From an uncultured Chloroflexia bacterium (lineage in GTDB: Bacteria; Chloroflexota; Dehalococcoidia; SM23-28-2; RBG-16-64-32), in assembly GCA_963717065.1 (NCBI GenBank), contig CAVQVC010000001.1, forward strand, positions 199,643 through 263,642: a stretch of DNA of 64,000 nt. Reading direction: 5' to 3'. Positions 1 through 64,000 of the stretch are shown in pieces (position 1 is the stretch's first letter; every line of letters starts with the position of its first letter). The position numbers and the translations under genes were made by a program. The notes below the pieces were generated by a model. That model saw only the letters and a list, made by a program, of their open reading frames with translations, did no database searches and was not told the origin of the DNA.

Positions 1-148
1 CTGGAACCTGATCGCTGAGCTGGTCGCCGATGCGTACCGGACGGTGGCGCCGAAGCGGTTGGTCGGCGGCGATCGATCGAGGCGACTGAACCAGGCACAA
101 ACGTCCGTTGGGGGCGCAGCAACCGCCCTCGTCGTCAGCGAAATCGGC

Positions 149-1804
149 TCAGCGCGTAATGTCCCGCCTGCTGAACCCAACGCTCCCCGCCGCTCCAAAG
201 ACGACCGTGGCAGCCAACAGGCCCGCCGTCGACGGCCAGTCCGGCCCGTCCAGCAGGGGGCGCCCGTAGAGGTGGAACACGGAAACGTACTGTAGTTCGC
301 TCGGCCAGCCGAACAACGGCACCAGGATTTCGATGAAGTACGAGATAAGTAGGATGGCCGCTCCGGCGCCGACCACGAGCCGGGGATAGGTGCTGGAAAC
401 GAAGTAGCCAAACGCCAGCACTACGGCGCTGAGAGGCAGGAGCAGCATGAGCGCCACAGCAGCGTCCTCCCACTTCAAGTCCACGCCCGCCGCCACGGCG
501 GCGACCGCCAGGCCCGCCCCGGCGAGTCCGATCACGACAACATCTGCCGAGAGTGCCGCGGCCAACCGCTGCAGGAAGATAGAGACGCGTGGCACCGGAC
601 AGGCTACCTCGAGTTCGAGGCGCCCATCGATCTCTTCAGACGCCCAGGCCGCGGCCAGTGTCAGCGCGAAGATCGAGACGAGGAGTTCCAGAAACCCGAA
701 GACCGCGAACGAAATCACCGCGCTGTCCGTGATCTTTTCGGTTCCAATCAACTGGGAGAGCGCCGAACTCGAAGCGCGCTCCGCCCAGACTTCGCGTACT
801 CCGGGCGTCACGGCGGCGAACGTCGCTGAAAGGGCGGCCAGGCCGATTCCCCAGCCCGCCACGGATGTTCGCGAGTCCGCCAGGCCGCGGAAGTAAGGCG
901 ACCGCAGCCCCACCTCCGGACGAAAATAGGCTGCCGTAAAGGCGGCAGGGGTAGTGGCCTCGGGAGCCTTTTGCCAGGGCAGCCTTATCGCGCCCCGCAG
1001 GTCGCGCCGGCCTACCAACCAGCATGCAAATGCGACCAGGCCGCCGGCCAGAATCGCCAGGCCGGCGACGGCGGCGAAGTTGACACGACCCTCGGACAGC
1101 GGAGCGCTTGCCGAGTATAGGTAGAACGGCGAAATCGGCCGCAGATCCCTGATCGCCGGCGTGATGGCGGTTAGATTGTTCCAGATATGCATCGCTACAA
1201 TTGCACCGCCTGTCGCCAGCGCCGCGCTTCGGCGTGACGTAGTGAAATGACCGGCCACCAGCCCCAGGGAGGCTGCAAACGCCACCACCAGGTAGAGATT
1301 GACTGCCAGGAGAAAGCTATCGAGTGCGTTGACCGCTTCCTCACCGGCGACCGGACCCGCGGCCATCATCCCCAGCCAGATCAGCCCGCAGATCACCGCC
1401 ATGCCGGCCAGCACTGAGGCGGCCTGCTCGGCGAAGACTCGCGTCCGGGAAGATGCTGTCGCGGCGACGGGCTCCAGTGTTCTGTCCTCTTCGGCGCCCC
1501 GCGTTATCCGGGTAGCGGTCAGCACGGCGATGATGCCGAGAAGCAGGGGCATCAGGCCGATCGCTCGCCATTCGATCCAGCCGGGCAGGCGATCGATGCT
1601 GTGTGGCTCACCGTACAGAACCTCGGCTATCGAGAGGCCGCTCTTCACCTGTTCAGCGAGCAGCGCCCTGGACGCCTGGTCGGGGTATGCGTGAACCCAG
1701 GCCGCGGCGATCACAACGGTGAGCACGGCGAGACTCGCGCCCCAGCCGAGGGCCGAAATGCGCTGGTCTCGCAGCGACTTGAGGAAAATGGAGCGGAACA
1801 TCAC
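149..1804 (-). CDS. ABC transporter permease, ABC-2 family (internally duplicated, about 12 TM)
   Basis: 551-aa polytopic membrane ORF. It overlaps by 4 nt with the downstream ABC ATPase, a typical operon arrangement. Confidence 0.65.
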   Translation of the reverse strand: MMFRSIFLKSLRDQRISALGWGASLAVLTVVIAAAWVHAYPDQASRALLAEQVKSGLSIAEVLYGEPHSIDRLPGWIEWRAIGLMPLLLGIIAVLTATRITRGAEEDRTLEPVAATASSRTRVFAEQAASVLAGMAVICGLIWLGMMAAGPVAGEEAVNALDSFLLAVNLYLVVAFAASLGLVAGHFTTSRRSAALATGGAIVAMHIWNNLTAITPAIRDLRPISPFYLYSASAPLSEGRVNFAAVAGLAILAGGLVAFACWLVGRRDLRGAIRLPWQKAPEATTPAAFTAAYFRPEVGLRSPYFRGLADSRTSVAGWGIGLAALSATFAAVTPGVREVWAERASSSALSQLIGTEKITDSAVISFAVFGFLELLVSIFALTLAAAWASEEIDGRLELEVACPVPRVSIFLQRLAAALSADVVVIGLAGAGLAVAAVAAGVDLKWEDAAVALMLLLPLSAVVLAFGYFVSSTYPRLVVGAGAAILLISYFIEILVPLFGWPSELQYVSVFHLYGRPLLDGPDWPSTAGLLAATVVFGAAGSVGFSRRDITR

Positions 1805-2760
1805 TCCTGTTCTGCTTCTTCGTACAGATCTAGGAAGATGTCGGTCAGGCTGGGCTCTTGGCTGACCAGTTGCCGGACATGAAATGCCGACAGCTCGGTG
1901 AGAATATCGTGCATGTCGCCGTCAACGATGAGGGAGACCGTGTTCCCCTCGACCTTGACATTGCGGGTACCCGCAACGGACGCCAGTTTGGAAGCATCCG
2001 GCGTCAGGTCGCAATCCGCTTCTACGTAGTGAGATCGCACGCCCAGCACCTCGTGTACCGGCCCGACTCGGATCAGGCGGCCGTCGCGGATGAACGCCAC
2101 CGTGTGGCACACCTTCTCGACCTCGCTCAAGACGTGGGACGAGAAGAAGACTGTCGCACCGTCCGCCTGTGCCTCGCGAACAAGGTCGAGGACGACCTCC
2201 TGGCTCAAAGGATCGAGCCCGCCGCTCGGCTCGTCGAGAATCAGCACGCGGGGCCGGTGCATGAAGGCCTGAAGGAGTCCGACCTTCTGCTTGTTGCCCC
2301 GGGAATAGTCGCCGAACGGCCGCCCGAGATCTAGCTCCAGGCGATTGGCGAGTCTCGCAACGTGGTCCCAGTCGACGCCGCCGCGGAGATTCGCAAGATA
2401 CACGATCAACTGGCGGCCGGTTAGTTTCGGATCGAGGGCGAACTCGCCCGGGAGGTAGCCTGTGATCTTGTGGACCTCGGACGCGTCACTGCGGCTGTCG
2501 TGGCCGAAGATCGAGACGCTGCCGGCGTCGGCCCGGATGAGGTCGAGCATCAGGCGTATCGTCGTCGTCTTGCCGGCGCCGTTTGGCCCCAGGAATCCGA
2601 AGATCTCGGCCTCAGGCACCTCCAGATCGAGGTCGAAGACACCCCTCTTCTCGCCGTATGACTTTGTCAGTCGTCGGGACTGGATTGCGTTAGCCAAGCC
2701 TGTGCCTCTTGCCTCTCTTCGCTGCTGTGCTGAATAGGGGAGAACCGACACGATCGGCAA
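1801..2760 (-). CDS. ABC transporter ATP-binding protein
   Basis: Walker A GPNGAGKTT. ABC signature YSRGNKQKV. Walker B LILDEPSGGLD. Confidence 0.85.
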   Translation of the reverse strand: MPIVSVLPYSAQQRREARGTGLANAIQSRRLTKSYGEKRGVFDLDLEVPEAEIFGFLGPNGAGKTTTIRLMLDLIRADAGSVSIFGHDSRSDASEVHKITGYLPGEFALDPKLTGRQLIVYLANLRGGVDWDHVARLANRLELDLGRPFGDYSRGNKQKVGLLQAFMHRPRVLILDEPSGGLDPLSQEVVLDLVREAQADGATVFFSSHVLSEVEKVCHTVAFIRDGRLIRVGPVHEVLGVRSHYVEADCDLTPDASKLASVAGTRNVKVEGNTVSLIVDGDMHDILTELSAFHVRQLVSQEPSLTDIFLDLYEEAEQE

Positions 2761-3012
2761 GCACTTCCACCGCCACCGTGGTTGAGCTCCTCTCTAGCCT
2801 GGCCTGCGGCTCGCGAAGATTCTAACACCCATTCGTGCTCTGAGGGCTGCGCCGCCTGCTTCCGCTCCACGCAGTCCTGCTACCACGACCTGCCGTTATC
2901 TGGTGCGGTGCCTTAGTGCTCCGAAGGGACGACGAAACGTCATCGATTGACGGCGAAAACGCGCTGATCGTACGTCTGCACCCTTGTGATACAATTCGCA
3001 ATCGGGTAAACC

Positions 3013-3675
3013 ATGGCAGACGACACCCAACTGATCCGCGTCACCGACACCGCCGCCGAGAGCGTCGAGGAGTCCCTTCGGCAGAACATGATCCTCACCT
3101 CCGTCGAGGGCATCGTGAACTGGGCGCGCCGCTCCTCCCTCTGGCCCGTCGCCTTCGGCCTCGCCTGCTGCGCCATCGAGATGATCGCGACGGCGATGCC
3201 CCGCTACGACATCGCCCGCTTCGGCGCCGAGCTCTTCCGCCCCTCGCCCCGCCAGGCCGACCTGATGATCGTCGCCGGCACCGTCACCTGGAAGATGGCC
3301 GTCCCCGTCCGCCGCATCTACCTCCAGATGGCCGAGCCCCGTTACGTCATCTCCATGGGCTCCTGCGCCACCATCGGCGGCCCCTTCGCCTACGGCTACA
3401 GCACTCTCCCCGGCGTCAATCTGATCATCCCCGTCGACGTCTACGTCCCCGGCTGCCCGCCGCGGCCGGAGTCGCTCCTCGCCGGTCTAATGCTCCTCCA
3501 GGAGAAGATCAAGAAGGAGAAGCTGGGTGGCGAGCGCGACGTCAGACAGCCCAGCGGCGACTTCTCCCGCTACCTCCCCGAGGGCGACCCCGTCCGCCGC
3601 GAGCTGGAGTCGCTGTTCCCGCCTTACACCGGCGAACACGTCCCCGACTCCGCCGTCTCCCGCATCCGCGCCTAG
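3013..3675 (+). CDS. nuoB: NADH-quinone oxidoreductase subunit B (NuoB/Nqo6-like, [4Fe-4S] N2 cluster)
   Basis: Motifs [19 protein letters not shown] and [12 protein letters not shown] with conserved Cys ligands. 220 aa. Confidence 0.9.
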
Positions 3676-3875
3676 GAAGTGCTGCCCCGGATCTTGTCTT
3701 TCGGAAGTACGGCGCTTAGCCTGACATCGTGCACCTAATCCGTCCCAACCTCGATCCCGTCCTGTCCGACTTCCACCGAGAAGCCGCCTGCGTCCGCGCC
3801 CTCCTGGTTCTCTCGCCCACCTGACCGCCCTGCCTCGACGGCGCCTCCCGTGCGGGGGCCGGTCTCCTGGCCGGA

Positions 3876-4238
3876 GTGCTGCACCCGAACCTGCGTGTGT
3901 ACTTCGTCTGGACGCCGATGCAGCCGTCGGACTCGGAGACCGCCGCCGGACTCGCGGCAGATCCTATTGCTGACCCCCGCGCCGCGCATTACTGGGATGC
4001 GCAACGCCATCTGACGCGAGAGCTGGGAGTCGCGCTGGGCATCAGTGCCTCAGAATCCATCCCGATGGCTCGCGGCGTTGGCGCCGCCTGGGACGTGTAC
4101 CTGGCGTACGGGCGCGGCGATTCAGACATTCGGTCCCCCCGCTTCTGGATGCACCAACTTGCTGTCAAGCACGCGCCACGGCTCGACCTAACGGAATGGG
4201 TGCACGTGGTCGAGGCGTTGGTGGGTAACGATGCGTAG
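3876..4238 (+). CDS. hypothetical protein
   Basis: Open frame from 3825 with a GTG start at 3876. No recognisable domain. Lies between nuoB and sodX. Confidence 0.3.
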   Translation: MLHPNLRVYFVWTPMQPSDSETAAGLAADPIADPRAAHYWDAQRHLTRELGVALGISASESIPMARGVGAAWDVYLAYGRGDSDIRSPRFWMHQLAVKHAPRLDLTEWVHVVEALVGNDA

Positions 4239-4302
4239 GGGTTGAGCAAGTGCGCCCATTCGCGTCGAATCTTCGCGGCGCCATCGCGCAGTTGCTCAAC
4301 CC

Positions 4303-4776
4303 CTACCTGCGTTCGATCCTCCTCACTCGTTCCGGCGGCCAGTACACCAACCAACCGCGAGCAATGATGTCCTCTCGGCGGAAGGGCCCTAACTCCCGGC
4401 TGTCCGTGCTTCGGTCTGAGTTGTCGCCGAGCAGCCAGTACTCGCCCGCTGGTTTGCGCCCCGCGTGTACGGGAGCCCCAGCGACTCGCTTGATGAACCG
4501 GACACCGGGCCGCGCCGCGTGGCGTGCAAGCACTACATCACCCACTTGCGGCGCCGCGTCGCGGTACGCCAACCTGTCAAACAGGACCCGCTCCCTCGGC
4601 CGCAGCGTTGGGTACATGCTCGCCCCGCGGACGATGACCCGCTTCGCGGTCACTAGGGCGAGGAGCGGGTACAGTCCGGGGATTGAGCGCGAGAAACGAA
4701 GAATGCTGGCAACTGACAACTGAAAACTACCAACTACAACCCGTCGTCTGCTAACCTCTATTCGCCAATCACACAC
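4303..4776 (-). CDS. sodX: S26-family signal-peptidase-like protein, SodX-type NiSOD maturation peptidase
   Basis: S26 boxes GASMYPTL, GDVVLAR, FIKRVAG and GDNSDRSTDSR. Start codon is 17 bp from the divergent sodN start. Confidence 0.7.
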   Translation of the reverse strand: MCDWRIEVSRRRVVVGSFQLSVASILRFSRSIPGLYPLLALVTAKRVIVRGASMYPTLRPRERVLFDRLAYRDAAPQVGDVVLARHAARPGVRFIKRVAGAPVHAGRKPAGEYWLLGDNSDRSTDSRELGPFRREDIIARGWLVYWPPERVRRIERR

Positions 4777-4793
4777 CCCAAGGAGGTTCGCCC

Positions 4794-5296
4794 ATGCTAC
4801 GACACGCTTTCGCCCTGCTCAACCGCCTGCTGCCCGCCGAGGAGCGCGTCCGCCCACTGCGACATCCCCTGCGGCATCTACGACCCCCACTATGCCCAGG
4901 TCGCCGCGCTCACCGTCATCCGCATGAACCAGCTCATCGAGGCGATGGAAGCTCCAGCCATGGAGAAGGCCGCCCGCGACAAGTACATGCACAACCTCGC
5001 CCGCTACACCGCCACCAAGGAGCACCACGCCGAGCTGGTCAAGCACGAGGTCCGGATCATCGTGGGCGACTTCTTCAAGGCCGACAACACTCCGAGCGAC
5101 CTCTTTCCCGCTCGTCAACGACATCATGAAGACCGCATCCGTCGCGCGCCAGAACATCGACGCCGAGGCAGCAAACAAGCTGCTGGACCTGGTCAACCAG
5201 TTCGCCGAGGCGTTCTGGAAGGCGAAGGGCGTCGAGACGAAGAAGGTCTCTTCGAACCAGGCCGCCGGCGGTGAGTTCATCGTCCCGGCGGGCTAG
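4794..5296 (+). pseudogene. sodN: nickel superoxide dismutase SodN, frameshifted twice (+1 near 4845 and +1 near 5108)
   Basis: AAGGAGG RBS 7 nt before ATG 4794. Ni-hook HCDIPCGIYDP lies in frame +1 from 4855. The C-terminus LFPLVNDIMKTASVARQNIDAEAANKLLDLVNQFAEAFWKAKG lies in frame +2 and ends at TAG 5294-5296. Both shifts fall at CCC runs. Confidence 0.8.
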
Positions 5297-5356
5297 CAAG
5301 GCACCACCTCCAGCGCCAGCGGGGACGCCTCCGCCCGAGAATCGTTGCACACGGGA

Positions 5357-5374
5357 TAGTTGCACGCGCAACTA
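5357..5374. promoter_or_regulatory. perfect 7-bp inverted repeat TAGTTGC-n4-GCAACTA, candidate MarR operator
   Basis: Palindrome 23 bp upstream of the marR GTG start. Confidence 0.4.
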
Positions 5375-5396
5375 CAATGCTGTTACCCTGAGCGTT

Positions 5397-5930
5397 GTGA
5401 AACTCCCTGACGAACTGCTCGAGCACAGCGACGCCATTGACGCCCTCCGCACCATCAACCGGGTGCGCTGGGTGGTTGGCGACATGATCGGCAAGCAGGT
5501 TGAGCACCAGGAAGGCATCCCCTTTGAGTGGTTCGAGGTGCTGATTGTGCTCGCCGAAGCCCCTGAGGAGGCCCTCCGGATGGGCGACCTCGCCAGCCTC
5601 ACGCTCCGCAGCAAGAGCGCGATGACACGCCTGACAGACCGCATGGAGCGGGCCACCCTCGTCCGGCGCGACTCCTGCGAAAGCGACCGGCGGGTGATCT
5701 TCGTAACGCTTACTGACGAAGGACGCGCGCTCATCGAGCGCGTGAAACCGCCCGCGGCGCGGATCATGATCGAGCGTTTCACGTCCCACATCACCCCCGA
5801 GGACGCGCGCTTCATCACTACCGCCCTGACGAAAGTCCTCGTCGCAAACGGCGCCGAGTTGGAGACTCCTCTCCGGCCCGAGAGCGACGATGCGGTTCCG
5901 GTGACATTGAGCGGGGAGCGCTCGCGTTGA
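5397..5930 (+). CDS. MarR family transcriptional regulator
   Basis: Winged-helix segment RLTDRMERATLVRRDSCESDRRVIFVTLTDEGRALIERV. Plausible GTG start at 5397 (the longer ORF begins at 5271). Overlaps the MMPL gene by 4 nt. Confidence 0.75.
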   Translation: MKLPDELLEHSDAIDALRTINRVRWVVGDMIGKQVEHQEGIPFEWFEVLIVLAEAPEEALRMGDLASLTLRSKSAMTRLTDRMERATLVRRDSCESDRRVIFVTLTDEGRALIERVKPPAARIMIERFTSHITPEDARFITTALTKVLVANGAELETPLRPESDDAVPVTLSGERSR

Positions 5931-8107
5931 GCCGCCCCTCATTCTTGTTCGAACGCTGGCCGCGCTTCGCCCACCGCCACGCGCGAATCGTCATCGCCGG
6001 CGCCTTCGCTGTAATCATCCCGCTCGCTCTTCTCTGGTCGGTCGCAGCCGGCGAATACGGCACCTCGTTCAGCGTGCCCGGCTCAGAGGCACAGCAGCTC
6101 TTCGACGTCCTCTCGGAGCGTTTTCCCTCAAACGCCGGCGACCAGGCCACAGTTGTCGTCAAGGCAGACGCAGGCTTCGACGATCCCGCAGTTCAATCAC
6201 AGCTCGAATCCCTTCGCGGAGAGCTCACCGCGCTACCGCAGGTAACCGGGGTCTCCTCTCCCCTCGAAACCCCCGGGAGCACCTCGCAGGACGGGACGAT
6301 CGCCCGCATCGCCGTCCAGTACGGCAGCCAGGCCCGTGACCTTGACGAATCCACCGCTGAGGCGCTCATCGACCTTGTCGAGGAGCAGTCAGTGCCCGGC
6401 TTCCAGGTGGAGGCCGGCGGCCCAATCGTTCAGCTCGCCGAGCGCGAGCCTCCCGGAAGCTCCGAGATTATCGGAATCGCCGCCGCCGTAATCATCCTCC
6501 TGTTGGCGTTTGGCTCGGTCGTGGCGATGGGACTGCCCATAGTCACCGCGCTGCTCGGCCTCAGCACGGGCTTTTTCCTGATCGGCCTCGCCTCTCGCTT
6601 CGTCCCCATGCCGGGTTTCGCGCCGCAGTTCATCGCCATGATCGGCATCGGCGTCGGCATCGACTATGCCCTCCTTATCGTCAGCCGATACCGTGAAGAG
6701 GTCGGGACCGGCATGTCGGGCGAGGACGCAGCGGTAACCTCTGCCGGCACAGCCGGTCGCTCGGTCTTCTTCGCAGGCGTCACCGTCGTCATCGCCCTCC
6801 TCGGCCTCTGGGCGTCGGGGATCGAGGCGATCGGCTGGGTCGGGACTGCCGGCGCCGCCGTCGTCGGCATTATGGTCGCCGTCGCCCTTCTCGTGCTCCC
6901 GGCTTTCCTGCGCTTTGCCGGCCCTTACCTGGACCGTTGGAGCGTGCCCGGACTGAAACCACCCTCTGCCGACAACACAACCGGAATTGCCTACCGCTGG
7001 AGCCGCTTCGTTCAGCGGAACCCCCTCATCTGTCTGGCAGCCTCGCTCGGGTTCCTGCTGCTCCTGGCGGCGCCCGTGCTGGACCTCCGGCTGGGCACTT
7101 CCGACTCCGGGAACAACCCCGAGTCGTTCACCTCGCGCCGCGCCTACGACCTGATCACAGAAGGGTTCGGCCCGGGCGCAAACGGTCCGATTATCGTCGG
7201 TGTGACCATCGACGACCCGGCCGCCCTCTCTACAGTGGAGCAACTACCTGATTTCCTCGGCGATTTCGCCGGCGTCCAGCAAGTGTCACCGCCGCGTTTC
7301 AACGACGACAAGACGGCCGCCGTCATCACCGTTATCCCGGCTTACGCGCCGCAGGATTCCGAAACCGTGGACCTCATCCACGACCTCCGCCGGTCGCTGG
7401 CCGGGGAATTCGAAGGGACCGGAGCTCATCCGCTGGTGGGTGGCTCGACGGCCCTCTTTATCGATGTCGGGACGCAGCAGTCGGAGCGTCTCCCCTATTT
7501 CCTCGGCGCCGTCCTCCTCCTCAGCTTCCTCCTCTTGATGGCCGTCTTCCGGTCGCTTCTCGTGCCGCTCAAGGCGGTAGCCATGAACCTGCTCTCGATT
7601 GGTGCAGCCTTCGGCATCCTCGTCGTTATCTTCCAGTGGGGCTGGTTCGGAAACGTGCTCGACGTCAGCCGCGAGGGACCTGTTGAGGCGTTCTTGCCGA
7701 TGATGCTTTTTGCCGTCCTCTTCGGCCTCTCCATGGACTACGAAGTCTTCCTTGTAAGCCGCATCCGCGAAGAGTACCTGAAGTCCGGGGACAACTCCGA
7801 GGCGGTCGCCCGGGGTCTCTCCGTCACCAGCCGCGTCATCACCGCCGCCGCCGCGATAATGGTCGCCGTCTTCGGTGCATTCGCGCTGAGCGATCAGCGC
7901 GTCGTCAAGGAGTTCGGGATCGGCCTCTGTTGCGCCATCTTCCTGGACGCTACGGTAGTCCGCCTCGTACTCGTGCCGAGCCTCATGCAACTGGCGGGAC
8001 GCTGGAACTGGTGGATGCCCAGCCGGCTCGACCGGCTGCTCCCCAGGATCAGCGTCGAGTCCGAGCACCTCGGCCCCCCCGTCGAGGCCAAGGCGGACAC
8101 CATCTAG
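5927..8107 (+). CDS. MMPL family RND-type transporter
   Basis: 726 aa. Two 6-TM bundles with large extracytoplasmic loops. Typical MMPL-family segments. Confidence 0.85.
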   Translation: MSRPSFLFERWPRFAHRHARIVIAGAFAVIIPLALLWSVAAGEYGTSFSVPGSEAQQLFDVLSERFPSNAGDQATVVVKADAGFDDPAVQSQLESLRGELTALPQVTGVSSPLETPGSTSQDGTIARIAVQYGSQARDLDESTAEALIDLVEEQSVPGFQVEAGGPIVQLAEREPPGSSEIIGIAAAVIILLLAFGSVVAMGLPIVTALLGLSTGFFLIGLASRFVPMPGFAPQFIAMIGIGVGIDYALLIVSRYREEVGTGMSGEDAAVTSAGTAGRSVFFAGVTVVIALLGLWASGIEAIGWVGTAGAAVVGIMVAVALLVLPAFLRFAGPYLDRWSVPGLKPPSADNTTGIAYRWSRFVQRNPLICLAASLGFLLLLAAPVLDLRLGTSDSGNNPESFTSRRAYDLITEGFGPGANGPIIVGVTIDDPAALSTVEQLPDFLGDFAGVQQVSPPRFNDDKTAAVITVIPAYAPQDSETVDLIHDLRRSLAGEFEGTGAHPLVGGSTALFIDVGTQQSERLPYFLGAVLLLSFLLLMAVFRSLLVPLKAVAMNLLSIGAAFGILVVIFQWGWFGNVLDVSREGPVEAFLPMMLFAVLFGLSMDYEVFLVSRIREEYLKSGDNSEAVARGLSVTSRVITAAAAIMVAVFGAFALSDQRVVKEFGIGLCCAIFLDATVVRLVLVPSLMQLAGRWNWWMPSRLDRLLPRISVESEHLGPPVEAKADTI

Positions 8108-8118
8108 ACCGGTGGATA

Positions 8119-10140
8119 CTAACGTCCGGCGTTAATCGCACCGGCTCCGCAAATTTGCTGAGCGCCCCTCTTAACCTGTAAATCATTACCCCCACCTCCG
8201 AAGACGAGAGCCTTCGGCCGCGATCGTCGGCTGCGCGAGACGGCGTCCTTGCGCGATTGCAGGACTAGCGCGCCGGCGAGGAAAGTGGCCGTCATGCCGC
8301 CGAGAATGCCCCAGTAGAGGAGGAGACGTGGCTGCCGGTCGGCGCGGGACTCTGCGGCGCTCTTCGGACCAGGATCAGTGTCGTAGGTCTGCGGGTCGAA
8401 GTTGACCTGCTTGAGGAGTGGATTTTCCTCAAGTGTTCCGGGTTCCCTCTCGAGCGTCTGGTAGTATAGCCGGTTTAGTTCGGCGGTCGTGCCCATGGCA
8501 GTGGAAGACCAGTGCCCAACCATGCCGTAGCTCATTACCTCGGCGACGCCGTTCACGGGCAAGACGAAACCTCCAAGGAGCATTTGCGGGGCGACAAGGA
8601 GCGGGGCTGCCGCGGCGGCCAGGGCGACGTTCTTCGCCCCGGCCGAGATCATCAGGCCGAGGGCCATCGCCGCCATCATGGTCAGCACCAGTCCCAGGTA
8701 CAATTCCAGCCATCCCGGCAGGAAGACGCCGTGCGGCGGCGTTCCAGTCTTGAGAACAATTACGCCCAGCATCAAGGCAGCCTGCATGAGAACGAGAACG
8801 GAGAGGACCGCGACTTTCGATGCGACGTAGGGTCCGACTCCCAGGTTCACTAGCCGCTCTCGCTTGTAGATAGAATTCTCTTTCACGATCTCGCGCGACG
8901 CGCTATTCGTGCCAATCCAGATGGCCAGTATTGCGATCATCGCCAACGCGAGCTGGGCGCTCACGAATGATTTTCCGTCTGCGAACAGATCCGAGTTGAT
9001 CACCAGCATCAGGCTCAGACCCATGAATGGCGCCTGCGATACAAGGATTCCGAGCGTCAGCTTGTCGGTCCAGAGGAGCCTGGCGTAGCGCTGTGTCAGT
9101 ATCAAGAACTGACGCCAGGGATGCATGTTCAGAGCGGGGTGCGTCGCGGGAACCCTGAAGCCTCTCGGGTGAGCCCTGGTTTCGGGCCGTCTCGCGGGCG
9201 AGGTCGGGAGTGGGTCAGGCATAGCGTCTCGTTGAGGCTGGCGGATGTAGCGATCGTAGAACGTTGACATGCGGTATCGGCACTCCCAGTACTCCGGGGC
9301 ATCTGCCGATTCATCGAGCATGTCGTAGATCGCGCTGATCGACGGTGCTTCGAAAAATTTGAGGGCGTCTTCCGGCGATCCAAAGAAACAAAGCCTCCCG
9401 GTCGGCGCCAGAAACGCCACCTTGTCGCAGACATCGATGTTCGCGGTGGCGTGGGTGACTGCGATTACTGTTCGTCCTTCGTCGGCCAGGCGCCGTAGCA
9501 AGAGCATCAGCCGCCGCTCCAGGACGGGATCGAGCCCCGATGTCGGCTCGTCCAGGTAAAGTAGTCCGGGCCGGGAGATCAGTTCGCTGGCAATGGATAC
9601 TCGCTTGCGCTGGCCTCCAGAAAGCTTACTGATTTGCTGCCGGCGGTGGGCAGTCATCTCCACCTCGTCGAGCGCGCTATCGACGCGAGCCAACACCTCG
9701 CTGGCGGGGGTGCCGGCGGGAAGCCGGAGGCGGGCGGTGAAATACAGTGCGTCCTCCACCCTGAGCTCGCGGTGGAGAATGTCGTCCTGGGGTACGTAAC
9801 CAAGCCGGTGCCTGTGCTCGCTCATGTTGGCGTAGTAGTCGGCCCCGTTAACCAGGACGTGGCCGCGCGCCGCCGGACGAAAGCCGTTCAGCGCGTCCAG
9901 CAATGTCGACTTTCCCGATCCGCTGCCACCAACCAGCGCAACAAATTCGCCCGGCGCTATCGAAAGCGAAATGTCGTTCAGCAATACCTTCTCTCCGCGC
10001 CGGCCGGCAAACTGACGAAGGCCGATTGCATCGACTCGCATCGGCTCACTCAGTGGGGGAAGCACACTCGGCTCGGCGCTTACGTCCGGGTCGTTTATGA
10101 CCTCTGGCCGGGCATTTGCCATTGGAGTTTGGGTAGTCAT
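8119..10140 (-). CDS. fused ABC transporter ATPase plus ABC-2 permease (ABCG/White-like half transporter)
   Basis: N-terminal Walker A GGSGSGKSTLL, LSGGQRKRVSIA and LYLDEPTSGLD. C-terminal 6-TM ABC-2 domain. Confidence 0.8.
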   Translation of the reverse strand: MTTQTPMANARPEVINDPDVSAEPSVLPPLSEPMRVDAIGLRQFAGRRGEKVLLNDISLSIAPGEFVALVGGSGSGKSTLLDALNGFRPAARGHVLVNGADYYANMSEHRHRLGYVPQDDILHRELRVEDALYFTARLRLPAGTPASEVLARVDSALDEVEMTAHRRQQISKLSGGQRKRVSIASELISRPGLLYLDEPTSGLDPVLERRLMLLLRRLADEGRTVIAVTHATANIDVCDKVAFLAPTGRLCFFGSPEDALKFFEAPSISAIYDMLDESADAPEYWECRYRMSTFYDRYIRQPQRDAMPDPLPTSPARRPETRAHPRGFRVPATHPALNMHPWRQFLILTQRYARLLWTDKLTLGILVSQAPFMGLSLMLVINSDLFADGKSFVSAQLALAMIAILAIWIGTNSASREIVKENSIYKRERLVNLGVGPYVASKVAVLSVLVLMQAALMLGVIVLKTGTPPHGVFLPGWLELYLGLVLTMMAAMALGLMISAGAKNVALAAAAAPLLVAPQMLLGGFVLPVNGVAEVMSYGMVGHWSSTAMGTTAELNRLYYQTLEREPGTLEENPLLKQVNFDPQTYDTDPGPKSAAESRADRQPRLLLYWGILGGMTATFLAGALVLQSRKDAVSRSRRSRPKALVFGGGGNDLQVKRGAQQICGAGAINAGR

Positions 10141-10363
10141 ACTGACCTCCCTTGCGCGAGACTTGCCGTTGAAACCAGCCTATGCAGCTGGGCGAAGGCG
10201 CACATCTCCCATGCTGGCTATTCGTGGAAGCGCGATCTTTGTGCCGCCTCTGGCCATGGTTGGCTATTACTCGCGGAGGTTGCGGGCGAGTGGCGCAAGA
10301 GATCCCTGTGATTTCTTTCACCAAACCTGCGTTTGCGCTAGACTTGGGCCGGAGGAGAAACGC

Positions 10364-10864
10364 TTGTTCGGTCTCGGTGTGCTCAAAGGCCTATCGGTAA
10401 CCCTTCGTTACCTGGTGCGCAGGCCCTTCACCACGCAGTACCCGGACGATGTCCGGCCCATTCCCGTCAACGCTCGCACCAATCTCCTCTGGTTTGAGGA
10501 GCGCTGCACCGGCTGTTCGACCTGCGCCCAGGCCTGCCCTGATGGGTGCATTCTCGTCCAGACGACCCCGCGTGAGGACGGCGCCCTTAACATCGACCGC
10601 TACGAAATCGACTTCCGTCTCTGCATGTACTGCGGCCTCTGCGTCGAGGCCTGCCCGTACGAAGCCATCCAGGCCGGTGGTCCCCTCAATGACGCCGCCT
10701 ACGACTTCAACGAGCTGTACCGGAACAAGCACGCCCTCACGAAAATGGCGCAGGAACACCTCCACACGCACGACCACACCTATCCCAACGGCAAAAAGGC
10801 GCCCGTCGGCGAGGAAATCCCCCTGCACCTTGGCAAACCCGTAGAGCGCGACCGTGTCCGATAG
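10364..10864 (+). CDS. nuoI: NADH-quinone oxidoreductase subunit I (2x[4Fe-4S] ferredoxin)
   Basis: CTGCSTCAQACP and CMYCGLCVEACP motifs. LKGLSVTLRYL...YPDD N-terminus. TTG start at 10364 with a GGAGGAG RBS. The longer ORF begins at 10097. Confidence 0.8.
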   Translation: MFGLGVLKGLSVTLRYLVRRPFTTQYPDDVRPIPVNARTNLLWFEERCTGCSTCAQACPDGCILVQTTPREDGALNIDRYEIDFRLCMYCGLCVEACPYEAIQAGGPLNDAAYDFNELYRNKHALTKMAQEHLHTHDHTYPNGKKAPVGEEIPLHLGKPVERDRVR

Positions 10865-13509
10865 CCCGCTCGTCAAGATATCGCTCGACGGCCGTGAGAT
10901 CGAGGCCCCCGAAGGCGCCCCCCTCGTCGAAGTCATCAAGAACTCCGGCACCTTCATCTCCAACCTCTGCTACATCGACGGCCGCCCTCCTTACGCCGGT
11001 TGCCGTACCTGCCTCGTCGAGATCGAGGGCGCGCGCGGCTACCAACTCTCATGTACAAGCCGTATCGCCGACGGCATGATCGTCCGCACCGAGGGGCATG
11101 AGCTCTTCCAGACGCGCCAGGCAGTACTTTCGTTGATCCTCTCGTATCACTCCGACCGCTGCCTCACCTGCCACCGCGTGGTGAAATGCAAGCCCGGCGA
11201 CACCTGCCTGCGTGACGGCACGGTGACGCACCGATGTCTTACCTGCTCCAAGAACTACCGCTGCGAGCTGCAAACAACCTGCGAGATGCTGGAGATGGCA
11301 GGCTTCGAGCCCTGGGATGGCGACGAGCGCACCTACTACAACACCCCGCAACCGCCTCCCGACCAGGCCAACCCCTTCCTCGAGTTCGATCCCCAGATGT
11401 GCATCATCTGCACACGCTGCGTGCGCGCCTGCGACGAGTTGCGCCATACCGGCGCCATCACCCTCGCCGGCCGCGGCCCCAGCACCCGCATCGAGTTCGG
11501 CCAGGGCGGCCCCGTCCACGACTCTAATTGCGACTTCTGCGGCGCCTGCATCGACGTCTGCCCTACCGCCACGCTCATGGAGCATCCCAACAAGTGGGGC
11601 GCCACCCAGACCGAGCGCTGGACTCCGACCACCTGCACCCAGTGCTCCGTCGGCTGCTCGATCTTCCTCGGCTCGAAGAAGGGCCGGGGCGTCATCGTCC
11701 GGCCGGACACCACCTCCAATCCCGTCAGCCGCGACCAGCTGTGCGTCCGCGGCCGCTTCCACTACGATGCCGTCAAGAACACCGCCCGTCTCGCGACGCC
11801 GCTGATTCGCCGCAACGGCGGCCAGGACGCCGCTGACTGGGACGAGGCGCTTGAATTCACGGCCGCCCGCATCGCCCAGGTGCGGGAGGAGCATGGCCCC
11901 GACGCCATCGGCTTCCTCACCTCGCCGCTCGCCACCAACGAAGAGAACTACCTCCTCGGCAAAGTGGCCCGCGCAATCGTTGGCACGAACAACGTCGACT
12001 CCAGCGCCGGTCCGGTGATCAGCGCCGCCGCCGAGAGTCTGCGCGCCTCCTTTGGCAGCGAGGTCCTCCCGGCCGACATGGCGCGCCTGGCGCAGTCGAA
12101 GACCATCCTCGTCGTCGCCACCGACCTTGAGTCCAGTCACAACGTCGCCGCGCTTCGGATCAAGGACGCAGCCGTCTACGGCAAGGCCCGAGTCGTCGTC
12201 GTCAGCCCCCTCTGGGGCGAGCTGAACGACTTCGCGGAGGTCTGGGTCTGCCCGAAGCCGGGCGAGGAGGCCGCCGCCGTCGCCGCTATCTCCGCCGCGG
12301 TCGAGAAACAGAAGGGCGTTGAGGGAGAGGGTTCCGCGCCACCGTCCGGCCTCAGCGAAGATATCAACCGCGCCGCCGCTGTGATTTCCGCAGGCGAGCA
12401 CCCCCTGTCCATCGTTTACGCTCTCCCGCACACCGGCACGGATGCAGCGCGCGTCGATTACCGCAGCGCTCGCTAACACTGCGATCGCCTGCGACCCGCG
12501 GAGAGCGGGACAGGCCCTCTTCATACTTCCCCAGGAAGCCAACGTCTGGGGCATGCGCGATCTCGCCGGCTCGCCTGACCTGCTCCCCGGCTACCGCCGA
12601 GCTGGAGACGAGGCCGCGCGCACCGACATGCAGCGCCTCTGGGGCGCTCAACTCCCATCCGCTCCCGGTTTGACGTTCGAGCAGATGCTCTCAAACGGCA
12701 AGCTCAAGGCGCTTGTCGTGATGAACGACAACCCGCTCATGCTCGCCGCGGCCAGCGCGCGCACTCGCCGGAGCCTTGAATCGCTCGAATTCCTCGCCGT
12801 TATCGACTCGCTGCCAACCGACACGGCGAACCTCGCGCACGCCGTGCTCGCCGGTGTCAGCCCCTGGGCAAAGGAAGGCACCACCACCAGCGCCGACCGC
12901 CGCATCCTTCGCATGCACGCCGCCGTCGAACCGCAGGGCGAGGCGCGGCAAGGCTGGCGCATCCTCAGCGAGCTGGGCACACGGCTCGCTGAACGCATGA
13001 ATCCGGGCGAGATCCGCATCAACTACCAGCGCCCGGCCGAGATCATGGAGGAGATCGCACAGGTGGTCCCGCTCTACCAGGACGCGACCTACCGTGACAT
13101 GGACTCCGGTGCGCGGCCCCACATCAACGGCCTCGGCCCCCGCGCCGCCACACGCCAGGCAGTCCCGGCGGCACCCTTGCCCGTCGGGAGCGGGGGTTTC
13201 ACCCTCCTCGCCACACGAAGCCTTTACATGAGCTACGAGGGCGCCGCCATCCACTCGCCCGAGGCAGACCGCCTTCACCGCGAGGACTCCGTCAAAATGA
13301 ACCCCGCCGACGCCGCCTCTCTCGGTCTCTCCGAGGGCGACCGCGTCACGCTCAGCGCGAACGGCGCCCAACTTACCGCTCCGGTCGGCATCACCGCAGC
13401 GATCCAACCGCGCATGCTCTACCTGCCGCTCTACTTCGATGCCGGCGCCGTCACCGCCCTCTTCGAATCTGACGCACCCGTCGTTCAGGTCGAACTCGCG
13501 CGCGCCTGA
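10854..13509 (+). pseudogene. nuoG: NADH-quinone oxidoreductase subunit G (2Fe-2S, 4Fe-4S and molybdopterin-like domain), one frameshift near 12445-12475
   Basis: N-terminal 2Fe-2S CRTC...C, HxxxC...CxxC and 4Fe-4S motifs. The reading frame moves +1 around GATTACCGC; removing one T gives a continuous ...VDTAALANTAIACD... The C-terminal 355 aa continue as the molybdopterin-like domain. Confidence 0.8.
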
Positions 13510-13565
13510 CAGCCACCGCCTCATACTCACTTCCTACTTCCCTCAACCTCCCGTATTATTGATCC

Positions 13566-13799
13566 GTGGCTGACAATCCCGACTCCCTCGTCCTCCTCGG
13601 CGTGGCTACCGACCAGCTCGAGGCCAACGTCTGGCGCGATATCCTGGACAAGGAAGGCATCGGCATCTTCGTGAAGGACGCCGACCCGCTCTCGGTCACC
13701 GGCATCACTCCCAGCACGAACAGTCTCCAGGTCTTCGTCAAGGCCGCCGACGAAAAGCGCGCCCGCTGGCTCCTCGGCGACGGCACCGCTGCCGAATAA
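13566..13799 (+). CDS. DUF2007-like small protein (putative signal-transducing protein)
   Basis: 77 aa. Hydrophobic spacing pattern typical of DUF2007. Immediately upstream of the Lon-N gene. Confidence 0.45.
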   Translation: MADNPDSLVLLGVATDQLEANVWRDILDKEGIGIFVKDADPLSVTGITPSTNSLQVFVKAADEKRARWLLGDGTAAE

Positions 13800-13810
13800 C
13801 GACCGTCGCC

Positions 13811-14461
13811 ATGGAACTCCCGCTCTTTCCGCTCGACACCGTCCTCTTCCCGGGCGCTACGATGCCAATCCACATCTTTGAGGAGCGGTACAAGGAGATG
13901 GTCTCGCTCTGCCTCGATGAGAAACGCCCGTTCGGAGTCCTTCTCATCCGCGAAGGATCAGAGGTAGGCGCGCCCGCCAGACCGTACGAGGTCGGGACCA
14001 CGGCTCTCATCACCACCGTGCAGGCGCTGGAAGAAGGCCGGATGAACCTCATTTGCTTTGGGGGCCAGCGCTTCCGCGTCGCGTCCACCTCCACCGCCCG
14101 TCCCTACCTGCTCGGCGACGTTGAGGTGCTCCAGTCCGTCAACGAGACCGACGAAGAGACGATCGATTACGCGGAAACGGCCTCCGAGCTCTTCGTGGAG
14201 TACGTCCGGCTCTACCTGGCGATCTCCAACCAGTGGGCCAGCGGCGTCGAGATGCCCTCCGAACCCGACCGTCTCGCCGACTACATCGGCTCCCGCCTGG
14301 CCGTCGACAACGAGACCAAGCAGCGCCTGCTCGAAGAGCTCTCCGCCCATAACCGTCTCGCTGTCGAGTTGGACCTGCTCGGCGACCTCATCGGCAGCAT
14401 GTCGCAGCGCCTGGAAGCCGCCCGCAGCTCCCGCTGGGCAGGCTTCGCCGTCATGAACTGA
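13811..14461 (+). CDS. Lon protease N-terminal (substrate-binding) domain protein
   Basis: LPLFPLDTVLFPGATMPIHIFEERY motif. No ATPase or protease domain. Confidence 0.7.
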   Translation: MELPLFPLDTVLFPGATMPIHIFEERYKEMVSLCLDEKRPFGVLLIREGSEVGAPARPYEVGTTALITTVQALEEGRMNLICFGGQRFRVASTSTARPYLLGDVEVLQSVNETDEETIDYAETASELFVEYVRLYLAISNQWASGVEMPSEPDRLADYIGSRLAVDNETKQRLLEELSAHNRLAVELDLLGDLIGSMSQRLEAARSSRWAGFAVMN

Positions 14462-14465
14462 CACC

Positions 14466-15782
14466 TCACACCTCCGTCCCCGGCCGCAGTGGGCTCGCCG
14501 CTTCCGCCTCCTCCATCGCGTGCGCCCCGATCTCTGCCTCCATCTCCGGTGTCTCCCGGAGCCAGCGGGCCGGCGACAGGAACACCCAGAGCGCCGCCGC
14601 GAACGTCATCGCCGCGCCCGCCACCAGCGTCGTCCGCAGCCCCAACGTCTCCCCCATCACTCCGCCGATCAGCGAGCCCGCCAGCATCGCCGCCAGGCTG
14701 CTCAGCCGGACGGTAGCGTTCACCCGGCCCAACATTCGTTCCGGCGTCAGCGTCTGCCGCAGGCTCATCTGGTTCACCTCGAACACCGTCGCCCCGCCGT
14801 CCCCCACCAGTTGCTGCGCGATCAGGAACCCCGCCGCCAGGACGCTCGCGTCCCCCGCCAGCGGAATGAACAGCATCGATACCGCCATCAGCGTCAGCCC
14901 TCCCCACATCGACGGCCCGACCCCGAACCTCCGAGCGCTCCGCTGCGCCAGCAGAGCCCCGAACAGCGAGCTGACCCCGCCCAGCGCGAAAATCATCCCC
15001 AGCACTCCCGGCTTGAACCCGAGATCCTTCGCGACGTACAGCAGGAACACCGCCCCGAACAGCCGCCATGACAGCTCAAGCGTGATCGCGGCCGCCGCCG
15101 TCGACCTCAGCAGCGCGTTCCCCAGCAGGAACCGCAGCCCCTGCATGATCTCGGTCCGCGCGCTCAGCCTCTCGTGGGCCGGCGCGGGTTCCGGTTCCGG
15201 CCTCCGGATTGCGGCCACGAACGCCGCCGAGAAGAGGAACGAGACGGCGTCGATCAGTATCGTCACCGGGCCGGTCACGATTTGCACGAGCCAACCTGAG
15301 AGGCTGAACCCCGCCACCTCCGCTACCGAGCTGCTCGCCGCCAGCTTGCTGTTTCCTTCCAGCAACTCTTCCTTCTTCACCAGCGACGGCAGGTAGGACA
15401 GGTAAGCCACGTCGAAGCTAATCGTGAGGATCCCCACGAAGAAACCGATGACGTAGAGCTGGGCCATGCTCAGCGCGTCGAACAGGTGCGCGAGCGGGAT
15501 CGTCGCCAGCAGCGCGAAGCGCCCGATGTCGGCAATGATCATGATCGGCCGCCGCCGCAGCCGGTCCACCCAGACGCCGATCAGCGGCCCCAGCAGGAAC
15601 GCCGGCGCCAGCTCCGCCGTGTAAAGCCCCGCCACCTCCAGCGGCCCCGCGTCCAGCACCAGGATCGCCACGAACGGTAGCGCCGTCCGCCCCACCATCG
15701 ATCCAAAGATGGAGATCGTCTCGCCCGCCCAGAGCTTGACGAAGTCCGGGTTTCGCCAGAGCCCCGTGAAGCGAGAGCCCAT
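14466..15782 (-). CDS. MFS transporter
   Basis: 438 aa, 12 predicted TM. GxLaDRxGRRP-like motif (VWVDRLRRRPIMI). Confidence 0.8.
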   Translation of the reverse strand: MGSRFTGLWRNPDFVKLWAGETISIFGSMVGRTALPFVAILVLDAGPLEVAGLYTAELAPAFLLGPLIGVWVDRLRRRPIMIIADIGRFALLATIPLAHLFDALSMAQLYVIGFFVGILTISFDVAYLSYLPSLVKKEELLEGNSKLAASSSVAEVAGFSLSGWLVQIVTGPVTILIDAVSFLFSAAFVAAIRRPEPEPAPAHERLSARTEIMQGLRFLLGNALLRSTAAAAITLELSWRLFGAVFLLYVAKDLGFKPGVLGMIFALGGVSSLFGALLAQRSARRFGVGPSMWGGLTLMAVSMLFIPLAGDASVLAAGFLIAQQLVGDGGATVFEVNQMSLRQTLTPERMLGRVNATVRLSSLAAMLAGSLIGGVMGETLGLRTTLVAGAAMTFAAALWVFLSPARWLRETPEMEAEIGAHAMEEAEAASPLRPGTEV

Positions 15783-15794
15783 CGTTTGCTACGT

Positions 15795-16799
15795 CTAGGG
15801 GTTTAGCTGCACTTTGAGGCACCCGCTGGACTTGTCCGAAGCCGTCGAGAATGCCTCCACCGCCTCGTCCAACGGATAGCGGTGCGTGATCAGCGAGCGC
15901 GCCCGCTCCTGCTCTCGCTCCAGGATCTGCAGCGCATTGTCGAAGTCCGAGTTCATCCCCGGCCGGCAGTATGTGATGCCGCCGACGATCCGCGCTTCCT
16001 TCAGCATCAGCCCCAGCGCGTTGATCTGCGACGGCTGCGTGAACAGTCCCAGGACCGATATCCGGCCGCCCGGCCGCACGATCCCCAGAGCCTGCGACAG
16101 CGTCGGCGCCGTCCCACCCACGGTCTCCACTACCACGTCGATCCCCTCCAGTCGGCCCATTTCGCTGTCCTTGAGCACGCTCGTCGCCCCCATCGCCAGC
16201 GCCGCCTGGCCCTGGTGCTCGTGCCGGTACGTCGCTATGACCTCGCCGGCGCCCGCCGCCTTCGCCGCCAGAACCGCCAGGAGTCCGATCGTTCCGCTGC
16301 CCATCACCAGCACCCTCTCGCCCATTACCAGGTCCACCAGGTGCAACCCGTGGACCGCCACCGCCAGAGGCTCCGTCAATGCCCCCAGCTCGAAATCCAG
16401 CGAGTCAGGCAATCGGTAGACCCCATAGGCAGGCACCGGCACGTACTCGGCCATCGCACCCGGCACGAAAGTTCCCATCAGCTGCCGGTTCGGGCAGAGC
16501 TGGTACTGTCCCGTCGTGCAGTAAGCGCACTCGCGGCAGTAGCGGATCGGTTCGATCGCGACGCGCTCTCCAATCTCGATGCCCGTCACGCCTTCGCCGA
16601 GCGCCGCGATCTCCCCTGCGTACTCGTGCCCGGGTGGAACAGCCGTCGCCGCCGGGAAGGCGCCGTGGTAGAAGTGCAAGTCTGAACCACAGATGCCGCA
16701 GGCCCGCACTCGCACCAGCACCTCCCCCGGCCCCGGCTTCGGGTCCTCCACCTCCCGCACCTCGATCACCTCTTTGCTCGTGTTAAACGCAGCCTTCAT
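15795..16799 (-). CDS. zinc-dependent alcohol/threonine dehydrogenase family (MDR)
   Basis: GICGSDLH and GHEYAGEI Zn-ligand motifs, GxGxxG Rossmann. Start chosen at MKAAFNT with a GGAG RBS. The longer ORF extends to 16898. Confidence 0.85.
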   Translation of the reverse strand: MKAAFNTSKEVIEVREVEDPKPGPGEVLVRVRACGICGSDLHFYHGAFPAATAVPPGHEYAGEIAALGEGVTGIEIGERVAIEPIRYCRECAYCTTGQYQLCPNRQLMGTFVPGAMAEYVPVPAYGVYRLPDSLDFELGALTEPLAVAVHGLHLVDLVMGERVLVMGSGTIGLLAVLAAKAAGAGEVIATYRHEHQGQAALAMGATSVLKDSEMGRLEGIDVVVETVGGTAPTLSQALGIVRPGGRISVLGLFTQPSQINALGLMLKEARIVGGITYCRPGMNSDFDNALQILEREQERARSLITHRYPLDEAVEAFSTASDKSSGCLKVQLNP

Positions 16800-16856
16800 C
16801 CGACGCTCCGAACTTCGACTTCCAACTTTCGACTCCGCACACTGTATCATCGAACC

Positions 16857-17696
16857 ATGCGAGCGCTGAACCAGCCCGTAAGCTGGTGGGGGTGGCACTG
16901 GGAGCCTCCCACGCCGATGTCCATTGCCGAACTCATCGAGGCCGGGAACATGGACGCCCGTCTCGCCGCCATGTTCTGGATCGGCATGGAGCGTGGCGCC
17001 TCCATCATCGTCGCCGCTGAGCCGCCCAACTCCGGCAAGACCACCACCGTCAGCGCTCTACTCCCCTTCACCCCTCCCGATACGCTCGTCTACTTCACTC
17101 GCGGCCAGGGGGAGCCCTTCGCCCTGCCCGTCCTCTCCGATGCCTATCCCACCTACATTCTGATCAACGAGCTAAGCGACCACATCCCCGTTTACACCTG
17201 GAACGGAAACGCCCGCCGAGCATTCGAGCTGCTCTCTCAGGGCTATCGCATCGCCTCAACGATGCACGACGTGACGGTCGAAGGCGTCCTAAAGCAGCTC
17301 GAAGACCTCAACATCCCCCGCGGCCGCCTCGCGCACCTCACGTTTATCGTCCCGATGTATATCGGAACGCTCTACCCGCCGATGCGCCGAGTCCAGGAAG
17401 TAGCGTTCCTCCAGCCCGACGGGGACGAAGATCTGAAAGCGAGTACCATCGCCACCTGGGACATCAAGACCGACACCTTCGAAGTACTGGCGAAACCTGA
17501 GGACCGCGAAGGGTTCGCTGTCTGGGCCGGAATGTCAACAGCCGAACTCGAGAAAGAACTTAACCGCCGTGAGGGAATCCTCACCGGATGGCTGAAACAC
17601 GGCATCACATCGATCCCGGAGATAAACAACGCGCTCGAAGACTTCTACGCCGGACTGGAACCCCGTAGGTCAGAACCTGTGACGGACGAGCGCTAG
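16857..17696 (+). CDS. P-loop NTPase resembling the T2SS/T4P/T4SS secretion ATPase core (CpaF/VirB11-like), orphan
   Basis: IIVAAEPPNSGKTTTVSALL Walker A. YILINE Walker-B-like. Architecture similar to the CpaF C-terminal half. No partner secretion genes nearby. Confidence 0.45.
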   Translation: MRALNQPVSWWGWHWEPPTPMSIAELIEAGNMDARLAAMFWIGMERGASIIVAAEPPNSGKTTTVSALLPFTPPDTLVYFTRGQGEPFALPVLSDAYPTYILINELSDHIPVYTWNGNARRAFELLSQGYRIASTMHDVTVEGVLKQLEDLNIPRGRLAHLTFIVPMYIGTLYPPMRRVQEVAFLQPDGDEDLKASTIATWDIKTDTFEVLAKPEDREGFAVWAGMSTAELEKELNRREGILTGWLKHGITSIPEINNALEDFYAGLEPRRSEPVTDER

Positions 17697-18370
17697 CTTC
17701 GTCCCGCCAGCGCCGCTGCCGCCCGCTCCCAGTCCGAGAAGTTTTCGAATACCATCTGCGCGCCGCATTCTTGTAACTGATCGGTCGTGTAGCTCCCGGT
17801 CGCCACCCCAACAGCAGTAACACCGTTCTCCAGCGCCGCCTTCACGTCTAGCGGCGTATCGCCGATTACGAGCACCTCCCGGCCGGACGCCCCGTCCGCC
17901 AATCGCTTGATCGCCGCCCCCACCACATCCGATCGGTCCAGGCTCTCCTCACCGAATCCCCCTCCCGCGAAGTAATGCGCGATACCGTAGTGGCTCAACT
18001 TCATCTTCCCTGACTCGCTGAAGTTGCCTGTCGCCAGCCCCAGCCGGACGTCACGCATCTGCGACAGCAGCTCTAGGAGCTGGGGAAATCCGGGCATCAA
18101 CTCCCCCTCTCGTTCCTCGAGGCTCTCGGGTAGCAGCGCATAGTATCGCCCAAGGAACGTGTCGAGGTGCGTCTCCACGCCGCCGTCAATACCGTGCGCC
18201 GCAAGACCATCGCGAAGGATCCCGAGGTCCGTCCGCCCGCTGAACTCGATCTTCCCGAACCCATCGCCGATCCCGAACATCTCGGCGAACGCCAGGTTCA
18301 TCGCGTGTCCGCCTGCCCCGCCCGAGTAGAGCAAGGTGTTATCGATATCGAATAGGAGTACTCGCGTCAC
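17693..18370 (-). CDS. HAD-superfamily hydrolase (phosphoglycolate phosphatase-like)
   Basis: DIDNT motif I (LLFDIDNTLL), motif II T, motif III K and GDTPLD. Confidence 0.8.
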   Translation of the reverse strand: MTRVLLFDIDNTLLYSGGAGGHAMNLAFAEMFGIGDGFGKIEFSGRTDLGILRDGLAAHGIDGGVETHLDTFLGRYYALLPESLEEREGELMPGFPQLLELLSQMRDVRLGLATGNFSESGKMKLSHYGIAHYFAGGGFGEESLDRSDVVGAAIKRLADGASGREVLVIGDTPLDVKAALENGVTAVGVATGSYTTDQLQECGAQMVFENFSDWERAAAALAGRS

Positions 18371-18414
18371 TCTGACAACCGACTACTGACTACTGATCTG
18401 CTGAGAACTGACTG

Positions 18415-18747
18415 CTACTTCTCAGCGGGCTTCCCGGCCTTTAACCAGGCGTCTGTGCCGCCCTCAAGGTTGAACAGCCGTGTCAACCCCGCGGCGGCCG
18501 CCATCTCTGCCGCCAGGGCGCTCCGCTGCCCCACGGCGCAGACGAAGATCAGGTCCTTGTCGGTCGGCAGCTCCGCGCGCCGCGCGTAGACGCTGTTCAC
18601 CGGTATCAACGTTGCGCCTGGGACGTGACCGGCGTCGTACTCGAACGGCTCGCGCACGTCAATCACCGCAGCGCCGTTGGACTTCATCTCGTCCGCTTCG
18701 TCCACCGTAATCCGCGTGAACGGCTCGCGCGGGTCTTTCGTTGCCAT
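18415..18747 (-). CDS. single-domain rhodanese (sulfurtransferase)
   Basis: Active-site loop CAVGQRS. 110 aa. Confidence 0.8.
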   Translation of the reverse strand: MATKDPREPFTRITVDEADEMKSNGAAVIDVREPFEYDAGHVPGATLIPVNSVYARRAELPTDKDLIFVCAVGQRSALAAEMAAAAGLTRLFNLEGGTDAWLKAGKPAEK

Positions 18748-18911
18748 GTTCGGGGGCCTCCTCCGTCACCGGGCGCCGGTCGATTACACACATTGCGCTC
18801 GGAATACTGTTCCAATCTCATTCTAAACCACCGCGATTCGCCTGCCGCAATGGACGGTCCTGTTGGAACCGCCCGCGCCCTCCGCTATCATGCCCATGGA
18901 AGGAGGCCACC

Positions 18912-19451
18912 ATGGTAGATCCCGCACAGATCACGGACCTCGTCGAAAAGATGTCGCAGGAGCGAGGCAAGCTCCTCGGCGAGCTCGAAGGGATGGACGA
19001 GGAGCGCGCCTCCACGCCTTACAAACCCGGCGATTGGAACCAGAAGCAACAGATGTCACACCTCTGCGAGATGGAAGCCGCCTACCGGGCCTGGGTCGAG
19101 CGGGGCCTGGAAGAAGACGGCGCAGACGTCGATGGCCTCCGCGGCGAGCGGCCGGCGATACCACTCGAATCGGCGAACGATCACACCGCCGCCGAGCACC
19201 TCGCCGAGATGCGCCGCCAGCGCGAGATCACCTCGCAGCTCATCGCCTCAATGAAGCCGGAGGACTTCGACCGCACGGCGAAAAACTCGCTGTTCGGCTC
19301 GCTGACGCTCATGCAGTGGCTCCGCTCCTATTACCGGCATGACCGCATGCACTACGACCAGGTCCGCGGCGAGGAGCCCAGCTACAAGCCGAAGTTCGCC
19401 GGTGGGGGCGCCGAGCCGGATCAGCGCCGCGGCCCCCGCATCGGCGCCTGA
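18912..19451 (+). CDS. DinB/YfiT-like (DinB_2) four-helix-bundle protein
   Basis: Start MVDPAQIT with a GGAAGGAGG RBS. His-containing helices typical of the DinB_2 superfamily. Confidence 0.5.
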   Translation: MVDPAQITDLVEKMSQERGKLLGELEGMDEERASTPYKPGDWNQKQQMSHLCEMEAAYRAWVERGLEEDGADVDGLRGERPAIPLESANDHTAAEHLAEMRRQREITSQLIASMKPEDFDRTAKNSLFGSLTLMQWLRSYYRHDRMHYDQVRGEEPSYKPKFAGGGAEPDQRRGPRIGA

Positions 19452-20461
19452 TGCCCGGGCCGCGCGTCTACGTCACCCGCCACCTTCCCGGCGCCGCGCT
19501 GGCATATCTGGCGGAACGGTCCGATCTGCGAGTCTGGGACGGTGACACTCCTGTCCCACCGGCTGAGCTGCGGAGAACGGTCGGCAAGCGACACGGGGCA
19601 TCCTCACCCTCCTTACGGATCGTATTGACGACGAGCTCTTGGCCGCCGCGGACCGATTGTCGGTCATTAGCAACATGGCCACCGGCTACGACAACATCGA
19701 TGTCGAGTCCGCGACCCGTCGAGGCGTGCTGGTGACCCGCACCCCGGGCGTGCTCAGCGAGACCACTGCAGACTTTACGTTCGCGCTTCTTCTCGCCGCC
19801 GCGCGGCGCGTGGTGGAGGCAGACCGCTACGTCCGAGAAGGAAACTGGCGCGACATGGGGCCCCGAAGTGCTCCTCGGTCATGACGTCCACGGGGCAACC
19901 ATCGGCATCATCGGCATGGGCGGCATCGGCCAGGAGGTCGCGAAGCGCGCCCGCGGCTTCGGCATGCGCATTCTCTACAACAGCCGCAGCCCGAAGCCGC
20001 CGCTCGAGCGCCGGTACCGGATGCAGTTCGCCCCCCTGGACAATCTCCTCCAGGAATCCGACTTCGTCACTCTTCACGCCCCACTCACTCCCGACACCCG
20101 CCACTTCATCGGCGAACGAGAGCTCCGCCTCATGAGATCGACTGCCGTGCTCGTCAATACCGCCCGCGGTCCGCTCGTCGACCAGAAGGCCTTGTACAAA
20201 GCGCTCTCGGAGCGCTGGATCGCGGCTGCCGCCCTCGACGTTACCGATCCTGAACCGATCGCCTCGGACGACCCCCTCCTGTCGCTCGACAACCTGGTCA
20301 TCGCGCCCCACATCGCCAGCGCCAGCGTCGCCACGCGTTCCCGAATGGCCATGCTCGCCGCCGAGCAGCTGGTTCAGGCACTCGAAGGCAAAGTGCCTGA
20401 GCACGTCGTGAACCGCGATGCTGTGCGCGTGTGGAAGCGCCGTCTTACGCGGGACGGTTGA
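19451..20461 (+). pseudogene. D-isomer-specific 2-hydroxyacid dehydrogenase (glyoxylate/hydroxypyruvate reductase-like), two frameshifts
   Basis: Three ORF pieces in frames 2/1/2. Frame changes fall at GGGG (about 19600) and GGGGCCCC (about 19860). GIIGMGGIGQEVAKRA NAD motif and catalytic R/E/H are present. Confidence 0.8.
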
Positions 20462-20555
20462 CGCCGCATCTGATTCGGTGCTACCGTCCCTCTTGGCCCC
20501 TGAATCTGCGCAAGGCTCACTAACCACATCTATTCCGCACCCGTTCTGTAACTGA

Positions 20556-21212
20556 ATGCCCGAAAAACAAGGTAATCTCTGGCTCGCCAAGGCTCTCTGG
20601 GACCTTGGTGCAATCCAATTCGGCGACTACACGATCGGCCGTACGACCGAGCATTCCCCCGTCTACGTAAACCTGCGCCTCCTCATCAGCAATCCTCGCG
20701 CCCTCGCCCGCGCCGCCCGCGTGATGCACGAGGAAGTCCAGGCGCTACAGGCGATGCGCCAACCCCACGTGCAGCCTTTTCAGCGGGTTTGCGGCATTCC
20801 CTTCGGAGGCCTCCACCTCGCTACCGCCTATGCCCTTCGCAGCCAGGTGCCGATGGTCTACGTGCATCCCGCCAAGGAACGCAACGGTAACCGAGTCTGG
20901 GTTGAGGGACGTTACGAAAAGGGCGAGCGTGTGCTCCTGATCGACGACCTCGTCACCAGCGGCGGTGGCATCGTTGAGACCGCGAACTTCCTCGGCGCCA
21001 ACGCCGGCCTCGAGGTGAGGGACGCCCTCGTTCTCCTCGACCGGCAGGAAGGCGCCAGGGAACAGCTCAAGCCGCGCGGCGTCAATCTCATCTCCATCCT
21101 CGGCCTCGAGTCGATGCTCAACTACCTCATGGCTTCGGGCCTCATCGAGGAAGAGAACTTCCGCCGCAGCATCCGGTACATTCAGGGCCGCCGCGCCGAA
21201 CGCGGCGGATAA
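20556..21212 (+). CDS. pyrE: orotate phosphoribosyltransferase
   Basis: PRPP-binding VLLIDDLVTSGGG. Length and N-terminal pattern of PyrE. Confidence 0.85.
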   Translation: MPEKQGNLWLAKALWDLGAIQFGDYTIGRTTEHSPVYVNLRLLISNPRALARAARVMHEEVQALQAMRQPHVQPFQRVCGIPFGGLHLATAYALRSQVPMVYVHPAKERNGNRVWVEGRYEKGERVLLIDDLVTSGGGIVETANFLGANAGLEVRDALVLLDRQEGAREQLKPRGVNLISILGLESMLNYLMASGLIEEENFRRSIRYIQGRRAERGG

Positions 21213-21273
21213 ACCGCTTCTCACTGTAACCGCAGGCGTCCCATGAGCATCTTTTACACCGAGACCCATTGCT

Positions 21274-22047
21274 ATGTTCTCGATAACAGATCAACTCCCT
21301 CGTATCGCCGCGTGTGGCCTTCTCGCCCTCCTCGCCGCTGCCGCGTCGTCATGCGGCGATAGCGACAACCCGGACGCCGCGTCGGCCTCTTGTGGCGCCT
21401 TCGACGACCTCACGAGCTACCGTTACACGATCGCCGTCAAGATGGAACTGCCGGCGTTCCAGGAACACCCCAATAACGACCCCGGCCTTGCCGCCTACGC
21501 CGCGAACCTGTCGGCGCTCTTCTCCAACTTCCAGGTCGATGGCGCCTATGTAGCGCCGGATCGCCGCCAGGCCGTGCTGGCGTTCCAGGATGCACGGGTC
21601 GAATTGCGTCAGATCGGTGACCAGCGCTGGGAGCACCTTGGCGAGTCCTGGGAGCCCCTCGACGCGGGCGCTCCCGATATAGGCGATCTCGCTCCGAAGA
21701 CCGTGTGCACGGACATCGTGGAAGCGCTGACGCCGGGCCTTTCCCCTGCGGCCTCCGAGGACGAGGTGGTTAACGGCATCTCATCCCGTCGTTACTGGAT
21801 CGAGGGTGCTAACATCGATCGCCTGGACGATCTTCTCGGTCTTTCAGACGGTGCGCAGATGCCCGATCAGTTCCAGGTCAACGTTTGGTTCGCCACCGAC
21901 GGCGATTGGCCGGTGCGGCTGACCCTTCACTCGCAAACGAGCGACCAGGTGGGCGCGACCGGGACAGCGGACGTGACGATGGAACTCCGCGACGTCAACG
22001 CCAGCGACATCGCCGTTGACGAACCCCAGGTGAACGCCGGCGGCTAG
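21274..22047 (+). CDS. lipoprotein, unknown function
   Basis: Signal peptide plus lipobox LAAAASSC, D/E-rich mature protein. Confidence 0.5.
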   Translation: MFSITDQLPRIAACGLLALLAAAASSCGDSDNPDAASASCGAFDDLTSYRYTIAVKMELPAFQEHPNNDPGLAAYAANLSALFSNFQVDGAYVAPDRRQAVLAFQDARVELRQIGDQRWEHLGESWEPLDAGAPDIGDLAPKTVCTDIVEALTPGLSPAASEDEVVNGISSRRYWIEGANIDRLDDLLGLSDGAQMPDQFQVNVWFATDGDWPVRLTLHSQTSDQVGATGTADVTMELRDVNASDIAVDEPQVNAGG

Positions 22048-22100
22048 AGGCGAGCTTCTCATAGCATTGGCGTGGGCTCGGGCCACGATCGATAGACACG

Positions 22101-23351
22101 TCACACCAGTCGAAGCGCGCCACCTGCCCACAGACCGCAGAGCACGAGCACCAGCCCCGCCCACACGGGGCGCGCGAAGCCCCGCCCCCCTCCGGCGAGG
22201 GCGGCACCTGCTTTCGTGAGTGAGTTGGTCGTCATCGCGACGAGCACAGGCACGATCGCATCCGAAGCTGAGAGCTTGCCGTCGCGCACAAGAGCGGCCA
22301 CGGAGGCTCCGGCGGCATGAGTATCCGCGAAGCCGGCCAGCGCGACAGACAGCGTGACCCCCGCCCGGCCAAATTCTGCCTCGGCACCTGCCGCGATTAC
22401 TGTGATTATGGTGATCATCGCGGCGAAGCCAACCGCAGTCGAGAGCCGGAACGCGTGACCGGGCCGTTCCGAACTGTCTATATCCATGTCCTTGAGGCGG
22501 ATCGTCGTCAACGCCGCAAAGCTGCCGGCGACGACTCCTCCAAGTATGAGCGCGGGGGTAAGCTCGCGCAGGGTATCACGGCTGGTGGATCCGAGAATCA
22601 ATGCCATCTGGATAATTGTGGCGATTGTCGATAGGACAGCGCCGGCCACTGCAGCACGGAGCACATCCGGACGAGATCGCGCTGTGCTGCCCATCGAGGC
22701 AATGGTGGCTGAGCTCGAAACAAAACCCCCGGCCAGCCCGGAGATTGGGAGACCGAACCGTGGTCCGAGGGCCCGCAAAGCGATGTATCCGACCCCGCTC
22801 ACACCCATAACGAGGACGACAAGACGCCAGATTTCATATGGGTTGATGGAGTCCCAGGGGCCGATATTTTCGTCGTTGAGCAGCGGGAGCACAATCACCG
22901 CTGCGGCCGCGAACAGCAGCAAGTCGTGAAGTTCGTCCTCGGACATCACGTCGCGCACCCATCGATGCAGCCGCTCGCGCGAAGCTAGCAGGATGGCCAC
23001 GGCGACCCCAAGCCCGGCCGCAAGGCCGGGTTCAGATATCGCCAGCACTCCCAGGAAGTAAGTGACCATGAGGGCGACTTCGGTGGTAATACCGGGGTCC
23101 GCGCCGGTAGATCGCAGGTACGCAGTGATGGTCAGGACCGCGACGAACGCGGCTCCCACGATCAGTGCGCCTGAACTCTCGATTGATGCTGCCACCGCCC
23201 CCAGCACGCCGGCCAGCGCGAAGGTGCGAACACCTGCCGGTCCGCGTTCCGGGCCGCGACCCTTCCTGCGCTCGCGCTCTATGCCGATGATGAGCCCGAT
23301 TGCGAGCGCGACGGCGATACCGAGGACGTCGCCTTCCGGTGGCCACGTCAT
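22101..23351 (-). CDS. MgtC/SapB family membrane protein with DUF4010-type C-terminal domain
   Basis: N-terminal LIIGIERERRK...GVRTFAL MgtC signature. About 10 TM. Confidence 0.65.
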   Translation of the reverse strand: MTWPPEGDVLGIAVALAIGLIIGIERERRKGRGPERGPAGVRTFALAGVLGAVAASIESSGALIVGAAFVAVLTITAYLRSTGADPGITTEVALMVTYFLGVLAISEPGLAAGLGVAVAILLASRERLHRWVRDVMSEDELHDLLLFAAAAVIVLPLLNDENIGPWDSINPYEIWRLVVLVMGVSGVGYIALRALGPRFGLPISGLAGGFVSSSATIASMGSTARSRPDVLRAAVAGAVLSTIATIIQMALILGSTSRDTLRELTPALILGGVVAGSFAALTTIRLKDMDIDSSERPGHAFRLSTAVGFAAMITIITVIAAGAEAEFGRAGVTLSVALAGFADTHAAGASVAALVRDGKLSASDAIVPVLVAMTTNSLTKAGAALAGGGRGFARPVWAGLVLVLCGLWAGGALRLV

Positions 23352-23546
23352 GGACGTGTCACCGGCGCCGCAGCGCGAAGCCTCTCACTCGTGGCCTTGG
23401 ATACGTTCACAAAGGAACCGACAGCGTGACGCAGGGACTTACTTGGGCGGCAGGAAGTGGAGCTACCCGGCAGCGGTGACTGCACGGCGAAAGTATATCA
23501 GTCGATGGGAGGAAGAGGGTTCTGGAGCCGCTTGTGACCAGGCAGC

Positions 23547-23762
23547 CTAGAGGAGCCGCCGGATGGCCTTGCGCCCCGGCCGCGGATCGTAGTTAGATTT
23601 GAACATCTCGAGCTTGTCCCGCTCGATCAGGTACTTGCCGGCGAAGAGGACCGCCGGTACCTTCTTCTGCTTGATGAGCCGCCGCAAGCTTTGCGGGTGG
23701 ATACCGAGGATGCGCGCGGCATCCACGAGGTCCAGGTAATTGTCAAACGGCTCTACCGCCAT
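23547..23762 (-). CDS. excisionase-family helix-turn-helix DNA-binding protein
   Basis: 71 aa. LVDAARILGIHPQSLRRLIKQKKVPA HTH of the Xis/MerR-like type. Confidence 0.5.
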   Translation of the reverse strand: MAVEPFDNYLDLVDAARILGIHPQSLRRLIKQKKVPAVLFAGKYLIERDKLEMFKSNYDPRPGRKAIRRLL

Positions 23763-23885
23763 AACACTTGGCTCCCCCTAAAACGCTGAGACGCGTGAGT
23801 GATTGTAGCACAAGATGTCAAGAGTCAAGCAGTTTTGTTGACCAGTTAGGCACAGAAAACCTGTGGTATTCTGGCCCCAGACACA

Positions 23886-25517
<1,632 letters not shown>

Positions 25518-25535
25518 CCCGCCTTCAGGCCCACT

Positions 25536-25640
25536 GTCATTCTGAGCAGGATGACGCCCTTGTTCCCCCAATCGCGGCTACGGGAAGGAATCTGGGGTGG
25601 GGCACAACCGGTCTAGTCCGAGATCAGACCTCCGTGCGAG
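25536..25640. repeat. partial copy of the GTCATTCTGAG-type palindromic repeat family (intergenic)
   Basis: GTCATTCTGAGCAGGATGAC...GGAATCTGGGGTGGGGC matches the 5' part of the intragenic copies at 47605, 48103 and 48539. Confidence 0.5.
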
Positions 25641-25661
25641 ACGGGGAAACGCCCGGGCTAC

Positions 25662-25979
25662 CTACCCACCCGCCACCACGTGCTGGTCGTCCCGCTCCAG
25701 CGGCGGCACGGACAGGCTCATCACCAGCGCCTCGCCCGAGACCGCCCGCACGCTGTGCACTACCTTCTTCTCGACGCGCACCGTCTCGTAGGGGCGCAGC
25801 CTCAGCGTCTGCTCCCCCACCTTCGCCTCCACCTCGTGCTCCAGCACCGTATAGATCTGCGCGCAGTTCTCGTGGTAGTGCGGCGCCACGTGCTCCGTCT
25901 CCAGCATCCGGATGATGCGGATGCTGCACTCCGGCATCGACACGTGCGACAGGATCTCGTACCGTCCCATGTCTTTCAT
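25662..25979 (-). CDS. cupin domain protein
   Basis: HYHENCAQIYTVLEHE...VHSV cupin motifs. Overlaps mocA by 4 nt. Confidence 0.6.
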   Translation of the reverse strand: MKDMGRYEILSHVSMPECSIRIIRMLETEHVAPHYHENCAQIYTVLEHEVEAKVGEQTLRLRPYETVRVEKKVVHSVRAVSGEALVMSLSVPPLERDDQHVVAGG

Positions 25980-26584
25980 GGCGCCACCTTCTCGAACACT
26001 TCGCGGGCCTTCTTGAACTCCTCCGGCGTGTTGAAGCCAAGCAACACGACCTCGGAGTCGAACTCAATCTCCTGCACCTCACCTGAGTGCCGTTCCACCA
26101 CAGCTCGCAGACCCATCGTATCGTCTCGAACAGCGCACAGATCCGGCAGGAGCGACGCGTCGAACACGGGCGGATGCCCTCGCGTTCCACCGTATACCGG
26201 GATCGAGATGAGAGCGCCCCGCGTCGCGTGCTCGTCGATGAGCCTGCGAAGCATCTCTGCCGGTCGTGGCTGGTCCACGTCCAGGATCATCACCGCTGCG
26301 ACGTCGTCGTCGACCAACTCCCTCGCCCCTCGCCTGACGGATGAGGCTCGGCCTTCGCGATAGCCTTCGTTCTCGACGATCCGGAGTCCGGCGCTCGTCG
26401 TCGCTGCCCGGACCTCCGCCGCCCTGTGACCCAGCACTACGATAACCGGGTCAGTGTCGGCGTCGTAAAGCTGACGCAGCTCGTACTCGATCAGCGTCTC
26501 GCCGCCCCAATCGAGTAGCGGCTTCGGCTGGCCCATTCGCTCCGACTTGCCGGCAGCGAGCAGGATCGCGGCAACGGTCGGCAA
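25976..26584 (-). CDS. mocA: molybdenum cofactor cytidylyltransferase (MocA/MobA-like NTP-transferase)
   Basis: AAILLAAGKSERMGQPKPLL motif. Located in the cox/xdh-type cluster. Confidence 0.75.
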   Translation of the reverse strand: MPTVAAILLAAGKSERMGQPKPLLDWGGETLIEYELRQLYDADTDPVIVVLGHRAAEVRAATTSAGLRIVENEGYREGRASSVRRGARELVDDDVAAVMILDVDQPRPAEMLRRLIDEHATRGALISIPVYGGTRGHPPVFDASLLPDLCAVRDDTMGLRAVVERHSGEVQEIEFDSEVVLLGFNTPEEFKKAREVFEKVAP

Positions 26585-26593
26585 CCGGACCGC

Positions 26594-27454
26594 TTACTCC
26601 TGTACCGAGAACAGGCTCCCCAGCTTCATCGCCAGCCCCGCGTTGCCGCCCAGGTGCACCTTCCGCGTCATGATCGCGAACGCCGGGTTGATGTCCCCGT
26701 TGGAGAGGTCAATCCACGTCTCGGGCTTCGTCCGCACCTCGGTGTCGTGCGTTTCCAGGGCTCCGTCCTCGGAGTCCGCCTTACCGTCGGCGATCTTGAT
26801 CGACCACTGGCCGCCGCCGTCTCCTTCCATGTTGAAGACGTACGTCGCCTTCATGTCCTCGGCGACGTCGCTGCGGAAGATAAGTGGCATGTAGTGGAAC
26901 ATCCGGCCCATGTAGTAGCGCGTTTGCTCGGGCGTGCCCGCCTCCACCCAGTGCGGCAGCTTCTTCTTCGCCACCTTGCGGATCTGCTGATACTGCCCCG
27001 GCAGGAACAGGTAGGCGCCGAAGAACAGGTCGCGGATCGTCCCCGGGCGGTCCCAGCCCGGGCTGTTCGCCGGCCTGTCGAGGTCAGTCTCACTCAGTCC
27101 GTCCAGCATGCCGATGTGCTCGCCAAACGCCGCTTTCATTCGTGACAGCAGCTCGGACGCCTGCAGGTCGCGCACCTTCTTCATCGAGGCGTCCCGGAAC
27201 GTGTTGATGTCCGACCGCTTCTCGAAACCGGGAAGGCTCGCAGCCTGCCCGGCGATCGCCTGCTTTGTCAGCGGCAACGTTTCGTCCTCTTCTGTGCCCA
27301 CCAGGTGCGCCAGGTGCTCCTTCGCGGTCCACTCATCGGAGGCCTTCTTGCCCCACTCCTTGTCGTCCAGTTTCGCGAAGGCATCAAGGGAGCGCTCCAG
27401 CGCCTGTCCGTAGAACTCGCGTATCTCCTTCTGTGTCGGCTTCACCAATGGCAT
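26594..27454 (-). CDS. DinB-like N-terminal domain fused to SCP2 sterol-carrier C-terminal domain
   Basis: HLAHLVGTEE four-helix motif. C-terminal FAIMTRKVHLGGNAGLAMKLGSLF SCP2 signature. Confidence 0.55.
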   Translation of the reverse strand: MPLVKPTQKEIREFYGQALERSLDAFAKLDDKEWGKKASDEWTAKEHLAHLVGTEEDETLPLTKQAIAGQAASLPGFEKRSDINTFRDASMKKVRDLQASELLSRMKAAFGEHIGMLDGLSETDLDRPANSPGWDRPGTIRDLFFGAYLFLPGQYQQIRKVAKKKLPHWVEAGTPEQTRYYMGRMFHYMPLIFRSDVAEDMKATYVFNMEGDGGGQWSIKIADGKADSEDGALETHDTEVRTKPETWIDLSNGDINPAFAIMTRKVHLGGNAGLAMKLGSLFSVQE

Positions 27455-27524
27455 CTCTCCGTACCTCCATTACCGGCTAACAGCCGGACGCTTCGGCTCA
27501 TTACAAGACTTGATCACACTAGGT

Positions 27525-27872
27525 CTAGACCCAGAGTTCGTTCCCGTCGGGGTCGGTGATGCGGGCGAACGGCACCTCGGGTGCGTGCTCTCCACGCTCT
27601 ACAATCTTCCCGCCTGCACGCTCGATCTCGCCGACGGCGTCGTCGTAGTTGATCGCGTGGTCGAGGTGAAAGCCTACGTTTCGCGGCCCGCTGCCGGCGG
27701 CTGCCTCGTCCTTCAGCAGCCCGACCGCCGTGTCAGTGCCCGGAAACCCCACGAACACGATTTCGTCGCCGCGAAACACCTCTTCCACGCCGAAGGCGTC
27801 GCGGTAGAACCGCGAGGCCTTGTCCAGGTCTCGCACGGGCACGATGAAAATCAGGCCTGTGGTCTTCGGCAC
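27525..27872 (-). CDS. VOC family (glyoxalase/bleomycin resistance) protein
   Basis: 115 aa, βαβββ VOC pattern. GTG start 2 nt after the coxL stop. Confidence 0.7.
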   Translation of the reverse strand: MPKTTGLIFIVPVRDLDKASRFYRDAFGVEEVFRGDEIVFVGFPGTDTAVGLLKDEAAAGSGPRNVGFHLDHAINYDDAVGEIERAGGKIVERGEHAPEVPFARITDPDGNELWV

Positions 27873-30208
27873 CTAAAGCTTCCCCATCGCCCGCAGCACG
27901 CGCTCCGGCGTGATCGGCGCCTCGGTTAGCCGCGCGCCGATCGCCTCGGCGATTGCGTTGGCGACGGCCGCCATCCCGGCGACGATCGACGGCTCACCGA
28001 CGATGCGCGCGCCGTACGGGCCGTCCTCCGACGGCACCTCGACGATGATCGTCTCGATCGGCGGCAGGTCGCGCGTCGTCGGCAGGCGGTAGTCGAGCAG
28101 GTTGCCGTTCAGCAGCTGGCCCTGCGTCGTCGTAGATCATCTCTTCCCAGAGCGCGATGCCGAGCCCCTGGCTGGCGCCGCCCTGCATCTGGCCTTCGAC
28201 CGAGAGCGGGTTGATCGCGAAGCCGGCGTCCTGCGCGACCGCGAAGCCGAGCACCGTGATCTCGCCGGTGTCCGGGTCGACTTCGACGTCGGCGGCCTGC
28301 GCGGTGAAGCCGGGCGCCGATCTTGCGTCGCCGTGATCGCGCCGCGGCCGACGATTGCGGCGTAGCGCGCGCCGAAGTTCGTCGTCCAGCTTGCCCAGGC
28401 GCGCGAAGGTGATCGACTTGTCCGGCGCGCCCTTCACGCGCACCTCGCCGTCCGCCGCCTCGCACTCGTCCGGCGGTCGCCTCGAGGCGCGGCGCGGCGA
28501 TCTCGATCATCTGCCGCCGCGCGTCCTCGGCGGCGAGCTTGACGGCGCGGCCGACGGTGTACGTCGTCTTGCTGCCGGCGCTCATGCCGGCGAAGGGCGC
28601 GGTCTTGGTGTCGCCGTATGTGACGCGTGACCGTCTCCGGCGGCACGTCCAGCACCTCGGCGGCGATCTGCCTGGAAGCGTGGTGTTGACGCCGGTGATG
28701 TCGGCGGCGCCGACGGTGACGTTGAACGTGCCGTCGGCGTTCAGGCCGACGATGGCGCTCGCCGGCTGCAGGCCGCCCATCCAGCCGCCGACTGCCAGGC
28801 CGATGCCGCGGTTCGGCTGCTTGCCGTCACCTGCGCGGTCTCTTCCAGACCTCGCTCTCGGAGATCGCCTCCAGGCACTCGATCAGGCCGATGCGCGGGT
28901 ACGGCTGGCCGCTGGGCAGCGGGTCGCCTTCGACGACGGCGTTCTTCAGGCGCACCTCCAGCGGGTCGAGGCCAAGCTCCTTCGCCATCATGTCCATCTG
29001 GCATCTCGATGGCGAAGGTGGCGTTGTGCGCGGCCGGCGCTCGCAGCGCGCCGACGCTGGCCTTGTTCGTCAGCACTTCGTAGCCGAGGATGTCGAGGTT
29101 CGGGCACTTGTAGTAGCCGCCGATCAGCAGGCATCCCGGCGGCGACCGAGCGCGCCGGGGAAGGCGCCGGAGTCGTAGACGAGGCGCGCCTGGATGGCGG
29201 TCAGCGTGCCGTCCTTCTTCATGCCCGGTCTTCAGCTCGATGTGCGCGAACGGCGCCGGCGTGGCGGCGAGCATGTCCTCGCGCGCGGCTCATGATGTAC
29301 TTCACCGGCCGGCGCACGGCCATCGCCAGCGAGCGCCGACCATCAGCTCGGTGAGGTAGATCTTGCCGCCGAAGCCGCCGCCGACCTCCGTCGCGATGAC
29401 GCGGATCTTGTTCTCCGGGATGTTCAGCGTCTGCGCCAGCTCGTCGCGGATGTAGAACGGCGCCTGTGTGCTCGTCCAGACGTACAGCTCGCCGTTGGCG
29501 TCGTAGTCGGCGATCGTGGAGTGCGGCTCGATGTAGCTCTGGTGCACCTGCGCCGACCGCCACGAGCGCTCGACTATGACGTCCGCCTCGGCGAACCCGG
29601 CCTCGATGTCGCCGCGCTTGAAGGGCGTCGTGGAGGCGATGTTGCTGCGGCTTACCAGTCCTGCTCCTTCTCCTCAATGTCCAGGATCGAGACGTGGCCC
29701 GCGTCCTCCGAGCGGTCGACGTCGTGCAGCGGCGAGCGCACGAGCGGCGAGTCGTCCTTCATCGCCTCGAGCGGATCGACGACCGGCGGTCAGCACCTCG
29801 TACTCGACTTCGATCAGCCCGAGCGCCTCTTCGGCGACGTGCGGGTCGCTCGCGAGGACGGCGGCGATCGGCTGGCCCTGCGAAGAGCACTTCGTCGTCG
29901 CGGGAAGACGACGCCGCGCCGGTTCGACTGGGTTCTTCTTGTACGGTGGGAGGTCAGCGGCGGTGATGACAGCCTCGACGCCCGGGTGCTGCCGCGCCTT
30001 CGACGTGTCGATCGACTTGATGCGCGCGTGGGCGTACGGGCTGCCGAGCACCTTCGCGTGCAGCATGCGCGGGAGCTTCATGTCGTCGGCGTATATACGG
30101 TCTCGCCGGTGACCTTGGCCGGTCGCATCCGGACGTACGTATCGGCTTTCCGACGTAGCGGTACTCGCGGCTCTGTTCCTCTTCTCGCGTAATCGTCTCT
30201 TGTGCCAT
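27873..30208 (-). pseudogene. xanthine dehydrogenase/CO dehydrogenase family molybdopterin-binding large subunit (CoxL/XdhA-like), shattered by about 8-10 frameshifts
   Basis: N-terminal YVGKPIRT and a/b-hammerhead (LHAKVLGSPYAHARI). MoCo domain pieces (GGGFGGK, IGGYYKCPN). C-terminus ...QLLNGNLLDYRLPTTRDLPPIET...AIAEAIGARLTEAPITPERVLRAMGKL stops at 27873. These fragments are spread over all three minus frames. Confidence 0.75.
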
Positions 30209-30702
30209 CAGTTCTCCTCGGTCCATAAGCCCTGTCGCTTCAGCTGCCGCCAGTACCGCCTCGTAGATCTTGGTGTAGCCGGTGCACCGGCAGAGGTTGC
30301 CGGCCAGGCCCTCGCGGATCTCCTCCAGCGTCGGATTGGGGTTCGCGTCCAGCAAGCGCCGTCGCCGCCATGATCATCCCGGGCGTGCAGAAGCCGCACT
30401 GGACTCCGCCCGCGTCGATGAACGCCTGCTGCACTGGGTGCAGGTCTCCGTTCGTAAGACAGGCCCTCGATCGTGATCACCTCACGCCCGTCCGCCTGCA
30501 CCGCAAGCATCAGGCACGAAGTGATCAGCCGCCCGTCGACGATCATCGAGCAGGCGCCGCAGTCGCCGGTGCCGCAGCCTTCCTTGTTGCCCGTCAAGCG
30601 CAGCTCCTCGCGCACCGTCTCCAGGAGCGTCCAGGAAGGCTCGACAGCGATTTCCTGCGTTTCGCCGTTGACCCTCATGGTTATCAGTTGTTTTGACATC
30701 AC
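30208..30702 (-). pseudogene. [2Fe-2S] small subunit of molybdo-hydroxylase (CoxS-like), at least 2 frameshifts
   Basis: N-terminus GCGTGDCGACS. Middle QCGFCTPGMIM and C-terminal NLCRCTGYTKIYEAV lie in two other frames (ORFs 30240..30434 and 29954..30355). The stop overlaps the coxL ATG (TGATG). Confidence 0.75.
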
Positions 30703-30718
30703 ACCTGTTCCTGTCTCG

Positions 30719-31591
30719 TCAAACCGTCCGCTCCGAAGCCGCCCGCAGCATCCGCTCCGTCATCACCCGCACCAGGTGCCGCCGGAACTCCACCGAACCC
30801 CGAGTGTCCGATATCGGGCTGCACTCGCCCGCCGCGATCTCCGCAGAGCGCGCGAACGTCTCATCTGACGGCGCTGTACCTTCGAGCTCCGCCTCGGCCT
30901 TCTTCGCCCGCACCGGTGTCGGCGCCACGGCGCCCAGCGCGATCCGCGCCCGCGAGATCTTCCCATTTTCCAGCGTCAGGACTGCGGCCACGCCGACGAC
31001 GGCAATGTCCATCTGCTTGCGAGGCGTATGCCGCTGGTATGCTGCACCCGTACGCTTCGACAGCACGGGTAGCCGCAGCTCAGCCAGGAGTTCGTCCGAG
31101 GCCAGCACCGTCCGCCCGGGCCCGGTGAAGAACTGATCGATCGGCACCGATCGCCGTCCCTTCGGGCCAACGATCACCGCCTGCGCCTCGTACGCCACAA
31201 GCGGCGGCGCCGTGTCTGCCGACGGTGCCGCGTTACACACGTTCCCGCCGATCGTCGCCATGTTCATCGTCTGCAACGACCCGACGACGCCCGCGCCCTC
31301 CGCGAGGGCAGGGTAGTGTTGGCGCACAACCGCCGATTCAGCGATGTCGGTCATCGTCGCCCCCGCGCCGATCCGCAGACCGTCCTTCTCGCTATACTCG
31401 ATTCCCTTGAGCTCCGAGACCCGTGACAGGTCAACGACCGACGCCGGATAGGGGAACCTCGTCGCGCTCTCTTTCATCTGCACCACGATATCGGTGCCGC
31501 CAGCTATCGGCCGGGCGCCTCCGCCGCGTTCCTTCAGCAAGGCCACGGCTTCGTCAAGCGTGTTGGGGGCGAAATATTCGAAGCCTTTCAC
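30719..31591 (-). CDS. FAD-binding medium subunit of molybdo-hydroxylase (CoxM-like)
   Basis: AGGTDIVVQMK FAD motif. CO dehydrogenase flavoprotein C-terminal domain. Intact at 290 aa. Confidence 0.85.
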   Translation of the reverse strand: MKGFEYFAPNTLDEAVALLKERGGGARPIAGGTDIVVQMKESATRFPYPASVVDLSRVSELKGIEYSEKDGLRIGAGATMTDIAESAVVRQHYPALAEGAGVVGSLQTMNMATIGGNVCNAAPSADTAPPLVAYEAQAVIVGPKGRRSVPIDQFFTGPGRTVLASDELLAELRLPVLSKRTGAAYQRHTPRKQMDIAVVGVAAVLTLENGKISRARIALGAVAPTPVRAKKAEAELEGTAPSDETFARSAEIAAGECSPISDTRGSVEFRRHLVRVMTERMLRAASERTV

Positions 31592-31679
31592 GGGCTCTCC
31601 TTCTTCTTCCGGGACGTGCCACTCATTCTATCGTTATGCGAACAGGGCGACAATAATGCGGGTTGATGCTTGGGACGGT

Positions 31680-33557
31680 CTAGCTCCCCAGGGTCTGACC
31701 GATGTTCGTGCAGGGCTCCGTCTGCGCCACGGATAGCCCCGTGTTGTGCCGGAGCACTTTCAGCGCGTCAACTGCGTTCACAGCGGTCGAGCAGTCGACG
31801 TCTCCGAATGGCCCGCCTGCGGTCGGGGTTCCGATGTCGACGCATGGCTCGTTCTGGGCGACAGGTAGAGCCGTATTGGCGCGCAGGAGCTTCAGGGCGT
31901 CGACGGCATTCACAGACCCGGAGCAGTCAACGTCTCCCTGGAGCCCAAATGCCGCCGCGAAGGGAGCCGAAAACTCCGAGGTGCCGATAGTGGGATCGGT
32001 ATCGGTGGCGGTCACGCTCGGTCCCTGTATCGTGCCATTGAACGTCCAGAGACCGCCGTTGTCCGCAGCCGCCGAGCCCAGGTAGACTCTGCCCTCGTTC
32101 GCGGCGTCCGCAAAGATGTCGATGATGCACGGGAATACACATCCTGTACCCGAAACGCTTCCGGCGGTTACCTGGGTGATGGCAGGCGGCAGCAACTCCA
32201 CATTACCTCCCGCTAAGTTGTTTATGCCCAGACCTGAGTTGCTGTGTATCGAGTTTCCGCGTATGAAATTGAGGATCGTCGTCGCTTCGAAGACCCTCAC
32301 ACCATCGCCGCTGTTGAAGGCTATCGTATTAGGCTCGCCGGACAGAGGGCTTCCGATGAAGTTGTTCTGTGCGCCGGTTCGGATATCAACGCCGTGGCCC
32401 TGGTCGTTGCTTGTCGAGAAGTTAGGGACTGGCGAGACGCCGTCGGCAGCCGTTCCAATCCGGTTGCCAAATACCCTCACTTCCGACGAATCGTAAATCT
32501 GAATGCCAAATCCACCGTTCCCTGAGATCACGTTTTCCAGGATATAGGTGGCGAAATTCGAATGCAGGAGTATAATCCCACCCTCCAGGTTGGGTATCGC
32601 CTCCGTGCCGCTGGAATTCACCCCTATGTAGTTCCCTTTGATCGTCCCTCCGCTGGCCCGAATCCCCTGCGTCTCGCTCCCTGAGATGATATTCCGGGCG
32701 GCGGCCGTATCGCCGCCAATCATCGCGCCCGGTGCATCAATCCCGTAGTGGTTGCCCATCCCGACGCCGCCACCCAGCGCATTCGTGCCGATGAAGTTTC
32801 CCTGTACCACCGGGCTCGTCCCAGCTTGCGCCACGACGCCCGCCCCAGAGCTGGCGGAGATAACGTTGCAGTCGCCGGTACACGCCCCACCCGGTGTCGT
32901 GCCGTTGGTTCCACCTATCACGAGCCCGGTGCCAGCGCTCGACACACCCCCGAGATTCCCCTGCGCGAGCATGCCTGTCGCGTCGGTCCCGATATAGTTC
33001 GAGCGCACTGAGACATTGGTGGCGCTCGATCGAATACCGACGAAGAAGTTATTAATCACCAGGTGGCGTACCACCGTGTTGCTCGCCCCAACGCCGACGT
33101 CAATACCGAAATCACTCAGCTGTCCGGGCCCGTGGAGCACCACGCGCGTCGCCCCACCGGTGTTTCCGGCAATGGTCACCTGCTCCGTAATCTGCGGTAG
33201 GTCAGAAGTGATGTTGATGACCGGGTTGCCGCTGCCAAGGCTGAACCGTATTGAATCCGGTCCCGTCCCTGGTCCGCATGTATCAGCGATTCCGTTGAGG
33301 TTCGCCGCGATTATTGCCTCTCGCAGTGAACACTGGCCGTCATCGGCCTCCGTGTCGGCAGTCGTCGTCACTAGGATGATACTACCGACGACACCAGCGT
33401 CAGCCGGTTGCGGCCGGGCAAACCAGCCGCCGAGCGCGAGAAACCCTGCAATGACTAGAATGGCGGCGCCAAGTAGCAGCCTGTCCGGCATCAGGCCGAC
33501 AGCATAGCACAGGAGAAGAAGGGGAAAGCAGCCGTGTGTCGGTCGCTGTATAATCAT
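31680..33557 (-). CDS. secreted right-handed parallel beta-helix repeat protein (choice-of-anchor-Q-type cap) with two C-terminal dockerin-like repeats
   Basis: N-terminal TM or signal sequence. TTTADTEADDGQCSLREAIIAAN...DSIRF cap motif. Many G/N-rich beta-helix coils. Tandem GDVDCSGSVNAVDALKLLR / GDVDCSTAVNAVDALKVLR repeats. Confidence 0.65.
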   Translation of the reverse strand: MIIQRPTHGCFPLLLLCYAVGLMPDRLLLGAAILVIAGFLALGGWFARPQPADAGVVGSIILVTTTADTEADDGQCSLREAIIAANLNGIADTCGPGTGPDSIRFSLGSGNPVINITSDLPQITEQVTIAGNTGGATRVVLHGPGQLSDFGIDVGVGASNTVVRHLVINNFFVGIRSSATNVSVRSNYIGTDATGMLAQGNLGGVSSAGTGLVIGGTNGTTPGGACTGDCNVISASSGAGVVAQAGTSPVVQGNFIGTNALGGGVGMGNHYGIDAPGAMIGGDTAAARNIISGSETQGIRASGGTIKGNYIGVNSSGTEAIPNLEGGIILLHSNFATYILENVISGNGGFGIQIYDSSEVRVFGNRIGTAADGVSPVPNFSTSNDQGHGVDIRTGAQNNFIGSPLSGEPNTIAFNSGDGVRVFEATTILNFIRGNSIHSNSGLGINNLAGGNVELLPPAITQVTAGSVSGTGCVFPCIIDIFADAANEGRVYLGSAAADNGGLWTFNGTIQGPSVTATDTDPTIGTSEFSAPFAAAFGLQGDVDCSGSVNAVDALKLLRANTALPVAQNEPCVDIGTPTAGGPFGDVDCSTAVNAVDALKVLRHNTGLSVAQTEPCTNIGQTLGS

Positions 33558-33582
33558 CCCGTCTCATGAGGGAGGACTCGCC

Positions 33583-33906
33583 ATGCTCTTCTTCGTCAAA
33601 GCCAGTCTGAACGAACAACCGCCAATGTCTCGCGACCAGTACCTCGGCATGGTCGCTTCCACCTGGCAGACCATCAAGCAGCTCGAGGGCAACGGCAAGG
33701 TGATCACCGGTGGCGCCTTCGTCGGCCAGCGTGCCGGCTGCGTCGTCCTCGACGTCGACTCCAACGAGGAACTCGCCGACATCATGAACCGTCTCCCGTT
33801 GTCCGCCTACCTCACCTGGGAGGTCGTCCCCCTGATCAGCGCCGATCGCGCTCTGGACTCGGCGAAATGGGCGCTCCAGCAATTATCGCTGGCGGGCTCC
33901 CGTTAA
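33583..33906 (+). CDS. muconolactone delta-isomerase family protein
   Basis: MLFFVKASL...LPLSAYLTWEVVPL aligns with the CatC MLFHVKMTV...LPLFPYMDIEV. About 100 aa. Confidence 0.6.
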   Translation: MLFFVKASLNEQPPMSRDQYLGMVASTWQTIKQLEGNGKVITGGAFVGQRAGCVVLDVDSNEELADIMNRLPLSAYLTWEVVPLISADRALDSAKWALQQLSLAGSR

Positions 33907-34362
33907 CTAGACCTCCAACCCGAGCGCCCGGAACACCGCCTCATACTGCGACGGGTTTCCCGGCTGGAACCAGGGCTCCGCGTGCAAGATCACGCCTCCG
34001 CGGTCAATCACGAACACCGCCCGGCCGCTCCGTTTCCCGGCGTCATCCACCACTCCGTATGCCCGCGCTGCCGCTAGCCGCTCATCGCTGGCCAGCGCGA
34101 ACGGCACCCCGCCCAGCCGCTCGGCGAAGTCGCGGTGCGAATCCAGCCCGTCAGCGCTTACGGCGACTACTTCCGCCCCGAGTTCGCGCACCATCTCGTA
34201 ATCGTCGCGCAGCATCGCGACCTCGTTCGAGCACAGCGGCGTATTGTCTTCGGCGTAGAACGCCAACACGACCTTCTTCTCGCCCGTCATGTCGCTCAGC
34301 CTCAGATCCCCCAGCGTGCTCGGCAGCGCCAGGTCCGGCGCCTGCTCGCCCACTTCAGGCAT
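33907..34362 (-). CDS. bcp: thiol peroxidase, Bcp-type peroxiredoxin
   Basis: AhpC/TSA fold with peroxidatic Cys in DNTPLCSNE. 151 aa. Confidence 0.85.
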   Translation of the reverse strand: MPEVGEQAPDLALPSTLGDLRLSDMTGEKKVVLAFYAEDNTPLCSNEVAMLRDDYEMVRELGAEVVAVSADGLDSHRDFAERLGGVPFALASDERLAAARAYGVVDDAGKRSGRAVFVIDRGGVILHAEPWFQPGNPSQYEAVFRALGLEV

Positions 34363-35510
34363 ATTCGTTGCCCTCGCGGAGGCCGGTCAGGTCGGCCCCC
34401 TCCACACCTCGGCCCTGGATCAGGACGCGGATACGCCCCAGTCCAGCCGGGGTCCAGCAGCTCCGTCACCGCCCGTCTTCGCGCCACGTACTCCTCGATG
34501 TCGGTGTCGCCTTCCGCGGGCGGTGTCAGCGCTTCCATGATCCCGAGGCTCGACAGGAACTCCGATTGCGGGACCAATCCCAGCCTCGTCAACCCGAACT
34601 CCTCACCCGCCGCTCTCAGGCTTGTGAAATCGACGTGCGACGTGATGTCCTGCCGCCCGATTCGAGCGTACGGATCGCTGCTCGGGTTGTGGCGGTAGAA
34701 GCACAGCAGCGTCCCGTCTGTCCGCCACGACGCGTAGAGGTCCTCGGCGGCGTATCCATAGTCGAACGCCATGAGGAATCCTTGCTCCAGCGCCGCCGCC
34801 GCCTGTCGCATCCAGTCCTGCGCCGCCAGGTTGACCTCCGCCCGGCACCCTTCACCCGGAAGAAGGCCGAGACGCTCGAAATACGACCCGATCTCGGGTG
34901 TCGATGGCTTGCGCAATTCCTCCCGGAACCGCGACCCATCCCACGTAACGGAGACTTCTTGCAGAACACCATCTTCCACCGACACCCGGTGCACCGGCAT
35001 CGCGTCGAGCAGTTCGTTGCTCAGGATGCACCCGTGTACACCCGCCGGCATCGCCTCGCTCCAGCGCACCGAGTCCGACAGTCGATCGTCTGCCAGCAGC
35101 CGCTTCTGCCGCTCGATCATTGCCTCGCTGCGCTCGACAAGGACGTAGTCGATTGAGCCCGCGAACGCGGGTGCCGCCCGCGCGGCCCACCTCATGATGT
35201 CGTGGCACAGCTGTCCGGTCCCTGCCCCCACCTCGACAATCTGGAAGCGGCCTGGATTGCCCATCGCCTCCCACATCTCCCGCAGTTGCCTCCCCACCAT
35301 GGCGCCGAACAAGGGGCTTACCTCCGGGCTCGTCAGGTAATCGCCCTCGCGGCCGACCGCGCCCCGCTGGGAGACGTAATAGCCGAGGTCCGGTTCGTAC
35401 AGAGCCATCTCCATGAAATCGCGGAAACTGATCCCGTTATCAGCCTCAATTCGCGTTACGATGGCGTCCTTGAGCGCCGAGTTTTCGGTCTCCATATCGA
35501 ACTCGCTCAC
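34355..35510 (-). pseudogene. SAM-dependent methyltransferase, MidA/NDUFAF7 (DUF185) family, C-terminal frameshift
   Basis: VEVGAGTGQL SAM motif. The true C-terminus ...LGRIRVLIQGRGVEGADLTGLREGNEYA* lies in another frame and ends at TGA 34355-34357, overlapping the bcp start. The shift falls at a CCCCGG/GGGG run near 34420. Confidence 0.7.
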
Positions 35511-35601
35511 GACCTCATCCTAACCTCTCGCAGCTATGCGCTGTCACCTGGTCTATGCGTTTGTGGTACACTACTTCACAAACCGCGAATATTTGTCTCC
35601 C

Positions 35602-36084
35602 ATGCAACAATCACCTGAACGCAAGCTTTTCGATGAGGCCTTCTTCCTGCTTGGCCGCGTCATGGTCCGTTCGGACCCCAGCCGCCTCGAAGCATGGGCC
35701 GGGCTCGGCCTCAGCCTCACTCAGCTCCGCGTCCTTTTCATCCTGCGGGAGAGCGACGGAGTGACCGCACGTTCTCTGGCCGAGACACTGCGCGTCACGC
35801 CCTCGACCTTGACACGCATAATGGACCGGCTCGTCCGAGATGGCCTCGTGACTCGCGAAGAAGACCCCCAGGACCGCCGCCTCGTCCGCCACCACCTGAC
35901 TGACACGGCACTCGAAACCGTGCAGGCCATCGAGCGACAGGGGCGCAAGCGCATGGACAGAGTACTGTCGCGGCTCACGCCCGAACAGGCCCAGCAACTC
36001 GTCGATGCGCTTACCCACCTCGCCGCTGCCTCCGAGGCGGTCGAGGCCGAGGAATCAGTGCAACCCGTGGGCGCGGCGAAATGA
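35602..36084 (+). CDS. MarR family transcriptional regulator
   Basis: LTQLRVLFILRESDGVTARSLAETLRVTPSTLTRIMDRLVRDGLVTREEDPQDRRLV winged helix. Overlaps the MFS gene by 4 nt. Confidence 0.8.
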   Translation: MQQSPERKLFDEAFFLLGRVMVRSDPSRLEAWAGLGLSLTQLRVLFILRESDGVTARSLAETLRVTPSTLTRIMDRLVRDGLVTREEDPQDRRLVRHHLTDTALETVQAIERQGRKRMDRVLSRLTPEQAQQLVDALTHLAAASEAVEAEESVQPVGAAK

Positions 36085-37859
36085 CAACCGCAGCCGTCAC
36101 GGGGACATCCTTCAACCCCATCGCCGATATGAGTGGCCGTCAGAAGGCCGTCATTATGGCCGGTACGATGCTTGGCCTCTTCGCCGCAGCGATGGACCAG
36201 ACCGTTGTGGGCACCTCGATGCCGCGCATCATCGCCCAGCTCGGCGGTTTCGGCCTCTTCGCATGGGTTGGCACCGGATTCATGCTTGCGTCCACGGCCA
36301 CCTTGCCGGTGGTCGGTAAGCTCTCCGACATCTTCGGCCGCAAGCCGTTCTACATGTCGGGCATCGTCATCCTGATGATCGGCTCGGCACTCTGCGGCTC
36401 CTCTCAAAACATCGAGCAGCTAATCGCGTTCCGTGTGATTCAGGGCTTCGGAGCCGGCATGATCATGGGGCTGGCATTCGCCGTCCTCGGCGACGTCTTC
36501 ACCCCCGCCGAGCGCGGTCGCTGGGCCGGCCTCATGTCCGCAGTCTTCGCCTCCGCCAGCGTCCTCGGCCCCCTCATCGGCGGCACCCTCACCGACCACG
36601 CCAACTGGCGCTGGGTGTTCTACGTGAACCTCCCGATCGGCGCGACCGCGCTCGTGGTGCTCTTCTTCGGGATGCCAAGCTTCCGGCCCAGCCGCCACGA
36701 CCGTTTCGACGTCCTCGGCGCGGTCCTGCTCCTCGCGAGTGTGGTCCCGATGCTCCTGGCCTTCTCCTGGGCGGGGAGCCGTTACGAATGGGTCTCTCCG
36801 CAGATCATCGCCCTCTTCACATGGGCAGCCGCAGGGCTGGCCGCATTCTGTTACGCCGAGACGCACACGGAACAGCCGTTGCTTCCGCTGACCCTGTTCC
36901 GTAACCGCATCTTCGCAGTTTCTTCTGCGATCACGCTCCTAACTGGTTTCGCGATGATGGGCGCCCTTTTCTACATACCACTCTTCGTGCAGGGTGTCAT
37001 CGGCAAGTCCGCCACCAACTCCGGCTTCGTAACAATGCCCATGATGATCTCGATGGCCGTTGCCAGCGCAGCCGCCGGCCAGGCCATGTCGCGCCTCGGC
37101 CGCTACAAGATCATCGGCATCGTCGGCCTCCTCACTATGACCGGCGGTATGTACCTCCTCTCGAGGATGACCGTCGACTCAACGAGTCAGCAGGCGGCGA
37201 TCGCCATGATTGTCCTCGGGGCCGGTCTCGGCGCCGCAATACCGCTCTACATGCTCGCCGTTCAGAACGCGGTGCCCTATCGCCTCATGGGCATCTCCAC
37301 CTCTACTATGCAGTTCCTGCGCTCGGTCGGTGGCACCATGGGCGTCGCCGTCATGTTCTCCCTGATCCAGGCGAAATACCATTCCGGCCTCGCTCAGTCT
37401 GTCCCCGCACCAGTCCGAGACAACCCGCAGGCCGCCGATGCCATCAAGAACCCCCAATTCCTGCTGAATACTCAAGCGGCACAGCGCATCGAACAGGGTT
37501 TCAATTCCTTCGGGCCGCAGGGCGCCCAGCTTTACGAAGCCACCATCCACGCGGTGAGGGAATCGCTCGCGGTAGCCATCGCGGACACCTTCCTGATATC
37601 GACCTTCGTCATCCTCGGCGCCGTCGTCATCGCCCTCTTCATGAAGGAAATCCCTCTTCGCAAGGTGCACTTCGGTGCTGAAGAGGGCTTCGTCCCGGCG
37701 CCGGATGAAGCCGAAGCCCCACACCCGGGCCTCGTCCCCGCACCGGCCCTCCTCTCGACCGCCGATGCCGGCGACGGTGCCGCGCCCGTACGCGAAACTC
37801 CTGTGCCCGAGCCCGGAGCTGCCTGGTCAGCCAGCGCTCAGCTGGGCGATGGCCCCTGA
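36081..37859 (+). CDS. MFS transporter, DHA2 (EmrB/QacA-like, 14 TM) drug:H+ antiporter family
   Basis: 592 aa, 14 predicted TM. Motif A GKLSDIFGRKP. Operon with marR. Confidence 0.85.
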   Translation: MTTAAVTGTSFNPIADMSGRQKAVIMAGTMLGLFAAAMDQTVVGTSMPRIIAQLGGFGLFAWVGTGFMLASTATLPVVGKLSDIFGRKPFYMSGIVILMIGSALCGSSQNIEQLIAFRVIQGFGAGMIMGLAFAVLGDVFTPAERGRWAGLMSAVFASASVLGPLIGGTLTDHANWRWVFYVNLPIGATALVVLFFGMPSFRPSRHDRFDVLGAVLLLASVVPMLLAFSWAGSRYEWVSPQIIALFTWAAAGLAAFCYAETHTEQPLLPLTLFRNRIFAVSSAITLLTGFAMMGALFYIPLFVQGVIGKSATNSGFVTMPMMISMAVASAAAGQAMSRLGRYKIIGIVGLLTMTGGMYLLSRMTVDSTSQQAAIAMIVLGAGLGAAIPLYMLAVQNAVPYRLMGISTSTMQFLRSVGGTMGVAVMFSLIQAKYHSGLAQSVPAPVRDNPQAADAIKNPQFLLNTQAAQRIEQGFNSFGPQGAQLYEATIHAVRESLAVAIADTFLISTFVILGAVVIALFMKEIPLRKVHFGAEEGFVPAPDEAEAPHPGLVPAPALLSTADAGDGAAPVRETPVPEPGAAWSASAQLGDGP

Positions 37860-37879
37860 CTTGCCGACCTGAGCCTGGC

Positions 37880-38602
37880 TTATCCCTGTCTCAGCTCGCG
37901 CAATAGCCCCAAATCGTTGCTGATTACCCCGTCCACACCAAGCTCCACCAGCCGCTGTGCCTCCCGACGGTCGTCCACCGTCCAGCAATACGCATCGACC
38001 TCGTTCTCGCGCAGAAAGGCCGCCCTCTCCTCGTTTAACATCCGGTGCCAGATGCAAACCCGGCGTGCACCATCATCCTGCCGAGCCATTTCGACATAAC
38101 GCTGCCATTGCTCATCGGCCTGCATCGAATACCGCACCTCGATGCTCCGCCCCGCCTCCCGTAGCCGGTCCAGCACCGGCCAGTACTGGCCACACACAGC
38201 AACCCACTCCTCCGCCTCCGCGTTTTGGAACTCCCGCACCAGCTCCGCCGCGAAAGCGGTGGCCGTAGTCGGGTCGGTCGACTTCACATCCACGAGAAGG
38301 CGCTTCTGCCCGGTCGTTTCCTCGAGCAGCTCAGCGAGCCTGAACGGGTTCAAATCTAGCCTCACGTAACCCCGCCGCGGCAATGGCAGGCTCCAGGCGC
38401 CGGTCGGCACGCCCCGCCTGCGCCGGTCCAACAGCAGCGGAACCCGGCCCAGCCTTCGCTCATGCCGCACCTCGATGCGTCCCGCCCGAAACCACACGTC
38501 CACCTCGATCATGTCGACATCGGTGGCCAGCGCTTGGCGCAGCGTGTCGCGGTGGTTTCCGAAGGCGTGGGCTATGCGGACGGGCGGGTCGCCGCTGTTC
38601 AA
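37880..38602 (-). CDS. glycerophosphodiester phosphodiesterase family protein
   Basis: GDPD-like segment RIAHAFGNHRDTL...IEVDVWF...VDGVISND. TTG start at 38602 is inferred. The long upstream ORF extension is G/R-rich junk. Confidence 0.5.
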   Translation of the reverse strand: MNSGDPPVRIAHAFGNHRDTLRQALATDVDMIEVDVWFRAGRIEVRHERRLGRVPLLLDRRRRGVPTGAWSLPLPRRGYVRLDLNPFRLAELLEETTGQKRLLVDVKSTDPTTATAFAAELVREFQNAEAEEWVAVCGQYWPVLDRLREAGRSIEVRYSMQADEQWQRYVEMARQDDGARRVCIWHRMLNEERAAFLRENEVDAYCWTVDDRREAQRLVELGVDGVISNDLGLLRELRQG

Positions 38603-39084
38603 CCGGGCCGCGTCTGGCGCGAGCGCCGCTTCGGTTGCTTCGGATGGAACGAGCGCAACTGCTGAGTGCGCCGGTTGTAGTGGGCGATCGCCATCTCCAT
38701 GATCTGCCTCAGCGTGTATGTGGCGTGATCGTCCGCAGCCGTCTTCTCCAGGTCGTCCGGAATAACGTCGTGCAGCAGGTTCCCGAAGCGGCGGTGCGCG
38801 ACCTGTAGGGCCATGGTCCCCTCGCGCAACGACATGAAATCGGCTGTCGCAAGACACGGCGGCTGTGGCAGGTTCAGGGCCTTCGCCACCAGCATCCCGT
38901 AGTACAGGTTCACCTCGTCCACGGTGCGTTCGACCGTACTCTTCACGGAATCCCCGTCGCTGTTCTGCGCATCGAACAGAGCGGGATCGGTTCCGTCCGC
39001 CGCCGCCATCATCTCCACCCGCGCGCTCTCCAGCCGCTTGAGGATGTCCTCCATCGCCTCCGCCCCGGTCGCCGCCTCTGTCAT
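38599..39084 (-). CDS. DinB-family (DinB_2) protein
   Basis: 161 aa helical protein. Weak DinB_2-like His pattern. Confidence 0.4.
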   Translation of the reverse strand: MTEAATGAEAMEDILKRLESARVEMMAAADGTDPALFDAQNSDGDSVKSTVERTVDEVNLYYGMLVAKALNLPQPPCLATADFMSLREGTMALQVAHRRFGNLLHDVIPDDLEKTAADDHATYTLRQIMEMAIAHYNRRTQQLRSFHPKQPKRRSRQTRPG

Positions 39085-39488
39085 TCAGCGTCCCCCAGCG
39101 GCTGCCGGCTCGCGTAGCCCGTGTCCAGTTCGTGCCAGAAAGACACGTGCTCCTCACCCAGCTTCCAGCAGAGATACACCTCGCGCCCGTCGCGGATCGA
39201 GCGGAAGTCGATCAGCCCCATGTCCATGTCTTTCAGTTCCACGTCCATCCCTTGCACTTTGTCCACCAGGTCAGTTATCTGCGACGCCACCGACTCCATG
39301 TCCCGCCGCACTTTGCCCGCCTCCTCGTCCACCCCGTGACCGTTCGTCCGTGACTTCTGCGACAGCTCCGAACCCTGCGTCTGCAGAGCGTCGTGCTTTC
39401 GCTTGAGCTCTTGCAGCTTGAACAACGCTGGCGCCAGGTACGGCAACAACTCCTCCGCCTCCTCCCGTGTGAACCGCTTCGGCGCCAT
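39081..39488 (-). CDS. conserved hypothetical protein (DUF2203-like)
   Basis: 135 aa. Coiled-coil N-terminus. C-terminal YLCWKLGE...FWHELDTG. Confidence 0.4.
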   Translation of the reverse strand: MAPKRFTREEAEELLPYLAPALFKLQELKRKHDALQTQGSELSQKSRTNGHGVDEEAGKVRRDMESVASQITDLVDKVQGMDVELKDMDMGLIDFRSIRDGREVYLCWKLGEEHVSFWHELDTGYASRQPLGDAE

Positions 39489-39544
39489 ACCAGCGCCCAG
39501 TATACGACACGCTGTGTTCGCGACTTGCGGCGACAGACGAGCCC

Positions 39545-40363
39545 CTACTTCGGCCCCGCCGCGCCCCCGCTCGCCCCCAGGAACTCCACCACCGCCTCGT
39601 TCACCTCGTCCGCCCGCTCCACCAGGAACCCGTGCCCCGCACCCTCATACACCACCAGCCTCGACCCTGCGATCCCTTCGTGGATCAGCACCGAGTTCGG
39701 GTGCGGCACGATCTTGTCCGCCGTCCCCGAGACCACGAGCGTCGGCATCCCGATCCGTCCCAGCCGCTCGTAGGTGTTGTGCATCATCGCTGCCATGAAC
39801 TGCCCCTGCAGCCCGTGCGGCGGCGCCATCAAGTGCGCCATCTCCAGAGCCCGCTTCAGCAGCCACTCCTTGTTCGCCGCTATGAAGGCGTCGCTGTACA
39901 GGATCGACAGGCCGCGCTCGATCGCCTGCTCCATCGGCAGCGTCGCCACCGTCGCGAAGTAGGACACCACGTCCGGGCCTGCCGTCTGCGCCTTCGGCCC
40001 GCCGGGTGTCGTCCCGCCCAGCACCAGCGCCTGCACCCGCTGCGGATGTCGCAGCGCGTACTCCTGCGCGATCATCCCGCCCAGCGACATCCCGAACACG
40101 TGTGACGTGGGCACACCCAGCGCGTCCATCAGCGCCGCCCCGTCGTCCGCCATCTGCGAGATCTGGTACGGCCCTTGCGGCTTCTCGCTGCGCCCCGCTC
40201 CTCGGTTGTCGAACGCGATCACCCGGTAGCGCTCGCTGAACGCCGGCACCTGCTTCCACCACGCCGTAGCGTTCGCGCCCAGCCCCATGATCAGCAGCAG
40301 CGGCGGCCCCTCGCCGTGCACCTCGTAGTAGATCTCGATTCCGTTGGCTTTAGTCGTTGGCAT
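39545..40363 (-). CDS. alpha/beta-fold hydrolase
   Basis: HGEGPPLLLIMGLG and GMSLGG nucleophile elbow. 272 aa. Confidence 0.85.
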   Translation of the reverse strand: MPTTKANGIEIYYEVHGEGPPLLLIMGLGANATAWWKQVPAFSERYRVIAFDNRGAGRSEKPQGPYQISQMADDGAALMDALGVPTSHVFGMSLGGMIAQEYALRHPQRVQALVLGGTTPGGPKAQTAGPDVVSYFATVATLPMEQAIERGLSILYSDAFIAANKEWLLKRALEMAHLMAPPHGLQGQFMAAMMHNTYERLGRIGMPTLVVSGTADKIVPHPNSVLIHEGIAGSRLVVYEGAGHGFLVERADEVNEAVVEFLGASGGAAGPK

Positions 40364-40387
40364 GTCTCGCTCCAGGTGTTCCTGCTG

Positions 40388-41608
40388 CTACTGCGCCACT
40401 TCCACCAGCTCCACATCAAAGATCAGCGTCGCGTTCGGAGGTATGCTGTCGCCTTGCCCCGTCTCGCCGTACGCCAGCGATGCCGGGATCACCAGCCGCC
40501 GCCTGCCGCCTTCCTTCATCCCGGCCACGCCGATGTCCCAGCCCTTGATCGCTTCGCCCTTTCCCAGCGTGAACGCGAATACGCGCGGTTGTGACTGGTC
40601 TGTCCCCAGTGACGTGTCAAAGCGCTTTCCGTCCGCCTGCAACCAGCCTGTATAGTGCATGGCCACCAGACTCCCGGGCGCGTCTGCCGTTCCCCCAACC
40701 GCCTCGTCGCCCGTCCCCTCAACGATGTCGGCTGCGATCACGCCGCCCTCAAGCTCCCGTTCCGGGGCTGTCACCGTCGGTGGGCTTTCAGGTGACGGGT
40801 CGCTCACTGCCAGGAGTCGAACGTCGAACCCGATCGTGGCGTTCGCCGGAATCGGACCCTGGCCCTGCTCTCCATACCCCAGTTCCGGGGGAATGATAAG
40901 CGTCCTCTGCCCCCCGACAGCCATGCCCTCGACTCCTTCTTCGAACCCGGGGATCAATGAATCTGCTCCGACGATGAACGCCAGCGGCACCTTCCCCACC
41001 GAGGAGTCAAACTCCGTGCCGTCTGCCAGTTTGCCGGTGTAATGCACGGTCGCCGTCTGCCCGGCCTGCGGCGTGTCGCCGGTTCCGACGACGACGTCCA
41101 TGTACTGCAGGCCGCTGTCTGTCTCTGTGAACCCCTCCGGCACTCCCTTGTCGTCGTCCGTCAGCGTCATCGCCAGCACCCCGATTCCTGCGACCAAGGC
41201 CACAATCCCGCCCACCAGCAGCGCAATTCCGCCTATCAAGGCGCCGTCGACGCCCTTGCTGGTCGGCGGCGCCGGAGCCGGCTCGCCGGTAGGGGATGTC
41301 TCATCAGCATCCGCGATGGCGACCTCCTCGCCCGCCGCTGTCACGGCCGCGACGCTTGCACGTGACTCCCACACCGGGGGAGTCGCCTCTGCCGCGCTCC
41401 GCGTTCGGTCGTACTCCGCCCGCTTGTCGGTGTCGTCGAGGACGTCGAATGCCTCGTCGATCTCTCGCATCCGCTCCGGGTCCGAGGGTTCCGCGTTCAC
41501 GTCCGGCTGTAGCTCCTGAGCCAGCCGCTCGTACGCCGACTCTATCTCTTCGGCACTCGCGTCCGGGCGGACGCCCAGTGTTTCGTAGTAGTTCTTCGCA
41601 GCGTTCAT
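40388..41608 (-). CDS. J-domain protein with one TM helix and two FKBP-type peptidyl-prolyl isomerase domains
   Basis: N-terminal YYETLGV...EIESAYERLAQE J domain. TM helix ALIGGIALLVGGIVALVAGIGVL. Two FKBP domains (TVHYTGKL..DG..FDSS.. and AMHYTGWL..DG..FDTS..). Confidence 0.8.
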   Translation of the reverse strand: MNAAKNYYETLGVRPDASAEEIESAYERLAQELQPDVNAEPSDPERMREIDEAFDVLDDTDKRAEYDRTRSAAEATPPVWESRASVAAVTAAGEEVAIADADETSPTGEPAPAPPTSKGVDGALIGGIALLVGGIVALVAGIGVLAMTLTDDDKGVPEGFTETDSGLQYMDVVVGTGDTPQAGQTATVHYTGKLADGTEFDSSVGKVPLAFIVGADSLIPGFEEGVEGMAVGGQRTLIIPPELGYGEQGQGPIPANATIGFDVRLLAVSDPSPESPPTVTAPERELEGGVIAADIVEGTGDEAVGGTADAPGSLVAMHYTGWLQADGKRFDTSLGTDQSQPRVFAFTLGKGEAIKGWDIGVAGMKEGGRRRLVIPASLAYGETGQGDSIPPNATLIFDVELVEVAQ

Positions 41609-42513
41609 GGACTTGGACTTACCTCCGCTGTGGGCGCGGGTGTCGCGGCCGCGGTTGGTGCCGGAGTCGCGGCCGGGAATATCTCGACCACTTCGACATC
41701 GAAAATTAGCGTCGCATTAGGCGGAATCGTTCCCTGGCCGGAAGCGCCGTAGGCCAGCTCCGGAGGAATAATCAGTCGCCGTTTGCCGCCCTTCTGCATC
41801 GTCGCCATGCCTTCGTCCCAACCCTTGATCACGCTTCCTGCCCCCAGGACGAACGAAAACGGCTCCGTGTTGTCGATTGAGCTGTCGAACATTGTCCCGT
41901 CCGACTGTAGCCAGCCCGTGTAATTCACGGCCAGCTTGTCGCCGTTCACGGCCGTCCCTCCCGCTCCTGGCGCGATGTCGATGTATTGCAGTCCGGATGC
42001 GGTCGTCACCGGCTGTCCCTCCACCGGAGGTGGCGATGCTGGAGGCGTGCCCGGCGTTTGCGGTGGAATCGTGGCTGTCGGCCCGGGTATGACAGTCGTG
42101 GTGGGCTGGGCGACGACGGCGTCGCTCCCGCCACCGCCTCCGAACAGCGAGACCGCTACGATCGCTCCCAGTATCACCACTACACCCAGCGCCGAGATCC
42201 CCGCGAACACGTACGGGTTGTCGAGCCAGTCCCAGAACTTCTGTCCCGCGGCTTTAACCCCCGTCGCTGGAGGCGGCGCCTCACCCGGCCGGTAGCCCTT
42301 CGCCCGAAGACGGTCGTACTCGGCCCGTGCCTTCGGGTCGCTCAGCACTTCGTACGCTTCGTCCAGCTCCTGCTTGCGCTCCGAAGCGCGGCGCTTGCGG
42401 CTTGTCTCCGGATCATAGACCTTCGAAAGCCGTTCGTACGCTGCCTCGATCTCTGCCGGCTTCGCCGACGGATTCACCTGCAATATCGAATAGTAGTCTC
42501 TACTGGTTGGCAC
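41605..42513 (-). CDS. J-domain protein with one TM helix and one FKBP-type PPIase domain
   Basis: DYYSILQV...EIEAAYERL J domain. TM helix VFAGISALGVVVILGAIVAVSLF. Pro-rich linker. FKBP domain LAVNYTGWLQSDGTMFDSS...GWDEG. Paralog of the downstream gene, 4-nt overlap. Confidence 0.8.
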   Translation of the reverse strand: MPTSRDYYSILQVNPSAKPAEIEAAYERLSKVYDPETSRKRRASERKQELDEAYEVLSDPKARAEYDRLRAKGYRPGEAPPPATGVKAAGQKFWDWLDNPYVFAGISALGVVVILGAIVAVSLFGGGGGSDAVVAQPTTTVIPGPTATIPPQTPGTPPASPPPVEGQPVTTASGLQYIDIAPGAGGTAVNGDKLAVNYTGWLQSDGTMFDSSIDNTEPFSFVLGAGSVIKGWDEGMATMQKGGKRRLIIPPELAYGASGQGTIPPNATLIFDVEVVEIFPAATPAPTAAATPAPTAEVSPSP

Positions 42514-42649
42514 TTCTCTCCCGTCTCCCCATGAAATATGCGGGCCGCATCCCCCCAGGCGCGCGCCCGCCTGTCTCCAATTGTATCGAAAGCTCGCCCT
42601 AGCCTCTAACCACTAACGTCTAACCCCTCCATCACGTACCCTGTTTCTC

Positions 42650-44246
42650 GTGCCCGAGTCCGAACTCCCGCTCCTGATCCAGGACCTCTTGCGCCCGGAG
42701 GCCTACCCACACCCCGCGGGTGAGATCCAGCTCATCCAGACTCACATCTCCTACGTTCTCATCGCCGGGGATCACGTCTACAAGATCAAGAAGCCGGTGA
42801 ATTTCGGGTTCCTGGACTTCTCGCACTCTGTCGCGCCGCCGTCATTTCTGTCGCAAAGAGGTCGAGCTCAATTCTCGTCTATGTTCGGATACGTACCTCG
42901 GCGTCGTTCCGGTTCGCCGCACGCCCTCCGGTCACGCTTTCGATGGCCCCGGCGACACCGTCGAGTACGCCGTCCACATGCGCCGCCTCCCCGCCGATCG
43001 CATGATGGACACGCTCCTGGAGCGCGGCGAGGTCACTACGGCGATGATCGAGGCGCTCGCCGCTAAGCTCGCCGCCTTTCACGCGACCGCTGAAACGAAT
43101 CCGCGCATGGCCGCCTACGGCGACTGGGCTATCCGCTACAACCAGCGCGAGAACGAGGACCAATGGGCGCCCTACGTCGGCCGTGTGCTCACGCCCGAGC
43201 AGGACCGCATCCTGCGCGCCTACACCGAGGCCTTCTTCGCGCGCAAAAGAACGTCCTCGCAGCGGCGCGTCGAGCGAGCTGCGCATCCGCCGCGTCCACG
43301 CCGACCTCCGCTCCGACGCCGTCTGCTTCACCAACGGCATCTGCGTCTTCGATTGCGTCGAGTTCAACCGCCGCATCAACGTCCTCGACGTCGCCCGCGA
43401 CACCGGCTTTCTCGCCATGGACCTCAAGTACCGAGGCCACGACGGGCTGGCCGCCGACTTCACCCGCGCCTACCTCGCCGCCGCGCAGTGATCCGGACCA
43501 CGAGGAAGTCATCGACTTCTACGCCATGTACAGTGCCTGTGTCCGCGGCAAAGTCGAGGCATTCCTCCTCGACCTCCCCGAGATATCCGATAAACAGAAG
43601 CGCGCGGCACAACAGGCCGCGAGCCGATACTTCGACCTCGCCTGCCAATACGCTGCGTCGCTTCCCCCCGCGATGCTTGTGATCACCTGCGGCCTCGCCG
43701 GCAGCGGCAAGTCCTCGCTCGCACGCGCCCTCGCGCCCGCCGGATTCGAGGTTCTCTCCTCAGACGTCGTCCGCAAGCAGCTTGCGGGCGTCGAACCGTC
43801 CGAGCACCGCTACGAGGAGTTCGAGAAGGGCATCTACGCCGGCGACACCACCGAACGCACGTACGCCGCTCTGCTGGATCAGGCTCGTCCTCTGCTCGAA
43901 CGGGGCCGCTCCGTCGATCCTCGACGCCTCCTTCCTCCGCCGCGACCACCGCCGCCGCGCCGCCCGCCTCGCGAAAGACACCGGCGCCCAGTTCGCCTGC
44001 CTCTACCTCGAAATCGACGACGCCACCGCGCGCGCCCGCATCGAACAGCGCGTCAAAGAGGGCGGCGACCCCTCAGACGCCCGCTGGCTCGTTTACCGCG
44101 GCCAGAAGCGCCGCTTGCAGAAACCCTCCGAAGTCCCCCTGGACCGCCTGGTCACCCTGGACGCTTCGCGCCCCGTCGCGCACCAGAGACGCAGCGCGAT
44201 CAAGGCGTTACGCGCGATATCCCCGCTATCGCTGGCGATCGGCTGA
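42650..44246 (+). pseudogene. bifunctional aminoglycoside-phosphotransferase-like kinase / AAA_33 P-loop kinase (Rv2004c-like), 4 frameshifts
   Basis: N-terminal THISYVLIAGDHVYKIKKPVNFGFLDFS. Kinase catalytic loop RVHADLRSDAV. C-terminal LVITCGLAGSGKSSLARAL Walker A. Pieces lie in frames 2/0/1/2/0. Confidence 0.65.
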
Positions 44247-44301
44247 TTCGCACGCACCTGTGAATAACGTTCGGTGCGGGTGCCTGATTAGATTCCCCTG
44301 G

Positions 44302-44553
44302 TCAACGCTGCTCGCTGGCGGCAGAGAGAACGGGTTCGCGCGCTTCCCCCTCAGATACGGAATCATCTTCCATCGAGCACTGGTGGTGCTTGACCTCGCC
44401 TATCGCCACCTCGAGGTGGGACCTGCAGTGGGCGCACCGGTACCAGTACTGAATCACCTGGTCGTCCATACCCGCATCGCCAATGTGCCGAGCGGACCCG
44501 GGCGGAAGTACCGTTGGTGGATTGGTCGTTGCGTCGAGCGTGATGATTGTCAT
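44302..44553 (-). CDS. hypothetical small Cys/His-containing protein (possible zinc ribbon)
   Basis: 83 aa, YRCAHC...HHQC. GGAGG RBS. Preceded by a roughly 200-nt lower-GC leader. Confidence 0.3.
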   Translation of the reverse strand: MTIITLDATTNPPTVLPPGSARHIGDAGMDDQVIQYWYRCAHCRSHLEVAIGEVKHHQCSMEDDSVSEGEAREPVLSAASEQR

Positions 44554-44767
44554 TGGACTGTCACCTCCGGTGACTTAGACGGAAGCCTCACCTCAAGGTT
44601 GCACTCCGGTGGAAGCCGATCCAGTACAAAGCAGACACACTATGCAACAGAGGCTCGAACGTTAATCGCTCCGTTACACGAGAGTTACACTCTGGCCTCG
44701 GCCGCGGCATCTGTCCCACCGCTTTGTTTGACAGGTGAGACTGCGGGCGAGCCTACCTTTCTTCCTC

Positions 44768-45196
44768 CTACCTCCCCGTCGACCCGTGCCCCCCCGAGTC
44801 CCGAGCCGTCGCGCTCAGCTCCTCCGCCGCCTCCAGCGTCACCTCTGCTACCCGGCTGATCACCAGCTGCGCGATCCGGTCGCCGTCGTGCACCACGTGC
44901 GGCTCGCGGTACGGCAGCACGTACATCGTCACCAGCAGCTCCCCCCGGTAGTCCGCGTCGATCGTCCCCAGCGTCACCATCACGCCCTTCGACGAAAGCC
45001 CCGACCGCGGCCGTATCTGCACATCGAGCCCCACCGGCGCCTCGATCGCCACCCCCGTCGGCACCTTCACCGGCTCCTGCCCCACCTCCAGCGGCTCCCC
45101 CACGCACGCGTACAGGTCGTATCCCGTAGCCCCCGGCGTCGCTCGCTCCGGCATCAGCGCCCCCTCCCGCAGCACCTTCACCCGCACCGTCTCCAA
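44768..45196 (-). CDS. dut: dUTP diphosphatase
   Basis: ATGYDLYA, GLSSKGV and TIDADYRGE dUTPase motifs. GGAGG RBS. Confidence 0.85.
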   Translation of the reverse strand: METVRVKVLREGALMPERATPGATGYDLYACVGEPLEVGQEPVKVPTGVAIEAPVGLDVQIRPRSGLSSKGVMVTLGTIDADYRGELLVTMYVLPYREPHVVHDGDRIAQLVISRVAEVTLEAAEELSATARDSGGHGSTGR

Positions 45197-45212
45197 ATCG
45201 GACCTCCTACAC

Positions 45213-45290
45213 CGTTCGCCCTGAGGAATCGAAGGGTCGCATCGACGCCAGCGCAGAGTGAGGAACCGAACTCGGAGCGTTTAGCACGCT
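45213..45290. repeat. intergenic copy of the CGCCCTGAGG stem-loop module of the palindromic repeat family
   Basis: GTTCGCCCTGAGGAATCGAAGGG matches the copy at 48170-48200. Confidence 0.45.
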
Positions 45291-45726
45291 AGCTTTGCGA
45301 AACACCATCTGTCATCTCGATCGCGGGAATCATCTCTCGCTCGAACTCCCTTAGCCGCTCCGGCCCTAGCTCCTCGATCCGCGCCAAACACGCCCCAACC
45401 TCCAACACCAAGCCCTCCACATCGATTCCCAAACAGACCGGTCTGTACGGCTCCATTAGCCGCAGCGAGTCCGACAGCAGGTTCACCGCCCCCTTGTAGT
45501 TGTCCCGCAGCACATGGTGGAACCCCGCCGCCGCCTTGATCAACCCCTGGTAGAAGTTCGTCGCCCCCGCCGGCTCCCCCTTCGCCCCCGACTCCCGCCA
45601 CACGTCCTCCAGCGTCTCGTGGCAATCGTAAAACCGCCACGAATTAAACTCCTCTACCGCCTTCCGCAGCTCCTCCATCGCCTCCGGCGACACCTCAATT
45701 GACGCTGCCCTTGAACTCATGCCCAT
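45289..45726 (-). CDS. DUF309 domain protein
   Basis: EFNSWRFYDCHETLEDVWRE signature of DUF309. Start uncertain (the ORF extends to 45843). Confidence 0.55.
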   Translation of the reverse strand: MGMSSRAASIEVSPEAMEELRKAVEEFNSWRFYDCHETLEDVWRESGAKGEPAGATNFYQGLIKAAAGFHHVLRDNYKGAVNLLSDSLRLMEPYRPVCLGIDVEGLVLEVGACLARIEELGPERLREFEREMIPAIEMTDGVSQS

Positions 45727-45808
45727 AGCGTTGCCGTTTGCGATGAACCCGTCAAGCCGATACCCGGCGGAACGAAGTTCCATTCGATGCGCTGCTACAA
45801 TTGCTTCG

Positions 45809-46702
45809 ATGAAGATCGTGGGTCTTGGGGCATGCGCATTCATCGTCCTGGCGAGCTTTGGAGTCGTCCTCTGGAAATCCTTGTCTGCTGAAACCGAGTC
45901 GGACGATGTCGTGCAGTACTCACAAGATCCTCGCGATGTGATAGAAGCGAGCGTCGCAAAATTCGAGGATCTGTCCTCATACAGCGTCTTGATCTCATCG
46001 AAGACGGCAGAAGACGAGATTCTGACGAAGACGGAAGAATATTACGCGACCATTGACGTGCGGTTGCCGTCCTGGACTCACCAGACCGTCTACAACCACA
46101 ACTTTGAGGCGGTCACCAATGGCGAGAGTGCCTGGATCGAGGACTGCGCCGGCGCCGCGCAAGATTGCGAATGGGTGAAGTGGCCCTATAGTCAGTACAT
46201 CGTGTCCAATCCCGGGGATCCGTTCGAAGAGACGTATGGCGTCGTCGCGCTCGATATGTCCAGCGATGTCGAAATACTTGTAGTGACGGAGGGAGATCGC
46301 CCCCTAGCCAATTTGAGAGGAACCGTCAATCCGGTGCGAGTAGGCATCGAGAACTTCGTTCGCCAACAAGCCGCAGCACAAGGCGCCATGACTATCGGAC
46401 AACACTGTGGCCAGGAGATCCCGGATGCTCCAACCCCCGTTCCCGGGTCGTGTCCAGACCTTGGCGCGGTACTTCAACAATTGCTCGGCCCGGGGGCCGC
46501 CGGTGTGCGTTTCTACGACGACCATCCGGCTACACTGTACGCTGTGATCGACCTTGACAGACTTCAGATAAAGGAAGTGTCCATCTCCGCCGAGCAGGCG
46601 CCCGAATCTGGCGGATTGTACTGGTTTCAAGCGAGCTACTCGGGCTTCAACGACGTGTCCGTTGAACCCCCGGCCAACGCACGTGACTACGACGCCAGTT
46701 AG
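45809..46702 (+). CDS. membrane-anchored hypothetical protein of atypical (lower) GC content
   Basis: N-terminal TM MKIVGLGACAFIVLASFGVVLW. No known domain. GC visibly lower (about 55%) than flanks. Confidence 0.5.
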   Translation: MKIVGLGACAFIVLASFGVVLWKSLSAETESDDVVQYSQDPRDVIEASVAKFEDLSSYSVLISSKTAEDEILTKTEEYYATIDVRLPSWTHQTVYNHNFEAVTNGESAWIEDCAGAAQDCEWVKWPYSQYIVSNPGDPFEETYGVVALDMSSDVEILVVTEGDRPLANLRGTVNPVRVGIENFVRQQAAAQGAMTIGQHCGQEIPDAPTPVPGSCPDLGAVLQQLLGPGAAGVRFYDDHPATLYAVIDLDRLQIKEVSISAEQAPESGGLYWFQASYSGFNDVSVEPPANARDYDAS

Positions 46703-46985
46703 TAGATTCTCGCGCTGTCCGTGCTACCCTGTGCCCATCCGTGGCTAACCAACCCGACCCCGCCGAGCTCGCCATCGCCAATGCCCTCTTCGCCTCCGTC
46801 GCCGACGAGATGGGCGTCACTCTCGGCCGCACCGCGCACTCCCCCAACATCAAGGAGCGGCGCGACTACTCCTGCGCAGTCTTCGACCCCAGCGGCCGCC
46901 TCGTCGCCCAGGCCGCGCACATCCCAGTCCACCTCGGCGCTATGCCCACCGCCGTCGAAGCCGCAATCAATGCCGCTCACCCTGA

Positions 46986-47050
46986 GGAGTCCCTTCGGTC
47001 TCGCAGAGCGGGGGCGAAGGGACGTCTCGAAGGGTTAAGCCCCGGCGACA
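46986..47050. repeat. intragenic palindromic repeat (variant with CTCACCCTGAGG start and GTCCCTTCG/CGAAGGGAC stem) adding 20 aa to HyuB
   Basis: In-frame insert EESLRSRRAGAKGRLEGLSP between the conserved AINAAHP and GDIVILNDPY. Confidence 0.5.
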
Positions 47051-47146
47051 TCGTCATCCTCAACGACCCCTACCTCGGCGGCACCCACCTCCCCGACATC
47101 ACCATGGTCTCCCCCGTCTTCCTTACAAACCCGTCCACGCCTCGAT

Positions 47147-47208
47147 CCGCTCGCCCTGAGGTTCTCGTAGGGCGAGCGGCTGCACAACGGTCCGAACCGG
47201 TACTCATC
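47147..47208. repeat. intragenic copy of stem-loop module CCGCTCGCCCTGAGGTTCTCGTAGGGCGAGCGG (12-bp perfect stem)
   Basis: Adds about 25 aa (TNPSTPRSARPEVLVGRAAAQRSEP) to HyuB. Confidence 0.6.
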
Positions 47209-47604
47209 GGCTTCGTCGCCTCCCGCGCCCACCACGCAGACGTCGGCGGCATCTCCCCCGGCTCCATGCCCATCGCCGAGGAGCTTACCCAGGAAGGCGT
47301 CGTCATCCCCCCGATCAAGCTGTACGACCGCGGTCGCCTCAACCAGCCCGTCCTCGACCTCCTCCTCCGCAACATGCGCGCCCCCGACGAACGCCGCGCC
47401 GACCTCGACGCCCAGATCGCCGCCAACCGCACCGGCGAGGCCCGCCTGCGCGAGATCATCGACCGCTACGGATTGCGCCGCTCGCAGCAACTGATGCGCG
47501 CCCTGATGGACTACGCCGAGCACATGACCCTCGCCGCCATCGCCGCCATCCCCGACGGCGCCTACACATTCGAAGACTTCCTCGATGACGACGGCAGCGA
47601 ATCT

Positions 47605-47727
47605 GTCATTATGAGGGACGAAGAATCCGGGGGGGTGGGGCCAACGCCTCGAATCACCACAACGTCGCGATCCGCTCGCCCTGAGGCACTCGTAGGGCGA
47701 GCAGCGGCAGAACGTCCCGAGTCAGGT
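47605..47727. repeat. intragenic full-length repeat copy (GTCATTATGAGG... plus CCGCTCGCCCTGAGG stem-loop), about 123 bp
   Basis: Adds about 45 aa in frame (SESVIMRDEESGGVGPTPRITTTSRSARPEALVGRAAAERPESG). Confidence 0.65.
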
Positions 47728-48102
47728 GACCCCATCCCGATTCGCGTCACCGTCACCATCTCCGGCGACACCCTCCACGCCGACTTCACCGGCTCCGCCC
47801 CCGAGCGTCCCACCTCCATCAACGCCGTCGCCGCCGTCACCCGCTCCGCCGTCTACTACGTCGTCCGCTGCCTCCTCGACGACAGCGTCCCCTCCAACGA
47901 CGGCTGCTTCCGGCCCGTCACCGTCACCCTCCCCGAGCGCTCCGTCGTCAACGCCGGCCCCCCGCGCGCCGTCGCCGCCGGCAACGTCGAGACCTCCCAG
48001 CGCATCACCGACGTCGTCCTCGGCGCCCTCTCGAAGGCCCTCCCCGACGTCATTCCCGCCGCCTCCCAGGGCACCATGAACAACATCACCATCGGTGGAA
48101 AT

Positions 48103-48215
48103 GTCATCCTGAGGCACGAAGGATCTGGCGAGGAGGGGTCGACGCTCCGTTCCAGCGAGATGCCCCGACTCGCTCGCCCTGAGGAATCGAAGGGCGAGCG
48201 GCAGTGACAACGCCT
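48103..48215. repeat. intragenic full-length repeat copy, about 113 bp, containing the frame break/stop of hyuB
   Basis: GTCATCCTGAGGCACGAAGGATCTGGCG...CGCTCGCCCTGAGGAATCGAAGGGCGAGCGGCAGTGA. Confidence 0.65.
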
Positions 48216-48538
48216 CGCCGGCCCAATTCGCCTACTACGAGACCATCGCCGGCGGCGCCGGCGGCTCCCCCACCGCTCCCGGCCTCGACGCCGTCCACAC
48301 CCACATGACGAACACCCTCAACACCCCCGTCGAGGCCCTCGAGATGGCCTATCCCTTCCGCGTAATCGAATACTCTGTCCGCCGCGGCTCCGGCGGCGCC
48401 GGACGCCACCCCGGCGGCGACGGCGTGACCCGTACCTACGAGTTCCTTGCCCTCGCCACCGTCACCCTGGTCACCGACCGCCGCACCCTCGCCCCCTACG
48501 GCCTCGCCGGCGGCCATCCCGGCACCCCCGGTCGAAAT

Positions 48539-48662
48539 GTCATTATGAGGAACGAAGAGTCCGGGGAAGAGGGGTCAACGCCCCGTTCTGGTGAGGCGCC
48601 ACGACCCGCTCGTCCTGAGGTTCTCGTAGGACGAGCGGCAGGACAACGTCCCGATCACGAAG
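48539..48662. repeat. intragenic full-length repeat copy, about 124 bp, in-frame
   Basis: GTCATTATGAGGAACGAAGAGTCCGGGG...CCGCTCGTCCTGAGGTTCTCGTAGGACGAGCGG. Adds NVIMRNEESGEEGSTPRSGEAPRPARPEVLVGRAAGQRPDHE. Confidence 0.65.
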
Positions 48663-48810
48663 CATTTGAGCCTACCACCCTCCCCTCCAAGGTCCGCCTT
48701 ACCGTCTCCCCCGGCGACCGCCTCATCATCGAAACCCCCGGCGGCGGTGGCTGGGGCCGCAAGCGATCTTCCCTCTCCCGCTCACGGCAGAGGGGAGGGG
48801 GTGAGGGCAA

Positions 48811-49506
48811 ATGACCGACCCACTTTCAGCCGCCTACGACGCTACCTGGTCCCGCTTCCAGAGCCTCACCACCCTCGACGGCGAGCTCAACACAGTGGAC
48901 TCCGCCTGGGCCCGTGGCCGCAGCGAATACCTCGCCTTCCTCATCCCCGTCAACGACCCGGAGGCTGTCGCCTACGTCCGCCCGCTCGCTGAGGGAATCG
49001 CCCACATCCCGGGCGTCGAACCCTACCCCGAGCCTTACTGGCACATCACGATCAAAGGCGCCGGTTTCCTCTGCGAACCGGGCGACAAGCACGACGAAGT
49101 ATCGCCCGCCCGGCTTGAAACCATGACGCCGCTCGCCGCGGCCGTCTTCGCCGCTCTGCCACCGTTCGACATAACACTCGGACGCATAAACGGCTTCGCC
49201 GAAGTCGTCATCATCGAAGTCTGGAACAGCCTTCCCGTCCGCGACCTGAACGCCCGCCTCCTGGAGGCCGTCCCCGGCATCTACCGCCAGCCCTTCGACG
49301 GCCCACTCTTCCTCCCACACATCAGCATCGCCCGATACACCTCAGGCGAAGGCCTCGCGCAGCTCAAGACCACCCTCACCCGTCTCCGCGAACAACCCCG
49401 CGGGCCCACCCTTCGCGTAGACACCGTCGACCTCATCCGCGCCGAGCTCACCTACACCATCCCCACCCTCCACCCCCTCCGACGCTACCCCCTCGCCCAA
49501 AGCTGA
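48811..49506 (+). CDS. 2H phosphoesterase superfamily protein (LigT/2'-5' RNA ligase-like)
   Basis: Two H-x-T/S-x motifs (HITIKG and HISIARY) at the typical spacing. 231 aa. 4-nt overlap with hyuB. Confidence 0.55.
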   Translation: MTDPLSAAYDATWSRFQSLTTLDGELNTVDSAWARGRSEYLAFLIPVNDPEAVAYVRPLAEGIAHIPGVEPYPEPYWHITIKGAGFLCEPGDKHDEVSPARLETMTPLAAAVFAALPPFDITLGRINGFAEVVIIEVWNSLPVRDLNARLLEAVPGIYRQPFDGPLFLPHISIARYTSGEGLAQLKTTLTRLREQPRGPTLRVDTVDLIRAELTYTIPTLHPLRRYPLAQS

Positions 49507-49527
49507 CGTCTGATAGCGACGCCTAAG

Positions 49528-50541
49528 CTACGCCAGGCACCGCAGCGGCTGACCCCCGTTGTACGCCACGATATCGGGCACCACCGACCCCAGCGCCAGC
49601 GGCGTACCCGGCGCCTCGCCCCGCAGCTCGCTGTACGCGCGGTGCAGGTTGCCTACTAGTCGCTCCGGGTCGAGCAGCTCCGAGAACCGTCCCAGGTCTG
49701 TCTCCCGAGCCACCTCCAGTGGCGCCGCCCCCGCCTCGAACCCCTTCTTGGCCACGTCCTGCAGCCAGCGCAGGTAGTCCTCCTGCGCCGCGAACGCCTC
49801 CGCGCTGCAAACGGGCCCGTGCCCCGGCACGATCGTCTCCGCCCCCAGCACCTTGAGCCGCTCCAGCGCCGTCAGCCAGCCCGACACCGACCCCATCATC
49901 GCGAACGGCGTCCCCCCGTTGAACACCAGGTCCCCGGTGAACAGCACCTTCCGCTCCGGAATCCAGGCCACAATATCGTTCGTCGTGTGCGCCGGCCCCA
50001 TGTAGATCAGCTCTACCCGGAGGTCGCCCACCCACAGTGTCAGCCGTTCCTCGAACGTCACCTCTGGCGGCGCGATCCGTATCTCACCCCACTCGACGCC
50101 CGGGAACAGCCCCGTCGTCCCGTGCCCCGCCGCGATCACCTCTTCGCGGCACTTCTCGTGCCCCACGATCGTCGCTCCGGCGGCCTGTCCGCCCGAGGCG
50201 GAAAACACCCAGTTCCCGTGCGTGTGGTCGCCGTGGTGGTGCGTATTCACCAGCGTCTTGATGACCACGGACGGTTGATCCGCTCGTCCTGAGGCTCTCG
50301 TAGGACGAGCGGCGGTCACACGCCCCGCCGTCCGCTCTACTGCCTCCCGAAACCAGCGCGACCGCCGCTCGGTGAAGCACGTGTCGATCACCAGCACCGA
50401 CTCCTCACCCACGATGAAGCCCGTATTGTTCAGTCCCCAGCTCCCATCGAGCTGCACGTAGCCGAACACCCCCGAGCTCACCTCTTCGATCGAAGGCAGT
50501 GGTATCTCAACGTGGTCCGGATCACTCGCAGATGTCATCAC
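49528..50541 (-). CDS. MBL-fold metallo-hydrolase with an in-frame palindromic-repeat insertion
   Basis: HHHGDHTHGN metal-binding motif. Insertion GRVTAARPTRASGRADQPS (element at 50272-50325) sits just N-terminal of it. An ATG start at 50538 is also possible. Confidence 0.75.
   Translation of the reverse strand: MMTSASDPDHVEIPLPSIEEVSSGVFGYVQLDGSWGLNNTGFIVGEESVLVIDTCFTERRSRWFREAVERTAGRVTAARPTRASGRADQPSVVIKTLVNTHHHGDHTHGNWVFSASGGQAAGATIVGHEKCREEVIAAGHGTTGLFPGVEWGEIRIAPPEVTFEERLTLWVGDLRVELIYMGPAHTTNDIVAWIPERKVLFTGDLVFNGGTPFAMMGSVSGWLTALERLKVLGAETIVPGHGPVCSAEAFAAQEDYLRWLQDVAKKGFEAGAAPLEVARETDLGRFSELLDPERLVGNLHRAYSELRGEAPGTPLALGSVVPDIVAYNGGQPLRCLA
50272..50325. repeat. intragenic copy of stem-loop module TGATCCGCTCGTCCTGAGGCTCTCGTAGGACGAGCGG inside the MBL hydrolase gene (opposite orientation relative to the coding strand)
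   Basis: Same module as at 47147 and 48600. Confidence 0.6.
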
Positions 50542-51593
50542 AAAACCTCCCGTTCGAGCGTCTTACATACGAAATGCAGACACAACTTTACGACACGCAG
50601 ACCGAAGAGGCCGTTCAGCCCGCCTCCTTCGGGCGCCGGGCCGTCGCCTACGTACTCGACTGCGTCGTGGTGTTTCTGGTCTGGTTGGCCGTAGTATTCG
50701 CCGCCGCGATGATCTCCTGGCCGCTTGATCAGGGAACCCTGTTGGTCGACGCGATCTTCGTCGCGATGGGTTTCTGGCTGATCTTCGGCTTGTTCATCGC
50801 CTGGTTCGCCTACGAGTGGTTCTTCAACACCCGTGGAACAAGTGCTGGCAAGGCCCTGCTGGGGTTGACAGTGGTCAATCGGTCGGCACTCCCGCCGGGC
50901 TCAGCAGCCGGCTTCAAGCGCACGCTCGGCATGGTCGTGGGTGTCATCCCCCTTGGTCTCGGCTTCTGGTCCGCTTCGTGGGACCTCGAGGGCCGCGCCT
51001 GGCACGACAAGATGGCGGATACCGAAGTGGTCCGACGCACCCGTCAGATCGACCAACCTTGGACCATATCCGCACCGGGAGTACATCGAGTCCGCCGACC
51101 TGATATGCCCGCGGCCCGCTATCCGCTACAGCGGGGGAGCTTGCTCTGGGTTCCATTCGCCTTTATTGTCGGGATCGTTCTCGCGGCGATACAAGGTGGC
51201 TTCGATCCATTGCTCCTCTTGGTCGCGGCGGGCATGTTTCTTCCGCTGGGCATCCTCTTGGAGTTTGCCTGGCGGCGCAGAGGAAACGTGGTACTCCACG
51301 ATTCATACATGGAGGTGAGTCGATATGAATGGGGTCAGGAGGCCACTCCACCCAATGTCAAGATACGTTACGAGAACATCCTCGACGTTCAGCAAACAGG
51401 CCCGACGGAACTGGCCGTCTACCTCAGCTCAGTTGAAGGCCCGTACGAACTGACCGAACCCACCGCCACCGTCACCTTCCGCCCAAAGGACGCACAGGCG
51501 GTCCTCGAAGACATCCGCCGCCGCGTCGACGCCGCCAAGCAATCCACAGACGAATCTCGAAGCTCGACGATCGAGATGAGCACCACGAGCTAG
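50532..51593 (+). CDS. RDD-family membrane protein with C-terminal bacterial PH-like (YdbT-type) domain
   Basis: RRAVAYVLD...RGTSAGKALLGL RDD motifs. C-terminal TM hairpin and bPH-like region. Start uncertain (50574 is an alternative). Confidence 0.6.
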   Translation: MSSQNLPFERLTYEMQTQLYDTQTEEAVQPASFGRRAVAYVLDCVVVFLVWLAVVFAAAMISWPLDQGTLLVDAIFVAMGFWLIFGLFIAWFAYEWFFNTRGTSAGKALLGLTVVNRSALPPGSAAGFKRTLGMVVGVIPLGLGFWSASWDLEGRAWHDKMADTEVVRRTRQIDQPWTISAPGVHRVRRPDMPAARYPLQRGSLLWVPFAFIVGIVLAAIQGGFDPLLLLVAAGMFLPLGILLEFAWRRRGNVVLHDSYMEVSRYEWGQEATPPNVKIRYENILDVQQTGPTELAVYLSSVEGPYELTEPTATVTFRPKDAQAVLEDIRRRVDAAKQSTDESRSSTIEMSTTS

Positions 51594-52162
51594 ACGCTCC
51601 TCACTCCGTCGACCGCAAGCTCCACCGCCACCACAATCAACAGCGCTCCCGTCAGCATCGCCGCCGGCCGCGCCGGCCTGCCGTCCGCCAACAGGGGATA
51701 CACGCTGCTCAGTCCAAACAGCAGGGCGGCGACCGTCAGAACCAGCGCTTCCGCCCCTATCGTCACTCCCGTCCCGAAGCGCGTGCCGTACGATATCGCC
51801 GCTCCCAGCGCCGCCGGGCCTGCCAGCAACGGAAATGCCAGGGGCACGACCCAGGCTCCCCTCCGCTGCACATCGGCGTCGTCCGGTGATCCCAGCGATT
51901 CACCCCTCCACATCAGGTGCATAGCCTGCGGTAACATCAGAAGTGCGGCCGCCATCTGGAAGTTCTCGGGCGAGATGTCCAGCCAGTCCAAAAACCTATC
52001 CCCGCTCACCGCCGTGATTCCCAGTATCACCAGAGCCGCTGCGCACGCCGCGGCCGCCACCACCACGCGGCTCGCACGCGGGACGCGTCCGAACCCGATC
52101 AACGCCCCGGTTGGGGCGATGGCTGCGAACAGGCCCACCGCCGCGTGCCCGAAATCGCTCAC
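51590..52162 (-). CDS. MarC-family (UPF0056) integral membrane protein
   Basis: 190 aa, 6 TM, Gly/Ala-rich helices. Confidence 0.5.
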   Translation of the reverse strand: MSDFGHAAVGLFAAIAPTGALIGFGRVPRASRVVVAAAACAAALVILGITAVSGDRFLDWLDISPENFQMAAALLMLPQAMHLMWRGESLGSPDDADVQRRGAWVVPLAFPLLAGPAALGAAISYGTRFGTGVTIGAEALVLTVAALLFGLSSVYPLLADGRPARPAAMLTGALLIVVAVELAVDGVRSV

Positions 52163-53385
52163 CGGCTGGCCGTTGCCGGCTGCGCGTCAGGCGCCCTCTC
52201 GGTGCGCCCCTGCATCGCGTCCAGCGTATACAGTAGCCCCGAAAACGCGTGTTGCTGGTCGTCCATCCGCGTCTCATCATCGATCAGCCAGGCCCCCCGC
52301 GTGCGGTCCGGGTCCGGATAGCTCGCCGCATCGCTCTCGCCTACCTGTCGTTCCGTGAGGATCCCCGACGAGCAACGCAGCCTCTCCTCGATCTTCGGGC
52401 GAACGTCCGCCAGCCTCGGCTCGACCGACGCCAGCCGCCAGAGTGCCGCCAACCCTTCTACCCAGGTTCCGGTCCCCGACGCCCGCACCGCCCCTCCCCG
52501 CACCAGCGCCCCGTACCACCCACCCTGCCTCTGGGTCTCGATACGCACGAGGAATCCGAACCGCCCCGCCAGGTCCCGCGCATACTCCACCTGTTCGTCA
52601 CTCAACCCCAGGTCCGCCATCTCCGCCAGCCCGTACGCCGTCCACTGGTCGGCGGTCGGAGGAAAATCAATGTCCTCCACCTCGTCCCGCTGCGTCGTCA
52701 GGTATTCTGCGGCACGTTTCACCGGTCCCTCCCAGCCTTCGTTGGGGAATGCCTTCCGCAAGAGCGACAGCGCCCAGAACGCCTCGCCGGGATAGTACTT
52801 GGACGTCCCCTCGTACCGCGGAGCGCCCTCCGCCTCCAGCCACGACACGTAGAAGCCGCCGTCCGGTTTTTGGAGCCTGACCAGGAACCGTCCCAGCTCC
52901 CGCATCAGCTCGTCGTCCCGCGTGTCGCCGGTCGCGGCGCGTCGCTCCGTTAATCCCACGAGCATCAACGCGCTCCCCCCCAGACGTGCCTGACCGTCGT
53001 CGCTCTCCAGGGCCGCCCACCCATCCTGCCGCAGCAGCCGTTTCCGCATCCACTCCAGGCCACGGTCCGCCGAATTGAGAGCCTGCGGGTCGTCGAGCCG
53101 CCCCGCCGCCTGGTACAGCGCCATCGTCACTCCCGCGTGGCGGACGTCATTATATCCGCCGATCACCCTGTCCGAACCGGCGTCGTACAGGTAAAGATAG
53201 CTGCCGTCGGGCTTCTGGTTCCGCCACAACCACTCCTCCGCCCCCGCCGTCGCGGCCTGGACCGACGTGATCCGTTCGTCTCCGCAGGACTCCGGCGGCA
53301 CAACCGCCACCCGAATAAAGCCCGCGAATACAATCCAGAAAGCCACCGAGAGCAGCACCGGCCCCCGAAATGCGCTCTTGGTCAT
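52159..53385 (-). CDS. membrane-anchored alpha/alpha-toroid protein (prenyltransferase/terpene-cyclase-like repeat)
   Basis: N-terminal TM. Repeated W/Y/G-rich helical hairpins (DGSYLY, DGGFYVSW, QGGWYGAL). Confidence 0.4.
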   Translation of the reverse strand: MTKSAFRGPVLLSVAFWIVFAGFIRVAVVPPESCGDERITSVQAATAGAEEWLWRNQKPDGSYLYLYDAGSDRVIGGYNDVRHAGVTMALYQAAGRLDDPQALNSADRGLEWMRKRLLRQDGWAALESDDGQARLGGSALMLVGLTERRAATGDTRDDELMRELGRFLVRLQKPDGGFYVSWLEAEGAPRYEGTSKYYPGEAFWALSLLRKAFPNEGWEGPVKRAAEYLTTQRDEVEDIDFPPTADQWTAYGLAEMADLGLSDEQVEYARDLAGRFGFLVRIETQRQGGWYGALVRGGAVRASGTGTWVEGLAALWRLASVEPRLADVRPKIEERLRCSSGILTERQVGESDAASYPDPDRTRGAWLIDDETRMDDQQHAFSGLLYTLDAMQGRTERAPDAQPATASR

Positions 53386-53401
53386 CCGGGCACGCCTGTG
53401 A

Positions 53402-53821
53402 CTAGCTCGATGGCACCCGTTCTTCCAGCTCCGGAAGCAACACCACGCTCTCCTGCTCGTTCGGGTCGGTCCGCGCCAGCAACGCCTCCGCCTCCGAGGT
53501 TCCCGCGTTTACCGCCACGTGCGGAACCCCCGCTGGAATGAACACGAACTCCCCTTCACGCGCCCGCAGCGGCTCTGCCGTCAACCCATCGCCGTGGTAC
53601 ATCAGGATCTCCCCACGGAGCACATACGCTCCCGTCTCGTGAGCCTCGTGCAGGTGCGCCTTCGTCCGGCCCCCGACCGGGATCACCACCGACCCGAACC
53701 ACAGGCCACGCGCCCCAGTGCTCTCCGCGCTCACACCCGGCGCGTAGTCCGGCCCCTGCTTTCCCGCATAAGCCTCCCCCGCCCGCATCACCACACACCG
53801 GTCCGGATATCGCTGCGCCAT
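53402..53821 (-). CDS. cupin domain protein
   Basis: HLHEAHETGAYVLRGE...FIPAGVPHVAVN. Start MAQRYPDR (the longer ORF extends to 54004). Confidence 0.6.
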   Translation of the reverse strand: MAQRYPDRCVVMRAGEAYAGKQGPDYAPGVSAESTGARGLWFGSVVIPVGGRTKAHLHEAHETGAYVLRGEILMYHGDGLTAEPLRAREGEFVFIPAGVPHVAVNAGTSEAEALLARTDPNEQESVVLLPELEERVPSS

Positions 53822-53889
53822 ACTCCTACCTCTTACCTGTGTGCCTTCAGTGGACCTCGAATTCGCGTCCCATCCGCGTGAATCCGCGG

Positions 53890-54730
53890 CTACGAGAACT
53901 TCGCCGGCCGCTTCTCCTGGAACGCCTTGATCCCCTCCCGCGCGTCCGCGTGGTGGTCGCTTATCGCCGTCTTCGCCGCGATGTCGTCCAGCGCCTGCTC
54001 CCACGTCTGCGACGCCGCGTTATACACGCTCCGCTTCAAAAGACGCATCGCCACCTGTGGCCCCGCTGCCATCTCGTGTGCCAGCTCCAGCGCCCGCGGA
54101 ATCAGCTTCTCCGGCGACACGACCTCGTCCACCAGCCCCAACTCCAGCGCCTCCTCCGCTCCGACGATCTTCGCCTTCATCAGGAAGTCCAGCGTCTTCG
54201 GCACACCTATCAGCTGCACGAGCAGCCACTGGCCCCCCTCGTCCGGCATCAGCGCGAACCGCATCGTCCCGCTCCCCATCCGGGCCTCCGTCGAAGCGAT
54301 CCGGAAGTCGCACGACAGCGCCAGTGACAGCCCTGTCTGCACCGCCACGCCGTTTACCGCCGCGATCGTAATCTTGTCCAGGTTTCGCACGGCGCTGTTC
54401 AGCGTCTGCGACAGCACCCGCAGCCCCTCGTACGTCCCGATCGGGTTCTGGTGGCCCCGTCCCGATGTCCGGCATGATCGCCGTCGCCCCGCCCGGAGGC
54501 GGACGCCCCGTGATGTCGTCCCCGGCCGAGAACGCGCGACCCGAACCCGTCATCACCACCACCCGCACCGCGTCGTCCATCTGCGCCTCTGTCAATATCT
54601 CGATCAAGTCCCGCTTGAACCCCTGCGTCATCCCGTTCAACCGCTCCGGCTGGTTGAACGTCACCACCGCCGCCCCTTTATCGTCCAGCGCTATCTCAAA
54701 CCCCCTAAACGTCCCCTGCTGCATCGCCAT
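53890..54730 (-). pseudogene. enoyl-CoA hydratase/isomerase family (crotonase), one frameshift near 54440
   Basis: N-terminal FNQPERLNGMT...GSGRAFSAGDDI. C-terminal IAAVNGVAVQTGLSLALSCDFRIAS...GIKAFQEKRPAKF. Shift at a GGGG run. Start with a GGAGG RBS. Confidence 0.75.
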
Positions 54731-54745
54731 ACCTCCACTACGACT

Positions 54746-54876
54746 GTCACCCTGAGGAACGGGTATGGTCGAGAACCGAAGTTTACCGCGACGCTCGGGA
54801 CTTAGTCTGCGAGTGGCCGCGAGATCGACTGAGCACGCCAAAACACGGCGCCAGAATCCTCGTTCCTCAGAATGAC
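54746..54876. mobile_element. complete MITE-like element, 131 bp, with 16-bp terminal inverted repeats GTCACCCTGAGGAACG / CGTTCCTCAGAATGAC
   Basis: TIRs match 14 of 16. Internal sequence homologous (reverse orientation) to the intragenic copies. Lies between the crotonase start (54730) and the next crotonase stop (54906). Confidence 0.7.
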
Positions 54877-54905
54877 CGGCGACACTCAGCACTAACCGCA
54901 GGCTC

Positions 54906-55751
54906 CTACTCCCCCCGAAACACCGGTGCACGCTTCTCCACGAACGCCTTCGCCGCCTCCCGGTGGTCCATCGTCCCGCCCGAGAGCCGCATGTTCAGCG
55001 CCTCCTGGTCCAGGTGCGGCCCCAGGTCCTGGCTCCACGTCCGGTTCAGGTTCTCCTTCATCCGTGCGTAGGCCAGCGTCGGCCCGCTCGCCAGGTTCGA
55101 GGCCAGCGCCATCGTCTCCTTCTCGAGTTCATCGTGCGGCACCACCCGCGAGACCATCCCGATCCGCTTCGCCTCCGCCGCCTCCATGATCTCGCCCGTG
55201 AAGTACAGCTCGCGAGCCTTCTCCATCCCCACCAGCCTGGGCAGGAACCAGCTCCCGCCGAAGTCGCCGCTGAACCCCACGTTCCGGAACACCGTCCCCA
55301 TCTTCGCGCTCGGTCGCTCGCGATACGCAGGTCGCAGGCCAGCGCCAGCGACAGCCCCGCCCCCACCGCGTGCCCGTTCACCATCGCGATCGTCGGCTTC
55401 GGCATCGTGTGCAGCATGTAGCTCGTCGCCCGCTGCCCCTCGCGCAGCTCGTTCACCCCCGTCGCCAGGTACCACGCGTCCGACTTCGCGCTATTCCGCT
55501 GCACCCGTGCGCCGTGTCGTAGGCCTGCTGCCCGCCCTCGCCGCCATCCCCTTCACGTCCCCGCCCGCGCAGAACGCCCGCCCCGCCCCCGTCAGCACCA
55601 CGCATCGTATCGACGTATCCGCCGAGCACTCCGCCAGGTACTTCCCCAGCAGCGGCATCAAATCCCCGCCCATCGCGTTCAGGCTCTCCGGCCGGTTCAG
55701 CGTGATCCACCCGATCCCGCCCTCACGCACCTCAAACTCCGTGTCAGCCAT
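54906..55751 (-). pseudogene. enoyl-CoA hydratase/isomerase family (crotonase), 2 frameshifts
   Basis: Pieces ITLNRPESLNAM...GAGRAFCAGGD, IAMVNGHAVGAGLSLALACDLRIAS and a C-terminal ...EAAKAFVEKRAPVF in three frames. Confidence 0.75.
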
Positions 55752-55849
55752 GTGGCACCTCCTTCGTGGTCGTTGCGGGGTGCAGTATATACCGTCAACT
55801 GATGGACTTCGACGGTGACAATCCTCAGAATTGCGCCTATCCTTTCCCC

Positions 55850-57049
55850 ATGCCACCCGCTGCCCTCATCCCCGACGCCGTCGACGCAGTCGCTGACGCC
55901 CTCAACTTCGCCTTCTCCATGTTCTGGGAGGTCCTCTGGGCCCTCATCCTCGGCTTCGCCCTCTCTGCCGTCGTCCAGGCCGTCGTCTCCAAGTCCCAGA
56001 TGACCCGCCTCCTTCCCGACGACTCCCCGCGCTCCCTCGCCACCGCCGCCGGGCTCGGCGCCGCCTCCTCCTCGTGCTCCTACGCCGCCGTCGCCCTCGC
56101 CCGCTCCCTCTTCCGCAAGGGCGCCGACTTCACCGCCGCAATGGCCTTCGAGTTCGCCTCCACCAACCTCGTCATCGAGCTCGGCATCCTCCTCGCCGTC
56201 CTCATCGGCTGGCAGTTCACTGCGGCCGAGTTCGTCGGCGGACCCCTGATGATCATCTTCCTCGCCCTCCTCTTCAGGCGCTTCCTCAAGCCCGACATGG
56301 TCGAGGAGGCCCGTGAGCAGGCCGAGAAGGGCCTCGTTGGCTCCATGGAGGGCCACGCCGAGATGGACATGTCGCTCCACGAAGGCACCCTGTTCCAGAA
56401 GCTCACCTCCCCCCGGGGCTTCACCGCCGTCAGCCACTTCTTCGTCATGGACTGGGCCGCCATCTGGAAGGACATCACCGGCGGCCTCCTCATCGCTGGC
56501 GCCCTCGCCGCCTGGGTCCCCGAGAGCTTCTGGCAGAGCTTTTTCCTCACCTCGCACCCTGCCCTGGCCACCGATCTGGGGCCCCATCATCGGCCCACTC
56601 GTCGCCGTCATCTCCTTCGTCTGCTCGATCGGCAACGTTCCCCTGGCAGCGGTGCTCTGGAACGGCGGCATCAGCTTCGGCGGCGTCATCGCCTTCATCT
56701 TCGCCGACCTCATCGTCCTCCCCATCCTCAACATCTACCGCAAGTACTACGGCCTGCGCATGACCGCCTTCCTCTTCGTCACCTTCTACGTCACCATGGT
56801 CGCCGCCGGGCTGACCGTCGACCTCCTCTTCGACGCCCTCGGCCTCATCCCCACCGAGCGCGACGCCAAGGTCGTCGAGGCCAGCGTCACCTGAACTACA
56901 CCACCGTCCTCAACATCGTCTTCCTCGCCCTCGCCGCCGTCCTCGTTCTACGCTTCCTCCGCACCGGCGGCATGGACATGCTCCGTTCGATGAACACGCC
57001 GCCCGCCCCCTCCGCGCCGATGAAGCACGCCCACCACCACGCTGAGTAG
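55850..57049 (+). pseudogene. two-Cys-motif permease (PF03773/ArsP-like predicted permease family), 2 frameshifts
   Basis: SSSCSYAAVALA and FVCSIGNVPLAAVLWNGG motifs in the two halves. Frame changes at GGGGCCCC (about 56575) and near 56890. His-rich tail MKHAHHHAE. Confidence 0.6.
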
Positions 57050-57286
57050 CCTCTTCCCAGACCGCCGCGCACATCTTTGTCGTGTCCTCCCCCCGCCCGC
57101 GCACGGGAGAGGGTTGGGGTGAGGGCCCCAGTGCCACTTGCCCCTTAGAGATCTCGCCCAAATCCCCTACCCTGTAACACAGACGGCCCGCGCCCCACCT
57201 CACACACTCCACAACTACCCCTGTTCTTCTCCACCACCGCCGGGGCGCGGGCCGCGCCAAATCTGTTATCTGTCAACCAACATCTA

Positions 57287-58948
57287 TCAACCCCGGGGAG
57301 GTGGCGAGGTGGCAAAGAAATCCGCGTCCGATCCACGCAAATCCGCGGCTCGGAAGCGACCCGCGGCCCGGGGCGCTCCCAAGGGCAACATGAACGCCCT
57401 CAAGCACGGCCGCAACTCCCGCCAGCTCGCCGAGCTCGGCGGCCTCATCGCCGCCGACCCCACCATCCGCCTCGCCGTCCTCGACATGGGACAGAAGCTC
57501 GGGCCGCCAAAGCAGCGCGCAGAGGACACCACCGCCCTCCTCCTGATGACTTTCCTCGCCCGCGCCCGCCAGCTCTCCGCCGGCAATTTGAACTCCAACC
57601 TCACTCGTGATGAATTGAATTCAATTCTCGAAGGAGCCGCCCGAGCCGACCCCTCCAGGTTCAGCCGCCACGGAAAAAGCCCCAAACCCTCGAAAAACAA
57701 TTCGAAACCAGATACAACCCCGAGAAAACAATGATGGGGAGTGAGAATCAGGTTCAAAATCACGCCCTCAATCACCCAGCTGGCCGCAATTGTTTTCAGA
57801 TTTGGGCCGGCATCGCTGCTCGCGGTCGGCTCACGTCCCGGCTCGAGCTCACCCACATCTTCCTCGGGCGTCTCGTCCGCCCACAACCCCATCTGCCCTC
57901 CCGGCAGGGGCTCCGCCAGGTTCGTGCAGTGCACTCCGATCAACCGAAACATGTCCCCGTCCTGCGCCGCGGCGTCCAGCAGCGCTTCCGCCCGTGCCAC
58001 GATCTCGTCCGCGTCCGCCGTCGCCTCTGGCGCGCTGTTCTGCCGCGTGATCGTGTGAAAGTTCGCGTATCGCAGTTTCAGTACCACCGTCCGGCAGCTC
58101 CCTCCCGACTTCGACAGCCTTCGCGCCGCATCCAGCGCCACGCGGCGCAGCTCCGCCCGCAGCTCCGGACCGTCGGGAAGGTCGCGCGGAAACGTCGTCT
58201 CCGCACCCACGGACTTTCGCTCGTGCTCCGTCTCGAGGGGCCTGTCATCCTGACCGCGCGCCATCTCCAGCAGGAATGGCCCCCGCGAACCCATCAAGGC
58301 GACAAGCTGCGACTCCTCCGCCTGCGCCAGTTGCCCGATGGTCTCGAAACCCGCACTCCGCAACGTCTCCTCTGCCCGCGGTCCCACGCCCCACATCGCT
58401 CGCACCGGAAGCGGCGCCAGGAAAGCCGCCTCGCCTCCCTCCGGCACCACCACCAGCCCGTCAGGCTTCTGCATGTCCGAGGCGATCTTTGCCACGGTCT
58501 TGTTCGTCGCTGCCCCGATCGACACGGTCAGATGCGTCTTCGCCTTCACGTCCGCCTTCAGCCGCCGTGCAATGTCCTTTACGCCTTGGTAGCGGCTGAC
58601 TCGCGCCGTCACGTCGAGGAACGCCTCGTCCAGCGACAACGGCTCCACCAGCGGCGTCAGCTCGCGGAACACGGCCATCACCTGCCGCGACACCTGCCCG
58701 TAGCGGTCGAACCGTGGCGAGATCCTGATCGCCTGCGGACACAAGCGCAGCGCCCGGCTCATGGGCATCGCCGAGCGTACCCCGAACGGCCGCGCCTCGT
58801 ACGAAGCGGTGGTGACGACCGCACGAGCCTCCGGTGGCCCGCCGACTACAACGGGCTTCCCCCGCAGTTCCGGGTTGTCGAGCTGCTCCACCGACGCATA
58901 GAACGCGTCCAAATCAGCATGAAGTATCCAGCGGGTCACGACAGACAT
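57287..58948 (-). CDS. dinB: DNA polymerase IV (Y-family); the real protein probably ends near 57850, so the 3' ORF extension is doubtful
   Basis: N-terminal ILHADLDAFYASVEQL. Palm, thumb and little-finger segments through ...GDMFRLIGVHCTNLAEPLPGGQMGLW (about 360 aa). After that point the ORF runs through a low-GC spacer with no DinB-like sequence. Confidence 0.75.
   Translation of the reverse strand: MSVVTRWILHADLDAFYASVEQLDNPELRGKPVVVGGPPEARAVVTTASYEARPFGVRSAMPMSRALRLCPQAIRISPRFDRYGQVSRQVMAVFRELTPLVEPLSLDEAFLDVTARVSRYQGVKDIARRLKADVKAKTHLTVSIGAATNKTVAKIASDMQKPDGLVVVPEGGEAAFLAPLPVRAMWGVGPRAEETLRSAGFETIGQLAQAEESQLVALMGSRGPFLLEMARGQDDRPLETEHERKSVGAETTFPRDLPDGPELRAELRRVALDAARRLSKSGGSCRTVVLKLRYANFHTITRQNSAPEATADADEIVARAEALLDAAAQDGDMFRLIGVHCTNLAEPLPGGQMGLWADETPEEDVGELEPGREPTASSDAGPNLKTIAASWVIEGVILNLILTPHHCFLGVVSGFELFFEGLGLFPWRLNLEGSARAAPSRIEFNSSRVRLEFKLPAESWRARARKVIRRRAVVSSARCFGGPSFCPMSRTARRMVGSAAMRPPSSASWRELRPCLRAFMLPLGAPRAAGRFRAADLRGSDADFFATSPPPRG
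57309..57734 (+). CDS. small basic protein with KGNxNAxKHG motif (motif recurrent in actinobacterial phage small-terminase/HTH-like proteins)
   Basis: GTG start with a GGGGAGG RBS. K/R-rich N-terminus. PKGNMNALKHGRNS. Convergent with, and overlapping, the junk-like 3' extension of the dinB ORF. Confidence 0.4.
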   Translation: MAKKSASDPRKSAARKRPAARGAPKGNMNALKHGRNSRQLAELGGLIAADPTIRLAVLDMGQKLGPPKQRAEDTTALLLMTFLARARQLSAGNLNSNLTRDELNSILEGAARADPSRFSRHGKSPKPSKNNSKPDTTPRKQ

Positions 58949-59014
58949 GATAGAGCCGCAGCTGGCTACTGATAACTGATAACTGACACGGCCCGATGCT
59001 AGACTGGGAAGACG

Positions 59015-60070
59015 ATGGTTGAGGAGATCAGGGCTCCCAGGTCGCGCCGCCGCTACCGGACCGGTGACGACTCCCTCGACGCAAGAATCGCCGAATTGGT
59101 GGCCGAAAGCGGTCTCACCGCCGACGCCGACCTCCTCACAGAGATGATCACCTCCTGCTTCCGCCTCGCGAAGCGTCGGACCGACCGCGGCGAGATGAAG
59201 CTCGTCAACGCCGCTCTCAAGGAGTTCGTCTACTCCTTCGGCGTCTTCAAGCAGTACCGGGGCTATCGGAAGGTGAGCATCTTCGGTTCCGCCCGTTCCA
59301 CCCAGGACGACTCAAACTACGAGCACACGAAGCAATTCGCGACAGCGATGACGGAGAAGGGTTGGATGGTGATCACGGGCGCTGGGCCTGGCATTATGGC
59401 CGCCGGACACGAGGGCGCCGGCGCGGAACGCAGCTTCGGCGCCGCCATCCGCCTGCCCATGGAAGGCGAAGCCAACGAGTTCATCGAGGGCAACCCCAAG
59501 CTAATCAACTTCAAGTACTTCTTCACACGCAAAGTGACGTTCCTGAAAGAGTCGGATGCGTTCGTCCTGCTTCCCGGCGGCTTCGGCACGCTGGACGAGG
59601 CGTTCGAGCTGCTGACGCTTATGCAGACCGGCAAGAGCGACATCCACCCGATCGTCCTCCTCGAGGCTCCCGGCGGCACCTACTGGAGCGACTGGCTACG
59701 CTTCGTCGACGACAACCTGCACGCCCGCGGTCTCATCTCGGCCACCGACATGCACCTGATCCATTACACGCAGGACATCGATGATGCGGTTGGGGAGATC
59801 ACCCGCTTCTACAACAACTATCAGTCCCAGCGCTACGTCAGCGGAACGCTCGTCTTGCGCGTGCTCCGTCTCCCCCCGCCCGAAGCGCTCAAGGAGCTCG
59901 CCACGGCCTTCGGCGACATCCTTCGTACTCCCGAGATCAGCCCCGTCGACCCCTCACCGCAGGAAATCGCCGACGAAGACGCCCTCGAGCACTCCCGCCT
60001 GGCACTCAACTTTCGCCAGAACGACTTCGGCCGCCTTCGTCAGCTCATAGACGAGCTGAATAAGTACTAG
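59015..60070 (+). CDS. LOG family protein (TIGR00730 Rossmann fold; PpnN/YgdH-like nucleotide 5'-monophosphate nucleosidase)
   Basis: VSIFGSARS...GWMVITGAGPGIM...LPGGFGTLDEAFELLTLMQTGK. 351 aa. Confidence 0.8.
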   Translation: MVEEIRAPRSRRRYRTGDDSLDARIAELVAESGLTADADLLTEMITSCFRLAKRRTDRGEMKLVNAALKEFVYSFGVFKQYRGYRKVSIFGSARSTQDDSNYEHTKQFATAMTEKGWMVITGAGPGIMAAGHEGAGAERSFGAAIRLPMEGEANEFIEGNPKLINFKYFFTRKVTFLKESDAFVLLPGGFGTLDEAFELLTLMQTGKSDIHPIVLLEAPGGTYWSDWLRFVDDNLHARGLISATDMHLIHYTQDIDDAVGEITRFYNNYQSQRYVSGTLVLRVLRLPPPEALKELATAFGDILRTPEISPVDPSPQEIADEDALEHSRLALNFRQNDFGRLRQLIDELNKY

Positions 60071-60149
60071 CCTGCTCTACCTGCTGGCCCCTCGAAACGC
60101 TCCGCATCGGACAGAGAGTGGCCTGATTCTCACCTCTTACGCGCTGCCG

Positions 60150-60950
60150 CTACTTTCCCTGGAACACCGGCGGCCGCTTCTCCACGAACGCCCGCGCCGC
60201 CTCCATGTGGTCCTGCGTCATCCCCGTCATGATCATCCCCTCCGCCTCCGCGTCCAGTAGCTTCGGGAACTCGCTCACCAGGGCCAGGTTCATGTTCTGC
60301 TTCATCCGCTTGAGCGCGATTGGAGGCCCGTTCGTGATCTTGCCAGCCAGCGCCATCGTCTCCTCGCGCAACTTGTCGTCAGGGAATGTCCGGTTGAACA
60401 GCCCGATCCGCTCAGCCTCCTTTGCGTCGATCAGCTCGCCCGTGAAATACAGCTCACGCGCCTTTGCCGGCCCGATCAGCCGCTGCATGTGCCAGGTGCC
60501 GCCGAAGTCACCGGAGAAACCCACTCGGGCGAACGCGCTCCCCACGCGCGCGCTCTCCGCCGCGTACCGGATGTCGCAGGCAAGCGCCAGGCTGAGGCCC
60601 GCTCCCGCGACAGCGCCGTTGATCATCGCGATCGTAGGCTTCGCCATCTCGTGCAGCAGGCGCGAAGACTCCTCTTGCTCGCGCAGCCGGGCTACGGGGT
60701 CGGCCGTCATGCCTGAAACCGCTTCGCCGCTGGCCATAGCGCTTACGTCTCCGCCGGCGCAGAAGCCGCGTCCCGAACCCGTGAGCACAACACATCGGAC
60801 GTCGTCGTCATCAGCCAGCGCTTGAAGGGTCCCCGGCAGCGCGCTCAGCAACTCCTGGTTCAGGGCGTTCAGCTTCTCCGGGCGGTTAAGCGTTACCGTC
60901 GCCAGATGGTCCTGCACGTCAACGAGAACGGACTCTGTTGTGGTCGTCAT
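60150..60950 (-). CDS. enoyl-CoA hydratase/isomerase family protein (crotonase), intact
   Basis: VTLNRPEKLNAL...GSGRGFCAGGD...INGAVAGAGLSLALACDIRYAAESA. 266 aa. Confidence 0.85.
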   Translation of the reverse strand: MTTTTESVLVDVQDHLATVTLNRPEKLNALNQELLSALPGTLQALADDDDVRCVVLTGSGRGFCAGGDVSAMASGEAVSGMTADPVARLREQEESSRLLHEMAKPTIAMINGAVAGAGLSLALACDIRYAAESARVGSAFARVGFSGDFGGTWHMQRLIGPAKARELYFTGELIDAKEAERIGLFNRTFPDDKLREETMALAGKITNGPPIALKRMKQNMNLALVSEFPKLLDAEAEGMIMTGMTQDHMEAARAFVEKRPPVFQGK

Positions 60951-61116
60951 GAGGTTCCTCCGAACGTCTGAATCGGCCGTCTCTCGCTTGAGCCGGCGCT
61001 CGCAAACGCCATCATAGGCCCGCGCCGCGCTCGATGAAAAGTGCCCCGAAAACGCTCATTTCACGTCTGAAACCGTAATTAGTAACAAGAATCCAGAAAA
61101 TAGTGCTCGCAATGGG

Positions 61117-61145
61117 TTGACTTAGGAGCGCGTATCTATATGCTA
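61117..61145 (+). promoter_or_regulatory. putative sigma70-type promoter (TTGACT -35, about 16 bp spacer, TATGCT -10) in an AT-rich island
   Basis: Only strongly AT-rich intergenic stretch in the window. About 50 nt upstream of the DUF5679 ORF. Confidence 0.35.
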
Positions 61146-61195
61146 GGCGAGGTAGAAAACGTAAAGCCAGCCCTAGCCTGTAAGGGGGTTTACAT

Positions 61196-61339
61196 ATGGA
61201 AGGTTACTGCCTGAAGTGCCGCACCAAGCGGGAGATGAAGAACTCGACCAAGGTGACGTTGAAGAACGGGCGCCCCGCCACGCAGGGCACCTGTCCAGTC
61301 TGCGGCACCAAGATCACCGTAATCGGTAAGGGCACGTAA
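61196..61339 (+). CDS. DUF5679-type zinc-ribbon mini-protein (47 aa)
   Basis: MEGYCLKCRTKREMKNSTKVTLKNGRPATQGTCPVCGTKITVIGKGT with CxxC...CxxC. AAGGGGG RBS 8 nt upstream. Below the 60-aa cutoff of the ORF track. Confidence 0.65.
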   Translation: MEGYCLKCRTKREMKNSTKVTLKNGRPATQGTCPVCGTKITVIGKGT

Positions 61340-61396
61340 CCCGAACAGTAACCGGGCTACGGGGCCGTTAGAGGCTCCAACATCAGCGGCGTCTGG

Positions 61397-61424
61397 CGCG
61401 GGCGGAAATGCCCGCGTCTTCGCT
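61397..61424 (+). terminator. possible intrinsic terminator hairpin CGCGGGC-GGAAAT-GCCCGCG followed by TCTTCGCT
   Basis: Perfect 7-bp GC stem 58 nt after the DUF5679 stop. U-tract weak. Confidence 0.3.
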
Positions 61425-61441
61425 GTCCGGGAGTCGGACCC

Positions 61442-62284
61442 ATGATTGAGCGCGTCGATCGTATGCAGCTCGCCGTTCGTGACCGCTCGGAAGCGGCCGC
61501 AACGTTCGCCGTTGTCCTCGGCGCTGAGAAAGTGGACGAAGACGACGTCCGGACACTGGCAGCGCATCGCACGACAGTTCGGGCCGGCGCAGCCGAGTTC
61601 GAGCTGCTGGAGCCTGCCGGAGACGGCCCTGTCGCCGACCACCTCGCTCGCTGGCCGGAGGGCATCTTCGCCGGTGGCTTCGCCAGCCTCGACATCCCCG
61701 ATATCGAACGCCGCCTGTCAGACAAGGGCATCGAGTATGTCGAGGAGGGCGGCCAGCTCTTTATCGACGCGTCCCAGACCCGCGGTATGCGCATGGTGGT
61801 CAGTCCACTCGTGGACATCAACGGCCCGGGCCTCATCAGCCACCTCTACGAAGTCACAAACATCGTCAGTGATCACAAGGAGGCGGCCGCGTTCTACGCC
61901 GACGCTTTCGGACTCGATGCTACTCGCTTCTGCCCGATCAACAGCGATCACTGGGGCTACGTGGGTACTCTCACCCTCTTCGACCCGCCCACCCACCTCG
62001 ATCGCATTGAGATCACACAGACCAATAAGCCGCTGGCCATGGGCCGCTTCTTCGAGCGCCGAGGCGACTCCGTATACATGTGTTACGCCGAAACAGAGGA
62101 CACGGGCCCGATAATCCGAGCCCTGGAAGACCGCGGTGCCCGCTACACGGCGGGCCGCGAGGACGGCGGCGGCAACATGTTCATCCATCCCACCGCTCTC
62201 TGCGGAATGCTGATGGGGATCAGCCGCACCAATCTCGCCTGGACGTGGTCCGGACGCCCCGAACTCGCGAAAGCCGCCCGCTAG
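61442..62284 (+). CDS. two-domain VOC family protein (glyoxalase/extradiol-dioxygenase-like)
   Basis: Two βαβββ modules (MQLAVRD...FELLEP and HLYEVTNIVSDHKEAAAFY...). 280 aa. Confidence 0.65.
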   Translation: MIERVDRMQLAVRDRSEAAATFAVVLGAEKVDEDDVRTLAAHRTTVRAGAAEFELLEPAGDGPVADHLARWPEGIFAGGFASLDIPDIERRLSDKGIEYVEEGGQLFIDASQTRGMRMVVSPLVDINGPGLISHLYEVTNIVSDHKEAAAFYADAFGLDATRFCPINSDHWGYVGTLTLFDPPTHLDRIEITQTNKPLAMGRFFERRGDSVYMCYAETEDTGPIIRALEDRGARYTAGREDGGGNMFIHPTALCGMLMGISRTNLAWTWSGRPELAKAAR

Positions 62285-62287
62285 GCT

Positions 62288-63541
62288 CTAGACTGCCGCC
62301 GGCAGCCCCACCGTCACCGTCGTCCCTTCGCCGCGCCTGCTTTCGATGCCGATCGTCCCCTTGTGTACCTCCGCGATCCATTTGGCGATCGATAATCCGA
62401 GCCCACTGCCGCCCAGTTCCCGCGAACGGGCCTTGTCCGCCCGATAAAACCGCTCGAAGATCCTCGGCAGCGCCTCTTCGGGTATGCCGCGGCCGTTGTC
62501 AGACACTTCGAGGAGTACCTTGTCGCCTGCGGGGCGTATGCCAACCGTCACCGAAGCCCCCGCCTCGCTGTATTTCATGGAATTGTCCAGCAGTATCGTC
62601 AGCAGTTCTCGTAACCGGAGCGCGTCGCCGGACACCATAGTGTCGCCGGAAGCCTGCGCGCTGATCGATATGCCCTTCTCGGAGGCCAGCAGCCTCATCT
62701 CCCGCACCGTGTCTTCCGCCAGCTCGCCCAGGTTCACCGCCGCGAAGCTCTGCGCGGGTAGGCTCGACTCCGCACGCGCCAGGGTCAGCATCTGTGTGAC
62801 CAATGCGTTCAGCCGGTCCGTCTCCTGGATGATGTCATCGACCGAGGCGATGTTCTCTGTCAGCGGCCTGGCGCTTTCTCGCTTGAGGATCTCCGCATTC
62901 GCCCGAATGAGTGCCAGCGGCGTGCGCAGCTCGTGCGAAGCGTCCGCGACGAACTCCTGCTGTTTGTCCATCGCCGTCTTTATCGGGGTCAGTGCCCGTC
63001 CTGCCAGCCAGAAGCCGCCAACCAGCGCCATACCCAAGCCCACCGCGGCACCGCCGACAAGGATGAAAAGTAGTTGCCGCAGGGCCTGCCGTTCCGGCTC
63101 AGTACTCCTCCCAACCTGCAGGTAGAGCGTCTCGCCCTGTAACGTCTGGATTGGCTGCACGTAAATGCGGAGATCGTCGCCGTCGGAGCTCGTGGTATTC
63201 ACGTAGCTGACGCCGGACGACGGCAATGAGCCCTCCGTCGCTAGTCCTGCCGGATCGATGTTGCTCGTCGAACGCAGCACGTCTCCCTGCGGCGTCGTGA
63301 TCGCGTAGAAATAACCGCCTGCCGTCACGATCTGGAGCGCGTCTTGCCCTATGGGGTCGAATCGCTGCGCTGCCAGCGGCCTCAACACCTCTCGTTGCGC
63401 CCGCGCCTCCAGGTCATTGTCCACCCCGTCAAAGAGGGCGCGCCTCGCCGAAGCAAAGACAGCGACTCCGATAACCACCATGATGACGGCCACCGTTGCC
63501 GCGAACCAGATCGTCAGGCGCCATCTCGCCCTCCGGAACAA
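62288..63541 (-). CDS. sensor histidine kinase (TM-sensor-TM-HAMP-HisKA-HATPase_c)
   Basis: H-box ADASHELRTPLALIRANAEIL. N, G1 and G2 boxes (DNGRGIPEEALPRIFERFYR, GGSGLGLSI). Confidence 0.85.
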   Translation of the reverse strand: MFRRARWRLTIWFAATVAVIMVVIGVAVFASARRALFDGVDNDLEARAQREVLRPLAAQRFDPIGQDALQIVTAGGYFYAITTPQGDVLRSTSNIDPAGLATEGSLPSSGVSYVNTTSSDGDDLRIYVQPIQTLQGETLYLQVGRSTEPERQALRQLLFILVGGAAVGLGMALVGGFWLAGRALTPIKTAMDKQQEFVADASHELRTPLALIRANAEILKRESARPLTENIASVDDIIQETDRLNALVTQMLTLARAESSLPAQSFAAVNLGELAEDTVREMRLLASEKGISISAQASGDTMVSGDALRLRELLTILLDNSMKYSEAGASVTVGIRPAGDKVLLEVSDNGRGIPEEALPRIFERFYRADKARSRELGGSGLGLSIAKWIAEVHKGTIGIESRRGEGTTVTVGLPAAV

Positions 63542-63544
63542 CAG

Positions 63545-64000
63545 CTAGTCCCCCAACGCGTAGCCAATACCGCGAACGGTGCGGATCAGTTGCCGCCCAT
63601 GGCCCCTGTCCACCTTGCGGCGCAGGTATGCCACGTAGACGTCCACCAGGTTCGATTCGCTGTCGTAGTCGTAGCCCCAGAGGTGGTCCAGGATCTGCGT
63701 GCGCGTCACAACTCGCCCCTCGTTGCGCATCAGGTACTCGAGGAGGCTGAACTCCTTAGGACTGAGATCGATGGTTTGCTGGGAGCGCTGTGCGCGTCTT
63801 CGCCTGAGGTCCAGCACTAGATCCTCCACCTGCAGCTCAGAGGCCTCGCGCGCCGCGACTTTCCTCCGGCCCAACGCCCTCAGCCTTGCCAGCAACTCCT
63901 GGAACGCGAACGGCTTCGGAAGATAGTCGTCGGCGCCGGCGTCCAGGCCGCGTACCCGGTCGTCCACTCCGTCCAGCGCCGTCAGGAGGAGAACCGGCGT
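63545..64000 (-). CDS. OmpR-family response regulator (N-terminus beyond window end)
   Basis: C-terminal winged helix LSPKEFSLLEYLMRNEGRVVTRTQILDHLWG...VYVAYLRRKV...IRTVRGIGYAL. Receiver domain residues DDYLPKPFAF. The ORF continues past 64000. Confidence 0.85.
   Translation of the reverse strand, partial: TPVLLLTALDGVDDRVRGLDAGADDYLPKPFAFQELLARLRALGRRKVAAREASELQVEDLVLDLRRRRAQRSQQTIDLSPKEFSLLEYLMRNEGRVVTRTQILDHLWGYDYDSESNLVDVYVAYLRRKVDRGHGRQLIRTVRGIGYALGD

Follow-up and report, generated by a model that had tools for sequence, protein, structure and literature searches.

A divergent sodX-sodN locus in an uncultured Dehalococcoidia bacterium, with two extra bases in sodN that are very probably assembly artefacts

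A stretch of 64,000 nucleotides from an uncultured Chloroflexota bacterium (hereafter the window) contains a gene for a nickel superoxide dismutase (NiSOD), sodN, and on the opposite strand a gene for its maturation peptidase, sodX. Judged from sequence comparisons, the locus probably represents a normal and functional NiSOD system, where both frame changes that interrupt sodN would be spurious insertions and not mutations of the organism (probability about 0.88). As given, no single uninterrupted frame spanned sodN, which was read in three successive frames: 0, then +1, and then +2. The features of the locus and the affected genes elsewhere in the window are listed in Table 1.

Table 1. Features of the sodX-sodN locus and other genes of the window discussed in the text.
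Feature	Position	Strand	Remarks
sodX, NiSOD maturation peptidase (S26 family)	4303-4719 (longest ORF to 4776)	-	stop at 4303; PF10502, TIGR02754
Divergent sodX-sodN intergenic region	4720-4793	.	74 bp if the sodX start is TTG 4719
TGCTAACCT, putative extended -10-like element 5' of sodN	4749-4757	+	conserved in alignment
sodN ribosome-binding site AAGGAGG	4780-4786	+	7 nt before ATG 4794; invariant in 9 of 9 aligned loci
sodN, nickel superoxide dismutase gene	4794-5296	+	Ni-hook, PF09055, TIGR02753
sodN propeptide, MLRHAFALLNRLLPAEE followed by ASA	4794-4854	+	20 codons and 1 extra base; frame 0
Extra base 1, C in GAGGAG[C]GCGTCC	4845	+	frame 0 to +1
sodN Ni-hook HCDIPCGIYDP	4855-4887	+	frame +1; columns invariant in 12 homologues
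sodN core	4855-5103	+	frame +1
Extra base 2, one T of a TTT run	5104-5106	+	frame +1 to +2
sodN C-terminal part, LVNDIMKTAS...VPAG, 62 residues	5107-5296	+	frame +2; stop TAG 5294-5296
nuoG/formate-dehydrogenase-like gene, about 890 residues	10866-13506	+	split by one insertion
2-hydroxyacid dehydrogenase	19449-20418		Pfam domain complete only across joined frames
coxL-like large Mo subunit (xanthine-dehydrogenase family)	27876-30210	-	about 22 single-base corrections
coxS small 2Fe-2S subunit	about 30210-30702	-	two frame changes
Medium FAD subunit	30719-31591	-	intact
APH/AAA_33 kinase	42640-44163		up to 4 shifts; Pfam domain complete only across joined frames
Hydantoinase B	near 48205		Pfam domain complete only across joined frames
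Enoyl-CoA hydratase 1	53896-54729		Pfam domain complete only across joined frames
Enoyl-CoA hydratase 2	54933-55753		Pfam domain complete only across joined frames
ArsP permease	55754-57031		Pfam domain complete only across joined frames

The initial annotation had named both genes, described their divergent layout and the three frames of sodN, and placed the first shift inside the cleaved propeptide, and all of these points were borne out. Re-inspection located the Ni-hook pattern H-C-x-x-P-C-G-x-Y directly after a 20-residue leader, and in profile searches the frame-corrected SodN scored 135.7 bits against TIGR02753 (cut-off 90) and 124.9 bits against PF09055 (cut-off 25). For sodX, a score of 82.6 bits was obtained with PF10502 (cut-off 22.9), along with a marginal pass of 63.3 bits with TIGR02754 (cut-off 63.25). 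The SMYPTL (GASMYP Ser), FIKRV (Lys), and GDNSDRSTDSR boxes were present in SodX, where S53, K96, and G117-R127 were invariant in an alignment with the orthologues of two related loci, L001 and L002. The first shift fell within the 20-residue propeptide, 10 nt before the His codon. From the upstream stop at 4723-4725 to that His codon, frame +1 contains no start codon, and hence an alternative start does not explain the break.

When both extra bases were removed, sodN formed a 166-codon ORF with no stops, whose product shared 148 of 166 residues (89%) with P0001, the closest protein in the database, and a dN/dS of 0.21 was obtained relative to L001. No signs of decay were detected: the ribosome-binding site, the ATG, and the Ni-hook were intact, and the corrected frame was free of stops. 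A 153-aa antisense ORF that overlaps sodN (4819-5280, minus strand) is a high-GC shadow frame. Nothing in the data pointed to a gene there; the shadow frames of relatives also matched in tblastn, simply as a consequence of sodN conservation.

A DNA alignment with five relatives included exactly two columns in which the window alone carried a base. The extra C at 4845 was a gap column in all five relatives, and frameshift-aware protein-to-DNA alignment with P0001 and L002 placed it identically (GAG GAG [C] GCG TCC GCC CAC), with a precision of about 1-2 nt. The extra T, which extends a run of two Ts to three immediately 5' of CCC, was placed at 5104 by frameshift-aware alignment (CTC [T]TT CCC G, versus CTC TTC CCG CTG in L002). 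Both shifts had originally been assigned to CCC runs, an assignment that had to be abandoned: site 1 is neither a CCC run nor a homopolymer, and site 2 is a TTT run that lies just 5' of CCC. A copy of the same species with an intact sodN was not found, the best protein match being 87-89% identical, and an exact-pattern scan of metagenome contigs over shift site 1, allowing 0-2 bases there, returned no match.

The nearest SodN proteins and loci were all from uncultured Dehalococcoidia/Chloroflexota MAGs, with the closest proteins in BLASTP at 87% identity and below. The check on whether relatives carry an intact sodN, proposed in the initial annotation, had a uniform outcome, as sodN was found as one tblastn HSP in all 30 loci with a SodN identity of at least 65%. 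The sodX gene was located head-to-head upstream of sodN in the same 30 loci. In more distant Chloroflexota loci (L031-L080, about 45-54% identity), sodX, where present, mostly follows sodN on the same strand. The order nuoB, hypothetical gene, sodX, and sodN was shared by the window, L001, and L002. Following sodN, a marR gene and then an MMPL gene were observed in both L002 and the window, and a hydrolase, a nuoI-like gene, and a nuoG-like gene in L001. The sodX-sodN pair was flanked by complex-I-type genes, with nuoB upstream and the nuoI-like and nuoG-like genes downstream (3013-13506 in the window; 4261-10551 in L001). In the window, sodN is further separated from the nuoI-like gene by marR, the MMPL transporter, and a 673-aa gene.

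A spacing of 17 bp between the two starts had been reported, a value that rests on the longest sodX ORF (157 aa, starting at GTG 4776) and was not upheld. The 19 N-terminal residues added by this start aligned to gaps in the SodX proteins of L001 and L002. The likely start, by comparison with these orthologues, is TTG 4719, which would give a protein of 138 aa that begins with MSVASILRFSRSIPGLYPLL, comparable to MSRKTLRRLLRLMSRVPGLYALL in the SodX of L002. With this start, the spacer measures 74 bp, between the values for L001 (62 bp) and L002 (83 bp). The intergenic region must carry both promoters back-to-back. A block about 37-45 nt upstream of the sodN ATG, TGCTAACCT, occurs as TGCTAAATT or TAGTAGATT in relatives, and its bases T4752, A4753, and T4757 account for three of the six intergenic columns, outside the ribosome-binding site and ATG, that were invariant in a nine-sequence alignment. 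This block may be an extended -10 element. A wider motif, T.T..TA...T..A (consensus TCTGCTAnATTCTA), was observed at 4747-4760 of the window and at equivalent positions in L001-L017, and it could represent an extended -10 promoter or a regulator-binding site. A scan of 4600-5400 for consensus sigma-70 promoters and terminators returned nothing.

The arrangement resembles characterized NiSOD loci. In the Chloroflexota locus, the leader has 20 residues, while the Streptomyces NiSOD leader has 14. The mature chains of Streptomyces NiSOD in the PDB (1t6u, 1q0d, and others) aligned to residues 21-144 of the SodN of the window; their residue 1 corresponds to His21, which fits the removal of a 20-residue leader. 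The SodN of the window extends beyond the aligned region by a C-terminal tail of about 22 residues. Cyanobacterial sodN-sodX loci of the Prochlorococcus/Synechococcus type follow the same two-gene maturation logic. In cyanobacteria, sodX follows sodN with the same orientation, an arrangement shared by most of the distant loci L031-L080, in contrast to the head-to-head order of the window and of the 30 close relatives. The Streptomyces coelicolor genes sodN (SCO5254) and sodX (SCO5255) are arranged head-to-head around an intergenic region that is conserved (PMC3919588). Shared with the locus in the window are the adjacent dedicated S26-type peptidase, the conserved intergenic region common to both genes, and a leader that is cut before the His-Cys-x-x-Pro-Cys-Gly-x-Tyr hook. 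It is an accepted mechanism that SodX is required for the activation of NiSOD through cleavage of the preprotein (PMC8346466).

Frame disruptions in the window extended well beyond sodN. Candidates were obtained from a frame caller (a 3-periodic Markov model with Viterbi decoding) run over the window, which flagged many frame changes on the same strand, and were then tested by Pfam or homology; neither sodX nor the short sodN leader was picked up by the caller, and its junctions were used as candidates only. Besides those in sodN, at least 37 single-base indels were identified in unrelated conserved genes of the window. They were strongly clustered, mostly insertions, and accompanied by no nonsense codons. 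The densest patch was the coxL-like gene, the large-subunit member of a CO/xanthine-dehydrogenase-type operon (medium, small, and large subunits; 27876-31591, minus strand). Within its 2.3 kb, about 18 insertions and 4-5 deletions were found, or roughly one per 100 nt, and the corrected product was identical to P0135 at 652 of 767 positions (85%) with no in-frame stops. These shifts were placed by frameshift-aware protein-DNA dynamic programming, where plain tblastn gave long HSPs of low identity that ran through the frames. In coxS, both junctions had to be bridged for the Fer2_2 domain to match positions 1-74 of its 75-position profile. The single insertion in the nuoG-like gene lies at 12453 (GCAGCGCGC[G]TCG), and the gene was intact in 14 relatives. 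Nearly all shifts in the 2-hydroxyacid dehydrogenase, the kinase, hydantoinase B, the enoyl-CoA hydratases, and the permease were +1, or one extra base. By frameshift-aware alignment, no frameshift was found in nuoB, the hypothetical gene, sodX (compared with the L001 and L002 orthologues), and the MMPL gene, so that the pair of indels in sodN forms a small isolated cluster.

A hairpin-core repeat, CGCTCGCCCTGAGGnnCTCGTAGGGCGAGC, of about 60-130 nt was observed in the neighborhood of hydantoinase B (47137-47195, 47589-47720, 48087-48184, 48523-48654, and 50281-50310). Of these copies, three are located inside the coding sequence of hydantoinase B, and one more is at or just past its predicted 3' end. 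The copies in the gene are read in frame as extra peptide, and the product has 596 residues for 480 profile positions. Two copies differ by compensatory stem changes, from GCC/GGC to GTC/GAC. The repeat resembles the palindromic elements of the Rickettsia type that are inserted in genes. No Rfam match was obtained for the whole window at gathering thresholds, nor for 47000-50400 at E-value thresholds, and no tRNAs were found in the window.

Nine of the ten ORF products of the window that were tested were present in a protein collection, each on one contig of 2,780,033 bp (NCBI/ENA), which suggests that the source is a long-read, chromosome-scale MAG. The collection proteins included an orphan 56-aa tail of sodN that had been called as a separate gene. 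Indel errors of long-read or metagenome-assembled genomes share several properties with the damage observed here, namely clustered single-base indels that split conserved genes without nonsense codons on a megabase-scale contig. The best-known error mode of nanopore sequencing is homopolymer deletion; the indels of the window differ in being biased to insertions and not tied to homopolymers. None of the 21 mapped sites had a run of four or more beside the insertion, and runs of three or more occurred at background frequency. A weak enrichment of GCGC/CGCG/CCGG, tested as possibly methylation-linked, was observed at the insertion sites (uncorrected p of about 0.02-0.03), too slight to base a conclusion on. 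Since the insertions lie away from homopolymers, the commonest error mode of long reads does not explain them.

The initial annotation had left two options for sodN, an inactivated NiSOD or homopolymer errors. The evidence strongly favors errors, of which a consensus error in general is supported and the homopolymer type specifically is not. Damage that consists of indels only, biased to insertions, clustered, and free of nonsense codons points to consensus error and not to real pseudogene decay: had the roughly 22 indels in the coxL-like gene accumulated by decay, many substitutions and several stops would be expected along with them, and none were seen. Because conserved genes elsewhere in the window carry dozens of like indels, the shifts in sodN are almost certainly assembly errors, and we infer a technical origin for both lesions. 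Points that speak against such an origin are the absence of frameshifts from the genes next to sodN, the position of the insertions away from homopolymers, and the lack of a match to an intact sodN from the same species. On balance, the sodN frameshifts are very probably artefacts of the assembly.

The strongest competing explanation, which nevertheless appears unlikely, is that sodN is a genuine and very recent pseudogene, where two real insertions inactivated the NiSOD and left sodX intact. The sequence as given is indeed unable to yield a full-length SodN, sodX and the flanking genes are intact while sodN is broken, and no second SOD motif (Fe/Mn or Cu/Zn) was found within the 64-kb window, which is to be read for the window and not for the rest of the genome. 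However, two independent lesions would have had to arise in a gene of 500 bp without any substitutional decay (89% identity, no stops) and with the ribosome-binding site, start codon, and Ni-hook all retained, in a group where 30 of 30 close relatives keep sodN. In addition, conserved genes elsewhere in the window, one for a complex-I-type subunit among them, contain at least 37 equivalent indels, and taking all of these as real would mean that a large part of the genome is no longer functional.

More generally, it is very unlikely that the extra bases are real. The lineage would then either have just lost its NiSOD while keeping SodX, or would tolerate or decode many insertion frameshifts, which number about 40 in 64 kb and also affect complex-I-type and Mo-hydroxylase genes, and an unusual mutational burst or recoding mechanism would be implied.

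A chimeric consensus of co-existing strains, in which the indels derive from merged divergent haplotypes and not from raw read error, has a very slim chance of being correct. It could account for the strong clustering of the indels at 27.9-30.2 kb, 42.6-44.2 kb, and 53.9-57.0 kb, which fits a locally poor consensus; yet such a chimera is itself a sub-type of artefact, and without reads it is indistinguishable from low-coverage read error.

Programmed recoding, by which a full-length SodN would be made through transcriptional slippage or a pair of +1 ribosomal frameshifts, was rejected as extremely unlikely. Although the P-site tRNA-Phe at site 2 might in principle re-pair from UUU to UUC (UUU-C) and site 1 lies within an SD-like GAGGAG, site 1 (GAG-GAG-C-GCG) offers no codon prone to slipping. 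No stop or recognizably slow 0-frame codon comes after either site, so that no slippery codon was paired with a stimulator, and neither has a run of four or more, which leaves nothing for polymerase slippage to act on. Furthermore, the extra bases were present in none of the five DNA-aligned relatives, which leaves no conserved shift site; sodN is in one frame in 30 of 30 close relatives, and like shifts recur about 40 times in unrelated genes and in varied contexts.

Under the preferred reading of an ordinary locus with consensus errors, the extra bases at 4845 and 5104-5106 would have entered the 2.78-Mb source contig when it was sequenced or assembled. By analogy with the Streptomyces and Prochlorococcus systems, sodN would encode a preprotein of 166 residues, and SodX, a Ser/Lys peptidase of the S26 family, would be transcribed divergently from the shared spacer of ~74 bp. 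SodX would then cleave the 20-residue leader of SodN before His21, and since this cleavage exposes His21 as the new N-terminus, the HCDIPCGIY hook could bind Ni.

The practical value of the finding is a warning about the contig, which contains patches with an indel error of about 1%; the cox-like, nuoG-like, and enoyl-CoA hydratase genes are affected, as are the other genes noted above. Given such patches, wherever a gene of this contig is called as frameshifted, split, or a pseudogene, the call should be regarded as an assembly artefact until checked against reads. The biological importance is little: a NiSOD with a neighboring SodX is a well-described system, the relatives among Dehalococcoidia MAGs are already annotated in this way, and the host would be an uncultured aerobic member of the Dehalococcoidia (Chloroflexota) with an ordinary NiSOD system.

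Follow-up and report, generated by a model that had tools for sequence, protein, structure and literature searches.

A Chloroflexota gene pair predicted to encode membrane-tethered FKBP foldases with HPD-less J-like cytoplasmic domains

Two overlapping genes in the window, the 64,000-nucleotide stretch of DNA analysed here, most likely encode a coupled pair of type-II membrane-tethered extracytoplasmic foldases with pseudo-J ('type IV') modules on the cytoplasmic side; we put the probability of this reading at roughly 0.6. The two proteins, A and B, belong to a sizeable uncharacterised family, seen in our searches only in Chloroflexota, in which conservation within a putative membrane-spanning foldase peaks in the pseudo-J domain. 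Both defining features of a working J-domain are gone in A and B, a reminder that a Pfam 'DnaJ' match need not mean Hsp70 recruitment. To our knowledge, almost no experimental data exist on the extracytoplasmic folding catalysts of Chloroflexota, and the pair may hint at how these monoderm-like bacteria tether them.

The upstream member of the pair, gene B (41605..42513, minus strand), starts with GTG and encodes 302 aa comprising a DPx-type pseudo-J domain, a TM helix and one FKBP domain. Gene A (40388..41608, minus strand) lies downstream, starts with ATG and encodes 406 aa with a QPD-type pseudo-J domain, a TM helix and two FKBP domains. The first-pass annotation had described two adjacent genes with a 4-nt overlap, and both open reading frames were found at these positions. 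The junction reads CC-ATGA-AC, an ATGA overlap (41605..41608, minus strand) in which the ATG of A shares 4 nt with the TGA of B, suggesting translational coupling. A purine-rich Shine-Dalgarno-like element, GGGAGAGAA (42514..42522, minus strand), was read immediately 5' of the GTG of B. Because this element precedes the GTG at 42513 and the N-terminus is kept in homologues, the publicly annotated start of B (P0121, 290 aa) lies 12 codons too late. Promoter and terminator scans found none. A and B are paralogues with 38% identity over the J-like domain, TM helix and first FKBP domain, and the FKBP domain of B is 54% identical to the second FKBP domain of A. Both are intact, full-length and collinear with their orthologues (56-69% identity for B, 45-60% for A), and their AlphaFold2 models showed a mean pLDDT of 83.5 for B and 84.8 for A (pTM 0.66 for A). 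A nearby gene of the window contains four frameshifts.

Pfam FKBP_C matched once in B (41680..42003, minus strand; residues 171-278; 119.5 bits) and twice in A, the same count as first reported. The first FKBP domain of A spans 40799..41131 (minus strand; residues ~160-270; pLDDT 95-97) and the second 40397..40738 (minus strand; residues ~291-404, best stretch 310-402; pLDDT 94-98), and the two together scored 202.6 bits. All three domains are predicted to be extracytoplasmic. Pfam, Foldseek and AlphaFold2 (pLDDT 94-98) agreed on the FKBP_C fold, and the active-site pocket (FKBP12 Y26, F36, D37, V55, I56, W59, Y82, F99) is recognisable throughout. B keeps Y26, F36, D37, V55, I56, W59, Y82, I91 and F99. 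The first domain of A keeps Y26, F36, D37, I56, Y82, I91 and F99, with W59 changed to F, F46 to L and V55 to L, and the second is intact, W59 included, with V55 changed to A. Foldseek placed the FKBP domain of B close to Burkholderia Mip (58% identity, ~1 A rmsd; TM-score up to 0.95, normalised to the target), and FkpA and LpMip were matched by the FKBP domain as well. The FKBP domain dominated the matches of the full-length B model, leaving the J-like domain uninformed by this search. Judged from sequence, the FKBP domains of both proteins probably have PPIase or foldase activity.

The likeness to FkpA of E. coli and Mip of Legionella and Burkholderia extends to the type of FKBP catalytic domain, its pocket and its predicted extracytoplasmic location. 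In FkpA and Mip, however, the signal peptide is cleaved and the N-terminal helical domain, which serves dimerisation, shares a side of the membrane with the FKBP domain, whereas the N-terminal helical domain of A and B is a J-fold, is predicted on the opposite, cytoplasmic side and is joined to an uncleaved-looking TM anchor. A further differs in having two tandem FKBP domains. Full-length FkpA/Mip profiles (NCBIfam NF008150 and NF008602) did not reach their cut-offs with A (152.8 bits against 215 and 127.4 against 198), nor did the FkpA-type models with B (108.7 and 81.7 bits); in both proteins the C-terminal FKBP part alone was aligned. An assignment of A as BamJ (NCBIfam NF053689; 121.4 bits, cut-off 100) was rejected. 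The alignment covered profile positions 98-184 of 184, the FKBP part alone, and A passes the cut-off only because its two FKBP domains are summed; B scored 66.8 bits, under the same cut-off. We treat the BamJ match of A as a domain-level false positive.

Each protein contains a single strong hydrophobic segment (residues 101-130 in B and 122-150 in A; Kyte-Doolittle maximum 2.7), in line with the one TM helix originally assigned. In B the helix lies at 42139..42216 (minus strand; residues ~100-125; Kyte-Doolittle 2.72; AlphaFold2 helix 100-124) and reads as an N-in signal-anchor; in A it lies at 41156..41245 (minus strand; residues ~122-151; Kyte-Doolittle 2.69; AlphaFold2 helix 125-151). A Pro/Ala-rich linker had been described between J-domain and TM helix. 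This holds for A, in which a disordered Ala/Pro/Glu-rich linker precedes the helix on the predicted cytoplasmic side (41246..41386, minus strand; residues ~75-121; pLDDT <50 at 75-132) and shows 16% identity among orthologues. It does not hold for B: there the disordered linker is Pro/Thr-rich by composition and follows the TM helix, on the predicted extracytoplasmic side (42004..42138, minus strand; residues 126-170; pLDDT <50 at 126-140).

The distribution of charge around the helix supports a J-fold inside and FKBP domains outside. Across 116 fusion proteins the flanks averaged 1.54 K+R on the N-side and 0.10 on the C-side, with more on the N-side in 92 proteins and fewer in 1. B follows this pattern (2 against 0). 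In A the flanks are balanced (1 against 1), and its topology is decided only by its acidic C-flank, 'DDDKG', which is kept in orthologues, together with the family statistics. The J-less proteins most closely related to the FKBP module point the same way: leaders were found in 106 of 118, lipobox-like in 71 and hydrophobic in 35. Taken with the charge bias, these lipoprotein-type leaders support the arrangement first proposed, in which A and B are type-II membrane proteins whose FKBP domains would lie outside.

The lipoprotein PrsA of Firmicutes, TM-anchored PpiD of E. coli and FkpA/Mip perform a job comparable to the one we propose. The FKBP domains of A and B would be held at the outer surface of the cytoplasmic membrane and most likely assist freshly exported proteins as foldases or chaperones, and in this Chloroflexota lineage a J-fold domain plus signal-anchor helix would replace the lipoprotein leader of the closest FKBP relatives. 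By prediction only, A and B share with PrsA (Bacillus) and PpiD-YfgM (E. coli) a PPIase-type domain that lies trans to the cytoplasmic membrane and is anchored there by lipid or a TM helix. Whereas PrsA and PpiD belong to the parvulins and lack a folded cytoplasmic domain, A and B are FKBPs with a J-fold, and there is no sequence relationship beyond the general concept. PpiD and its partner YfgM, periplasmic chaperones each tethered by an N-terminal TM helix, form a heterodimer at SecYEG (PMC9643414). The products of the conserved A/B gene pair would resemble such a TM-anchored heterodimer.

The N-terminal domains were assigned as J-domains in the first-pass annotation, and as far as the fold is concerned this stands. 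Pfam DnaJ (cut-off 27.8 bits) matched residues 6-67 of both proteins, predicted to be cytoplasmic, with 59.1 bits in B (42313..42498, minus strand) and 64.1 bits in A (41408..41593, minus strand). The AlphaFold2 models showed four helices with the helix II/III hairpin at canonical positions (pLDDT 90-97 overall): residues 7-11, 19-32, 43-58 and 60-71 in B (pLDDT 90-96) and 7-11, 19-33, 44-58 and 60-74 in A (pLDDT 91-97). The HPD triad, however, is lost in both. Gapless alignments to T. thermophilus DnaJ2, CbpA and DnaJ place D-P-E (GAT CCG GAG; 42406..42414, minus strand) at this site in B and Q-P-D (CAG CCG GAC; 41501..41509, minus strand) in A, residues 34-36 in each case. Exchange of H for Q in HPD is the textbook inactivating change, the canonical null.

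The basic helix II has also gone. Net charge over E. coli positions 17-32 averaged +2.3 in HPD controls (n=48, minimum 0), compared with -1.4 for QP[D/N] domains, -0.3 for DPx domains and 0 for B of the window, and E. coli K26 is replaced by E or D in the helix II of the fusion family. Charge is displaced elsewhere too. The J-like domain of A is strongly acidic (net -13 over residues 6-69; QPx domains average -9.0, controls ~0), and DPx domains carry a basic apical patch (+4.1 on average, +4 in B of the window, controls ~0). As recognisable J-domains in which HPD is replaced non-conservatively, both A and B fall within the definition of type IV or pseudo-JDPs (PMC13254874). According to the same 2026 review, stimulation of the Hsp70 ATPase is completely lost with QPD or HPN, and HPE alone is tolerated (PMC13254874). 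An engineered, HPD-less analogue of the J-domain is able to stimulate Hsp70 (PMC13254874), so the missing triad is strong rather than absolute evidence. With QPD or DPE in place of HPD and no basic helix II, the J-fold domains of A and B should not stimulate the ATPase of DnaK, and they are probably unable to activate Hsp70. The cytoplasmic Hsp70 recruitment first proposed thus found no support, and a simple coupling of Hsp70 to the foldases is unlikely because the residues needed for Hsp70 activation have been lost. An intact HPD was among the checks set out in the first-pass annotation, with its loss as a refuting observation, and neither protein passes it.

Loss of the motif was seen throughout the family. 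Among 118 family J-domains, 88 were DPx, 23 QP[D/N] and 6 HPD. The D was 99% conserved in the DPx type (101 domains), with a variable third position (E/A/S/D/G/Q/K/T), and the Q was 100% conserved in the QP[D/N] type (23 domains). When 50%-identity representatives from an exhaustive search were compared, HPD was absent in 13/13 with an FKBP fusion and kept in 121/137 non-fused matches; in other phyla, every non-fusion J-protein matching the same DNA pattern keeps HPD. Conservation was nevertheless greatest in the J-like domains, at 63-74% identity among orthologues against 53-66% in the catalytic domains. In B the J-like domain showed 74% mean identity, the highest of any region of the protein, and in A 63%, against 53-54% in the FKBP domains. 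Newly fixed residues mark each type (D33/S37/K40/A43/R46 in DPx; Q33/P41/P44/D51/F54/D55/D58 in QPx) and map to the apical loop and the surface of helix III. Since the J-like domain is the best conserved region and has gained subfamily-specific fixed residues, loss of HPD does not represent decay; the pattern of conservation indicates that these domains are under strong purifying selection.

This selection, together with the newly fixed residues, suggests a docking or assembly function for the pseudo-J domains in the cytoplasm. Our preferred guess is that the acidic domain of A pairs with the basic-patch domain of B, in the way that J-like Pam16 pairs with Pam18; the opposite charges of the two domains would be complementary. 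Alternatively, the pseudo-J domains may attach the two foldases to a partner in the cytoplasm or at the translocon. Pairing of A with B cannot account for the J-like domain throughout the family, because the DPx gene often occurs without a QPD partner: this was the case at 14 of the 15 DPx-type loci in reference genomes, where the gene usually encodes two FKBP domains.

The fusion proved recurrent rather than a one-off. Two homologue searches yielded 114 distinct J-TM-FKBP proteins, reference genomes held 16 such loci, and both the fusion family and the gene pair were found only in Chloroflexota in these searches. All six contigs examined (the window, L002, L062, L063, L064 and L065) contained the pair in the same order, with the DPx gene encoding one FKBP domain upstream and the (H/Q)PD gene encoding two downstream; L062 also has the same -4 overlap as the window. 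Literature searches for J-domain and FKBP fusions (Chloroflexi/Dehalococcoidia, membrane-anchored PPIases, JDP architecture surveys) returned nothing relevant. Genomic context had been put forward as a further check, and it was rejected as a functional clue. The syntenic neighbours are housekeeping genes (dUTPase, an APH/AAA_33 protein, acyl-CoA dehydrogenase, alpha/beta-hydrolase, DUF2203, GDPD). No secretion, envelope or chaperone genes were found near the pair in the window or at the syntenic loci of relatives, and no sec or yidC genes in its neighbourhood.

A role as Pam16-like regulator or non-stimulating recruiter is possible, though we consider it unlikely. The pseudo-J domains would then bind a genuine J-protein or Hsp70 and concentrate or restrain DnaK at an export site. 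The strong conservation of the J-like domains would be expected, as would newly fixed residues located precisely on the helix III surface and the apical loop, and both J-protein binding and non-activating Hsp70 binding are listed as possibilities for type IV JDPs (PMC13254874). Pam16/Tim16 and DnaJB13, also type IV, share with A and B a J-fold with HPD replaced and an association with membranes. Some family members come closer to the Pam18:Pam16 arrangement: in P0011 and P0170 an additional HPD J-domain precedes the QP[D/N] domain within one chain, and the L064 pair consists of a DPA protein and an HPD protein. The motifs are nevertheless dissimilar, DKE/DKS in Pam16 against DPx and QP[D/N] here, and the QPx and DPx signatures differ from one another as well. 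A and B are bacterial, are TM-fused to predicted extracytoplasmic enzymes and both lack HPD, and the homology seen is that of the generic J-fold; no genuine J-protein gene lies nearby in the window, and the argument is throughout one of analogy.

Somewhat more speculative is an inside-out counterpart of Pam16/Pam18, in which pseudo-J pairing and/or capture of DnaK-DnaJ or the translocon, without ATPase activation, would link events at the inner face of the membrane to the three FKBP domains outside. If this were true, the series from HPD through QPD to QPN, with conservation rising rather than falling, would amount to positive retention of a 'dead' J-domain.

We find it improbable that A and B carry working J-domains, which would recruit DnaK, trigger its ATPase at the membrane and couple it to prolyl isomerisation of the same exported client. 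The Pfam scores well above threshold, the confident J-fold and the topology are as such a mechanism would have them, but His is absent from both proteins and QPD is the canonical null (PMC13254874), the helix II that docks DnaK is now acidic or neutral, and the last residue of the motif is free to vary among DPx proteins. Neither dnaK, grpE nor another J gene was found in the window or the syntenic loci. HPD is kept in a few family members (P0048, P0077, P0094, P0098), basal relatives of A among those that retain it, and the L020 motif is HPE. The HPD of the basal relatives and of the dual-J proteins P0011 and P0170 suggests that an ancestral or occasional state involved Hsp70; the HPD protein paired with a DPx protein in L064 would also fit. 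Because some members keep HPD or HPE or have added an HPD J-domain, an Hsp70 link may persist in parts of the family. DjlA, DjlB and DjlC of E. coli resemble A and B in having a J-domain on the cytoplasmic face with a single TM tether; unlike A and B, they have no extracytoplasmic catalytic domain. In DjlA the order also differs, with the TM helix N-terminal and the J-domain C-terminal. The NCBIfam DjlA model gave only a weak match (14.1 bits, cut-off 162). DjlA keeps HPD, and DjlB and DjlC keep HPE and work with HscC (PMC13254874).

Slightly less probable still is an inert J-like 'stopper', a folded cytoplasmic plug that fixes the N-in orientation and leaves the TM helix and FKBP domains as the only working parts. 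A simple lipoprotein leader does the same job in the closest relatives. In the exhaustive search the nearest J-domain relatives were J(HPD)-TM-ectodomain proteins such as P0286 (Big_7) and P0372 (Kelch), which share the N-terminal J-domain, single TM helix and C-terminal outside domain; they differ from A and B in keeping HPD, in stronger Pfam DnaJ scores (72-83 bits against 59-64) and in having non-FKBP ectodomains. Because such unrelated ectodomains occur, the J+TM unit acts as a portable cassette for N-terminal anchoring. An inert plug would not, however, be expected to be conserved better than the catalytic domains, nor to carry invariant subfamily-specific surface residues and extreme complementary charge. 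That the domains all lie on one side of the membrane (all cytoplasmic, or inverted) can practically be dismissed, and so can the idea that A and B are pseudogenes in decay or products of faulty assembly, a concern over local sequence quality or gene decay raised by the frameshifted neighbour. Both reading frames are undisrupted over their whole length and align collinearly with those of orthologues; the TM helices are very hydrophobic, the family is close to unanimous in its charge bias, the FKBP relatives are exported lipoproteins, and there is no N-terminal signal peptide able to export the charged ~100-residue J-fold.

The coupled foldase pair with pseudo-J modules remains our preferred reading, and the family around it offers natural intermediates (HPD, HPE, QPD, QPN, DPx and HPD+QPD tandems), which make it a good system for studying selection on HPD-less type IV J-domains. 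The selective role of these domains has been called enigmatic (2026 review, PMC13254874). At two loci, L012 and L019, in-frame FKBP-only open reading frames follow the fusion gene. Both possess an SD and a start codon (ATG) of their own and encode separate leaderless FKBPs of ~113 aa, and stop-codon read-through was rejected for this reason.

Genes B (42513..41605; 302-aa ORF, GTG start) and A (41608..40388; 406-aa ORF) are adjacent on the minus strand, and B is transcribed before A. The TGA stop of B overlaps the start codon of A at a junction read from the sequence as CC-ATGA-AC, and a purine-rich, Shine-Dalgarno-like GGGAGAGAA lies directly 5' of the B GTG at 42513. The public annotation of B (P0121, 290 aa) begins 12 codons 3' of this GTG (window 42478-42513, minus strand), which removes helix I of the J-fold; the longer N-terminus ('RDYYSILQV') is kept in homologues. 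Pfam detected DnaJ at residues 6-67 in A (64.1 bits) and B (59.1 bits; cut-off 27.8 bits), with two FKBP_C domains in A and one in B. Each protein has one very hydrophobic segment (Kyte-Doolittle maximum ~2.7). In AlphaFold2 models made from orthologue alignments, B showed J-fold helices at 7-11, 19-32, 43-58 and 60-71 (pLDDT 90-96), a TM helix at 100-124, a disordered Pro/Thr linker and an FKBP domain (pLDDT 94-98). The A model contained a J-fold (pLDDT 91-97), a disordered linker from 75 to ~124, a TM helix at 125-151 and two FKBP domains (pLDDT 95-98). ORFs, Pfam and models thus agree with the first-pass annotation of two overlapping genes, each joining DnaJ to one TM and one (B) or two (A) FKBP domains. 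Identity was 38% between A and B across J, TM and first FKBP, and 54% between the B FKBP and the second FKBP of A; judged by sequence, they are true paralogues.

In gapless alignments to solved J-domains, 'ELQPDVN' of A and 'VYDPETS' of B stand opposite 'QYHPDVN' of T. thermophilus DnaJ2, so HPD has become QPD in A (CAG CCG GAC) and DPE in B (GAT CCG GAG). Replacement of this histidine by glutamine is a classic inactivating mutation. According to a 2026 review, QPD or HPN causes complete loss of Hsp70 ATPase stimulation and HPE alone is tolerated; HPD-less proteins are there named type IV or pseudo-J-domain proteins (JDPs), whose selective status 'remains enigmatic' (PMC13254874). Helix II charge was scored over E. 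coli DnaJ positions 17-32, with 48 HPD-bearing J-domains as controls. Mean net charge was +2.3 in controls (minimum 0), -1.4 in J-like domains of the QP[D/N] type, to which A belongs, and -0.3 in the DPx type of B. The E. coli K26 position was R/K in 40/48 controls and E/D in 22/24 QP[D/N] domains. Helix II charge is, on these alignments, a second, independent J-domain hallmark that has been lost. The first-pass annotation had proposed Hsp70 recruitment by A and B and had itself singled out HPD integrity; with the triad absent from both proteins, that proposal fails for this window by its own criterion. Lacking two defining features, A and B lie outside the functional JDP class and fall within the operational definitions of type IV pseudo-JDPs and of FKBP PPIases. 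On the cytoplasmic side, the pseudo-J domains are not expected to activate DnaK.

With A and B as queries, homologue searches yielded 114 distinct DnaJ+FKBP fusion proteins. HMM alignment sorted their 118 J-domains into 88 of the DPx type, with E, A, S, D, G, Q, K or T at the third position, 23 QP[D/N] and only 6 HPD. An independent sample came from searching 1.84 billion cluster representatives exhaustively by HMMER with the B J-like domain: HPD was missing from 13/13 FKBP-fused representatives, and at least one HPD was found in 121/137 non-fused matches. As a natural control, ~40 ordinary J-proteins of other phyla matched the same DNA pattern in the genome scan, all with HPD. In a rough neighbour-joining tree built on ~65 columns and lacking support values, the four single-J fusion proteins that keep HPD lay as a grade at the base of the A clade, with QPD derived from them and QPN nested within QPD; this suggests stepwise change from HPD to QPD and then QPN.

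Two metagenomic proteins, P0011 (458 aa) and P0170 (465 aa), begin with a canonical HPD J-domain, to which a QP[D/N] J-like domain, a TM and two FKBPs are joined in that order, resembling a covalent version of the Pam18-Pam16 pair; a third, P0235, combines QPD and QPH. The extra HPD domains of tandem-J proteins branch away from QP[D/N] domains in the rough tree, and therefore look like separate additions. A Roseiflexus MAG (L042:5773-6966) joins a DPE-type J-like domain to TPR repeats, not FKBP, so HPD-less J-like domains of this kind also occur outside FKBP fusions. The J-domains with HPD that came nearest among the cluster representatives (P0286, P0372 and ~8 others) share the layout J, single TM and ectodomain. 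Their C-termini are Big_7 Ig, Kelch propeller or unannotated, and they apparently form an uncharacterised membrane-spanning J-protein class.

The predicted topology, J inside and FKBPs outside, was upheld by flank charges and by exported relatives. Across 116 fusion proteins, K+R averaged 1.54 in the 15 residues before the TM and 0.10 in the 15 after (N>C in 92, N<C in 1, equal in 23), and the C-flank is acidic. Window A alone has K+R of 1 vs 1, so the case for its topology is made by the acidic residues 'DDDKG' on the C-flank together with the statistics of the family. As an independent line, among the 118 closest J-less relatives of the FKBP module, 71 begin with a lipobox-like lipoprotein signal and 35 with another hydrophobic leader, which places the module in an exported lineage. 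In the fusion proteins, a 'J-fold + signal-anchor' has taken the place of the lipoprotein leader. The FKBP12 pocket residues Y26, F36, D37, I56, Y82, I91 and F99 are present in 3/3 domains and W59 in 2/3, with Phe in the first domain of A. The B FKBP shares 58% identity with Burkholderia Mip at ~1 A rmsd, and LpMip and FkpA also match it. The FKBP domains look catalytically competent from sequence and models.

In the best-supported reading, A and B would form a translationally coupled type-II membrane protein pair. Together they would expose three FKBP domains at the outer surface of the cytoplasmic membrane and serve exported proteins as tethered foldases. Such a role would be functionally like that of PrsA, FkpA/Mip and PpiD-YfgM, the last a TM-anchored heterodimer at SecYEG (PMC9643414). 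The component parts, FKBP foldase, TM anchor and pseudo-J domain, are already known. Public sources name the fusion proteins only 'peptidylprolyl isomerase', and a literature search found no paper on these J-domain/FKBP fusions. Both proteins score under the curated cut-offs of FkpA-type NCBIfam models. Assignment of A as BamJ (NCBIfam NF053689) was rejected: its 121.4 bits exceed the 100-bit cut-off only by summing two FKBP domains, both aligned to the FKBP portion of this equivalog profile (positions 98-184 of 184). This summed score of A (40388-41608) could lead to automated mis-naming.

The J-like domain is the most conserved region in both families, with mean identity of 63% vs 53-54% for FKBP domains in A and 74% vs 66% in B. 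Nearly invariant residues (E. coli numbering) are D33, S37, K40, A43 and R46 in the DPx type and Q33, P41, P44, D51, F54, D55 and D58 in the QPx type. These subfamily-specific residues sit on the apical loop and helix III, the face turned to Hsp70 in canonical J-domains. HPD loss is, from this pattern, ancient and subfamily-specific, not decay. Net charge averaged -9.0 in QPx domains (window A, -13), and the patch over E. coli positions 36-48 averaged +4.1 in DPx domains (window B, +4), with controls near 0. That the pseudo-J domains are so well conserved, have fixed new apical residues and are electrostatically unusual suggests an interaction surface put to a new use. For the question of why HPD-less J-domains persist, the family supplies a clean natural series.

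Pairing of the two J-like domains, by analogy with J-like Pam16 and Pam18, is our preferred but weakly supported guess; it is echoed by the natural HPD-J + QP[D/N]-J-like fusions and by a DPA + HPD gene pair (L064), and B-type genes often without an A-type partner speak against it. Alternatively, the pseudo-J domains may bind Hsp70/DnaJ without stimulation. An inert topological stopper is disfavoured, running counter to the J-like conservation. Still-functional J-domains are least likely, with HPD gone in both and helix II not basic.

Among one-genome-per-species reference contigs, fusion loci occurred in Chloroflexota MAGs only (labelled Dehalococcoidia, Chloroflexia or Chloroflexota), with 15 DPx+FKBP and one HPE+FKBP. 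An A-type gene lies directly 3' of a B-type gene in every case (window, L002, L062, L063, L064, L065), spaced by -4 to +34 nt. In every pair the first gene is DPx and has one FKBP, and the second is QPD with two FKBPs, or HPD in L064. The L064 pair (L064:2641-4664), a DPA-type J-like and an apparently genuine HPD-type J, may represent the ancestral arrangement. B-type genes are also found without a partner, mostly with two FKBP domains, and in some loci a separate leaderless FKBP gene follows them. In L012:7213-7554 and L019:3586-3927, an FKBP12-like gene (~113 aa) right after the fusion gene shares its frame by chance and has its own SD and ATG; exported and cytoplasmic FKBP genes thus adjoin in some genomes. 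The window has no such gene.

Synteny across pair loci comprises dUTPase, a divergent APH/AAA_33 gene, the pair, acyl-CoA dehydrogenase or alpha/beta-hydrolase, and DUF2203. The proximity to secretion or envelope genes raised earlier was not borne out: no chaperone, Sec or envelope genes were found around the window pair or syntenic loci. Nor were other J-domain, FKBP or Hsp70 signatures found elsewhere in the 64-kb window. The divergent APH-like + AAA_33 neighbour (42650-44260, plus strand) lies in five collinear pieces in frames 1, 2, 3, 1, 2 relative to its L013 homologue, with four same-direction frameshifts near 42824, 43274, 43486 and 43916. The gene, ~547 aa in relatives, is intact in L013 and L062-L064 (529-558 aa); the breaks in the window copy reflect either a pseudogene or indel errors of the assembly. 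A Hydantoinase_B/oxoprolinase ORF (46741-48207, plus strand) matches its profile at positions 1-366 of 519 and no further, and Pfam gave no match for the 327-aa ORF before it (45719-46702); a further truncated or frameshifted gene may lie here.

Follow-up and report, generated by a model that had tools for sequence, protein, structure and literature searches.

In a 64-kb stretch of DNA, called the window below, the gene for an MBL-fold metallo-hydrolase carries a hairpin-forming repeat close to the codons of its metal-binding motif. How can a repeat stay in such a place, and is it the hairpin or the encoded peptide that is kept? The explanation favoured here, with a probability of roughly 0.8, is that the segment is a tolerated in-frame copy of a short non-coding mobile palindromic repeat, REP-like or resembling a small MITE, which is maintained as a hairpin and not as a peptide. 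The features of the gene are the following.

49528 to 50538, minus strand: gene for an MBL-fold metallo-hydrolase of 336 aa, starting with ATG at 50538 (the listed ORF is one codon longer and starts with GTG at 50541)
50224 to 50241, minus strand: codons of the metal-binding motif HHHGDH (HxHxDH), residues 100–105, in invariant alignment columns
50275 to 50327, plus strand: inserted palindromic repeat of ∼51 nt, called module B, placed by alignment of filled with empty sites and belonging to direct-repeat family D4
50280 to 50290, plus strand: 5′ arm of the hairpin, CCGCTCGTCCT, from pattern search and RNAfold
50291 to 50301, plus strand: 11-nt loop, GAGGCTCTCGT, of the Chloroflexota/Dehalococcoidia loop subfamily
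50302 to 50312, plus strand: 3′ arm of the hairpin, AGGACGAGCGG, from pattern search and RNAfold

The original prediction was of a hairpin module with a 12-bp stem within this gene. As expected, the hairpin CCGCTCGTCCT-GAGGCTCTCGT-AGGACGAGCGG was found on the plus strand at 50280–50312 in an intact ORF, with 11 Watson-Crick pairs between two 11-nt arms and with a G·U closing pair added by RNAfold as the 12th pair of the stem. The 33-nt core formed by the arms and loop has a folding energy of −23.0 kcal/mol for the plus strand and −21.8 kcal/mol in the mRNA sense. The orientation of module B was set by its asymmetric loop. Its boundaries were defined against empty-site orthologues, giving about 51 nt or 17 codons at roughly 50275–50325/7, and are uncertain by ∼3 nt. 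Read in frame on the minus strand, the insert gives the 17 residues GRVTAARPTRASGRADQ, numbers 72–88 of the protein, placed by alignment with empty sites between ...VERTA and PSVVIKTLVNTHHHGDH; the peptides that cross it in the MBL translation are ...ERTAGRVTAARPTR... and ...ASGRADQPSVVIK... The translation originally given for the module, ...TAGRVTAARPTRASGRADQPS..., was correct but it had been placed immediately before HHHGDH. In fact 11 residues, PSVVIKTLVNT, separate the insert from the motif, which is therefore near but not abutting.

The alignment of MBL orthologues indicates that this segment was gained. The close set consisted of the best 120 homologues, in 113 of which the spacing between DTCFT and THHHGD could be measured. 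This spacing was 24–26 aa in 107 of them and 38–46 aa in the other six, the window protein included. Among more distant homologues, which come from metagenomes, the loop length at the insert position was constant in 71 out of 75. The insert is dispensable, since it is absent from 107/113 close and 71/75 distant homologues, and these comparisons show that the MBL segment is a derived insertion. Orthologues sharing the segment would have refuted the original prediction. They exist only in a weak sense: a few orthologues have inserts in the same loop, but these are of other subfamilies or families, and the proteins closest to the carriers have an empty site. The gene also has a second insertion, found among the aligned homologues only in the window protein and containing a small palindrome, TCCGCCTCGGGCGGA.

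50176 to 50202, minus strand: second, smaller lineage-specific insertion, with SASGGQAAG in place of 3 residues (net +6 aa)

The MBL ORF is full length and matches Pfam Lactamase_B (PF00753) over profile positions 3–196 of 196, with E = 1.6e-21 and 77.6 bits against a cut-off of 22.7. The protein is identical to database protein P0001 and is 80–85% identical to its relatives outside the insert; one named homologue, P0106, is from Dehalococcoidia. An alignment of 73 sequences showed H100, H102, D104, H105, H184 (GPAHTTND) and D203 (GDLVF) to be invariant and H240 (PGHG) to be nearly invariant. The AlphaFold2 model built from this alignment has a mean pLDDT of 87.9 and a pTM of 0.89. The top Foldseek matches of the model were PDB 8d2z (E = 2e-20), an uncharacterised Burkholderia MBL protein, and 6uxu, a chlorothalonil dehalogenase, followed by class B beta-lactamases. 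The alpha-beta/beta-alpha sandwich fold is supported both by the pTM and by these matches.

The model contains a helix at 57–76, coil at 77–91 and a strand at 92–98, and the 10-residue block 81–90 has a pLDDT of 64, the blocks on its two sides having 87 and 91. Of the inserted residues, the first five are predicted to lengthen helix alpha1 while the remainder would form a lower-confidence loop. Given that HxHxDH lies after the C-terminal end of the strand and the insert lies before its N-terminal end, the base of the insert may be roughly 20 Å from the metal site, an estimate that uses the 7-residue strand and general MBL topology. The question raised originally, whether the insert perturbs the HxHxDH site, was addressed by a prediction in which the MBL fold is kept and the insert occupies a lower-confidence loop between helix and strand. 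Judged from the model, the insert-bearing enzyme very probably still folds and works. The insert itself appears to be translated and harmless.

The window has further copies of module B. A degenerate pattern search gave 4 copies in the 64 kb against 0.00 expected from shuffles, and at 48171–48200 there is a fifth, whose loop has 10 nt. All five are intragenic. The gene hyuB, 1.3 kb from the MBL gene, has ∼690 codons with five insert blocks and a frameshift. A second repeat, module A (GTCATYMTGAGGNACGAAGRRTC), often precedes module B in the window; hyuB contains three copies of it, and a further one is intergenic, at 54854–54876 on the minus strand. The copies in hyuB are arranged as follows.

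47137 to 47195, plus strand: module B copy at hyuB site 2 (...SARPEVLVGRAAA...); the site is empty in L208
47604 to 47720, plus strand: composite of module A and module B at hyuB site 3, direct-repeat families D8 and D4; empty in L208 and with a different module in L007
48102 to 48210, plus strand: composite of module A and the 10-nt-loop variant of module B at hyuB site 4, then the stop codon 48205–48207 and a frame change
48538 to 48654, plus strand: composite of module A and module B at hyuB site 5, with a 33-nt core that matches the MBL copy at 32/33 bases

The single difference between the MBL copy and the hyuB copy at 48606 is a loop base, and both of the stem variants GTCCT/AGGAC and GCCCT/AGGGC are present in the window. 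The MBL copy was originally said to be in the opposite orientation to the hyuB copies. This holds relative to translation, because the MBL gene is on the other strand, but all five are oriented alike on the chromosome, along the plus strand. In a syntenic contig from a relative, an MBL protein of 313 aa and a clean HyuB of 544 aa are encoded with the same 2′-5′ RNA ligase neighbour. The GC skew is negative throughout the window, and its nine module copies are clustered.

The reading frames of the module bear directly on the choice between hairpin and peptide. In the plus orientation, the 33-nt core has TGA or TAG stops in two of its three frames and only the frame ...ARPE(A/V)LVGRA... is open. 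All the intact hyuB copies are read in this frame, so the peptide that they share follows from the stop codons, which leave one frame open in that orientation. Read the other way, the core has no stop in any of its three frames, and two of the three stay open once the flanks of the MBL copy are included; the frame of the MBL gene reads ...AARPTRASGRA... The frames actually used therefore match an open-frame filter (1/3 open one way and 3/3 the other), which supports the explanation of a tolerated insert. The homologue P0004 has the 10-nt-loop variant at the same place. Its 5′ arm is read as AARP but its 3′ arm as QGERN rather than SGRAD, and the reading frame is restored downstream of the 3′ arm. 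Since the 3′ arm is read in another frame in P0004, the peptide is not the conserved thing. Other relatives have unrelated peptides in the same loop (AARPSIPQGERNG, RSPSTGSGQSEG, LTQSGFDGHPSPAAAGEG and RPATKTGRQGSGRAG). The original argument for tolerance as opposed to selection for a particular peptide is thus strengthened, recalling that most homologues have no insert, that the peptides differ, that the stop-codon filter explains the hyuB peptide and that the fold is kept in the model. That stop-codon content can explain a constant peptide in one orientation is a caution against taking such peptides for conserved domains. Gene callers turn the repeat into recurring pseudo-motifs such as ARPEALVGRA and PFDRLRASG.

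A scan for the module stem with any loop, using one genome per species, gave at least 117 matching stretches of DNA in other genomes. The taxa among the matches listed include Dehalococcoidia, other Chloroflexota MAGs, Anaeromyxobacter, unclassified Proteobacteria MAGs, Binatia and Methylomirabilota. The conserved part is the loop, generally GAGCCTGTCGA, with GAGGNNCTCGT in a subfamily that is almost confined, among the matches listed, to Chloroflexota/Dehalococcoidia MAGs. The 33-nt core of the MBL copy recurs unchanged in two such MAGs, L036 and L101, again among the matches listed. Elsewhere the copies are of mixed location, upstream of mdh-like and nfo-like genes (L064, L041) or inside ORFs (L095, L032, L094), and tandem clusters with periods of 45–72 nt occur in L018, L028 and L074. 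In other Chloroflexota MAGs, a PHP-domain ORF holds two in-frame copies, and further in-frame copies lie in a fragment of an Lhr helicase and in a BNR protein.

Covariation of the stem was examined in copies picked by an exact loop match alone, excluding the stem used in the scan. Arm cells paired in 73.8% of cases as against 36–46% when the partner was slid by 1–3 columns. The covariation score was 0.437 compared with 0.211 for shuffled data and none of 500 shuffles reached 0.437, a control that overstates significance since repeat copies share kinship; the slid control does not have that weakness. Whole stem segments are swapped between copies (GCCC/GGGC, GTCC/GGAC, GTGC/GCAC, GTGG/CCAC and ATGG/CCAT). 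At the single stem position that was left free in the scan, T·G occurred 14 times and C·A 2 times on the strand defined by the loop, which suggests that one strand is the one needing to fold. Taken on their sequences, the copies place module B in a superfamily of hairpin repeats with a conserved loop and covarying stems.

No match to an Rfam 15 covariance model was found at E ≤ 1 for 46500–50800 on either strand. A search of full-text literature for the loop sequence gave only chance primer matches and no paper describing the module. Nothing specific on REP or palindromic repeats was found in the literature on Dehalococcoidia, Chloroflexi or Anaeromyxobacter beyond PMC3733652 and PMC6006769. 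The cross-phylum superfamily, with its clear stem covariation, absence from Rfam and lack of any description that we could find, appears to be new.

If the preferred reading of a tolerated mobile repeat is correct then the history of the MBL gene would have run as follows. A copy of the repeat would have landed in the gene and could have survived there on two conditions. The first is that it had no stop codon in this orientation and frame and had a length that was a multiple of three, and the second is that the site was a permissive loop, the one joining helix alpha1 to the strand leading into HxHxDH. The ribosome would then read through the insert and add 17 residues rich in Arg, Ala, Gly and Thr. 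The first few of these would lengthen alpha1, and the others would make up a flexible loop at that end of the strand which is remote from the metal site. The repeat may have spread as a single-stranded hairpin, possibly by means of an HUH/Y1 enzyme (RAYT- or IS200-like), and this is the weakest step of the proposal. In a motif scan that covered the window together with 208 loci, no transposase turned up in the window or beside the module B copies. The one candidate was a RAYT-like ORF, L094:2-505, from a Chloroflexota MAG in which module B is present as well. With NCBIfam REP_Tyr_transpos (cut-off 80) the ORF fell short at 59 bits, and with Pfam Y1_Tnp (cut-off 23) it passed at 26.9 bits. It lies 5 kb from the module B copy, is unflanked by module B and carries a GTAG palindrome of its own. 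As neither a target-site duplication nor terminal inverted repeats nor a transposase came to light, mobility is inferred solely from the dispersed copies and the pairs of filled and empty sites.

In-frame palindromic repeats in ORFs are known already from the Rickettsia RPEs and, in several species, from the GTAG/CGTC REPs (PMC3733652). The Rickettsia palindromic elements are described as lying in frame within ORFs whose protein products are probably still functional, and as being tolerated, not selected for their peptides (Ogata et al. 2000, cited in PMC3733652). The likeness to module B, taken from that description, is of behaviour only, namely a palindromic repeat inserted in frame in ORFs which stay open. 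The RPEs belong to Rickettsia and RPE-1 is described as longer (PMC3733652), whereas the host here, compared with that description, is free-living, GC-rich (65%) and probably a member of the Chloroflexota. That placement is taken from its relatives, which are Dehalococcoidia/Chloroflexota MAGs, and the host is clearly not a Rickettsia. The GTAG/CGTC REPs (Di Nocera et al. 2013, PMC3733652) are stem-loops of 20–40 bp which are dispersed and often clustered. A minority of them lie wholly inside ORFs, where they code for 10–30 aa argued to sit in flexible linkers or loops (PMC3733652). Module B resembles these REPs in being a short palindrome, a 33-nt stem-loop, with many dispersed copies. The REPs have a tetranucleotide tag at one end of the stem-loop while module B has no terminal tag. 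GTAG occurs in module B only across the junction of the loop and the 3′ arm, and only in copies of the GAGGNNCTCGT subfamily; at this place the general family reads GTCGAAGG.

Small mobile sequences or MITEs within genes of Enterobacteria and Coxiella are described as adding peptide segments (PMC2759123, PMC2229807, PMC5896051). As in those descriptions, module B occurs both between and within genes and adds peptide segments, but the enterobacterial and Coxiella elements are given there as 100–170 bp or more with terminal inverted repeats, while module B is a single hairpin of ∼51 nt. The definition of a MITE (terminal inverted repeats, target duplication, ∼70–300 bp) does not describe module B, whose only inverted repeat is the central hairpin. 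The single-strand 'peel and paste' elements IS200/IS605 and REP/RAYT (PMC6006769), to the extent described there, share with module B a definition by a hairpin, absence of a duplication, a strand asymmetry seen here as wobble pairs (14 vs 2) and near-identical flanks of filled and empty alleles. No target tetranucleotide was recognised for module B. Module B thus behaves like elements of the RPE/REP type without being a member of any described family. The MBL case itself is ordinary; what it adds is a Chloroflexota example that can be checked in an enzyme of well-understood fold.

The byps of Magnusiomyces mitochondria and T4 gene 60 are GC-rich hairpin inserts which break the reading frame and are skipped by the ribosome. 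The modules here share with them the short GC-rich hairpin-forming insert in coding sequence but differ in being open and in frame. This argues that the module copies are translated rather than bypassed, as far as can be judged from their sequences. Translational bypass or removal of the insert was rejected for the same reason, the copies having stayed in frame and open.

The comparison of filled and empty sites gave a second result, which is that the same loops are occupied repeatedly. All six insert-bearing homologues among the 113, the window protein included, have their insert in the same 4-residue loop, and P0091 was the only protein seen with an element-like insert elsewhere. P0004, P0015 and P0083 have hairpins of module B type with other loop subfamilies, the P0083 copy being partly decayed, and an unrelated hairpin module (LTQSG..HPSP..GEG) is present in P0002 and P0003. 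With insert columns removed, P0083, P0015 and P0002 are closest to proteins whose site is empty, with 88%, 84% and 99% identity respectively. The contigs encoding the filled P0002 and the empty P0005 (L005 and L007) are 95–99% identical on both sides of the site. The identical insert-bearing P0004 is encoded in four independent assemblies. Carriers fall in at least four clades and this distribution, read from the sequences, points to at least four separate gains, or losses, at the MBL loop, some of them very recent. The hyuB gene is alike in that sites 3, 4 and 5 hold different modules in the window, L007, L208 and L009, with sites 1–3 empty in L208 and one hairpin nested within the loop of another at site 4 of L208. 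The finding of five other MBL relatives with different hairpin modules in the same loop, and of a similar pattern in hyuB, is new. Repeated colonisation of the same loops by different modules offers an experiment of nature on how well loops tolerate inserts, and perhaps on whether insertions are targeted.

It is possible, though doubtful, that the loop is a targeted hotspot to which hairpins are directed by sequence, by DNA structure or by a resident element, and this could coexist with the preferred explanation. The location of the insert in one 4-residue loop in all six carriers, the spread of these over at least four clades, the presence of two unrelated hairpin families at the same MBL site, the different modules at hyuB sites 3, 4 and 5, the empty nearest relatives with near-identical flanks and the nested insertion into a hairpin loop at hyuB site 4 of L208 are all consistent with targeting. 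There is also a precedent in T. roseum, where GTAG-23 REPs insert within small palindromes (PMC3733652). On the other side, comparison of filled and empty junctions showed no target-site duplication, common target motif or microhomology, a single transposase target common to two unrelated families of elements is unlikely, and the sample is small for a hotspot reading. The four B-type MBL inserts share orientation and frame, and a special cause for this was considered. The agreement is not significant (about 0.1–0.25 by our own estimate) after the open-frame filter and the likely common descent of the window and P0004 inserts are taken into account.

Two candidate target sequences were rejected. 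GAGCGGA is found upstream and in the 3′ arm in the window and L001, with a spacing of 52 nt, but it is absent in L005, L009 and L127 and is thus not a general target rule. TTGAT, the target of ISDra2, precedes the MBL copy. The hyuB copies have CGAT or CGAC there and other genomes have CCCTTC, so TTGAT is more likely to be variable flank. Selection for permissive loops accounts for part of the recurrent use of sites, while a pure 'random hit plus filter' is not easily reconciled with six of seven element-like inserts in one loop. A bolder proposal, which we regard as speculative and rather unlikely, is that in this Chloroflexota lineage two or more unrelated hairpin families are directed to the same few codon-level sites, the MBL alpha1/beta loop and hyuB 3–5, where they replace one another, and that the superfamily is an undescribed element mobilised as single strands. 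If this were true the sites would be in-frame 'landing pads' with continuing gain, loss and exchange of loop cassettes, and inserts would be targeted there, through structure or by homing to a hairpin already in place, and not left by random insertion filtered by selection.

An improbable reading is that the insert has been co-opted, with selection for the extra loop or the mRNA hairpin as an interaction surface, in the regulation of translation or folding, or in mRNA stability. The stem is perfect (11/11) though it lies in coding sequence, the 71-nt region around the hairpin folds more strongly than shuffles (z = −3.3 and −4.1 on the two strands), and the inserts at hyuB sites persist across relatives with 71–77% protein identity. 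However, a perfect stem is equally expected of a young or homogenised copy. The peptide differs between carriers, even in the frame of the 3′ arm, most orthologues are without the insert, and the insert has a low pLDDT, all of which argue against co-option.

It is less probable again that the insert and the second insertion of 6 aa mark a decaying gene in a damaged region. Possible signs of damage lie nearby, with the five insert blocks, frameshift and stop codon 48205–48207 of hyuB and three frame changes in the gene at 42978–44246. Relative to L007, the hyuB frameshift corresponds to one extra base within 48200–48230. The frame changes in these two genes are either indel errors of assembly or signs of a genome that is gathering pseudogenes. 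Against inactivation of the MBL gene, its ORF has full length and has lost none of the catalytic motifs, its identity to relatives outside the insert is 80–85%, and its fold is confidently predicted. Lastly, that the segment is ancestral and was lost elsewhere, or is an assembly artefact, is scarcely credible: P0004 does have a related module at the same place, but the loop length fixed in 107/113 and 71/75 homologues is unlike the outcome of repeated ragged deletions, the inserts are of different loop subfamilies, one would not expect an artefact to give an in-frame, stop-free 32/33 match to a repeat, and the repeat is also in frame in independent short-read assemblies.

Apart from modules A and B, the two hairpin repeats that were found within the window's hyuB, other insertions are present in this gene and in the nearby gene for an MBL-fold metallo-hydrolase, which itself carries an in-frame copy of module B. 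The features concerned are as follows.

46741-48814: hyuB (Pfam Hydantoinase_B)
46984-47028: distinct, very stable hairpin inside hyuB, GAGGAGTCCCTTCGGTCTCGC / GCGGGGGCGAAGGGACGTCTC, unlike modules A and B
50176-50202: second insertion of the MBL gene, 18 nt, giving SASGGQAAG in place of three residues

The folding of a 66-nt region around the hyuB hairpin gave -41.5 kcal/mol (z = -5.1). The hairpin is in frame with hyuB, being translated as PEESLRSRRAGAKGRLEG, and the corresponding site is empty in the hyuB comparator L208. The second MBL insertion lies just after HGDHTHGNWVF and contains a small palindrome, TCCGCCTCGGGCGGA; it is unique to the window's MBL gene and was found in none of the aligned homologues.

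The five insert blocks in the window's hyuB amount to ∼146 residues more than a clean 544-aa orthologue. A stop at 48205-48207 together with a change of frame within insert 4 divides the gene into two ORFs, which cover positions 1-366 and 373-518 of the Hydantoinase_B profile. Within the 31 nt that follow the insert-4 hairpin, the window has one base more than a second comparator, L007. Either the break is an indel in the assembly, or it is real and hyuB is a split gene or pseudogene. A kinase-like gene at 42978-44246, whose L208 orthologue is an APH/AAA_33 protein of 537 aa, shows three changes of reading frame, each of +1, near 43260, 43500 and 43920. This gene is likewise either a pseudogene or affected by indel errors in the assembly, and its frame changes bear on how far single-base details in the window can be trusted.

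Module B was also observed in other genomes. L095, another MAG of the Chloroflexota, has a PHP-domain ORF (L095:1172-2743) that contains it twice in frame, GSARPEALVGRAG and LPARPEALVGREG; an Lhr helicase fragment in L032 and a BNR-repeat protein in L094 each carry it once. At L018:361-564, L028:436-558 and L074:2987-3163, in Proteobacteria and Anaeromyxobacter MAGs, hairpins of the module B type are arrayed in tandem with a constant period (57, 45 and 72 nt, respectively), and these arrays look like REP clusters. At hyuB site 4 of L208 (L208:4453-6132) one hairpin module lies within the loop of another, CCGCTCGTCCTGAG-[CGCTTC...GAAGCG]-AGTCGAAGGAC, which is evidence for the nesting of elements in one another. 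L094 also encodes the following.

L094:2-505: RAYT-like Y1 transposase ORF, Chloroflexota MAG

This ORF contains, in frame, a perfect palindrome with a GTAG tag, GTAGGGGCGACCGG/CCGGTCGCCCCTAC (L094:237-274, translated VGATGRSPL), which recurs 3.4 kb away at L094:3646-3673.

Further repeats in the window lie outside hyuB and the MBL gene.

54854-54876, (-) strand: single copy of module A, GTCATTCTGAGGAACGAGGATTC, intergenic, with an enoyl-CoA hydratase-like gene on either side
53896-55619 and 60162-60809: direct-repeat families D2, D7, D10, D14 and D20

The lone intergenic copy shows that module A occurs also extragenically and without module B. The direct-repeat families (63-84% identity) mark paralogous enoyl-CoA hydratase-like genes and are unrelated to the hairpin repeats. 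GC skew is below zero over the whole window, 1-64000 (-0.08 to -0.22), irrespective of gene orientation, and is most negative around 44-60 kb, the + strand being markedly C-rich.
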